The notes under the pieces are model-generated. The model ran no database searches, was not told the DNA's origin, and was given only the letters and a program-made list of their open reading frames with translations. A DNA stretch of 32,000 bases from Erysipelotrichaceae bacterium MTC7 (GTDB taxonomy: Bacteria > Bacillota_I > Bacilli_A > Erysipelotrichales > Erysipelotrichaceae). The stretch lies in assembly GCA_001695645.1 (NCBI GenBank), contig LVZN01000019.1, positions 2,667 to 34,666 on the forward strand, given 5' to 3'. Both the position numbers and the translations under genes were made by a program. Position 1 is the first letter of the stretch; the number at the start of each line of letters is the position of its first letter. Shown here one piece after another: positions 1-32,000 of the stretch.

Positions 1-1
1 T

Positions 2-214
2 TCGATTGTCGAAACCAGACTGCCAGAACACTGGGTTGGAAAGTCATTGGTGGACTTGGATTTACGTTCCAAACTAGGTGTCAATGTACTAGGTATACGT
101 AAACCACAGCAAACCTTAAACATTACACCAGATCCTACGTATGTATTGCAACCTGACGATCACTTGGTTGTTATTGCACACACGAATGTCATTCAAGATT
201 TAGATTTAATTTAA
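2..214 (+). CDS. C-terminus of a K+ uptake regulatory subunit (TrkA-C/RCK_C domain, KtrA/TrkA-like), 5' partial
   Basis: Frame 2 is open from the window edge: ...LPEHWVGKSLVDLDLRSKLGVNVLGIRKPQQTLNITPDPTYVLQPDDHLVVIAHTNVIQDLDLI, stop TAA 212-214. The pattern matches the TrkA-C fold signature. A terminator follows directly. Confidence 0.6.
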   Translation, partial: SIVETRLPEHWVGKSLVDLDLRSKLGVNVLGIRKPQQTLNITPDPTYVLQPDDHLVVIAHTNVIQDLDLI

Positions 215-238
215 AGAAGTCGAAAGACTTCTTTTTTT
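215..238 (+). terminator. Rho-independent terminator of the ktrA-like gene
   Basis: Stem aagaagtc / gacttctt (8 bp), loop gaaa, then a T-run. Confidence 0.7.
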
Positions 239-245
239 CAAGACA

Positions 246-271
246 TAAAAAAAGCAATCGTTTGATTGCTT
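246..271 (-). terminator. Rho-independent terminator of the nfu-like gene
   Basis: Stem aagcaatc / gattgctt with loop gttt, preceded on the + strand by an A-run (a T-run on the - strand). It abuts the stop at 272-274. Confidence 0.6.
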
Positions 272-520
272 TTAAAAATGCATTTCGGTTTGTTCGACGC
301 GAACTTCATTGACGCCGTCGACTTCATCTTTTAGCATTGCTTCAATTCCAAATGTGATTGTATCATCGAGGGCTAAACAGTCCATACACGCACCTGACAT
401 TGTGACATATACTACGCCGTCTTCAAATTTTGAAAATTCAACGTCTCCACCATCCCTTTGAATGTAAGGACGCATTTTATTGATAACAGCAATAATTTCT
501 TCTTCTTTTTTCGTTGCCAT
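272..520 (-). CDS. NifU C-terminal-domain Fe-S cluster carrier (Nfu/YutI-like)
   Basis: 82 aa with MRPYIQRDGGDVEF...V.MSGACMDC (CxxC), typical of Nfu-type proteins. RBS AAAGAGGTG lies upstream. Confidence 0.8.
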   Translation of the reverse strand: MATKKEEEIIAVINKMRPYIQRDGGDVEFSKFEDGVVYVTMSGACMDCLALDDTITFGIEAMLKDEVDGVNEVRVEQTEMHF

Positions 521-616
521 AATACACCTCTTTATCTACTGACATGTATTATAGCATGTTTTATAAAAAATAATAGAGGTTTGCCTTGCTTTCGTTACTT
601 TTTTGTTTAGCGTTTG

Positions 617-625
617 TGATATAAT
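617..625 (+). promoter_or_regulatory. Candidate extended -10 promoter element for the S1-pgi operon
   Basis: TGaTATAAT at 617-625, about 25 nt upstream of the TTG start. No good -35 was seen. Confidence 0.4.
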
Positions 626-648
626 AATGCACAAAGGAGGTAACGCTT

Positions 649-1008
649 TTGTATCAAGTAGGAGATGTAGTAAAAGGTGTCATCACGGGGATTCAGCCTT
701 ATGGGGCATTTGTAAGAATTGATGACCATCACAATGGTCTACTTCATATTTCTGAAGTTTCAGATGATTATATTCATGATATTCGTCAGTATTTACAAAT
801 GGAGGAGACGTTACAAGTAAAAATTCTCGATTTAGGAGAAGATGATCACCATTTTAAATTATCGTTAAAAGCTTTGCGTAAGGATGGCGGACGTTACCGT
901 CGTTCCAATGTGCAAAAACTTTTGCCGGAACATACATTGGGTTTTTCAACCTTGGAAGAAAACCTTCCTATTTGGATTGAACGTACGTTACATGGAGGAA
1001 AAAAATGA
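649..1008 (+). CDS. S1 RNA-binding domain protein (YugI/GSP13-like)
   Basis: VGDVVKGVITGIQPYGAFVRIDDHHNGLLHISEVSDDYIHDI is a canonical S1 OB-fold. TTG start with AAGGAGG RBS. Stop overlaps the pgi start (ATGA). Confidence 0.8.
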   Translation: MYQVGDVVKGVITGIQPYGAFVRIDDHHNGLLHISEVSDDYIHDIRQYLQMEETLQVKILDLGEDDHHFKLSLKALRKDGGRYRRSNVQKLLPEHTLGFSTLEENLPIWIERTLHGGKK

Positions 1009-2285
1009 TTAAATTAAACACAGAACACGCATTTTTAAAAGAAGACATTACTTCTTATCAAGACAAAGTAAATGCACTTCATGATGGAATCATGAACAAA
1101 ACAGCAACAGGAAACGACTTCTTAGGATGGGTTGACTGGTGCAATAACTATGACAAAGCAGAATTCGCTAGAATGAAAGAAGATGCTGCATACATCCGTG
1201 AAAACTGTGAAGTTTTCTTAGTATGTGGAATTGGTGGTTCATACTTAGGGGCAAGAGCAGCAATTGAAATGATCAATGGGTTGTATGGTAAAGACAAATA
1301 CAAACCTGAAATTATTTTCGTTGGTAACACGTTCTCTAGCACATACACAAAACAAGTGTTGGACTACATTGCTGATAAAGAGGTCATCATTAACGTTATT
1401 TCAAAATCAGGAACAACAACAGAAACAGCATTGGCTTTCCGTTTATTTAAACAATTCATCGAAAAGAAATATGGAAAAGATGAAGCAAAGAAACGTATTT
1501 TTGCGACAACAGATGGAACAAAAGGTACATTGTTTGATTTAGCAACAAAAGAAGGTTACGCTAAATACGTCATTCCAAACGATATTGGTGGACGTTTCTC
1601 AGTTATTACACCTGTTGGTTTATTACCAATTGCGGTTGCTGGAATTGACATTGATGCATTGATGCAAGGTGTTACAGATGCTTACCAAGATTTAAACACA
1701 GCTGACTTAACAAAAAACCCAGCATATGCATATGCTGTAGCTCGTCGTATACTACAAAACCAAGGTAAAAACGTGGAGATGTTTATTTCATATGACTTAC
1801 AAACAACCATGTTAGCTGAATGGTGGAAACAATTATTTGGTGAGTCTGAAGGAAAGAATGGAAAAGGTATTTTCCCAGCAGCAGGAACTTTCTCAACAGA
1901 TTTACACTCAATGGGACAATTTGTCCAAGATGGTTTGAAAATTGTATTCGAAACGTTAGTTTTATTTAAGAAACCAACAGAAGATATCATGTTCCCAGAA
2001 GATGCAGATAACTTAGATAACATGAACTACCTTGCTGGTAAATCACTGGATTGGGTAAATAAAATGGCGATGCAAGGAACGCTTGAAGCACATGAAGTTG
2101 AAGGAAACGTTCCAAACTTGCTTATTGAAGTAGAGGATATGAGTTCGCACTCATTTGGATACCTTGTGTACTTCTTCTTTAGAGCAGTAGCGATGTCTGT
2201 ATTATTGCTTGATGAAAATCCATTTGATCAACCAGGTGTTGAAGTATACAAGAAAAACATGTTTAGACTCTTAGGAAAAAAATAG
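1005..2285 (+). CDS. pgi: Glucose-6-phosphate isomerase
   Basis: 426 aa with CGIGGSYLGARA, ISKSGTTTET, GGRFSV and FGESEGK, all PGI signature blocks of the short Firmicute type. Confidence 0.93.
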   Translation: MIKLNTEHAFLKEDITSYQDKVNALHDGIMNKTATGNDFLGWVDWCNNYDKAEFARMKEDAAYIRENCEVFLVCGIGGSYLGARAAIEMINGLYGKDKYKPEIIFVGNTFSSTYTKQVLDYIADKEVIINVISKSGTTTETALAFRLFKQFIEKKYGKDEAKKRIFATTDGTKGTLFDLATKEGYAKYVIPNDIGGRFSVITPVGLLPIAVAGIDIDALMQGVTDAYQDLNTADLTKNPAYAYAVARRILQNQGKNVEMFISYDLQTTMLAEWWKQLFGESEGKNGKGIFPAAGTFSTDLHSMGQFVQDGLKIVFETLVLFKKPTEDIMFPEDADNLDNMNYLAGKSLDWVNKMAMQGTLEAHEVEGNVPNLLIEVEDMSSHSFGYLVYFFFRAVAMSVLLLDENPFDQPGVEVYKKNMFRLLGKK

Positions 2286-2728
2286 TGCAAGAAAAACTGT
2301 TTCAAGTGGTGTGTCCAAATTGCAAACAAGCGTTTTTCATTAAGCGTGATACAGTGATCAATCATGAAATTGATGATGACAGTGTCTTGTTGCTAGAAAA
2401 TCGAAGTTTGTTTGTACATACATGCAACCATTGTAGAACAACCATTCCATTGGACTATCCAGTGTTATACTACTTCCCAAAGGAACGTATTTACATTGGC
2501 TATCACTTAAAAGGTGAGGGAAGTCTTGATTCCAAAAGCTATGAAACAGACTCCATTGAACAGTTTGTCGAATATGTCATGATGGTTCGTGATGGTGTAA
2601 TGATAGATGCAATACTGGAATTGAAACAGGGCTTGTTACAAGGATATACATACGATGGAATGGAAGCAAATCAACTGTTCTTTCGTAATGATGGACAACT
2701 TATATGTTTACCAAAGCGAGATGCGTAA
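2285..2728 (+). CDS. CpXC-type zinc-ribbon protein, function unknown
   Basis: 147 aa with VCPNCKQ ... CNHCRT cysteine pairs. GTG start overlaps the pgi TAG by 1 nt; the start is uncertain. Confidence 0.5.
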   Translation: MQEKLFQVVCPNCKQAFFIKRDTVINHEIDDDSVLLLENRSLFVHTCNHCRTTIPLDYPVLYYFPKERIYIGYHLKGEGSLDSKSYETDSIEQFVEYVMMVRDGVMIDAILELKQGLLQGYTYDGMEANQLFFRNDGQLICLPKRDA

Positions 2729-2739
2729 TCTCGCTTTTT
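2715..2739 (+). terminator. Rho-independent terminator
   Basis: Stem agcgagat / atctcgct (8 bp), 5-nt loop containing the stop codon, then TTTTT. Confidence 0.7.
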
Positions 2740-2751
2740 ACGTGCAAAGAC

Positions 2752-2779
2752 TTGCAAGATGTTAAAAATGGAGTATAAT
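2752..2779 (+). promoter_or_regulatory. Sigma-A type promoter of the arsR-ATPase operon
   Basis: TTGCAA (2752-2757), 16-nt spacer, TATAAT (2774-2779). Confidence 0.55.
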
Positions 2780-2782
2780 GAA

Positions 2783-2804
2783 CATATGAACAAGTGTTCA
2801 TATG
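2783..2804. promoter_or_regulatory. ArsR/SmtB-type operator (perfect 10-2-10 inverted repeat)
   Basis: CATATGAACA-AG-TGTTCATATG lies directly after the -10 box and before the arsR-family start. It resembles the TGAACA-type czr/cad operators. Confidence 0.65.
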
Positions 2805-2813
2805 AGGTGAAAT

Positions 2814-3152
2814 ATGGAAACATGTAAAGTTGAAAGTTGTAAGCATACCCAGTTCAAACGTGTGGATGAACTTGATGTTGTAGAAGCTGAAGAGCTGTCG
2901 ATTTTTTTTAAGATGTATGCAGATGCAACAAGATTAAAAATCTTACATGTTCTCTTTAAAGGGGAAATGTGTGTCCAGTGCATTGCTGATGAACTGGATA
3001 TGAGTCAAAGTGCCATTTCGCACCAGCTTGCCATATTGAAAAGGAATCGAATTATTAAGTCACGTCGTGATAAGAAAAATATGTTCTATTCTTTGGATGA
3101 CAAACATATTGAACTTATTTTTAATGCAGCATATGAACATATAAAGGAGTAG
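2814..3152 (+). CDS. ArsR/SmtB family metal-sensing repressor
   Basis: ADATRLKILHVL...MCVQCIADELDMSQSAISHQLAILKRNRIIKSRRDKKNMFYSL is the winged HTH of the ArsR family. The gene sits directly upstream of a metal ATPase. Confidence 0.9.
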   Translation: METCKVESCKHTQFKRVDELDVVEAEELSIFFKMYADATRLKILHVLFKGEMCVQCIADELDMSQSAISHQLAILKRNRIIKSRRDKKNMFYSLDDKHIELIFNAAYEHIKE

Positions 3153-3156
3153 GAAT

Positions 3157-5403
3157 ATGAAACATTTACACGTACATCATCATGACCACAAGCCAGATGG
3201 ATCTTGCTGTAATCATGATACAAAAGTCACAAAGGAAGCATATGAAATGCATGCTTCTAGTAACACGCCTAACCAGGCTTGTGCATGTAACACTGACATA
3301 TCCAATGAGGAAGATGATATTGGCGATATAGAAGCCAAATATAAATTTAAACTCAGTGGGTTGGACTGTGGAAGCTGTGCACAAAAAATTGAAGATCGTC
3401 TCAATAAAGCCGATTATATTCAAGAGGCAAAAATTAACTTTACACATGGGGTTGCTTACATTGAACCAAAAGGGAATATAAGCAAACAAGAAGTGTTAGA
3501 AAAAAGTAATGTACTTATCGACCAAGTTGAACCAGGAGCGAAAATGGTAGGGGATGATGAAGAAGAACCAAAAGAATCCAACCGTGAACGCAATGAGTTA
3601 CTATTGAGTATTGCGATTTTCTTTATTGCAGTTATCGTAGAGAAAACAACCAATATTCATCCATTTTTAATCTATGTACTTCCGTATCTATTTACGGGAT
3701 ATCACGTAATCTATAAATCAATAAAGAATATCATGCACGGAGAAATCTTTGATGAACACTTCTTAATGACAATTGCAACGCTGGGAGCATTCGTTGTGGC
3801 TGCTTATGAAGAAGCTGTTGCAGTTATGCTATTTTACAATATTGGAGAATACTTCCAAGATTTAGCAGTTGATCGTACGCGAAAATCAATTACAGGTTTG
3901 ATGGATTTACAAGCAGAGTACGCAAATTTAGTAAAAGCAGATAACTCTTATGAGGAAGTGGATCCAAAAACACTAAAAATTGGTGATCGCATTGCAATTA
4001 AAGCCGGTGAAAAAGTACCTGTAGATGCCATCGTGGTTTCAGGTAGTTCCTCACTCGACTTAAGTGCATTAAACGGTGAAGTGAAATTAAAAGATGTTCA
4101 TGAAGGTGATGAGGTCCTTGCTGGTTCACTTAATACGATGGGTCTTATTACCTGTGAAGTCACAAAAGCGTATAAAGATTCAACCGTATCAAAAATTTTA
4201 GATTTAGTGGAGCATGCGAGCAATAAAAAAGCACCGACCGAAACGTTTATTACAAAATTCGCGAAAGTATATACACCAATCGTTGTTGGACTTGCATTGT
4301 TGTTGGTCATTGTTCCAACACTTGTCGTTGGTGATTTCTATACTTGGCTATATCGAGCTTGTACATTCTTAGTTATCTCTTGTCCATGTGCGCTTGTTGT
4401 ATCTGTACCACTAGGATTCTATGCTGGTATTGGTAGTGCAAGTCGTATTGGTGCCCTTGTAAAAGGTGGAAACTATTTAGAATTACTTGAACATGTAGAT
4501 ACCATTGTTATGGATAAAACAGGAACCATCACAAAAGGTGAATTTGCCGTTGAATCCGTACAAGGTCATGAAGATACTTTAAAACTTGCTGCCTACGCAG
4601 AAAGTTATTCAAACCACCCAATTGCAAAAAGTATTGCAACTGCATATACCAAGGCTATTGATGTGACAAAATTAAGCAGCTATCAAGAAGTTGCTGGATA
4701 TGGAGTTTCGGTTTCTTATGATGACAAGCCATTATTGGTCGGTAATCAAAAACTGATGGAGAAAGAGCACATTCCATATACAGTTAACCAAAATCTTGGA
4801 ACCGTGCTCTACGTGGCTTATAATGGCCAGTACATGGGTTCTATCGTAATTGGTGATCAAATCAAGCCAACAAGTAAACAAGCCATTCAAGATATGCATG
4901 ATCTTGGTGTTAGTCAAACAGTCATGTTAACTGGTGACCAAGCAGATATTGCAAACGTAATTGCAAAAGAAGTCGGCATTAACAACGTTCATGCTGGACT
5001 ATTGCCACAAGATAAAGTTTCGATACTTGAAGAATATCTAACAAAAGACGATAAGGCTGTTGCTTTTGTTGGTGATGGTATTAATGATGCACCTGCCTTA
5101 ATGAGAGCTGATGTAGGTATCTCCATGGGTGGTGTTGGAAGTGATGTTGCAATTGAAGCAAGTGACATCGTCTTGATGAGTGATGATTTATTGCTGATTC
5201 CTAAGACTATGAAAATAGCACGTAAAACAAAACGAATTGTTATTCAAAACGTGGTTATGGCATTGGGAATTAAAACCATTGTGCTTATCCTTTCTGCCTT
5301 TGGTATTACCAATATGTGGGCTGGGGTATTTGCCGATGTTGGAGTAACACTATTAGCGGTGTTAAACTCAATGCGTATGCTTTACTATTATAAAAAAGTG
5401 TAA
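3157..5403 (+). CDS. Heavy-metal translocating P1B-type ATPase (CadA/ZntA-type, Cd/Zn/Co class)
   Basis: His-rich N-terminus (HLHVHHHDH), HMA domain GLDCGSCAQKIE, transmembrane CPC (SCPCALV), DKTGTIT, MLTGD, GDGINDAP. Confidence 0.92.
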   Translation: MKHLHVHHHDHKPDGSCCNHDTKVTKEAYEMHASSNTPNQACACNTDISNEEDDIGDIEAKYKFKLSGLDCGSCAQKIEDRLNKADYIQEAKINFTHGVAYIEPKGNISKQEVLEKSNVLIDQVEPGAKMVGDDEEEPKESNRERNELLLSIAIFFIAVIVEKTTNIHPFLIYVLPYLFTGYHVIYKSIKNIMHGEIFDEHFLMTIATLGAFVVAAYEEAVAVMLFYNIGEYFQDLAVDRTRKSITGLMDLQAEYANLVKADNSYEEVDPKTLKIGDRIAIKAGEKVPVDAIVVSGSSSLDLSALNGEVKLKDVHEGDEVLAGSLNTMGLITCEVTKAYKDSTVSKILDLVEHASNKKAPTETFITKFAKVYTPIVVGLALLLVIVPTLVVGDFYTWLYRACTFLVISCPCALVVSVPLGFYAGIGSASRIGALVKGGNYLELLEHVDTIVMDKTGTITKGEFAVESVQGHEDTLKLAAYAESYSNHPIAKSIATAYTKAIDVTKLSSYQEVAGYGVSVSYDDKPLLVGNQKLMEKEHIPYTVNQNLGTVLYVAYNGQYMGSIVIGDQIKPTSKQAIQDMHDLGVSQTVMLTGDQADIANVIAKEVGINNVHAGLLPQDKVSILEEYLTKDDKAVAFVGDGINDAPALMRADVGISMGGVGSDVAIEASDIVLMSDDLLLIPKTMKIARKTKRIVIQNVVMALGIKTIVLILSAFGITNMWAGVFADVGVTLLAVLNSMRMLYYYKKV

Positions 5404-5409
5404 AAGAAA

Positions 5410-5450
5410 AGCCAGTCGAAGTGATCGATATCACATTCGATTGGCTTTTT
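5410..5450. terminator. Bidirectional terminator between the ATPase and the convergent LCP gene
   Basis: Stem of about 16 bp, agccagtcgaagtgat / atcacattcgattggct, flanked by an A-run and a T-run. Confidence 0.7.
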
Positions 5451-5455
5451 ATTGT

Positions 5456-7288
5456 TTATTGACCTGGAGTGACTGAGGGAGTATTTGGATCTCCAGTCCC
5501 AGTTCCTGGATTACTTGGATTTTGTTCACCTTCATTTCCACCTGTGCCAGGGGTTTCGGTTTCTCCGCCAGTACCCGGTGTCTCAGTTTCACTACCATCA
5601 CCAGGATTTTCTGGGGTGTTTGGTTCTTCAACTACTGGGGTTTCTGGAACTTCAGGTTCCTCAACAACTGGAGCCTGGTATTCTGGTTCTTCAGAGGTAT
5701 AATCACCACCAGATTTTTCACCAGAGAAGTCATCACCAACAAACATACCTGTCGCAGGTCGGTTGTATGCTGGTAACTGACTGTATAAATCATTTAAGTC
5801 AAATGAGAATTCCTTGAACTTAATTGGTTTGACAATCATTTCATAACGATAGTACAACAATTCCATGTCCTGTAAAGATAGTATATATACAGATAATGGC
5901 ATACTTCCACCTGCATAAGGGATTGGGATTTGATCAAATCCTCCATTATCTAATGAAGTACTTCCAAATGTCCATGGCTCTAAATGATCAATTTCATAGT
6001 TTACGAAATCTGAAAGTTGAGCATAGCTAATATCTGTTTCAATGTATTTCGTCGCTGTATTCATTAAGGAAGGTACAGCTTTCACACCTTCAGCAGTAGT
6101 TAGTTTGTTAATCATAGCTTTAATGATGTCTTGTTGTGCTCTAGTACGTCCAACATCACCATCTTCTTGGTCATGACGGTTACGTGCATAGGCAAGGGCT
6201 TCTTCACCATTAAGTGTTTGCAATCCTTTTTTAAGCGTAATTAAATCACCATCTTCAAAACTTCGGTTACTGTTTTGTTCCGTAAAGTCCATGGCAACAT
6301 CAACTTCGACACCACCCATAGCATTCACGATTTCAACTACTGATGTAAAGTTTACTTGCACATAGAAATCAATTTCAAATCCACTAATAGCTGCAATGGA
6401 ATCCATGATATTTTCAACACCGTTATTTCCAAGGTGGGTAAGTTTATCGTTAATTCCACCGAGCGCCAAGTTAGGAATGTAAGAATCACGAGGGAAGCTT
6501 ACCATTTCCATATGGTTCGTAATTGGATTTACAATTAATATCATATTCACATCACTTCTTTGACTGGCTTCACCAGTATCAGAAGTATCAATTCCACTAA
6601 GTAGTACGGTAAATGGTTCTTTTGTTAAATCTTTTCCTGAGTTTTTTGAAGTTGTTTGTTCCACTTTGCGTTGGAATGTCGCAATTTCTTTAACTTCATC
6701 AGTAAATCCTTCGATATGGTCTTCAACGGTACTGATACTTGATTTTGAAATAATTAAAGCATCAATATCTCCAGCAATTAATGAATTTGCTAAATCTGTA
6801 TAGTTGCTTTGTCCTGCATAAGAAACGTTGCTAACAGATGTATTGATTTGTTTTTTTGCAAAACTAGCATTTTCTTCGTCTGTTTCTTCTTGGAATCCCA
6901 CGGTTGTGTTTTCTAGATCGTCTAGTTTTTCTAGTGAACTATCTGCTTTAGTCAACACCGAAATGGTGATGTATTTATCTTTGGTACGATCGGTCATCGA
7001 TTGCAGGGTATCATCACCTTTATAAGCATAAACTGCCACAAAAGCGAAGAGGGCAGTAAATACAACAACGAAGAAACGACGTACCCAAGTTGCCTTCATT
7101 TGAAAACGTTTAAATGATAATGCCAATAGAATTAAGAAGATAATTGCACTAATGGCAATCACGGCAATTCTATATTTGATTGGTACTACACGAACTTGAA
7201 ACGTAAAATACGCTGCAGCAAGTACGGCTAAGGCTTGTAGAATTATTAGTACAAAGTCAAGTTTACGTGACTGTATGATTTTTTTCAT
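5456..7288 (-). CDS. LytR-CpsA-Psr (LCP) family cell-wall polymer transferase with a disordered P/E/T/G-rich C-terminal tail
   Basis: N-terminal TM helices. LCP blocks LLSGIDTS..RSDVNMILIVNP, SFPRDSYIPN, NDKLTHLG, ALAYARNRH. The last 88 aa are low complexity. Confidence 0.85.
   Translation of the reverse strand: MKKIIQSRKLDFVLIILQALAVLAAAYFTFQVRVVPIKYRIAVIAISAIIFLILLALSFKRFQMKATWVRRFFVVVFTALFAFVAVYAYKGDDTLQSMTDRTKDKYITISVLTKADSSLEKLDDLENTTVGFQEETDEENASFAKKQINTSVSNVSYAGQSNYTDLANSLIAGDIDALIISKSSISTVEDHIEGFTDEVKEIATFQRKVEQTTSKNSGKDLTKEPFTVLLSGIDTSDTGEASQRSDVNMILIVNPITNHMEMVSFPRDSYIPNLALGGINDKLTHLGNNGVENIMDSIAAISGFEIDFYVQVNFTSVVEIVNAMGGVEVDVAMDFTEQNSNRSFEDGDLITLKKGLQTLNGEEALAYARNRHDQEDGDVGRTRAQQDIIKAMINKLTTAEGVKAVPSLMNTATKYIETDISYAQLSDFVNYEIDHLEPWTFGSTSLDNGGFDQIPIPYAGGSMPLSVYILSLQDMELLYYRYEMIVKPIKFKEFSFDLNDLYSQLPAYNRPATGMFVGDDFSGEKSGGDYTSEEPEYQAPVVEEPEVPETPVVEEPNTPENPGDGSETETPGTGGETETPGTGGNEGEQNPSNPGTGTGDPNTPSVTPGQ
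5537..5590 (-). repeat. Tandem 27-nt coding repeat (2 x GETETPGTG-type unit) in the LCP tail
   Basis: tccacctgtgccaggggtttcggtttc / tccgccagtacccggtgtctcagtttc. By my count 20 of 27 nt are identical and all differences are synonymous. Confidence 0.8.
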
Positions 7289-7382
7289 AAGTTACCTCTT
7301 TTTCACTTCATTATAGTATAGGAAAGCAACGAGTGTAAAGTGAAAATGAAGTGAAAAGTTATGTTTCATATACAAGAACAAT

Positions 7383-7406
7383 AAAAAAAGATGTTCGGAA
7401 ACACCT
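7383..7406 (-). terminator. Terminator of the second LCP gene
   Basis: A-run then gatgtt-cgga-aacacc hairpin (one A.C mismatch). On the - strand this reads GGTGTTTCCGAACATC followed by TTTTTTT. Confidence 0.55.
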
Positions 7407-7425
7407 TTTTGTTTGTATATTCGAA

Positions 7426-8994
7426 TTAAGGAACCAGTTGGATATCATCTGATTCTTCATATGTACTGTATCCGTTGTACATATCATCTAAATCAAAATG
7501 GAAATCCGTTAGTTCTTGACGTTCTTTCATTAAGTTGTAAATTGCATTCGCTTTTTCAATATCACTTTTTGATAAGTAATAGATACTTGAATACAATCCA
7601 GGCATCGATGCAGTTACATCTGAACCTTGTTCACCTTTATCAAGGCTTAAAGATTTAAATTGCCATGAAGGCATGTTATCGACTTGTTGTTTAACAAGAC
7701 TTGTCAGTTGACTTTCTGAGAAGTTCATAATGACATAGTTACTCATAAGTTTCATCACATCATCAACTTTGGTGATTCCTTCAGGAGATAATACGCGTTT
7801 GACAAGACCTTTCATAACTTCAATTTGTGCTTGATTACGACCCAAGTCTTGGTTTTCATACGAATGACGGTGTCTTGCATAGGCAAGTGCTTGTTTTCCA
7901 CTTAAGGTTTGTTGACCGGCTTCTAGATAGATTAAATCTTCTTCTGCAAAACTGCGGTATTCATCTTGTTCAACAATCGGTTGAAGAACATTGACGGGAA
8001 TTCCACCAAGTGTATCCACAATTTCAATCAAAGAAACAAAAGAGACTTTGACATAAAAATCGATTTTGATATTAAAGGTTTCTTCTACAGCTAGTTTTGT
8101 ATTATCCACGCCATCATTACCGGTATGCGTAAGCTTATCACTGACGTTATCATAGGCTGGGTTAGGAACAAATGAATCACGTGGTATGGAGATTGTTTGA
8201 ATGACATTAGTTATTGGATCAATGATCAAAAGCATGTTGGTATCACTTAAAGAGTGAGAAGTAGGAGCAACTGTTTGGTCGCTTGCACTTACAAGTACGG
8301 TAAATACTTCTTTTGTGATATCAATATCGTTACCTTTGATTTGGTTTTTAATTGTAAAACTATACGTATCAACGACATTACTTATTTCGTAAAGATTTTT
8401 ATATTCTTCTGGTAGGTTACCTTTTTGACTTTGATCAATTACAATCGCATCGACAAATTCTTTGGTGTAATCACTGTACATTGTCATGTAGTTATCGTAA
8501 GCTAAGCTGCCAAAATCACTTATTTTTGTTGCTAACTGCGCTTTTGCTTTATCCGTAGCTTCAACGGAACCATTGCTTGGAAAACCGACAACGTATCCGT
8601 CTAGGTCTTCGACATGAGACAAGCCATTGGTGCTTTCTTTTAAGGTAAGAACATCGTAGGTAATGGTTGTTTCTGAATTATCCATTGAACCTGCAAAGGC
8701 TTGATAACCACTAGATAGATCGTTTGTATAAATGTTAGCAGCAAGAAGGACAACGACCAATCCAGCAAGAAAGATTCGTCGGATGATTTCCACTACATGA
8801 TTTTTTATTCTAAAGAGTAGTAGGGTAAGAATAAATAGAAAGACAAAGATACCAATTGCATACAAATAGTATTTGTCACTGTATTTACGAATAAATAAAA
8901 CAAATAGAATGCTCAATATTGGAAAGAGCAGTAAGTTGATAAGGTCAAATATACGACCATATCTGATTTTTCTTTTTTTCTGATTTTTTTTCAC
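7426..8994 (-). CDS. LytR-CpsA-Psr (LCP) family protein, paralogue 2
   Basis: N-terminal TM helices. LVSASDQ..LSDTNMLLIIDP, SIPRDSFVPN, SDKLTHTG, ALAYARHRH. Confidence 0.85.
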   Translation of the reverse strand: MKKNQKKRKIRYGRIFDLINLLLFPILSILFVLFIRKYSDKYYLYAIGIFVFLFILTLLLFRIKNHVVEIIRRIFLAGLVVVLLAANIYTNDLSSGYQAFAGSMDNSETTITYDVLTLKESTNGLSHVEDLDGYVVGFPSNGSVEATDKAKAQLATKISDFGSLAYDNYMTMYSDYTKEFVDAIVIDQSQKGNLPEEYKNLYEISNVVDTYSFTIKNQIKGNDIDITKEVFTVLVSASDQTVAPTSHSLSDTNMLLIIDPITNVIQTISIPRDSFVPNPAYDNVSDKLTHTGNDGVDNTKLAVEETFNIKIDFYVKVSFVSLIEIVDTLGGIPVNVLQPIVEQDEYRSFAEEDLIYLEAGQQTLSGKQALAYARHRHSYENQDLGRNQAQIEVMKGLVKRVLSPEGITKVDDVMKLMSNYVIMNFSESQLTSLVKQQVDNMPSWQFKSLSLDKGEQGSDVTASMPGLYSSIYYLSKSDIEKANAIYNLMKERQELTDFHFDLDDMYNGYSTYEESDDIQLVP

Positions 8995-9101
8995 ACGAAC
9001 ACCTCGGTAAGATTATATATCATATTCAATAAAAAATCTTGTAGTTTTAACAAAAATGATGCACCCTTTTGTAGTATAATGTTTGCAGTGAGGTAAAAAC
9101 T

Positions 9102-11249
9102 TTGGATATTTTAAACGGATTAAATGCAAAACAAAAGGAAGCAGTCACCACAATTGATTCACATTTGCGAATCGTTGCTGGAGCGGGAAGTGGTAAAACA
9201 CGTGTTATTACAACACGAATTGCCTATTTGATTATGGAAAAGCATGTGGCTCCATATCGCATACTTGCTATCACCTTTACAAATAAAGCCGCAAACGAAA
9301 TGAAAGAACGTGTGGAAACGATTCTTGGCGTAAAAAACAGTGGGGTCCTACTATCCACAATTCATAGTTTATGTGTACGGATTCTGCGTGAAGAAATCCG
9401 TTATTTTGACTATCCACGTAACTTTGTTATTTTGGATGGTGATGATCAAAAGTCCATTTTAAAGGATATTTATAAAAAACATGAAATTGAAGTGAAAAGT
9501 GCACCATATGGACAATCCCTTGGCTATATCAGCAATAATAAAACCAATTTGATTGGAGCTGGTAAAGCCTATGATATGGCTAACTACGAGCATGAAAAAC
9601 TACTTGCAACCATTTACCTGGATTACGAAAAGAAATTAAACGATATGCAAGCCCTCGATTTTGATGACTTGTTATTGTTCGTGTATCGTCTTTTTCAAGA
9701 GAACATCGAAGTTCGTGAGAAATGGCAAAGAAGATACGATTATATACATGTTGATGAATTCCAAGATGTGGATATGATTCAATACGGAATTGTTCGTTAC
9801 TTATGTGGACCATCGTGTATTTTATGTGTTGTTGGTGATCCAGATCAAACCATTTACACATGGCGTGGTGCAAAAGTCGATATCATTATGAACTTTAAAA
9901 AAGATTTTAAAGGATGTAAGAGTATTGTCTTAAATGAAAACTATCGTTCAACTAAAACGATCTTACAAGCTGCCAACAGTTTGATAAAACACAATGAATA
10001 TCGAATCGATAAAGATTTGTTTACAGCAAATGAAGATGACAACAAAATTAGCTTCTATGAGTCCCAAGATGAAGCGCATGAAGCTTTATGGATTGCGAAG
10101 AAAATCATCTCATTACATAAAGAAGGGGTTCCATACCATCAAATTGCCATCTTATATAGAAGTAACTATTTGTCACGAAACTTGGAAAAAGTGTTGCTTG
10201 ATGGAAATATACCGTATCGTATTTACGGTTCTGTGAAGTTCTTTGAACGTGCAGAAATTAAAGATGCACTGAGTTATTTGCGTTTGATGATCACCGATAA
10301 TAAAAGTATGGGTGAACTTGCAATCAAGCGTATTTTAAATGTGCCAAAACGTGGAGCTGGACCTAAGACGATGGAAACGATGGACATCTTGGCAGAAAGT
10401 CATGACCATGACTATTTTGAAACCATTCGTTTGCATCCAATTGCAAAAGGAAAGACCCAACAAAATATCGATCGTTTTGTAGATTTGATTTTGAAATATC
10501 GTAAAGAAACTGAAACGTTGGCAATTTCCATCATCATTCGTAAATTGCTTGAAGAAAGTGGATATTTTAAAATGCTTGAAGATGCAAATGAAATGGACCG
10601 TTTGGACAACATTAACGAGTTGATTCATGATATTGAAAACTATGAAGAAAACAATCCTGAAGGAACACTTGATGATTACTTACAGATGATTGCTTTATAT
10701 ACCGATACACAAGATGAAGGTTTAAACGAGTCCGTTCAATTGATGAGTGTACATAGTGCAAAAGGTTTGGAATTTGATTGTGTCTTTGTGTATTCGGTTG
10801 CCGAAGGTATTTTTCCAAATGAACGTAGTGTCAATGAAGGTGGAAAACACGCCCTTGAAGAAGAGAGACGTCTAGCGTATGTTGCATTTACTAGAGCACG
10901 CAAACGTTTATTTTTAACGACATCAGTCGGACTAAGTTACATAACAGGACGTATGAAAACAACCAGTCGCTTTGTAAAAGAACTCGGTGATGACGTCTTA
11001 AATAAAGAAGGTGAAATCTTCCAAGGCTACAAAGCGAAAAAAGATGATGGAATTCAAAGAACGTCTTCATCAAGTATGCCAAAAAGTACACGAAAGAATA
11101 GTTTACGCAAAGGTGACTTAATTCATCATGATGCCTTTGGTGATGGTGTTGTTATCAAAATCAATGATGGTGTTGCACAAATCGCATTTGATAAGAAGTT
11201 TGGAATTAAGAAACTTGCGGCAAATCATCACATGTTACATAAAAAATAG
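9102..11249 (+). CDS. pcrA: ATP-dependent DNA helicase PcrA (UvrD/Rep superfamily 1)
   Basis: LNAKQKEAV, AGAGSGKT (Walker A), VDEFQD, VGDPDQTIYTWRGA, ENYRST, SVHSAKGLEF, and a C-terminal Tudor-like tail. TTG start. Located upstream of ligA as in Bacillus. Confidence 0.93.
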   Translation: MDILNGLNAKQKEAVTTIDSHLRIVAGAGSGKTRVITTRIAYLIMEKHVAPYRILAITFTNKAANEMKERVETILGVKNSGVLLSTIHSLCVRILREEIRYFDYPRNFVILDGDDQKSILKDIYKKHEIEVKSAPYGQSLGYISNNKTNLIGAGKAYDMANYEHEKLLATIYLDYEKKLNDMQALDFDDLLLFVYRLFQENIEVREKWQRRYDYIHVDEFQDVDMIQYGIVRYLCGPSCILCVVGDPDQTIYTWRGAKVDIIMNFKKDFKGCKSIVLNENYRSTKTILQAANSLIKHNEYRIDKDLFTANEDDNKISFYESQDEAHEALWIAKKIISLHKEGVPYHQIAILYRSNYLSRNLEKVLLDGNIPYRIYGSVKFFERAEIKDALSYLRLMITDNKSMGELAIKRILNVPKRGAGPKTMETMDILAESHDHDYFETIRLHPIAKGKTQQNIDRFVDLILKYRKETETLAISIIIRKLLEESGYFKMLEDANEMDRLDNINELIHDIENYEENNPEGTLDDYLQMIALYTDTQDEGLNESVQLMSVHSAKGLEFDCVFVYSVAEGIFPNERSVNEGGKHALEEERRLAYVAFTRARKRLFLTTSVGLSYITGRMKTTSRFVKELGDDVLNKEGEIFQGYKAKKDDGIQRTSSSSMPKSTRKNSLRKGDLIHHDAFGDGVVIKINDGVAQIAFDKKFGIKKLAANHHMLHKK

Positions 11250-14364
<3,115 letters not shown>

Positions 14365-14374
14365 AAGGAGCATT

Positions 14375-14665
14375 ATGGAAAAAGATAAGGCATATTTTCG
14401 TAAGTTAGCAAATCAAATTATGTTTGATTTGAGCGATGAAGAACTAGAAGAACTGAAAAAAGAATTCGAAGTAACGATTCGTAAAATGGACTTACTTGAT
14501 AAAATTAATACTGACGATGTTAAAGAAATGGTATATCCATTTGAAGGGGAAACGCATTTTCTACGTGAAGATGTTGTTGATCGTGTCGTAACACAAGAAG
14601 AAGCATTAGCAAATGCTCCAGAAGTAAGAGAAGGGCAAGTGTTAGTGCCTAAGGTGGTGAAATAA
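14375..14665 (+). CDS. gatC: Asp/Glu-tRNA amidotransferase subunit C
   Basis: 96 aa, immediately upstream of and overlapping gatA. Typical acidic GatC sequence. Confidence 0.9.
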   Translation: MEKDKAYFRKLANQIMFDLSDEELEELKKEFEVTIRKMDLLDKINTDDVKEMVYPFEGETHFLREDVVDRVVTQEEALANAPEVREGQVLVPKVVK

Positions 14666-16077
14666 TGCGCATTCAAGATTGTAAAGAAAAAGAGTTAAAC
14701 AAGCTTGTTGACTTACAAGCAAAACTTGTAAAAGCCAATGAAAAACTCAATGCGGTTGTTTCATACTGTGACGTGGATGCACAGTTAGAAAACTATACAG
14801 CACCAACAGATGCTCCACTTTATGGAACCCCTGTTGTTTTAAAAGACAACATTTCAACAAAAGGTGTAAGAACAACTGCATCAAGTCGTATATTAGATAA
14901 CTATGTACCATTTTACGATGCAACCGTAGTTAAAAAGCTACGCGATGCTGGAGCTATTTTCACTTGTAAAAGTGCTATGGATGAACTTGGAATGGGTGGT
15001 ACAGGACTTAATGCCTACACTGGAAAAGTTAACAACCCTTACGATTTAGAGCGAATTACCGGGGGAAGTAGTAGTGGTTCTGCGGCATTAGTTGCTGCTG
15101 GACTAAGCCCACTTGCCATTGGAACTGATACTGGAGATAGTATTCGTAAGCCCGCTGCCTATTGTGGAATCGTTGGGGTTAAACCAACCTATGGACGTAT
15201 TTCGCGTTACGGTGTGATTCCATATGCATCAAGTTTGGATCACGTAGGGTATTTTACAACCAACATCCAAGATGCTGCGCTTGCTTTAGAAGTTATGGCT
15301 GGACGTGATGATCAAGATATGACATCTTCATATGAAGAAGTAGCACCATATGCAAGCTTGTTAAAAGCCGATTTAAAAGGAAAGAAAATCGGAATTATCA
15401 GCAACGTAGTTGATGCAATTGTAGATCCAAGATTTAGACCATCATTTGATGCGTTTACCAAAAAACTTGAACAACAAGGTGCTATTTTAGAAATGGTTAC
15501 CTTTGATCAAGATTTAATGAATGCCTTGTTACCAACGTATTTTATTATTTCTAATGCAGAAGCTACAGCTAACCACAGCAACCTTGATGGGATTCGTTTT
15601 GGTATGCGTGAACCTGGAGCTGACTTAACTGAAATTATGATTAACTCGAGAACCAAAGGGTTCAGTAGTGAAGTAAGAAAACGTTTCGTTATTGGATCGT
15701 ACAGTTTATTTACCGAAAACCAAGAAAAGATCTTTAGAAAGGCACAAAAAGTGCGTCGTGTGATTGTCGAAGCTCTTGATGATGCGTTGAAGAATTATGA
15801 TATATTACTTGCACCTGCTGCAGGTACACTTGCACCTAAGCCAGATGAATCGTTTGGTGAAGACTTAAACAATACATTTATGGTTGCAGAAAATCACATG
15901 TTACTTGGAAACTTTAGTGGATATCCTTCCATTACGGTACCATACGATGTCGTTGATACAATGCCTGTTGCCATCAATTTACTTGCACGTGCTTTCGATG
16001 AACAAACGATGTTTAATGTCGCTAAAGGAATTGAAGATATTACTGGTTTAGCAGGAATGACAAAGGAGGATTTCTAA
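14665..16077 (+). CDS. gatA: Asp/Glu-tRNA amidotransferase subunit A
   Basis: Amidase signature GGSSSGSAALVAAG and KDNISTKG. Confidence 0.95.
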   Translation: MRIQDCKEKELNKLVDLQAKLVKANEKLNAVVSYCDVDAQLENYTAPTDAPLYGTPVVLKDNISTKGVRTTASSRILDNYVPFYDATVVKKLRDAGAIFTCKSAMDELGMGGTGLNAYTGKVNNPYDLERITGGSSSGSAALVAAGLSPLAIGTDTGDSIRKPAAYCGIVGVKPTYGRISRYGVIPYASSLDHVGYFTTNIQDAALALEVMAGRDDQDMTSSYEEVAPYASLLKADLKGKKIGIISNVVDAIVDPRFRPSFDAFTKKLEQQGAILEMVTFDQDLMNALLPTYFIISNAEATANHSNLDGIRFGMREPGADLTEIMINSRTKGFSSEVRKRFVIGSYSLFTENQEKIFRKAQKVRRVIVEALDDALKNYDILLAPAAGTLAPKPDESFGEDLNNTFMVAENHMLLGNFSGYPSITVPYDVVDTMPVAINLLARAFDEQTMFNVAKGIEDITGLAGMTKEDF

Positions 16078-16078
16078 G

Positions 16079-17503
16079 ATGAATTTTGAAGTCATTATTG
16101 GGATTGAAATCCACTGTGAATTAAAAACAAACACAAAAATGTTCTCAAGTGCACCATTAAGTTTTGCAGCTGTACCTAATACATGTACAAATGAAATCGA
16201 TTTAGGTATGCCAGGAACATTACCTTGCGTTAACAAGGATGCAGTAAAAAGTGCAGTAAAAGCTTGTTTAGCAACCAACTGTACAATTGATACACTCATT
16301 CGCTTTGATCGTAAAAATTACTACTATTCCGATTTGCCAAAAGGGTTTCAAATTACACAACAATTCTATCCAATTGGTAGTCATGGAAAAGTAAATATTC
16401 AAACCGATGAAGGCACAAAAGAAATTCGTTTGAACCGTATTCATATGGAAGAGGATACAGCAAAACAATTCCATACAGATGCAGGAACGATGATTGACTT
16501 TAACCGTGCTGGAACACCATTGATTGAAATTGTTAGTGAACCAGATATGCGCAATGGAAAAGAAGCTGCAGCCTATGTAGAAGAAATCCGAAAAACATTA
16601 TATTACCTTGGAGTCAGTGATGTACGTATGGAAGAAGGTTCTCTTCGTTGTGATGTCAACATTTCACTGCGACCATACGGAAGTGATGTACTTGGGGCAA
16701 AAGCAGAAATCAAGAACTTGAACTCAATTGCAAACGTACAACGTGCCATTGAATATGAAATGAAACGTCAAAACGATATTCTTTTAGCTGGTGGAGTTGT
16801 TACTCAAGCTACCTTACGTTACGATGAAGCAACACGACAAACGGTAGAAATGCGAAAAAAGGAAGGAGCTGTGGATTACAAATACTTCCCAGAACCAAAC
16901 ATTTTCCCAATTCGTATTGATGAAGCTTTGATGCAAGACATCAAAGAAAATATGCCAGAATTACCAAAAGAACGTTACCAAACCTATGTCACAACCTATG
17001 AACTTAGTGATTATGATGCAAACACGCTAGTGGCCAATAAAGAATTATCTGATTTCTTTAACGAAGCTGTTGCACATACAAAAGAATACAAGCTCGTTGC
17101 CAACTGGTTGCTTGGTGATGTAAGTGCCTATTTAAATAAAAACGGACTGCAAATTCAAGATAGTAAACTTGAAGCCAAAGAGCTTGCAAGCATGATTGAC
17201 ATGGTTGCAAACCGTGAGATTTCTAGTAAACAAGCCAAAGAAGTATTTGAAGGTATTGTTGAAGGAAAAAGTGCAAAAGCCGTTGTAAAAGAAAAAGGTA
17301 TGGAACAATTAAGTGATCCAAATGCGATCCTAGATCTTGTAAAACAAGTGTTAGATGCAAATCCACAATCAATTGAAGATTTCAAAAACGGTAAAGACCG
17401 TGCTGTTGGTTTCTTAGTGGGTCAAGTTATGAAATTATCGAAAGGTCAAGCCAACCCAGGTCTTACAAACAAGTTGCTTGTTGAAGAATTAAACAAAAGA
17501 TAG
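16079..17503 (+). CDS. gatB: Asp/Glu-tRNA amidotransferase subunit B
   Basis: IGIEIHCEL, NRAGTPLIEIVSEPD, C-terminal YqeY-like tail. Confidence 0.95.
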   Translation: MNFEVIIGIEIHCELKTNTKMFSSAPLSFAAVPNTCTNEIDLGMPGTLPCVNKDAVKSAVKACLATNCTIDTLIRFDRKNYYYSDLPKGFQITQQFYPIGSHGKVNIQTDEGTKEIRLNRIHMEEDTAKQFHTDAGTMIDFNRAGTPLIEIVSEPDMRNGKEAAAYVEEIRKTLYYLGVSDVRMEEGSLRCDVNISLRPYGSDVLGAKAEIKNLNSIANVQRAIEYEMKRQNDILLAGGVVTQATLRYDEATRQTVEMRKKEGAVDYKYFPEPNIFPIRIDEALMQDIKENMPELPKERYQTYVTTYELSDYDANTLVANKELSDFFNEAVAHTKEYKLVANWLLGDVSAYLNKNGLQIQDSKLEAKELASMIDMVANREISSKQAKEVFEGIVEGKSAKAVVKEKGMEQLSDPNAILDLVKQVLDANPQSIEDFKNGKDRAVGFLVGQVMKLSKGQANPGLTNKLLVEELNKR

Positions 17504-17530
17504 TAAAATAGGTAAGACAAGGAGAGTTAC

Positions 17531-18130
17531 ATGGCGATACTCAAACAATCAAACAAAGGAAATAAAAAAACAAAACATCGACCAAACTGGTTGTTGCGAT
17601 TCACGATTGTGGTTGTGGCAATTCCATGTTTGATTCTTGCTTTTGTATTACTTACATCGTTGGGTTCTTCCAACAAACCGGTCGTTGGTGATCGTTTTGA
17701 AGGTCAACTCAACCCAAAAATTGAAAGTGGTAAAACAAAGGAAATCAAGGCTTTACTTGCATATCCTGAAGCAGAAAGCGTATCTGTCAATCTTAAAAGT
17801 GCAACGTTACGCATCACCATCAACTGTCTTGATGATGTGAATAACGATCAAATTGCAGCTATTGTGAATGACGCATATGCAAAAGTAGATTCTGTATTAC
17901 CCATTGGTACGTATTTCACCAACAAAGATAAAACAAAAATGTATGATTTAGAAATACAGGTTTATAATTATCTACCTGATGAAAGTCGACCAACAAACAT
18001 TCATTACGTACTTGTAAAGAATGCTAGTGCAGAAGCACAACATGTAGATAATGTCTCAGCTGCTAAAGATCAAGAAGTCGCAGACAAACTACAATCATAT
18101 CCTAAACAAGGAGAAACCGTCGGGCAATAA
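17531..18130 (+). CDS. Membrane-anchored hypothetical protein
   Basis: 199 aa with a basic N-terminus, one TM helix (LLRFTIVVVAIPCLILAFVLL) and RBS AAGGAGAG. No recognisable domain. Confidence 0.6.
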   Translation: MAILKQSNKGNKKTKHRPNWLLRFTIVVVAIPCLILAFVLLTSLGSSNKPVVGDRFEGQLNPKIESGKTKEIKALLAYPEAESVSVNLKSATLRITINCLDDVNNDQIAAIVNDAYAKVDSVLPIGTYFTNKDKTKMYDLEIQVYNYLPDESRPTNIHYVLVKNASAEAQHVDNVSAAKDQEVADKLQSYPKQGETVGQ

Positions 18131-18144
18131 TGTCCGACTTTTTT
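18119..18144 (+). terminator. Weak terminator/attenuator hairpin before the methyltransferase gene
   Basis: gtcgg(g)c-aataat-g(t)ccgac followed by TTTTTT. The stop codon lies in the loop. Confidence 0.45.
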
Positions 18145-18155
18145 GGAGGAATGCA

Positions 18156-19472
18156 ATGAAAGAAAAAATACGTTTAACTGGTACGGTTATAGATTATACA
18201 TACGATGGAATGGGTGTTGTTAAAGTGGATAACTTCACGTATTTTGTACGTGGGGTTTTGTTGCATGAAGAAGTTGAATTTCTTGTTTTAAAACGCAATA
18301 AAAACTTAGGATATGGAAAAGTGGAACGAATTATAAAAGAAAGCGAACATCGTATTATACCTTCATGTCCATACTTTCCAAAATGTGGAGGATGTCATAT
18401 CATGCATATGGATGAACAAGCCCAATTGGACTTCAAACATCGCATTGTAAAACAAAATATCAAGAACATTGGAAAACTAGACATTGAAGTGCGCAAACCA
18501 CTTGCTAGTAATGCCTATCATTATCGCAACAAAGCGCAGTTTCCTGTACAAGCACAACCATTTGCAATGGGGTTTTATCGACAACGTTCCAATGATTTGG
18601 TCGATATTCAGACCTGTCTTGTACAAAGTGAATTAATCGATACCATTTACAAAGAATTACGTGCAATCAAAGATACAAGTTTTGTCGAAGATGTGCGTCA
18701 CGTGTTAATTAAACATGCATTTGTCAGTGGGGAAGTCATGGTTGCCTTTATCATGCGGAAGGATCATAAAGATGAAATTGCTGCATTTATGAAACCTTTA
18801 CTAGATAGATATCCGATCGTTTCTTTACTACAAAACATTAACACAAGAAATGATAATGTGATTTTAGGTGATCATATTGATGTGATTGATGGAAAACCAT
18901 CCATTGTTGAAGAACTTGATGGATTACAATTCCAAATTTCATTACATTCATTTTTTCAAATCAATCCAAAGCAAACCATTCATCTATATGATGAAGCAAT
19001 CAAAGCAGCGAATATCACCAAAGACGATACCGTGATTGATTTATATTGTGGTGTTGGAAGTATCACCTTGTTTCTTGCTAGACAAGCAAAGCATGTAACT
19101 GGAGTAGAAATCGTAGCTCCTGCAATTGAAAACGCCAAAATCAACCAACAGTTGAATCAAATAGACAATGTTTCATTTATTTGTAGTGATGCAGGTACAT
19201 ATGCAAGTAAAGTTGTCGCAAGTAAAAACTATCCGGACGTCATATTTGTGGATCCACCACGAAAAGGATTGGATGCATTAACCATTGAAAGTACGGTAAA
19301 AATGCAACCAAGAACAATCGCATATATTTCATGTAATCCAGCAACACTAGCAAGAGATATTGCGATATACAAAGAACATGGATATACGTGTGAATATGTA
19401 CAACCTGTAGATATGTTTCCAAACACGTATCACGTTGAGACGGTAGTATTGATGTCAAGGGTTGATAAGTAA
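18156..19472 (+). CDS. 23S rRNA (uracil-5-)-methyltransferase, RumA/RlmD/RlmCD family
   Basis: TRAM domain; Fe-S cysteines CPYFPKCGGCHIMH; SAM motif DLYCGVGSI; DPPRKG; nucleophile ISCNPATLARD. I prefer the ATG at 18156 (GGAGG RBS) over the ORF-track start at 18051, which overlaps the previous gene. Confidence 0.85.
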   Translation: MKEKIRLTGTVIDYTYDGMGVVKVDNFTYFVRGVLLHEEVEFLVLKRNKNLGYGKVERIIKESEHRIIPSCPYFPKCGGCHIMHMDEQAQLDFKHRIVKQNIKNIGKLDIEVRKPLASNAYHYRNKAQFPVQAQPFAMGFYRQRSNDLVDIQTCLVQSELIDTIYKELRAIKDTSFVEDVRHVLIKHAFVSGEVMVAFIMRKDHKDEIAAFMKPLLDRYPIVSLLQNINTRNDNVILGDHIDVIDGKPSIVEELDGLQFQISLHSFFQINPKQTIHLYDEAIKAANITKDDTVIDLYCGVGSITLFLARQAKHVTGVEIVAPAIENAKINQQLNQIDNVSFICSDAGTYASKVVASKNYPDVIFVDPPRKGLDALTIESTVKMQPRTIAYISCNPATLARDIAIYKEHGYTCEYVQPVDMFPNTYHVETVVLMSRVDK

Positions 19473-19502
19473 GCGTGTAATAAGATAAGTAAATAAAGGC
19501 TT

Positions 19503-19552
19503 TCCGTGATTTGAGGTCTGGTTCTAAGCCGGAAGGATAATCACGGATTTTT
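19503..19552 (+). terminator. Possible terminator of the methyltransferase gene
   Basis: tccgtgatt / aatcacgga 9-bp stem with a long 27-nt loop, followed by TTTTT. Confidence 0.4.
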
Positions 19553-19576
19553 GCTTTAAGGGAAGTTATCCAAGAT

Positions 19577-19659
19577 TGGTGAATTTGAAAGTCTGTCCAT
19601 GGAAAGATTTATTGGGGTGGTGAGTTGATAAAATGGTTGGCAAAATAATGGTGAGTTGA
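19577..19659 (+). repeat. Three direct copies of TGGTGA(A/G)TTGA at the core/island junction
   Basis: tggtgaatttga 19577-19588, tggtgagttga 19618-19628, tggtgagttga 19649-19659. The last two extend to tggtgagttgaNaNNatgg. Confidence 0.5.
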
Positions 19660-19750
19660 CATGATGGATAGAATAAATATAGTATCAATCTCTAGTGTCT
19701 AAGAGTATATTTTTTTAACTCCACTCTTCACTTATCTATCAAGTCTTATA

Positions 19751-19779
19751 TTGACAAAAGGACATCAGGGTGCTAAACT
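19751..19779 (+). promoter_or_regulatory. Sigma-A type promoter of the methylase gene
   Basis: TTGACA (19751-19756), 17-nt spacer, TAAACT (19774-19779). Confidence 0.55.
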
Positions 19780-19791
19780 AAATTAACAAGG

Positions 19792-21822
19792 ATGAAAGGG
19801 GATGTGAATTTGAGATTTATTGGATCGAAATCTAATTTAATTAACGAGATAGATAAGATAGTAAAAAAGAATATTCATGGAGATGAAGAAACATTTTTAG
19901 ATTTGTTTGCAGGGACAAATATCGTCGGAGAATACTTCAAAAAGGATTTTACGATTTATTCTAATGATATATTATATTTTAGCTACGTCAACGCAAAAGC
20001 TGTAATTGAAAATAACGGGAATTTGACATTTTCAAAGTTAAAGTTAGCGGGTATTGAATCTCCGCTAGACTATTTGCAGGAAAATGCCGAAAGATATATT
20101 CAGAATAGTGTCGTAGGTTACTATGAGCAAAACTATACGCCTACAGGGGGGGCGATGTATCTCACCGTACAAAATGGGAAAAGAATTGACTATATTAGGG
20201 ATAAGATTGATGTATGGAAAACTGAGAAGTTGATAACAGATAATGAATTCTACTATTTACTTTCATCGTTAATAGAATCTATCCCTTATGTTAGTAATAC
20301 TACGGGAACATATGGTGCGTATCTAAAACATTGGGATAAGAGAGCACTTAAATCATTAGAGCTTATACCTTTAGTTGTTCAGGATAACAAAAAAGAGAAC
20401 AAAGCATATAACGAAGATGCTAATATACTAATTAATAATAAAAAAGTGGATATTGCGTATATTGATACACCATATAATAATAGGCAATATGCTTCTAATT
20501 ATCATTTGCTAGAAAATATTGCTAAAAATGATAAACCAGAATTAAATGGCAAGACCAGAATTTTTGAATGGAGCAATTTAAAAAGTGATTACTCTATTAA
20601 GAGAAAAGCATTGACAGCAATGAAGGACTTATTAAATAATCTACAAGCTAAGCACATAATTTTGAGTTATAACAATGAAGGTATCATACCAGAGGATGAA
20701 TTAATATCATTGATGAAAGAAAATTCTTTTGATGGGACAGTTCAGATAGAAAGAATTCCGTATCGGAAATACAAGTCAAAGAAACCTTCTAAAAGCGATG
20801 AATTATATGAAATTCTTATTTATGTTCAGAAGGAGGCAATTACTAATAAAAAGAGTAAAAGTATGTACATTGCTAAATCAAAACCAAGTAAATGGATTGG
20901 AGAAAAGCAGCGTTTAATCAAAAGTCCTCTAAACTATATAGGTGGAAAGTTCAAGTTGCTAAAGCAGATTCTTCCGTTGTTTCCCTCTGAGATAGATACG
21001 TTTGTTGATCTATTTAGTGGGGGGGCTAATGTTGGAATCAATGTGGAAGCTAAACATTATATTTTTAATGATATGAACAATCGGATTAATGAGATGTTTC
21101 GCTATTTTGCAAAACAAGAAGTAGAATATCTAATAGGTAGTATACGAAAGAGAATTGCTGAATATGACTTAACTAAGGAAAATGAGGAAGGGTATTTAGA
21201 ATTTAGAAATCAATATAATAAAAATCCAAATCCATTAGATTTATATGTGTTGGTATCGTTTAGTTATAATTATCAGTTTCGTTTTAATAACTCCATGGAA
21301 TTTAACAATCCATTTGGACGCAACAGGAGTAGGTTCAGTGATAATATGGAAAAAAACTTAAGATTATTTGTCAACAAACTACACGAAATAGATGCCGAAT
21401 TTACAGATGAGTTTTTCAATGAATTAGATTTATCTTGGTTGGGTGAAAAGGATTTTGTTTATTTAGATCCTCCGTATTTAATAACTACTGGTAACTATAA
21501 TGATGGAAACAGAGGGTTTGTAAACTGGGGTATAGAACAAGAACGTGATATGTATAAATTGATGGACAAACTATCAAGGCAAGGAGTGAGGTATGCCCTT
21601 AGTAATGTAATAGAACATAAAGGTAAAAAAAACGAGCTACTTAAGGAATATATAAATACATCAAACGTAAGAGTCCATTATTTAGAATATAACTATAATA
21701 ACTCGTCTCATAACTCCAAGGGAACAGGGAGTACCGAAGTATTAATTACGAACTATGAGACAAGCAATTTCGATTTACTAACAGATAGAATTGGTTCTAT
21801 TCGAAAAATTGCAAGTTCATAA
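19792..21822 (+). CDS. Fused two-domain N6-adenine DNA methyltransferase (M.FokI-like, Type IIS)
   Basis: Two Dam/D12-class modules. The N-module has RFIGSK, FLDLFAGTNIVG and DTPY (nt 20464-20475). The C-module has LNYIGGKFKLL, FVDLFSGGANVG and DPPY (nt 21466-21477). The real start may be the TTG at 19810, which has a better RBS (AAAGGGGA). Confidence 0.85.
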   Translation: MKGDVNLRFIGSKSNLINEIDKIVKKNIHGDEETFLDLFAGTNIVGEYFKKDFTIYSNDILYFSYVNAKAVIENNGNLTFSKLKLAGIESPLDYLQENAERYIQNSVVGYYEQNYTPTGGAMYLTVQNGKRIDYIRDKIDVWKTEKLITDNEFYYLLSSLIESIPYVSNTTGTYGAYLKHWDKRALKSLELIPLVVQDNKKENKAYNEDANILINNKKVDIAYIDTPYNNRQYASNYHLLENIAKNDKPELNGKTRIFEWSNLKSDYSIKRKALTAMKDLLNNLQAKHIILSYNNEGIIPEDELISLMKENSFDGTVQIERIPYRKYKSKKPSKSDELYEILIYVQKEAITNKKSKSMYIAKSKPSKWIGEKQRLIKSPLNYIGGKFKLLKQILPLFPSEIDTFVDLFSGGANVGINVEAKHYIFNDMNNRINEMFRYFAKQEVEYLIGSIRKRIAEYDLTKENEEGYLEFRNQYNKNPNPLDLYVLVSFSYNYQFRFNNSMEFNNPFGRNRSRFSDNMEKNLRLFVNKLHEIDAEFTDEFFNELDLSWLGEKDFVYLDPPYLITTGNYNDGNRGFVNWGIEQERDMYKLMDKLSRQGVRYALSNVIEHKGKKNELLKEYINTSNVRVHYLEYNYNNSSHNSKGTGSTEVLITNYETSNFDLLTDRIGSIRKIASS

Positions 21823-21833
21823 TAAAAGAGTTT

Positions 21834-21874
21834 AAGTGCACAAAACTTGAGATAATCCCGAAGTCTGTGCACTT
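21834..21874. terminator. Bidirectional terminator between the convergent M and R genes
   Basis: aagtgcaca / tgtgcactt 9-bp stem, extended by actt/aagt, flanked by T-rich sequence. Confidence 0.65.
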
Positions 21875-21884
21875 AATTTATTTG

Positions 21885-23630
21885 TCAATTATTAACCCAA
21901 AGAATCTCTTTATTATCAATATAGTCTGAGATTCTATTAGCATCGAGTTCGCCTCTTAGTACAGCATTAGCGCCAAGTAGCAGCTGCTCAACGTTTAATG
22001 CCGCCCCTTTTGTATTAGTTCGATTATACGTGCTTTCTATCTGTTCTTGAAATCTTCCTATAAATTTACTAGAGACCCACATAAAATAATACTTTTCTTT
22101 TTTAATACTTGACGGGAAGTTATTCCACCATTCTATAGGATTACGTGTTGTATCTCTATATTGATTATCTTCAATATATCTTACCATTTCATCTTCTTGA
22201 CTAATTGATTTGCTATATCCAGTACTATATGCCTTCGTGTCAATGATCATTCCAAAGTTAGCATTAAATACAAGGCAATCTGGTTTTCTCCCGCCGCCTA
22301 GCAAAACAGATTTTAAACCATAAACCTTTTTGAAAATTTCTGCAGTAATAATTTCGAAATCTCTATTTCTATTTCCATCAAAAGCAATTTCGAGCAGTTC
22401 AATATATTTTGCGGGTAAATCTGTTTTATTCATAAATTCAGCTTTACGTTGCTCTGATGCTTTATCTTTTAATTCCTTTGTGAGATTTAGTTTAGGTATT
22501 TCAAAATCAACTAGTAAGTCCTTCAACTCAATATTAGGGCCGTTCTTCTCAATACGTATTCCAAAAGTGTTTAACCCTTGAATATCATTTTCAATAATTT
22601 TAGGATCATCATTGAAGCCCAGTTGCTGAAGTTTTTCCATTAAAACTTTAAATGACTTTGTTTCCTGCAAGAATTTCAATATATAGGAGCGTCTAGAGCG
22701 AATGTAATTTCTGTTTTCGCCCTCAACGGCTAAAAATTCCCAGGTTAGATATTTGGTAATACGCATATTTTTGGAGCTGCCATGTGCTTTTCGTAGTGCG
22801 TGGCTTCCCCGTCCTGTAATAGAAAACTCTTGGAAACCTGCTTTTTTTCCGTTAATCGTGTTAACAACAGTGCTATTTTTTTGCACAAAGCCAACTTTTT
22901 CTAACCAGGTCGATATCATACGTGCATATTTATCACTAGTACCTTCAATATCTGACTTGATTTTTTTCTGTTCTTCATTTGTTCCACTGTTAAACCAGTC
23001 GAACATTAAGCTTTCATCATAGGATGTAAAACCTTTTTCACCAGAAAATCCTAATTGATTACCTATATAGAATTTACTAACTGGTCTAGTAGTTGATTCT
23101 AATATATTTAAAACTTGTGTTGCAGGAGGATAGCTTAAAAGAGAATTTCGGAGAATATTAATTTCATGTTCAGAATCATCAATAGATCGCGAAAATTCCC
23201 TACCCAAGGGCGTAATTGAGCACATATCCGTTTCGCGATTGTGTTTTACAAAATTTAGACTGAGAGCCCATCTTAAGTACCCATCAGATGTCCAATTATC
23301 AGTCCAAAACTTGCCTTTAGTCTTAGAGGATTGTGGTAATATTGTGATTTGTATTAACGCATCTGCAACAGCTTCAGATCTCGATTTAGGGGATCTTCCA
23401 TGTTTGTTTTTTGAAGTACCTACGAGATCTAGATATGAGAATTCTTCAATTTTTCGAGTGAACTTATTTAATAAGTCAGATTTTATATCATCAAAATAGA
23501 TATAGCGTGAAATCAAATTGCTTTTGAGGTTTTCATAATGTACAGAAGTATTGTCAAAAATCTGAACCACTAGTTTTAATTTTTTGAAGTCAGATGGATT
23601 CTGAACCCAACCATATGTGCGTGAAATCAT
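21885..23630 (-). CDS. FokI-like Type IIS restriction endonuclease
   Basis: 581 aa; FokI is about 580 aa. Blocks I recall from FokI are present. RTYGWVQNP matches RTFGWVQNP, TSDGYLRWA matches SSDGFLRWA, GTSDKYARMI matches GSSDKYARMI. YIELLEIA is shared, and the cleavage-domain motif GGGRKPDCLVF...MIIDTKAY gives D451, D464, K466 against FokI D450, D467, K469. RBS AAGGAGAT. Confidence 0.9.
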   Translation of the reverse strand: MISRTYGWVQNPSDFKKLKLVVQIFDNTSVHYENLKSNLISRYIYFDDIKSDLLNKFTRKIEEFSYLDLVGTSKNKHGRSPKSRSEAVADALIQITILPQSSKTKGKFWTDNWTSDGYLRWALSLNFVKHNRETDMCSITPLGREFSRSIDDSEHEINILRNSLLSYPPATQVLNILESTTRPVSKFYIGNQLGFSGEKGFTSYDESLMFDWFNSGTNEEQKKIKSDIEGTSDKYARMISTWLEKVGFVQKNSTVVNTINGKKAGFQEFSITGRGSHALRKAHGSSKNMRITKYLTWEFLAVEGENRNYIRSRRSYILKFLQETKSFKVLMEKLQQLGFNDDPKIIENDIQGLNTFGIRIEKNGPNIELKDLLVDFEIPKLNLTKELKDKASEQRKAEFMNKTDLPAKYIELLEIAFDGNRNRDFEIITAEIFKKVYGLKSVLLGGGRKPDCLVFNANFGMIIDTKAYSTGYSKSISQEDEMVRYIEDNQYRDTTRNPIEWWNNFPSSIKKEKYYFMWVSSKFIGRFQEQIESTYNRTNTKGAALNVEQLLLGANAVLRGELDANRISDYIDNKEILWVNN

Positions 23631-23654
23631 TTCATTATCTCCTTACTTAGTAAA

Positions 23655-23870
23655 TTATAAACTATTATCTTTTATCGTCTCCATAATATCTTCAAGCTTG
23701 CAATCAAGTGCTTCACATATTTTAAGCAGAATATCCGTAGTGATATTCTCGCCTTTACCAAGCTTTGCTATAGATGCAGAGCTTATACCGGTGGCATTCT
23801 TCAAATCTTGTTTATTCATATTTTTATCAATTAGCATTTTCCAGAGTTTGTTGTAGCTAATTCTGAGCAT
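23655..23870 (-). CDS. Small XRE/Cro-type HTH protein (candidate R-M controller or regulator of the neighbouring system)
   Basis: 71 aa; KNMNKQDLKNATGISSASIAKLGKGENITTDILLKICEALDC is a canonical HTH_XRE. RBS AAAGGAGAT. Lies 24 nt upstream of the nuclease start. Confidence 0.85.
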   Translation of the reverse strand: MLRISYNKLWKMLIDKNMNKQDLKNATGISSASIAKLGKGENITTDILLKICEALDCKLEDIMETIKDNSL

Positions 23871-23899
23871 ATTTCTATCTCCTTTATTGGATTTCCATC

Positions 23900-25729
23900 C
23901 TAATTGCTATATACATCATGTAAAAAACCATAACGACTTTCTTTGTACTTACTTATATATTTGCCATGTGTAAATTCTATTACCTTAGCATCTCTAGCCT
24001 CATAATCTAAATCTGGAAGATCCTTTGTGTTTTCTACAACTATCATTTGTCCTTCGGATTGATTGTCAATAAAGTATTGGAATAGGGCGGTTCTCATGCT
24101 TGTAGGTGCATTATCATCGACGCCTTGATCAAGACCAAGCAAAGGTGTATCCACCACAAAAATTCCTGGTCTATGTACAGCATCTTCGTGTAAATACTTT
24201 CTAAAAGTTAACCCTACAATTGTATTGATAAAAGCCCAGTAACCCTTACCATGACTATCTTCTTTTGCATAGCCATTTATTTCTAAATCAAATGTACCCA
24301 TGTTGAAATGAGCCGTATTCAAATTTTCATATTTGCAGTCAACTAGAATTGAATATGCTATTTCATCTATACGTGTATTAAAATCGACAGGGAAGTGTTC
24401 TTTTGGTTTAAATTTTGGGTTATCCGAATCATCACTTTCTTGCTTTTGTAATTCAACAATCCACTCTTGTGAAACGCTTTGCAATACAGTTGATTCTTGT
24501 TGTAATTGTATATAAGAGCGATATTGTTGTATTCCTTCTCTTAGTTTATTAGATTGCGGAGTAAGTTCAGTTTCGATTAATTTATCTATCCCCGATCTTT
24601 GTCTTTCAAGATGATCGATTTTTTCACGAACTTCATTTAATGATGAAACGACATCTTCTTCACTCTCAGACAAGCCCTGCAATTGAGTAATGATGCGATT
24701 CAGTTCAGCTCTTGATGCTTTAATGTATGATTTTCTCTCTGCTGGTTGCATATTACCATCACAAAAAGGACATTTTTTATTTTTATCAACAGAGTGTAGA
24801 TGTACCTCTCCATCTACAATAAATGATAATCTTTTTATATCAGCTGTATATTGGCTTCGTAGCGATTGAAAGTGAGAATAAGTAACTTGGTTTTCTGCTT
24901 CTTTTTCCTTTAAATCTAGTAAAGTACCTAGTAAATCCTTACTCTCTTCTGTAGCAGCCGCAATAGCAGCTTCAGTTTCAGAAAGATTGTCAATTAGCTT
25001 TTGCATTTCATCTTCCACATCTAAATCGCTATAAGTAGACAATGCTTTTTGTAGCTCTTCTCTTTTTTTAGACATCTGAGAAATTCTACCGTTTACAAAT
25101 TGGCGAACAGCATCTTTTTTAGCTTTGCTGATTTCATCCTTGTCATGTTCCTCCATATCTGGGTATTCATTTCCAGTGAGAAGATATAGAAGGGATGCAA
25201 AAAAATAAGGATTCTGAGTAGGCGATGAAGGTAAAAGCACCGATTTCGGATTTTCAATTTCTTGTTCTTTTAACCAAAACAATCCCATAAGAGTTTTCCA
25301 TGAGAGGCGTTGTCTAGCAAAATCTTGATTTTTTATTATCATTGGCAGTTTTTTAATACCAATCAATTTAAGCCAAAGTTCATTTAAAACAGGATTTTTA
25401 TTCCCGTTACTCTTATATTTAACGTCATAGTCACCACCATCAATTGAGTTAATTTGGCTGACCACGTTTACTATATTCTTTCCAACTATCCGAGAGAGAT
25501 GAATAGTGCCTTCTGGGGTATTAATATCTAGGCTGACGCTATCATATCCTGTTTGTTCTTTTTCAAAAGGCTTTTCAATTACACCCATAGCAAACTGGAT
25601 GCATTTTAATATGCAGGTCTTTCCGGAATCGGAAACTCCACAAATGATATTTAATCCTTTATCAAAAGTTACAATAGCAGGGGACTTCCCTGTGCCGGTT
25701 GCTGTGACTTTAGAAATATAAAACGCCAT
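23900..25729 (-). CDS. Rad50/SMC-like ABC ATPase with coiled-coil insert and CxxC hook (LmuB / ABC-3C ATPase-like)
   Basis: Walker A GVSDSGKT (nt 25616-25639). Charged heptad-like region about res 195-430 with CPFC at res 320-323 (nt 24761-24772). C-terminal half-head SHGKGYWAF...GIFVVDTPLLGLD...QMIVVEN. RBS AAGGAAGGAG. Confidence 0.8.
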   Translation of the reverse strand: MAFYISKVTATGTGKSPAIVTFDKGLNIICGVSDSGKTCILKCIQFAMGVIEKPFEKEQTGYDSVSLDINTPEGTIHLSRIVGKNIVNVVSQINSIDGGDYDVKYKSNGNKNPVLNELWLKLIGIKKLPMIIKNQDFARQRLSWKTLMGLFWLKEQEIENPKSVLLPSSPTQNPYFFASLLYLLTGNEYPDMEEHDKDEISKAKKDAVRQFVNGRISQMSKKREELQKALSTYSDLDVEDEMQKLIDNLSETEAAIAAATEESKDLLGTLLDLKEKEAENQVTYSHFQSLRSQYTADIKRLSFIVDGEVHLHSVDKNKKCPFCDGNMQPAERKSYIKASRAELNRIITQLQGLSESEEDVVSSLNEVREKIDHLERQRSGIDKLIETELTPQSNKLREGIQQYRSYIQLQQESTVLQSVSQEWIVELQKQESDDSDNPKFKPKEHFPVDFNTRIDEIAYSILVDCKYENLNTAHFNMGTFDLEINGYAKEDSHGKGYWAFINTIVGLTFRKYLHEDAVHRPGIFVVDTPLLGLDQGVDDNAPTSMRTALFQYFIDNQSEGQMIVVENTKDLPDLDYEARDAKVIEFTHGKYISKYKESRYGFLHDVYSN

Positions 25730-25734
25730 ACAGG

Positions 25735-26217
25735 TTACTCCTTCCTTAACGATTTAGACGCTTCTCTACTAATCAAATTAAGAAGTTCTTTTTCGTTTTT
25801 CGAATCCATATAAATAATAGCTTTGTGTGCATACAATCTATATTCATTGGCATAATCAGAAGCTAGGGAACTGCATAAGGCAAGTCCACGTTCTGTAATA
25901 GAATATATAAAGCCATCATTTGAATAAGAAACCCTAACCAAGTTTTCTAAAACAAGCTGTTTAATAGCTTGTTGTGATAATGATCTTCTCGCAGAAAATT
26001 CAGAAAAACTAAATTCATTATCACCATGAAGATTGCTATTTGATAATCCAAATTCTTTTGAGTAATTTGAAATAAAATCTGCTGTTACCAGCTTATCAAT
26101 TGTAAACTTATTATTATTAGACAATGATAAGACAAGTAGTAATCTCATTGATATTTCAAATTCAGTATTGAAAACTTTATCATTCATCTTCATCCACCCA
26201 CCGAACGCAACCATCAT
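25735..26217 (-). CDS. Small winged-helix-like middle component (ABC-3C MC / LmuC-like position)
   Basis: About 150-160 aa between the other two genes; QAIKQLVLENLVRVSYSNDGFIYSITERGLAL resembles a wHTH recognition helix plus wing. The likely true start is the ATG at 26187 (MNDKVF...), which overlaps the upstream stop within ATGAATGA. Confidence 0.6.
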   Translation of the reverse strand: MMVAFGGWMKMNDKVFNTEFEISMRLLLVLSLSNNNKFTIDKLVTADFISNYSKEFGLSNSNLHGDNEFSFSEFSARRSLSQQAIKQLVLENLVRVSYSNDGFIYSITERGLALCSSLASDYANEYRLYAHKAIIYMDSKNEKELLNLISREASKSLRKE

Positions 26218-27181
26218 TTACCAATAGATGACAGGTTCCTTTCTTTTCTTTTGGGCCTACTAGATTTTGGATATTATCAACAACAGATGTGGTAGAGCAA
26301 TCGACTACCTTTTTCATAACGGCTAACAGCCTTTTGTATCCATCATCGTAATCATCCCATAAAGTATCTTTAATGTAATCATGTGTTTCAGACTTCCACT
26401 TCTTAGAATGTTCTTCGCCTTTATCTATAGATTCTCGAATAAAGCGGTCAATACGCAATGCACTATAATAATTGATTCGTTGATCAGAGAAGTTTCTTTT
26501 GAATTTTGTAGGTAACGAGTCTAAATCAGCTTTTGTCAAATTACCAGATTTTATAGCTTCTGCATAAGCTGCAAGAAGCTCACTAACATATTTCTCTTCT
26601 TCAGGAGCAATGTCTTGTGGAGGCTCGATCTCCTTAGGAATAGATATTTCAACATTACCTATATGTAATTTTCCATCAGATTCGTCATAATAAATAGTTT
26701 GAGAAGGTAAAGATGCTAATTTAGAAGGGGAAGTTGCATTATTAGAAACATTGATGCTAGACGATTCTCTGCCTTCATAAATGTCATCTAGAATTTGAAG
26801 AAACAAATCAGCACAAGCATATCCTAAAACTTCATCGGGATTGAAGCCTGGAATCATTTTTTTGATTTCATCCTCAATAGCCATCTGATTATGATCGTTT
26901 AAATTACTTATGTAATTTGCAAATTTATCTGTATCTTTACGACTAATAACTACATGTACCTTTTTGGGGTTCAAAGGATTACTACCCTTTATCAATCGAT
27001 CTAATGAGTCTGGTTTGAGAACACCAAAAGGGTTATATCTATCATTCTCAGACAATTTTATTTCTTCCACCGTTTGAGGGGCTCTCATGATATTGTCAAA
27101 AAGCGACAGAAAAAACTCATATGGTTTATATGATGTACCACTGTGTTTATAAAGTATATTCGCAAATTCACTAAAGAGCAT
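26180..27181 (-). CDS. Putative effector/sensor subunit: unassigned N-terminal domain plus ABC-3C-type C-terminal coupling domain (LmuA position)
   Basis: 333 aa, RBS GGAGGTG. The C-terminal ~140 aa (RINYYSALRIDRFIRE...DDGYKRLLAVMKKV...KKGTCHLLVNDGCVRWV) resemble, from memory, the conserved C-terminal domains of ABC-three-component effector proteins. No catalytic motif is recognisable in the N-terminal ~135 aa. Confidence 0.55.
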   Translation of the reverse strand: MLFSEFANILYKHSGTSYKPYEFFLSLFDNIMRAPQTVEEIKLSENDRYNPFGVLKPDSLDRLIKGSNPLNPKKVHVVISRKDTDKFANYISNLNDHNQMAIEDEIKKMIPGFNPDEVLGYACADLFLQILDDIYEGRESSSINVSNNATSPSKLASLPSQTIYYDESDGKLHIGNVEISIPKEIEPPQDIAPEEEKYVSELLAAYAEAIKSGNLTKADLDSLPTKFKRNFSDQRINYYSALRIDRFIRESIDKGEEHSKKWKSETHDYIKDTLWDDYDDGYKRLLAVMKKVVDCSTTSVVDNIQNLVGPKEKKGTCHLLVNDGCVRWVDEDE

Positions 27182-27200
27182 TATCTGCCACCTCCAACTA

Positions 27201-27240
27201 TATTTCCGAATCTTTCCGAACCTCTCCGAGTCCTTCCTTA
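27201..27240. repeat. Four degenerate tandem 10-nt repeats in the leader of the three-gene operon
   Basis: tatttccgaa / tctttccgaa / cctctccgag / tccttcctta. On the mRNA strand this is a ladder of GGAA/GGAG purine blocks with 10-nt phasing, ending in the RBS. Confidence 0.6.
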
Positions 27241-27258
27241 ATGGAAGGTCTTTTTTTT
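27232..27258 (+). terminator. Hairpin plus T8 (terminator-like on the + strand)
   Basis: ccttcc-ttaat-ggaagg followed by tc and TTTTTTTT. There is no + strand gene upstream, so its role is unclear. Confidence 0.4.
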
Positions 27259-27429
27259 ATACAATTTTATTAGTGATTGAGTGATATTGAAGAAGAAATT
27301 GCAAGCAAAAAAGACTGCTTAAATTATATCACGAAAAATCACACATTACCAGAAGAAAAATTCACAAAAGCAAATATTTTATCATTTATTGTTGAATTTA
27401 TCTTCAAAAATGGAAAGGAGGTAGTGCAG

Positions 27430-27573
27430 ATGGCCAAACGTAATACGAAGCAAACATCAAAAAGAGTTGCGTCAAAAGCAAGCAAAATTCTTAACGATGG
27501 ACGCTACAGTAAGAAATCCAAGTCAGTGGCTGGCAGTGCTTTAAGTCAAACTAGACCAAGCAAGAAAAAGTAA
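27430..27573 (+). CDS. Small lysine/serine-rich basic protein (47 aa), function unknown
   Basis: ATG at 27430 preceded by GGAAAGGAGG: MAKRNTKQTSKRVASKASKILNDGRYSKKSKSVAGSALSQTRPSKKK. The ORF track extends it to a TTG at 27277, which lacks an obvious RBS. Confidence 0.5.
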   Translation: MAKRNTKQTSKRVASKASKILNDGRYSKKSKSVAGSALSQTRPSKKK

Positions 27574-27693
27574 TTTTCAGAACAGATGATAGGTAGCGAC
27601 AGATTTGAATAATCAGCCTACTTATCCTCCCTAAGGGAGAAATCTATCCAGAGCGGTTATCGCTCAACAAAATCAATCTCAAAGTCCTAGTGC

Positions 27694-27791
27694 GCATACG
27701 GACGGCGGGATGCATAAGAGTTCAGAACACAGTAATAAAGACTGTGTTTGGAATGAAGATGCACCCACCGTTATTTCGTGTGCCCTTTTTT
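27694..27791 (+). other. Long three-tier GC-rich hairpin ending in a U-tract (structured RNA or elaborate terminator)
   Basis: Outer stem gcatacg / cgtgtgc. Middle stem acggcgggatgca / tgcacccaccgt (one bulge, one mismatch). Apical stem aacacagt-aataaag-actgtgtt. Then ccTTTTTT. Confidence 0.4.
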
Positions 27792-27801
27792 AGGACAAGC
27801 G

Positions 27802-27835
27802 GAGTCTGTGGTCATCTTCACCGCAGGCTCTTTTT
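27802..27835 (+). terminator. Rho-independent terminator just upstream of the sigma-like gene
   Basis: gagtctgtggt-catcttc-accgcaggctc (11 bp including 2 G.U pairs) followed by TTTTT. Confidence 0.6.
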
Positions 27836-27875
27836 GTATTCCGCCGCCCAATGACTAGGCGGGAAGGAATACTTT

Positions 27876-28418
27876 ATGAAGATTCGAGTTTTATATGAAG
27901 ACAACATTAAAAACGGTCACAAGAACTACACCACAATTGAAATTCCAGATGGAGATTACAGCGTCATGCTGGATATCGACTATGAGCAACGTCTTGCAGA
28001 AGCAAAGCCTGAAAAGAAGGCAGAGGTGAAACGCTGCGAGACTCTACAAGAAATGTTCGACCTCATGAACAACAAGGAATATAACCATTGGCGCCGCTAC
28101 CATAGGCACCTTGGTAATACCAAGACACCTTATCGAAAAGATGATGAAGTTGAAATTGATGTCATGGATACTTTCGCTGATAACTCCCAGGAGATAGAAC
28201 GCAATCACCAAGATGAGTACGAATCTGTCTGCCAATGGATACGCACCGTTCTTGGCAAAAAGCAGGACTGGGCAGATATGTTCATTGCAGTACGGATTGA
28301 CGGTATGTCGATTCGAGAATATGCCAGTTCCATCGGTGTTAATGAAAACAATATTACTCAGAAATTAAAGCGAGCAACCAAGAAATTAGAACAAGAATAT
28401 AAAAAACGTCAGATTTGA
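27876..28418 (+). CDS. Sigma-70 region-4-like HTH regulator of a mobile element
   Basis: 180 aa. The C-terminus MSIREYASSIGVNENNITQKLKRATKKLEQEY resembles sigma region 4. The architecture recalls the small sigma-like proteins of clostridial integrative elements. Confidence 0.55.
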   Translation: MKIRVLYEDNIKNGHKNYTTIEIPDGDYSVMLDIDYEQRLAEAKPEKKAEVKRCETLQEMFDLMNNKEYNHWRRYHRHLGNTKTPYRKDDEVEIDVMDTFADNSQEIERNHQDEYESVCQWIRTVLGKKQDWADMFIAVRIDGMSIREYASSIGVNENNITQKLKRATKKLEQEYKKRQI

Positions 28419-28482
28419 CCTTCTCCCAAGGCTACTAGGTAGGAGGTCAAGACCTCCAAAAAAACACAAGGAGGTAATTCGA

Positions 28483-29265
28483 ATGGAATTACAAGTTTAC
28501 AAAAATGCAGAGTTTGGCTCTGTACGTACTACAACGATTGCTGGTCAACCTTATTTTGTAGGTAAGGATGTAGCTGATATTCTCGGCTACTCAAATACTC
28601 GCAAAGCTTTGATCGACCATGTTGACAAAGAGGACAAGGATGACGTAACGATTCGTGACGCCATCGGAAGAAATCAAACGATGACTGCTATCAATGAATC
28701 CGGTCTTTATAGCCTCATCCTCTCAAGCAAGATGCCGAATGCTAAAAAGTTTAAGCGATGGGTGACAAACGAAGTCCTCCCTGCTATTCGGAAACATGGA
28801 CTTTATGCAACAGATGATTTAATCGCAAATCCAGACCTTGCCATTGCTGCATTTACTGCATTAAAAGAGGAACGTGAAAAAAACAAGGAACTGATGGCGG
28901 CCGTTGCGATTGGTCAGCAGCAGATTGCCGAGATGAAACCCAAGGCTACTTACTATGATGTGGTTCTTAAATGCAGGGATGCAGTCAATATCTCTGTGAT
29001 TGCCAAAGATTACGGCTGGAGTGCCATGCGCATGAACGAATACCTTCATGAAAAAGGCATTCAGTACAAACAAGGAACTATTTGGCTTCTCTATCAAAAG
29101 TATGCTCCAAATGGATATACCAAAACCAACACTCATATTTACGAAGATAGTAAGGGTATCCAACATACGAAAGTGCACACCAAGTGGACGCAAAAAGGCA
29201 GACTCTTTATCTATGAACAGTTAAAAGCCGACGGTATTTACCCGCAAATTGAGATGGAGGTGTGA
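28483..29265 (+). CDS. Bro-N / KilAC-domain phage antirepressor-like protein
   Basis: N-terminus FGSVRTTTIAGQPYFVGKDVADILGY...ESGLYSLILSSKMPNAKKFKRWVTNEVLPAIRKHG is the Bro-N domain. The C-terminus is KilAC-like (ISVIAKDYGWSAMRMNEYLHEKGIQY). Confidence 0.85.
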   Translation: MELQVYKNAEFGSVRTTTIAGQPYFVGKDVADILGYSNTRKALIDHVDKEDKDDVTIRDAIGRNQTMTAINESGLYSLILSSKMPNAKKFKRWVTNEVLPAIRKHGLYATDDLIANPDLAIAAFTALKEEREKNKELMAAVAIGQQQIAEMKPKATYYDVVLKCRDAVNISVIAKDYGWSAMRMNEYLHEKGIQYKQGTIWLLYQKYAPNGYTKTNTHIYEDSKGIQHTKVHTKWTQKGRLFIYEQLKADGIYPQIEMEV

Positions 29266-29266
29266 T

Positions 29267-29701
29267 ATGGGAATCAATATGAAAAATGCAGAAGGGTATT
29301 ATGACCCAACTCCCCATAAAGCACTTAGCAATATATCCCGTGAGGAAAAGGCAGCAGCAAAAGCTGCCTTTAAGCCCCTTGTCTATATTTGCTCTCCATT
29401 TAGTGGCGATATTGATAACAACAATAAGCGCACACGAGTATTTTGCCGTTTTGCTTTAGATAAGGGCAATATTCCGCTTGCTCCTCACCTTCTATTTCCA
29501 CAGTTTATGGATGACAGCAATGAGAAAGAACGTGAGCTCGCTATTTTTATGGATATTATCCTGATGGGCAAATGCCAAGAGGTCTGGGTTCTAGGTGATG
29601 TTATCTCAAGAGGCATGAGTATTGAAATTGAAAAAGCAAAGAAACGCAGACAGCCGGTCAGATACTTTAATAAAGATTTCAAGGAGGTAGAGTCTCTATG
29701 A
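29267..29701 (+). CDS. DUF4406 / nucleoside 2-deoxyribosyltransferase-like protein
   Basis: LVYICSPFSGD...APHLLFPQFMDD...VWVLGDVISRGMSIEIEKA resembles this Rossmann-like family. Preferred start is the ATG at 29267 after GGAGGTG. The stop overlaps the next start (ATGA). Confidence 0.5.
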   Translation: MGINMKNAEGYYDPTPHKALSNISREEKAAAKAAFKPLVYICSPFSGDIDNNNKRTRVFCRFALDKGNIPLAPHLLFPQFMDDSNEKERELAIFMDIILMGKCQEVWVLGDVISRGMSIEIEKAKKRRQPVRYFNKDFKEVESL

Positions 29702-32000
29702 AGATAGCATATGGCAACAGCCGAATGGATAAGAAATGGAAAAACACAGACATCAGCTGGGAGGACTTTTGCTCCAGGGTTAAGACCACACAGCGTACTA
29801 CTGAAACCGTAGAAGAATATCGGAAAATGAGAAAAGGTGGTCAAGATTCCATTAAAGATGTCGGTGGTTTTGTTGGGGGTCACTTAAAAGATGGCAGACG
29901 TAAAAAAGGAAATGTTCTATCTCGTTCTATGCTCACCCTTGATATGGATTATGGCACAAGTACTATCTGGGAAGAAATCTCTACCTTCTTCCCTTATCAG
30001 TGCTGTATTTATTCCACGCATAAGCATACCCCGGAAAATCCAAGGCTTAGGCTGATCATTCCTCTCTTACGTGATGTGGGAGAGGAAGAGTATGCTGCTG
30101 TTAGTCGCATGGTCGCAAAAGAAATAGGCATCGACCTTTTTGATGATACGACCTATGAACCGGAACGATTAATGTATTGGCCGTCTACCTCAAGAAACGG
30201 CATTTTTGTGTATGAAGAGAAAGATGGCTCCATTCTTGATCCTGATGAATTTCTAAATAAATACGATGATTGGCGAGACACCAGTACTTGGCCCGTATCC
30301 TCTAGGCAGTCAGAAGTACTTGATCGCTCATTAAAGGAACAAGCCGATCCACTTTCAAAAGAGGGAGTTATCGGTACTTTTTGTCGTAGCTACTCAGTAA
30401 GCACTGCAATCGATACGTTCTTAAAGGATATATACGAGCCTTCAGCAATAACTGGTCGCTATGATTATATCCCGGCTGATTCTAGTGCCGGGGTTATCCT
30501 CTATGATGATAAGTTTGCCTATTCCCACCACGCAACAGATCCTGCAAGTGGGCGGCTTCTTAATGCTTTTGACCTTGTTCGCATTCACAAGTTTGGCAAT
30601 TTAGATGATCGAGCGACAGAAAGCACACCTCCAAGCAAACTACCATCCTTTATCAATATGTGCGAATTTGCTATCCAAGACGATAAAGTAAAAGCACAGT
30701 TTACGAAAGAGCGGATGGAGCAGGCAACGATTGATTTTACGGAGGATAATTGGCAGATAGCACTGGAACTAGATAAACAAGGAAAGATTAAAGACACCTT
30801 AGATAATATCGTTCTCATCATCCGCAATGATTCAGAACTAGAATCCATTGCTTTTAATAAGCACCGTGATGGAATCGATGCAAGAGACGGACTGCCATGG
30901 GAACAGATGAAGGGCGGCTGGAATGATTCAGACAATGCGGCCCTTAAAGTTTATCTATCTAATAAATACGGCATCTACTCCCCAACCAAAACAAAGGACG
31001 CAATACTAGCAGTCGCAGCAGAGCGATCTTATCATCCCATCAAGGAATACCTTGATCATTTATCAGAGTGGGATGGAATTGACCGCGTTGAAACCTTGTT
31101 GATTGATTATTTTAATGCAACAGATAATTCCTATACCAGAGCCGTTACTAGAAAAATGATGGTGGCAGCAGTCGCTAGAATTGTTGATCCTGGTACTAAA
31201 TTCGACAGCGTTTTAATTCTAAATGGACCACAAGGAATCGGTAAGTCTACCTTCTTTGCAAAGCTTGCAGGCGATTGGTTTTCTGATAGTTTGACACTTA
31301 CTGATATGAAAGATAAGTCAGGACCAGAAAAACTCCAAGGTTACTGGATCTTAGAATTAGGCGAACTAGCTGGAATGCGAAAGACTGATGTGGAGGTTGT
31401 GAAATCCTTTATTTCAAGATCGGATGATAAATACCGTGCCAGTTATGGGGTGAATGTTGAAAGCCACCCCCGTCAATGTATCATTGTCGGCTCTACCAAT
31501 GCAGAAAGTGGATTTTTGCGAGACATCACGGGTAACCGAAGATTCTGGCCAGTGCGTATTAGTGGTGACGGTAAAAGAAAAGCATGGCAGATGTCCGTAT
31601 ACGATGTAGAGCAGATTTGGGCAGAAACTTTGGTGCTGTATGGCCGAGGTGAAAAGCTCTATTTAGAGGGCAGTGATGTAGAGTTGGCAACGAATGAGCA
31701 GGCAGATGCCATGGAGAGTGATGAGCGAGAAGGGCTTGTTCGCACTTACCTCGATACACTTTTACCCGATGACTGGAATGACCTGTCCTTATACGAGCGA
31801 AGAAACTACCTAAACGGTAGTGAATTTGGTGGGGAATCCCGTGTCGGTACGGTTGAACGTACGCTTGTTTGCAATATGGAAATTTGGTGCGAATGCTTTG
31901 GAAGGGATGCCTCCGCCATGAAGCCTGCGGACTCCTATGCCATTGCAGGCATTATGAAAAAGATTAATGGGTGGAACAAGTACCAAGGGAACAAGAACGG
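29698..32000 (+). CDS. VirE-family primase-helicase (N-terminal primase-like region plus P-loop NTPase), 3' partial
   Basis: Open frame from ATG 29698 to the window end, so it is absent from the ORF track: MKIAYGNSRMDKKWKNTDISWEDF... Walker A LILNGPQGIGKSTFFAKL, Walker B YWILELGELAGM, then RASYGVNVESHPRQCIIVGSTN, typical of virulence-associated protein E replicases of phages and islands. Confidence 0.85.
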   Translation, partial: MKIAYGNSRMDKKWKNTDISWEDFCSRVKTTQRTTETVEEYRKMRKGGQDSIKDVGGFVGGHLKDGRRKKGNVLSRSMLTLDMDYGTSTIWEEISTFFPYQCCIYSTHKHTPENPRLRLIIPLLRDVGEEEYAAVSRMVAKEIGIDLFDDTTYEPERLMYWPSTSRNGIFVYEEKDGSILDPDEFLNKYDDWRDTSTWPVSSRQSEVLDRSLKEQADPLSKEGVIGTFCRSYSVSTAIDTFLKDIYEPSAITGRYDYIPADSSAGVILYDDKFAYSHHATDPASGRLLNAFDLVRIHKFGNLDDRATESTPPSKLPSFINMCEFAIQDDKVKAQFTKERMEQATIDFTEDNWQIALELDKQGKIKDTLDNIVLIIRNDSELESIAFNKHRDGIDARDGLPWEQMKGGWNDSDNAALKVYLSNKYGIYSPTKTKDAILAVAAERSYHPIKEYLDHLSEWDGIDRVETLLIDYFNATDNSYTRAVTRKMMVAAVARIVDPGTKFDSVLILNGPQGIGKSTFFAKLAGDWFSDSLTLTDMKDKSGPEKLQGYWILELGELAGMRKTDVEVVKSFISRSDDKYRASYGVNVESHPRQCIIVGSTNAESGFLRDITGNRRFWPVRISGDGKRKAWQMSVYDVEQIWAETLVLYGRGEKLYLEGSDVELATNEQADAMESDEREGLVRTYLDTLLPDDWNDLSLYERRNYLNGSEFGGESRVGTVERTLVCNMEIWCECFGRDASAMKPADSYAIAGIMKKINGWNKYQGNKN

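Follow-up and report, generated by a model that had tools for sequence, protein, structure and literature searches.

The stretch of DNA analysed here (the window, 32,000 nucleotides; its own numbering is used throughout) derives from Erysipelotrichaceae bacterium MTC7 and corresponds to positions 2,667-34,666 of the forward strand of contig LVZN01000019.1 (assembly GCA_001695645.1). On its minus strand lie three ORFs, which encode proteins of 333 aa (26180-27181), 160 aa (25735-26217) and 609 aa (23900-25729). PADLOC models match each protein over its full length and identify lmuA, encoding the protein in the effector position (411 bits), lmuC, encoding the ABC-3C middle component 2 (195 bits), and lmuB, encoding a short-type SMC/Rad50-like ABC ATPase (850 bits). 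HMM E-values for the three proteins range from 7e-40 to 2e-256, the order effector, middle component and ATPase is kept in the related loci L003-L010, L028 and L030, and homologues of LmuA form 77 clusters (40-99% identity) across Bacillota, so that the signal is not due to chance. All three proteins are members of the family, and their genes form an operon in a mobile context. The trio is a genuine predicted Lamassu (ABC-3C) anti-phage system of the short type (type II) and the MC2-CTD6 subtype; a Javan630-like prophage carries it at its end as defence cargo. The assignment to this family, together with that of the sensor part, is in our view close to certain. Since dedicated PADLOC models match all three proteins end to end, the MC2-CTD6 subtype is already catalogued, and close relatives are named "ABC-three component system protein" at NCBI. 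The initial annotation had considered the subtype probably uncharacterised; given PDLC03857 and these names this applies to experimental work only, of which none was found in the literature.

Prophage context and neighbouring genes

A prophage resembling Streptococcus phage Javan630 has the cassette at its end, next to rlmCD. The early/replication arm of the prophage (27277..32000, plus strand) encodes a sigma-r4-like protein, a Bro-N/KilAC antirepressor, a DUF7768 protein and a primase, as assigned with Pfam, and is 96.5% identical at the nucleotide level to positions 1-8098 of Javan630 (MK448997.1). On the other side the rlmCD/rumA-type RNA uracil-5-methyltransferase gene (18051..19472, plus strand; Pfam tRNA_U5-meth_tr) is the chromosomal gene next to the element, and it is also the neighbour in the related loci L003 and L004. 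The GC content is 0.32-0.35, compared with 0.41-0.45 in the prophage arm. Near-identical trios are present in Listeria, Erysipelothrix, Vagococcus, Allofustis and Tissierella, with 93-98% DNA identity between unrelated genera, and in related elements NACHT or Hachiman genes take the corresponding position.

A restriction-modification cassette (19792..23630, both strands; Pfam, PADLOC REase_II and MTase_II) adjoins the trio. It consists of a FokI-like type IIS restriction endonuclease with four FokI Pfam domains (21885-23630, minus strand) and a two-domain Dam-type methyltransferase with two MethyltransfD12 stretches (19792-21822, plus strand). This cassette is swappable: different R-M types replace it in related loci, all of which lose their homology to the window at 23661-23737, in most cases at 23661-23685. 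The locus had been described as a defence island beside an R-M system, of which the adjoining R-M genes are borne out, whereas the locus is cargo at the end of the Javan630-like prophage and not a chromosomal island. Between the trio and the cassette lies a gene for a 71-aa Xre-type HTH_26 protein (23655..23870, minus strand; Pfam HTH_26 E 3.5e-20), separated from lmuB by 29 nt and from the endonuclease gene by 24 nt. Counterparts that follow a NACHT gene or accompany other R-M types share 72-89% identity with it. It is a conserved anchor gene and probably encodes a regulator. As it is retained behind a NACHT upstream system and with any R-M type, it is not specific to Lamassu.

Gene junctions and the predicted sensor proteins

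The three ORFs are tightly packed, and the junctions were read directly. The 3' end of the 333-aa ORF reads ...GAT GAA TGA, and the octamer ATGAATGA (26180-26187, minus strand) contains both the lmuA stop codon and an in-frame ATG of the following ORF (MNDKVF...), an overlap predicted to couple translation of lmuA and lmuC. The middle gene is probably 150 aa in length (25735-26187), starting from the coupled ATG, although the longest ORF extends to 26217: matches of the Pfam MC2 and PADLOC LmuC models begin at residues 13-15 of the 160-aa ORF, and most calls of this gene in cluster members and related loci have 149-153 aa, with 160 aa also present. The 3' end of lmuC reads AAGGAAGGAG-TAA and is followed by 5 nt and the ATG of the 609-aa ORF at 25729. 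AAGGAAGGAG itself (25738..25747, minus strand) resembles a Shine-Dalgarno sequence, still lies within lmuC and is spaced 8 nt from the lmuB ATG. LmuC is matched by Pfam PF20288 (MC2, E 2.5e-49) and by the PADLOC LmuC model PDLC03875, which confirms it as an ABC-3C middle component. The winged-helix character that had been attributed to it finds weak HTH_45 and MC4 matches only (E 0.016 and 2e-4).

Residues 1-607 of LmuB align to positions 2-604 of the 605 in the PADLOC model PDLC03867, in agreement with the proposed LmuB-type ATPase, and Pfam AAA_23 is matched as well (E 2e-11). The Walker A motif GVSDSGKT comprises residues 31-38 (25616..25639, minus strand), so that the numbering of its lysine as K37 was correct; G31, S33, D34, G36, K37 and T38 are invariant in five homologues. 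Towards the C-terminus SHGKGYWAF (492-500), GIFVVDTPLLGLD (522-534) and QMIVVEN (561-567) follow. The Walker B motif GIFVVDTP (residues 522-529; core FVVDT with D527-T528; 24143..24166, minus strand) is invariant across the homologues compared. NCBIfam Rad50/ASRP matches at approximately residues 198-431 agree with a central coiled coil of about 230 residues, as had been noted initially between the two halves of the split ABC head. At the mid-point of the coiled coil lies a CPFC zinc-hook motif (residues 320-323; 24761..24772, minus strand), which had gone unmentioned before. It is invariant in the homologues compared and gives a weak Rad50_zn_hook match. CxxC hooks are known for Lamassu LmuB (PMC12663957), and the length of LmuB and its Walker B pattern hhhhD[QSTE] fit the short Lamassu as defined in the same study.

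In LmuA, residues 1-333 align to all 327 positions of the PADLOC model PDLC03857, and an AF2 model of the full protein was obtained with a pLDDT of 86. The C-terminal part (residues 195-328; 26198..26599, minus strand) is the CTD6 coupling domain (Pfam PF20282, E 6.9e-40), and its likeness to ABC-3C C-terminal domains, initially proposed, thereby holds in a profile search, as do the family assignments of all three proteins. A conserved beta-hairpin (residues 161-192) directly precedes CTD6. In a Foldseek search of the PDB with the full LmuA model the best matches were solved LmuA chains (9nxx, 9hr5 and 9uxi), which were weak (E ~0.1-1), and likewise CTD6 showed weak likeness to the solved CTD7 and CTD12 domains (E ~0.1, TM 0.25-0.47). 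The sensor parts of the MTC7 Lamassu are ordinary; the unusual part is confined to residues 1-135 of LmuA.

An unnamed helical domain at the LmuA N-terminus

The N-terminal domain of LmuA (hereafter N-dom; residues 1-135; 26777..27181, minus strand) was predicted by AF2 as a bundle of eight helices with high confidence (pLDDT 96.8, pTM 0.89). Residues 1-190 gave no match in Pfam or NCBIfam at E<=1, and a Foldseek comparison of N-dom with PDB folds gave no match either (best E 0.37, TM<0.3), in line with the initial observation that a recognisable effector enzyme is missing. None of the recognised Lamassu effectors (Cap4, Mrr, Sir2, protease, lipase, HNH, SMEK, FMO and others) was found in the LmuA N-terminus, and because N-dom is all-alpha it is not a PD-(D/E)xK, Sir2 or hydrolase fold. 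Among the Lamassu effector types SMEK is a nuclease domain. Conserved positions in N-dom are mostly hydrophobic, and no conserved catalytic set was detected across the family, in which no polar residue is invariant and only N50-P51 exceeds 90%.

The N-dom profile covers 388 representative proteins, and in nearly all listed full-domain matches the domain starts no more than about 35 residues from the N-terminus. Among 143 representatives it is fused to CTD6 (14), CTD11 (13), NB-ARC/nSTAND-TPR, NACHT-SNaCT14, HamA (P0154) and TIR-vWA (P0190), and it also occurs on its own, in proteins of 138-140 aa. A small unnamed helical domain thus fills the enzyme slot of LmuA and is common to several other bacterial immune proteins. 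It occupies the same effector position in a second ABC-3C subtype and in STAND NTPases of the NACHT and NB-ARC types, which likewise signal through oligomerisation. Lamassu, NACHT and HamA versions adjoin the same kind of mobile-element genes.

For Lamassu systems, an A1B2C1 resting complex, sensing of DNA ends and a CTD-mediated LmuA tetramer have been described (PMC12663957; 10.1101/2025.06.23.660979). By analogy with the Vibrio, Salmonella and Bacillus systems of solved structure, an LmuB dimer with its ATPase heads, coiled coils and CPFC hook would, together with LmuC, hold one LmuA via the C-terminal domain. When a phage or plasmid invades, its DNA ends or replication intermediates would trigger ATP-dependent release of LmuA, and the freed LmuA would oligomerise through CTD6. 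Release and oligomerisation seem fairly probable; the release-and-tetramerise step is taken from family analogy, since CTD6 is only weakly similar to CTD7 and CTD12 and LmuB matches solved LmuB at the P-loop only. As output we propose the clustering of the 135-residue N-dom, which would act as a proximity-activated binding module. Once clustered, N-dom could engage other N-dom copies or a factor of either the host or the phage, and we would expect the infection to abort or the invader to be blocked. We regard the chances that N-dom is such a non-enzymatic, clustering-activated output module as evenly balanced, and the reading as a whole, a short Lamassu sensor with N-dom clustering as output, is the best explanation, with a probability of roughly 55%. 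N-dom need not be "the" effector, as it also precedes proteins with an enzyme of their own (HamA, TIR). The stand-alone copies fit poorly with a module that depends on a scaffold for clustering.

Clustered LmuA could instead serve as a homotypic adaptor of the EAD type (Kaur et al. 2020) and recruit an enzyme fusion with the same domain, encoded elsewhere, which would then kill. N-dom has several of the features listed in PMC7159879: it is a small all-alpha domain without enzymatic character at a protein terminus, core components of unrelated systems carry it (CTD6 and CTD11 LmuA, NACHT, NB-ARC/nSTAND-TPR), and stand-alone as well as enzyme-fused copies exist. However, the enzyme fusions are two of the 143 representatives, and a six-frame profile search detected no second N-dom in the 32-kb window, the 48-kb Javan630 genome or ten related loci. 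Enterococcus megaplasmids with a homologue show a single place only, the two N-dom copies of L. phytofermentans belong to two Lamassu operons and not to a sensor-effector pair, and no Pfam EAD family was matched (E<=1). As no partner copy is located nearby, the cis-adaptor model is unsupported, and we consider an EAD-type adaptor unlikely. A similarly doubtful alternative does without any output domain: LmuB-LmuC would protect by occupying DNA ends, and N-dom would be a regulatory, sensor or decoy module that binds, for example, a phage trigger, a phage inhibitor or a factor of the resident prophage, the last preventing self-triggering on induction. N-dom has changed roughly three times as fast as the CTD in close relatives (73-80% versus 93% identity), as expected for an arms-race surface, all copies studied here are borne on mobile elements, and the domain also precedes proteins with their own nuclease or TIR. 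Moreover, Haudiquet et al. noted, among short Lamassu systems, a clade that "seemingly lost the effector domain"; if the MTC7 system belongs to it, the output domain may be truly absent. On the other hand, the N-terminus of STAND NTPases is normally the output, with the C-terminal repeats or SNaCT as sensor (10.1101/2022.07.19.500537), N-dom is retained with a confident fold in two ABC-3C subtypes that differ in CTD, middle component and ATPase, and defence by known Lamassu systems requires an effector.

N-dom could also be an unrecognised enzyme, or be directly toxic, with a fold of a new kind. This would suit its place in the effector slot, its function being unconstrained by any known fold match, and conservation is 89% at C123 and 76% at D83. 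Nevertheless, the family has no invariant polar residue, distant members freely exchange C123 and D125 for other residues, and the small acidic helical bundle (median pI 5.1 in the family) lacks any hydrophobic segment pointing to insertion into membranes, which makes this quite improbable. A negligible chance is left to a core-genome housekeeping function in DNA repair like that of SbcC/RecN, to which the GenBank annotation of the Javan630 copy ("ATPase involved in DNA repair") and weak Rad50, RecN and SMC matches would point. The trio is prophage-borne and nearly identical across unrelated genera, it is flanked by R-M genes, and in place of an SbcD/Mre11 partner it has ABC-3C-specific MC2 and CTD6 proteins. 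Conserved core-genome synteny was not seen, and the SbcCD/RecN reading is in practice refuted.

For the clustering model itself a more specific version can be formulated, in which N-dom is an unnamed signalling adaptor or effector fold, a counterpart of the death fold that would nucleate higher-order assembly once clustered; this is tentative and rather doubtful. If this version is true, prophages would plug one output module onto SMC-type DNA-end sensors (of two ABC-3C subtypes), NLR-like STAND sensors, Hachiman HamA and TIR proteins, Lamassu would gain a non-enzymatic route of killing or blocking, and one shared module would link SMC-based and NLR-based immunity.

Comparison with known systems

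With V. cholerae DdmABC (Vc-Cap4) and the S. enterica Lamassu (9nxx, 9ny5, 9uxl, 9hr5, 9hqu) the MTC7 trio shares the order lmuA-lmuC-lmuB, a short LmuB (~600 aa) that has Walker A and an hhhhD[QSTE] Walker B, an LmuA composed of an N-terminal output domain and a helical CTD, and the location on a mobile element or island. In contrast, sequence similarity to the solved chains is limited to the P-loop, CTD6 and MC2 take the place of CTD7/CTD12 and MC3, and a non-enzymatic helical domain that of the Cap4 nuclease. The CPFC zinc hook is kept in MTC7 LmuB, whereas Vc-LmuB has no hook (PMC12663957). The "Clade O" short Lamassu of Haudiquet et al. likewise combines intact LmuB and LmuC with an LmuA that has no recognised effector domain, and may be the published description of the clade of the MTC7 system. 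Unlike in that description, the N-terminus of MTC7 LmuA is present, conserved, confidently folded and common to other defence proteins.

The second ABC-3C subtype, with CTD11, MC7 and a DUF2326 ATPase (L039, L040), also has N-dom at the LmuA N-terminus and three coupled genes, followed by a small HTH gene and a methyltransferase gene. It differs from the MTC7 system in the families of CTD, middle component and ATPase, and it alone has a CxxC...CxxC zinc-ribbon between N-dom and CTD, which is HNH-like but lacks the catalytic histidine. EADs and bacterial Death-like domains (PMC7159879) resemble N-dom in being small, mostly alpha-helical, non-enzymatic and terminal, common to unrelated sensor chassis and occasionally fused to enzymes. 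N-dom differs from EADs in matching no Pfam EAD family and in having, in the sequences searched, no paired neighbour copy, by which EADs are defined. Compared with the six-helix death fold it is larger (about 135 residues, eight helices), and no death-fold structure was among the Foldseek matches. Finally, the same N-terminal N-dom is present in short NACHT-SNaCT14 proteins of the bNACHT family (P0078, L001, L029; 10.1101/2022.07.19.500537); in L001 and L029 a small ORF follows, for which a Pfam HTH is shown only in L001. In these proteins N-dom is carried by a single-protein STAND sensor, whereas in MTC7 it belongs to an SMC-like three-gene system.

The trio is a Lamassu operon

ORF calling recovered the three packed minus-strand ORFs that the initial annotation had described, and profile searches confirmed the families it had named; its overall Lamassu reading was right. 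The C-terminus of the 333 aa LmuA (26180-27181, -), proposed as an ABC-3C coupling domain, matched CTD6 (PF20282, residues 195-328, E 6.9e-40), the middle protein matched ABC-3C Middle Component 2 (MC2; PF20288, E 2.5e-49) and the 609 aa LmuB (23900-25729, -), read as an ABC-type ATPase, matched AAA_23 in Pfam. In the proposed HMM check with PADLOC, LmuB, LmuC and LmuA scored 850, 195 and 411 bits against models PDLC03867, PDLC03875 and PDLC03857, and each match runs almost end to end along protein and model alike, so defence-finder libraries already include the subtype. The expectation that it was probably uncharacterised thus held only in part: PADLOC models cover the trio, but no experimental work on the CTD6/MC2 Lamassu subtype was found in the papers that could be searched. 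Near-identical proteins carry the NCBI names 'ABC-three component system protein' and 'ABC-three component system middle component 2'. By every structural criterion testable the trio is a Lamassu/ABC-3C member, except for a recognised toxic effector domain, which was looked for at the LmuA N-terminus and not found. PDB sequence searches with the three proteins and with LmuB and N-domain profiles gave nothing significant, and by sequence no likeness of LmuA, LmuC or LmuB to any solved chain was seen; with the LmuB profile, Rad50 and Salmonella LmuB (9hqu) matched at the P-loop only (E about 0.4). In the accessible part of Table S7 of Millman et al., the rows for C. saccharobutylicum and L. phytofermentans read 'mrr_cat', the latter on a scaffold other than that of the Lamassu homologue.

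The lmuA ORF ends in GAT GAA TGA, and the octamer ATGAATGA (26180-26187, -), read directly, holds both the lmuA stop and an in-frame ATG of lmuC. Since the Pfam MC2 and PADLOC LmuC matches begin at residues 13-15 of the 160 aa ORF and the middle-gene calls of relatives are mostly 149-153 aa (some 160 aa), the true lmuC most likely spans 25735-26187 (150 aa, -) and is coupled translationally to lmuA. It ends in AAGGAAGGAG-TAA, and 5 nt separate this stop from the lmuB ATG. LmuB carries GVSDSGKT (residues 31-38, with K37), SHGKG (492-496), FVVDT (524-528) and QMIVVEN (561-567). An invariant CPFC (320-323), absent from the initial annotation, marks the mid-point of a central region that matches Rad50 and archaeal SMC-related coiled coils. 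In a promoter and terminator scan, promoter-like sites were outnumbered by those in shuffled controls, and no operon boundary of use emerged. Upstream of lmuA a terminator-like hairpin, CCTTCC-TTAAT-GGAAGG and then T8 (27232-27256, +), lies on the strand opposite lmuA and points away from it, towards divergent prophage genes.

The trio lies on mobile DNA beside an exchangeable R-M cassette

Exact matches to OCN04735.1 and OCN04747.1 assign the window to Erysipelotrichaceae bacterium MTC7. The left of the window holds core genes (pcrA, ligA, camS, gatCAB and an rlmCD/rumA-type methyltransferase); from 23900 to its end the window shares 96.5% DNA identity with the opening 8.1 kb of the Streptococcus phage Javan630 record. 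This record describes a 48 kb S. uberis prophage that has head, tail and lysis genes as well as serine recombinases and genes for aminoglycoside resistance; in it the trio appears as an 'ATPase involved in DNA repair' and two hypothetical proteins. Its region 38663-48058 (MK448997.1, locus L011) encodes three serine recombinases and aminoglycoside/spectinomycin resistance by ant(6) and ant(9); defence and resistance cargo thus co-travel at the rumA site.

Related loci whose flanking DNA is long enough share one layout, which starts with divergent prophage early genes (sigma-r4-like, Bro-N/KilAC, DUF7768, primase or PolA), followed by lmuA-lmuC-lmuB, a 65-72 aa HTH_26 gene and a variable R-M system, after which two loci have a rumA-type gene. 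GC content is 0.32-0.35 in the cassette versus 0.41-0.45 in the prophage arm. Clusters of the trio proteins at >=90% identity extend to Listeria, Erysipelothrix, Vagococcus, Allofustis, Tissierella and Christensenellaceae, and this spread rules out a core-genome repair module. A scan of a genome collection with a narrow N-domain alignment returned close relatives only.

Several further observations were made in and around these loci. A 98 aa ORF (27277-27573, +) with a lysine/serine-rich tail is kept beside lmuA in several related loci and matches phrog_5079, a PHROG of unknown function (E 8e-23). A 199 aa ORF (17531-18130) without Pfam match extends 80 nt into the rlmCD-type gene as listed (18051-19472, +); the real start of the latter is probably further downstream, because its exact 473 aa product was not found in the protein collection. 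Lachnoclostridium phytofermentans KNHs2131 harbors two copies of the Lamassu element (L028, 7419-9259; L030, 3871-5709), and in one of them lmuB is fragmented into several short ORFs, as if a costly system were decaying. A 2.8 kb contig from a 'Methanolobus sp.' MAG (L012, JAVEPM010000258.1) with 98% DNA identity to the prophage region is most likely a binning contaminant and not an archaeal Lamassu.

R-M types at related loci comprise HNH with Dcm, NgoBV with Dcm, and type I, and the window has a FokI-like enzyme with a double Dam. The DNA of every related locus ceases to be homologous to the window at 23661-23737, mostly at 23661-23685, which is the 3' end of the HTH gene (23655-23870, -); what is exchanged is therefore the R-M cassette. 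The HTH_26 protein is 72-89% identical across related loci, regardless of which R-M type comes next and including one in which a NACHT gene replaces Lamassu, whereas LmuB identity drops to 54% across the same set. The HTH_26 gene is no fourth component specific to Lamassu. It looks like the fixed anchor of a slot into which R-M systems plug, plausibly regulating the downstream R-M or the whole block, and possibly encodes a controller protein. At L039, which carries a different ABC-3C subtype, an HTH_17 gene in the corresponding position overlaps the ATPase gene by 8 nt. The window's own cassette (19792-23630) encodes a FokI-like type IIS restriction enzyme with all four FokI Pfam domains, convergent with the gene of a 676 aa methyltransferase with two Dam-type domains as in M.FokI. 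The enzyme has a 90% cluster member in Listeria monocytogenes, and its exact sequence occurs in an Izemoplasmatales MAG. A coupling between the adjacent restriction enzyme and the missing effector was also considered and was rejected because R-M type varies freely between otherwise near-identical loci.

The LmuA N-domain is promiscuous and of non-enzymatic character

Residues 1-135 of LmuA (N-domain) had no match in Pfam or NCBIfam, and the sole PHROG match to LmuA, to a family of unknown function, covers residues 102-329. In the AlphaFold2 model of full LmuA (pLDDT 86), an eight-helix N-terminal domain is joined to a helical CTD by a disordered linker (140-154) and then a conserved beta-hairpin (163-180); the N-domain alone, with a 70-sequence alignment, reached pLDDT 96.8 and pTM 0.89. 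Foldseek found no PDB analogue of the N-domain (best E 0.37, TM <0.3), and in BFVD only three uncharacterised Siphoviridae proteins matched (TM 0.66-0.75). Conservation in this acidic family (median pI 5.1) falls mostly on hydrophobic positions. Only N50-P51 exceeds 90%, and the best-kept polar or thiol residues (C123, D83 and D125) are substituted in distant members. The N-domain thus does not look like an enzyme, in agreement with the earlier statement that no effector enzyme is recognisable: catalytic signature, family-database match and PDB fold match are all lacking. Within LmuA it diverges faster than the C-terminal part, with 73-80% versus 93% identity among close relatives and mean pairwise identities of 0.46 versus 0.61.

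Two named candidates were rejected. The consensus 'LxxIxxGxRxISKxxAxxIL' and the top Foldseek match, the Xre antitoxin 6gw6_B, prompted the idea of an Xre-like HTH, which was rejected on the quality of that match (E 0.37, TM 0.19) and on hhalign against the neighbouring HTH_26 family (probability 0.3%). The SMEK effector listed for short Lamassu is a nuclease domain; NCBIfam gave no match and the N-domain is all-alpha.

Likeness to LmuA is confined to the first ~130 residues (47-50% identity) in two first-round matches, a NACHT protein and a 282 aa protein whose C-terminus differs. With a cut-off of E<=1e-3, the profile search picked 388 representative proteins out of 1.84 billion; in almost every full-domain match listed, the domain starts no more than about 35 residues from the N-terminus. 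A search of a 5.8-billion-protein set with the profile from alignment A4 returned five uninformative fragments. Pfam scans of 143 of the 388 representatives revealed fusions to CTD6 (14/143), CTD11 (13/143) and NB-ARC or nSTAND with TPR repeats (about 5/143), as well as to NACHT with SNaCT14, HamA, TIR with vWA, and Sel1 repeats, and many of the proteins are only 136-200 aa long. The N-domain is a mobile module. Its NACHT-SNaCT14 (L001, L029) and HamA (L032) versions occupy a comparable position beside similar MGE genes. Complete copies of 138-140 aa also stand alone in elements with FtsK, next to Xre-type regulators. At L033 (5175-5985) and L036 (3929-4807), whose elements carry FtsK/SpoIIIE, the stand-alone genes directly adjoin 119-125 aa Xre-type HTH genes, an arrangement that recalls two-gene regulatory or toxin-antitoxin-like pairs.

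The CTD11 fusions come from another ABC-3C subtype, which combines MC7 with a DUF2326 ATPase and continues with an overlapping HTH_17 gene and a methyltransferase. The LmuA of this subtype holds an HNH-like CxxC...CxxC zinc ribbon without catalytic histidine, and these proteins are therefore also without evident enzyme. In CTD11-type LmuA proteins (L039, 859-2109; alignment A8) the ribbon, CxxC...DNxIxLCxxC, lies between N-domain and CTD, with Ile/Val-Asn/Gln/Lys in place of the catalytic His-His. It looks inactive and may be what was labelled the 'HNH' Lamassu subtype.

Proposed output by clustering and comparison with known systems

According to two studies (PMC12663957; 10.1101/2025.06.23.660979), solved Lamassu complexes hold one LmuA by its CTD in A1B2C1, DNA ends trigger its release, and CTD-driven tetramerisation activates the N-terminal effector. 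By analogy, DNA ends would here release LmuA from an A1B2C1 complex in which its CTD anchors it, and the CTD would then drive tetramerisation and activate the N-terminal domain; this last step is an analogy because CTD6 bears only a weak structural likeness to the solved CTDs. We infer that the N-domain may be an output that acts through being clustered, because it occupies the effector position in two ABC-3C subtypes and in STAND NTPases, both sensor types signal by oligomerisation, and the domain has no catalytic signature.

In the EAD model (PMC7159879), clustered LmuA would instead recruit an enzyme-bearing copy of the N-domain homotypically. The distribution of the domain across proteins fits this, but the model fails its own most specific local test, a second copy nearby: none was found in the window, the whole Javan630 genome or ten related loci, so a cis-encoded partner was rejected for these sequences, and the two L. 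phytofermentans copies are two Lamassu operons, one with broken lmuB. Less probably, the system is effector-less and the N-domain serves as a regulatory or decoy domain; the system may then correspond to 'Clade O', which, according to PMC12663957, 'seemingly lost the effector domain'. Were the N-domain dispensable, the system would be a test case for effector-less Lamassu. A cryptic toxin is another less probable reading.

All Lamassu mechanisms solved to date end in a Cap4 nuclease switched on upon tetramerisation, and their authors ask whether the same switch serves other effector types (10.1101/2025.06.23.660979). The CTD6 subtype, which is found widely in Bacillota, among others in Listeria, Erysipelothrix and Streptococcus prophages, offers a clean case for what clustering alone achieves, because its effector slot is filled by a small, confidently folded, non-enzymatic domain. 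Lamassu shares this domain with NLR-like (STAND), Hachiman and TIR proteins; identifying its target would account for the output of several defence families together and supply a name and a model for a domain absent from Pfam and NCBIfam.

Compared with known systems, LmuB fits the 'short Lamassu' class of Haudiquet et al. (2025; PMC12663957) by its 609 aa length, its Walker B (hhhhD then T) and its single CxxC hook. The initial annotation overstated the distance from known systems: the chassis is ordinary and already in PADLOC, and the unusual part is the output domain, without Pfam/NCBIfam name or PDB match.

Follow-up and report, generated by a model that had tools for sequence, protein, structure and literature searches.

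A helical N-terminal domain of LmuA in a short Lamassu operon, shared with NACHT, HamA and other immune proteins, as a possible non-enzymatic output domain

The window, a stretch of 32,000 nucleotides of the Erysipelotrichaceae bacterium MTC7, contains a three-gene operon in the order lmuA, lmuC and lmuB, encoding LmuA of 333 aa, the MC2 protein LmuC of 160 aa and LmuB of 609 aa. The lmuA ORF spans 27181..26180 on the minus strand and is intact, with an ATG start and a GGAGG nine bases upstream. The PADLOC models PDLC03857, PDLC03875 and PDLC03867 covered LmuA, LmuC and LmuB over their full lengths, the first of them matching the 333-aa protein with an E value of 9e-124. The operon and its neighbours were assigned as follows.

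26774..27181, minus strand: LmuA residues 1-136, an all-alpha N-terminal domain (N-dom) of a family annotated in none of the libraries searched (AF2, profile searches, conservation, dN/dS)
26702..26773, minus strand: LmuA residues 137-160, a variable, disordered S/N/P-rich linker (pLDDT, alignment, dN/dS)
26606..26701, minus strand: LmuA residues 161-192, a conserved beta segment of the docking half (predicted strands, alignment, protein P0077, dN/dS)
26180..26605, minus strand: LmuA residues 193-333 and the stop codon, CTD6 docking domain (Pfam PF20282, E 7e-40)
25735..26217, minus strand: lmuC, ABC-3C middle component MC2 (Pfam PF20288, E 2.5e-49; PADLOC LmuC, E 2e-58)
23900..25729, minus strand: lmuB, short SMC/Rad50-like ATPase (PADLOC LmuB PDLC03867, E 2e-256; Pfam AAA_23)
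23655..23870, minus strand: Xre-type HTH protein (HTH_26, VanU-like) of 71 aa, 29 nt downstream of lmuB (Pfam HTH_26, E 3.5e-20)
21885..23630, minus strand: type IIS restriction endonuclease resembling FokI (matches to each of the four FokI domains of Pfam)
19792..21822, plus strand: cognate methylase of the FokI-like enzyme, a fusion of two D12-class adenine methyltransferases (two stretches of Pfam MethyltransfD12; PADLOC MTase_II, E 1e-272)

The operon order, the CTD6 domain and the full-length PADLOC match agreed with a preliminary description, made from the sequence, that had placed the product of 26180-27181 in the LmuA position, and the Pfam CTD6 and MC2 matches together with the PADLOC models upheld its assignment as the effector component of a Lamassu (ABC-3C) system. 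As expected of such systems, LmuB is SMC/Rad50-like with a Walker A motif and a zinc hook, LmuC lies between the effector and the ATPase, and a CTD is present on LmuA; the LmuA N-terminus departs from them in having no enzymatic effector recognisable by Pfam, NCBIfam, PDB sequences, Foldseek against PDB or conserved columns. The 333-aa protein is the effector component, LmuA, of a system of the short Lamassu/ABC-3C type that belongs to the CTD6-MC2 lineage and shares with it the lmuA-lmuC-lmuB order, the CTD6, the MC2 and the short zinc-hook SMC-like ATPase. This lineage was reportedly treated by Krishnan and colleagues in their ABC-3C paper of 2020 and by Millman and colleagues in 2022, and no experimental test of this Lamassu subtype, in phage or plasmid defence, was found in the literature searched. 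LmuB carries the Walker A motif GVSDSGKT at residues 31-38, a CPFC zinc hook at residues 320-323 and a Walker-B-like IFVVDTP at residues 523-529. The true start of lmuC is probably Met9 or Met11 (26193 or 26187), overlapping the lmuA stop, and the LmuC homologues are 149-153 aa long.

Pfam CTD6 spans residues 195-328 of LmuA (E 7e-40). The region of about residues 138-195 had earlier been taken as a linker as a whole, which held for residues 137-160 but not for what follows. Residues 137-160 were poorly aligned with dN/dS of 0.3-0.5, and pLDDT was <50 at 143-160. Residues 161-192 (YYDxxDGKLHIG..EISIPKE..PP), in contrast, have near-invariant columns and, with dN/dS of 0.01-0.10, the strongest constraint anywhere in LmuA; three short strands (163-166, 171-174 and 177-180) are predicted in them, and the segment is retained in the CTD6 protein P0077, whose N-terminus differs. 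Residues 161-192 thus belong to the docking half and not to the linker, and the C-terminal half of LmuA, comprising the beta segment and CTD6, is a docking module. The LmuA model gave weak Foldseek matches to the cryo-EM LmuA chains 9nxx, 9ny1 and 9hr5, and this similarity to the solved LmuA chains was attributed to the CTD.

The N-dom was predicted by AF2 as eight helices with pLDDT of 96.7 and pTM of 0.89, forming a compact, acidic domain of ~135 residues with a pI of 5.0. Residues 1-136 had no match in Pfam and NCBIfam at E<=0.1 and gave only noise against PDB sequences at E<=10 with the single sequence and two profiles, and nothing usable came from PHROGs or from scanning 55 diverse N-dom members against Pfam at E<=10. 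The Foldseek comparison of the AF2 model with PDB, which had been proposed earlier as a check, returned nothing significant (best E 0.37, TM 0.2). None of the known defence effector folds or motifs (PD-(D/E)xK/Cap4/Mrr, HNH, HEPN, Sir2, TIR, Ser/Cys protease and lipase) was found in the domain by Foldseek against PDB and in the conserved columns. The absence of an enzymatic signature in residues 1-135, first judged by eye, was therefore borne out by sequence and fold searches, and a confident remote match to a known effector family did not emerge from them. NCBIfam contains a SMEK model, and LmuA had no NCBIfam hit to SMEK at E<=0.1, a provisional result. The SMEK domain is a named short-Lamassu effector, and the “clade O” Lamassu have seemingly lost the effector domain (PMC12663957). 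Unlike the named Lamassu effectors (Cap4, Mrr, PDDEXK, HNH, Sir2, protease/hydrolase, lipase, FMO and amidase), the N-dom is helical and unannotated.

Conservation was computed on 114 family members <50% identical and picked out the positions M1, F3, S4, F6, F23, L27, N50, P51, G66, D83, F87, C123 and F127, among which P51 (94%), C123 (91%), N50 (88%) and D83 (76%) were scored together with the start residues M1 (80%), F3 (82%), S4 (70%) and F6 (81%). Two motifs stand out, M1-x-F-S-E-F at the start and C123-A-D-L-F in the last helix. Across the 114 members there was no conserved His, acidic triad, PD-(D/E)xK, HNH, GxSxG or HEPN pattern. From this conservation, and not from a ligand-bound structure, we infer that the domain has no catalytic residues; C123, N50 and D83 could nevertheless be an unrecognised site. 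No 19-residue window exceeded a Kyte-Doolittle value of 1.45 in the 55 members, and membrane insertion by the N-dom was ruled out by the lack of a hydrophobic segment. The same lack, and the acidic character of the domain, speak against membrane action.

The dN/dS of the N-dom was 0.06-0.19, showing purifying selection, and the lmuA ORF was intact in all 13 translated relatives. Decayed copies occurred in three of 22 loci (L017, L021 and L022). The intact ORFs and the dN/dS together ruled out lmuA as a pseudogene, and the decay to a pseudogene remnant that had been considered beforehand does not describe the relatives, most of which are intact.

In a gene-by-gene comparison of 12 loci, lmuA, lmuC and lmuB alone were present throughout, and on an E. 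faecium megaplasmid the lmuACB cassette stands alone. The three genes are a self-contained cassette. Of the 20 genome-collection loci with lmuB, 18 have the HTH_26 gene after it, and a copy 72% identical follows an N-dom-NACHT gene in locus L023. Being the sole recurrent extra gene, it was considered as a conserved fourth gene and rejected, since L015, L020 and L039 (the E. faecium plasmid) are without it. It lies at the edge of a variable cargo region, and we regard it as linked to the element and outside the Lamassu core.

The preliminary description had offered the co-directional FokI-like nuclease as a speculative source of the killing activity. The gene is indeed co-directional, only ~270 nt downstream of lmuB and with no predicted terminator between. 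However, the nuclease has its own cognate double methylase, and the 21 other genome-collection loci have neither enzyme beside Lamassu. Further loci likewise lacked the pair in their annotated stretches, with other R-M types or none there. The FokI-like enzyme and the double D12 methylase are a self-contained R-M pair and a separate cargo outside the Lamassu system. That the killing is supplied by this nuclease was not borne out by these data and by the gene-by-gene comparison, and it now appears extremely improbable; as the Lamassu effector, the FokI-like enzyme was ruled out by its absence from the relatives.

The N-dom profile matched at least 410 representative proteins (clusters at 50% identity). 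A homologue search with the N-dom alignment retrieved only six proteins, and with alignment A3 the NACHT family was dominant. In 282 of 313 complete domains (90%) the N-dom starts at residue 1-3, and it is internal in none. It is fused N-terminally to CTD6, CTD11, NACHT-SNaCT14, nSTAND3/6+TPR, NACHT+WD40, NB-ARC+TPR, HamA and TIR-vWA, and a large set consists of NACHT-SNaCT14 proteins of ~800 aa. The survey of homologues that had been suggested for defence ATPases was thus positive, the domain recurring on NACHT and other STAND NTPases. Single polypeptides join it to TIR-vWA (P0171) and to HamA (P0174), and the HamA with N-dom retains the G-E-S-K motif. In CTD11 proteins an HNH-like zinc ribbon, catalytically dead, comes after the N-dom, and stand-alone N-dom proteins of 140 aa are found in mobile elements. 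The N-dom occupies the output-domain place of NACHT/STAND and N-terminally extended HamA proteins. CTD6 proteins encoded on Citrobacter and Sinorhizobium plasmids have “GxGDxGIDIxGF...DN[YH]QCKHY” upstream of CTD6, which, judged by eye, reads as a putative Mrr-like nuclease motif in the N-dom's place in these proteobacterial relatives.

The N-doms of the NACHT proteins P0078 and P0224 are ~47% identical to Lamassu N-doms and <=29% identical to other NACHT N-doms, and the Lamassu and NACHT proteins with N-dom share one slot of related prophage-like elements. The N-dom is exchanged between the Lamassu LmuA and the NACHT protein of the same prophage slot.

The choice between a new effector fold and a non-enzymatic adaptor, as put forward earlier, is still the right pair of options. 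Since the same helical module fronts several other immune sensors, we read it as a probable new output domain of a non-enzymatic kind; the specific reading that we tentatively favour, at somewhat less than even chance, is that clustering activates it and that its output involves no catalysis. LmuB and LmuC would keep LmuA inactive and monomeric until foreign DNA ends are sensed, as in the solved Cap4-type Lamassu; the freed LmuA would then oligomerise through its CTD and bring the N-doms together, and the clustered N-doms might bind a cellular target (a protein, DNA or a membrane surface) without catalysis, by which the infected cell would be arrested or killed. The template for this proposal is the activation of LmuA by release and CTD-mediated tetramerisation (PMC12663957). 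The three-component logic is that of the Vibrio cholerae DdmABC/Cap4-type Lamassu (9NXX, 9NY1 and 9NY5; PMC12663957), but the Cap4 nuclease N-domain of DdmABC forms a DNA-cleaving pocket in the tetramer (PMC12663957), whereas the N-dom has no nuclease fold or catalytic residues. A precedent for killing on clustering is bNACHT11, in which a short non-enzymatic N-terminal motif does the killing (10.1101/2024.12.17.629029). The NACHT-SNaCT14 proteins with an N-terminal N-dom have their closest known counterparts in the clade-14 short NACHTs, and one of these, bNACHT11, shows that an N-terminal element without enzymatic activity, its conserved motif beginning at Met1, can serve as the death effector once clustered (Kibby et al. 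2023; 10.1101/2024.12.17.629029). The bNACHT11 effector is, however, disordered, ~45 aa long and begins with MDPIT, whereas the N-dom is folded, 135 aa long and begins with M-[TL]-F-S-[ED]-F, which differs from MDPIT/MEPIS-like motifs. HamA scaffolds are likewise known with N-terminally fused effectors, as in trypsin-HamA and Cap4-HamA (10.1101/2025.09.03.673762), and the N-dom-HamA P0174 resembles these Hachiman fusions in its N-terminal added domain. Those fusions carry a known enzyme, the trypsin with an adjacent MBL partner (10.1101/2025.09.03.673762), and the N-dom is without such a partner.

The strictly N-terminal location of the N-dom and its conserved M-x-F-S-E-F start suggest, by analogy and from the alignment, that a free N-terminus may matter. 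In its widest form, which we regard as doubtful, the clustering reading would make the N-dom a new class of non-enzymatic immune output that is folded, has a conserved free N-terminus, is active only when clustered by at least four unrelated scaffolds (Lamassu LmuA, short NACHT and other STANDs, and HamA) and kills or arrests by binding. In a variant of the reading, an HTH-derived DNA-binding N-dom output would couple the defence sensors to the regulation of the carrier prophage-like element. Two observations run against an output role. The N-dom shares a polypeptide with TIR and with HamA that retains G-E-S-K, and an accessory or adaptor role therefore fits as well as an effector. Furthermore, the existence of stand-alone 140-aa proteins is odd for a toxic domain.

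An EAD-like adaptor would itself be inactive and, once exposed or clustered, would recruit or activate a separate effector by homotypic or heterotypic contact. The N-dom is small, helical, non-catalytic and always N-terminal in the sample, and stand-alone N-dom proteins exist. Its occurrence on sensor NTPases (STAND), on ABC-3C docking domains and on the effector-bearing TIR-vWA P0171 and HamA P0174 resembles the distribution that EADs are said to have across sensor NTPases and effector-bearing proteins in the account of Kaur and colleagues of 2020. Pfam contains EAD1-11 models; the window protein had no Pfam match to an EAD family, and there was none among the matches listed for the 55 members at E<=10. 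Like EAD1-11 and the bacterial Death-like domains (Kaur et al. 2020, 2021), the N-dom is a small helical N-terminal module borne by NTPase sensors and by effector-bearing proteins. Unlike EADs, it showed no cis pair, that is, no copy of the domain on an adjoining effector, in any of the 40 N-dom-bearing loci, and it had no Pfam match. A six-frame scan with the N-dom HMM over 44 loci (~594 kb), of which 40 are N-dom-bearing, found exactly one N-dom ORF in each of these 40 and no second one, and the rest of the 32-kb window contains no further N-dom. Conservation of genes does not extend beyond lmuA, lmuC and lmuB, the cassette is alone on the E. faecium plasmid, the domain is unrelated by sequence to any Pfam family, and Foldseek against PDB gave no Death-like fold match. 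On this balance, an adaptor seems rather unlikely.

We consider it unlikely to a greater degree that residues ~54-92 derive from an Xre-type HTH and that clusters of the domain bind nucleic acid, blocking replication or transcription of the invader or switching genes of the prophage-like element. Weak Pfam HTH_3 matches occurred in five of the 55 members (E>=0.03) and HTH_26 in one (E 0.012), and hhalign aligned residues 54-83, in the register to be expected, with helix 3, the Gly loop and helix 4 of the family of the adjacent HTH_26 protein, but with a probability of 1.7%; the hhalign comparisons with this family gave E of 0.029-0.049 and probabilities of 1-2%. The best Foldseek PDB match, a non-significant one, was an Xre antitoxin, and a PDB profile search with residues 46-96 found no match. 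These residues are the only net-positive part (+1.9, with flanks of -2.9 and -4.4) of a domain that is acidic overall. In the AF2 model, a loop (46-56) precedes the putative recognition helix 57-65, followed by G66 and a helix at 72-80, and this loop is 11 residues long, where a tight turn of 3-4 residues would be expected before a recognition helix. The lmuA gene lies between a sigma-70-region-4-like gene (27876-28418) and the Xre HTH in the regulatory region of the element, a stand-alone N-dom adjoins another Xre HTH, and the dead HNH-like zinc ribbon of CTD11 proteins follows an N-dom; the HTH_26 and sigma-like neighbours are, however, missing from some loci. HTH homology of the N-dom was below significance in every test and is kept as a lead only. 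An enzyme of an unrecognised all-alpha class, with a site built on the near-invariant C123 and perhaps on N50 and D83 as well, has a low probability. Such an enzyme would agree with the conservation of C123, N50, P51 and D83 and with a slot usually occupied by enzymes. There is, however, no conserved His or second nucleophile partner, the conserved positions are mostly hydrophobic core, C123 is probably buried in the amphipathic last helix (“CADLF”), and Foldseek revealed no fold similarity to any PDB enzyme.

Lamassu, Hachiman and the NLR-like NACHT proteins of bacteria rank among the commonest anti-phage systems, and to our knowledge the way they act has been worked out only for outputs that are familiar enzymes. 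The N-dom is a large family, unannotated in Pfam and NCBIfam, that occupies the output slot of all three, is exchanged and is under selection with no sign of catalysis. If it is the effector, it would be a portable, proximity-triggered toxic or arrest module and a handle on non-enzymatic immune outputs of bacteria; if it is an adaptor, it would act through a separate partner. Were the clustering output reading true, the N-dom would be a bacterial counterpart of the plant CC/MADA or fungal HeLo-type NLR outputs. For genome annotation, the PADLOC LmuA model PDLC03857 will match the N-dom in non-Lamassu proteins. Similarly, the PADLOC HamA model PDLC00151 aligned to the C-terminal half of the N-dom in P0174 and P0092, and as the alignment reaches into the N-dom, a HamA subfamily appears to include this domain.

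The preliminary description had placed the 333-aa protein of the window in the LmuA position, and this was borne out by Pfam (CTD6 and MC2) and PADLOC (LmuA, LmuC and LmuB) models. CTD6, a docking domain of ABC-3C systems, was found at LmuA residues 195–328 (Pfam, E 7e-40), and the PADLOC LmuA model PDLC03857 spans the full length of the protein (1–333, E 9e-124). In LmuB, Walker A reads GVSDSGKT, the zinc hook is CPFC, and IFVVDTP is Walker-B-like. The system belongs to the known Lamassu kind, and its LmuA family as a whole is already covered by a PADLOC model. The genes are arranged as follows.

27181..26180, minus strand: lmuA, 333 aa, ATG start nine bases past GGAGG, first gene of a tight co-directional set
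26217..25735, minus strand: lmuC, 160 aa, Pfam MC2 (E 2.5e-49), PADLOC LmuC (E 2e-58)
25729..23900, minus strand: lmuB, 609 aa, PADLOC LmuB (E 2e-256)
23870..23655, minus strand: HTH gene, 71 aa, HTH_26, VanU-like, Xre-type
23630..21885, minus strand: FokI-like endonuclease, 581 aa, last of the co-directional set
Plus strand, convergent on the gene set: double D12 methylase, 676 aa

The lmuC ORF as listed overlaps lmuA by 38 nt (26180–26217). Because lmuC homologues are 149–153 aa long, the true start is probably Met9 or Met11 (26193 or 26187), which would leave the short lmuA overlap typical of translational coupling.

The linker described earlier at about residues 138–195 of LmuA was confirmed for residues 137–160, which show pLDDT below 50, poor alignment and dN/dS of 0.3–0.5, and was not for residues 161–192 (YYDxxDGKLHIG..EISIPKE..PP). 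The latter comprise three short, near-invariant strands (dN/dS 0.01–0.10), are kept in P0077, whose CTD6 is preceded by an unrelated N-terminus, and are part of the docking half. The full-length LmuA model gave weak Foldseek matches (E 0.04–1.7) to the solved LmuA chains 9nxx, 9ny1 and 9hr5, and this likeness was attributed to the CTD. Full-length homologues (n = 74, 40–99% identity) were found in Bacillota, all 13 relatives translated from genome loci were intact, and dN/dS was 0.06–0.19 for the N-terminal domain and 0.04–0.08 for CTD6. On these comparisons lmuA is a real gene under selection, and the intact relatives together with dN/dS ruled out a decayed pseudogene remnant. A minority of loci do hold decayed copies of the system: lmuB is broken across five frames in L017 (11419–13247), lmuA is reduced to a 150-codon fragment in L021, and only its last 31 codons are left in L022 (10001–10093). 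In L018, the second Lachnoclostridium phytofermentans KNHs2131 copy alongside L017, the lmuA match begins only at residue 24.

The N-terminal domain (residues 1–136) had been said by eye to carry no enzyme motif, and family, PDB, Foldseek and conservation tests upheld this. No Pfam or NCBIfam match was obtained at E ≤ 0.1, and no PDB-sequence match was obtained with the single sequence or with 20- or 55-sequence profiles; the sole PHROG match to LmuA covers residues 102–329, that is, the docking half. The AlphaFold2 model (55-sequence alignment; pLDDT 96.7, pTM 0.89) has eight helices (3–13, 20–31, 38–45, 57–65, 72–80, 84–92, 96–109 and 119–135), and its search against 350,542 PDB chains returned none at E ≤ 0.001 (best E 0.37, TM 0.2). 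Three uncharacterised “Siphoviridae sp.” proteins in BFVD share the fold (TM 0.66–0.72). Among 114 members less than 50% identical, the conserved positions (M1, F3, S4, F6, F23, L27, N50, P51, G66, D83, F87, C123 and F127) are for the most part core hydrophobics. None of them is a His, and they make up no nuclease, hydrolase, Sir2, TIR, HEPN or protease pattern. The domain contains no segment hydrophobic enough for a membrane span; its pI is 5.0, and the central segment (net charge +1.9) is the sole basic part, between flanks of −2.9 and −4.4.

Two proteins in the first search, P0076 and P0075, matched LmuA over residues 1–136 only (47–50% identity); beyond these residues P0076 is a NACHT NTPase and P0075 has a C-terminus of unknown type. 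When 1.84 billion representative proteins were searched with a profile of the domain, 410 matched at E ≤ 0.001 and 167 at E ≤ 1e-10. The domain starts at residue 1–3 in 282 of 313 complete cases and is internal in none of the 313. Its partners are the ABC-3C docking domains CTD6 and CTD11; the STAND-type NACHT+SNaCT14 (more than 110 proteins of about 800 aa), nSTAND3/6+TPR, NACHT+WD40 and NB-ARC+TPR; and HamA, TIR+vWA, Sel1 repeats and several unannotated C-termini. The domains of the NACHT proteins P0078, P0224 and P0076 are ~47% identical to those of Lamassu and ≤29% identical to those of other NACHT proteins; judged from these identities, the domain has evidently been swapped between Lamassu and NACHT sensor types. 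A stand-alone form also exists (P0170, 140 aa, L040 3929–4351) in a conjugative-element-like context, with an FtsK/DUF87-like gene close by and a convergent 119-aa Xre HTH gene. The proteins joining the domain to CTD11 (P0126, P0098, P0125, P0137, P0138 and others) are a further LmuA without an evident enzyme. Their middle CxxC...CxxC region, read at about columns 205–290 of their alignment, resembles an HNH zinc ribbon and looks like an inactivated HNH: Q/N/T/S/D stand in place of the catalytic His, and just two of nine region-bearing members keep the second His.

Lamassu systems with unnamed or “lost” effector domains are on record (PMC12663957). No description of the N-terminal domain as a separate module was found in the literature searched, the ABC-3C paper lying outside that search, and its definition as such appears new. 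What appears new is that it is widespread, strictly N-terminal and common to Lamassu, NACHT/STAND and Hachiman proteins, that it is unlike any solved fold searched, and that it stands in for what reads by eye as an Mrr-like nuclease. PDLC03857 matches every protein tested that bears the domain, whatever the architecture (E 1e-15 to 1e-28 for domain-only, NACHT, HamA and TIR-vWA proteins), because the model extends into the domain, and could cause LmuA mis-annotation; the PADLOC HamA model PDLC00151 also aligns into it.

The CTD6 proteins of Citrobacter and Sinorhizobium plasmids contain, upstream of CTD6, GxGDxGIDIxGF...DN[YH]QCKHY, which reads by eye as the D...QxK restriction-endonuclease signature of Mrr type, a call not made for this region by Pfam. 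In the Lamassu lineage of the window, the N-terminal domain has thus taken the place of a probable nuclease. In Citrobacter, a separate gene upstream of the CTD6 gene is Mrr_cat by Pfam; at this locus (L043 2355–4435, IncC/IncP plasmid NZ_CP029730) it is translationally coupled ahead of the CTD6-MC2-ATPase system, in addition to the REase-like motif within the CTD6 protein, and the system may be a four-gene Lamassu variant.

The N-terminus is the accepted output position in STAND proteins, and likewise in extended HamA proteins (10.1101/2025.09.03.673762). In published structures, LmuB2-LmuC keeps LmuA of Cap4 type monomeric; once DNA ends are sensed, LmuA is released and tetramerises via its CTD (PMC12663957). 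In bNACHT11, killing takes no more than the clustering of a short N-terminal element that is not an enzyme and has a conserved motif at Met1 (10.1101/2024.12.17.629029). Given these precedents, the effector slot, the exchange between sensors, the strict confinement to the N-terminus and the absence of catalytic features, we tentatively favour, at a little below an even chance, a non-catalytic output domain that would be switched on by clustering and would act by binding a cellular target. An adaptor role, to which the TIR and HamA fusions and the 140-aa stand-alone forms point, is a credible but rather unlikely alternative. An effector-associated domain (EAD) in the defining sense was rejected, as a search for a second copy in 44 loci (about 594 kb) and the window gave exactly one ORF with the domain in each of the 40 loci bearing it and one in the window.

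An HTH-derived, DNA-binding output is improbable. Weak HTH_3 matches occur in 5 of 55 members, and in hhalign residues 54–83 pair in a sensible register with the local HTH_26 family, over its helix 3, Gly loop and helix 4, at a probability of just 1–2%; a PDB profile search with residues 46–96 was empty, and the AlphaFold2 model has an 11-residue loop at the expected tight-turn site, so that the domain is not demonstrably an HTH. That the conserved C123, N50 and D83 serve a cryptic enzyme is somewhat less probable still, and the suggestion that the co-directional FokI-like nuclease supplies the killing activity was not borne out and is barely credible: FokI R and its methylase are adjacent to none of 21 other genome-collection loci, and are independent cargo forming a complete R-M pair of their own. 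Only lmuA, lmuC and lmuB are common to all 12 loci compared gene by gene.

The first 19,472 nt of the window are chromosomal (PGI, P-type ATPase, two LCP proteins, PcrA, LigA, GatA/B and RumA-type RNA methyltransferase), and 19473–32000 is a prophage-like element, the junction lying near 19.5 kb. Lamassu and the FokI R-M system stand at the end of this element, which is inserted beside the RumA-type gene (18051–19472). The integration site appears conserved, as seven other loci have rumA homologues a few kb past HTH_26. Streptococcus phage Javan630 has a 99.7% identical LmuA at the phage end, and LmuA is 99–100% identical in Allofustis, Clostridiales, Clostridiaceae and Anaerovoracaceae assemblies; such copies in distant Bacillota indicate recent transfer. 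One 2.8-kb contig with a near-identical LmuA is binned as Methanolobus, probably in error.

The HTH_26 gene follows lmuB in 18 of 20 genome-collection loci having lmuB; it is missing in L015 and L020, and also on the E. faecium megaplasmid, which carries lmuA/C/B on their own amid IS elements. The copy downstream of a NACHT gene with the N-terminal domain is 72% identical to the Lamassu-linked copy, and HTH_26 trails both kinds of gene in related prophage-like elements. These 65–71-aa genes (window 23655–23870, minus strand; L023 3299–3502; L030 9359–9562; L035 9419–9622) share 69–98% identity even between loci whose LmuA identity is just 40%. HTH_26 marks a boundary beyond which the cargo varies (various R-M systems), and in L029 its start overlaps the lmuB stop; it may be an operon regulator, a C-protein for the downstream R-M system or part of the element backbone.
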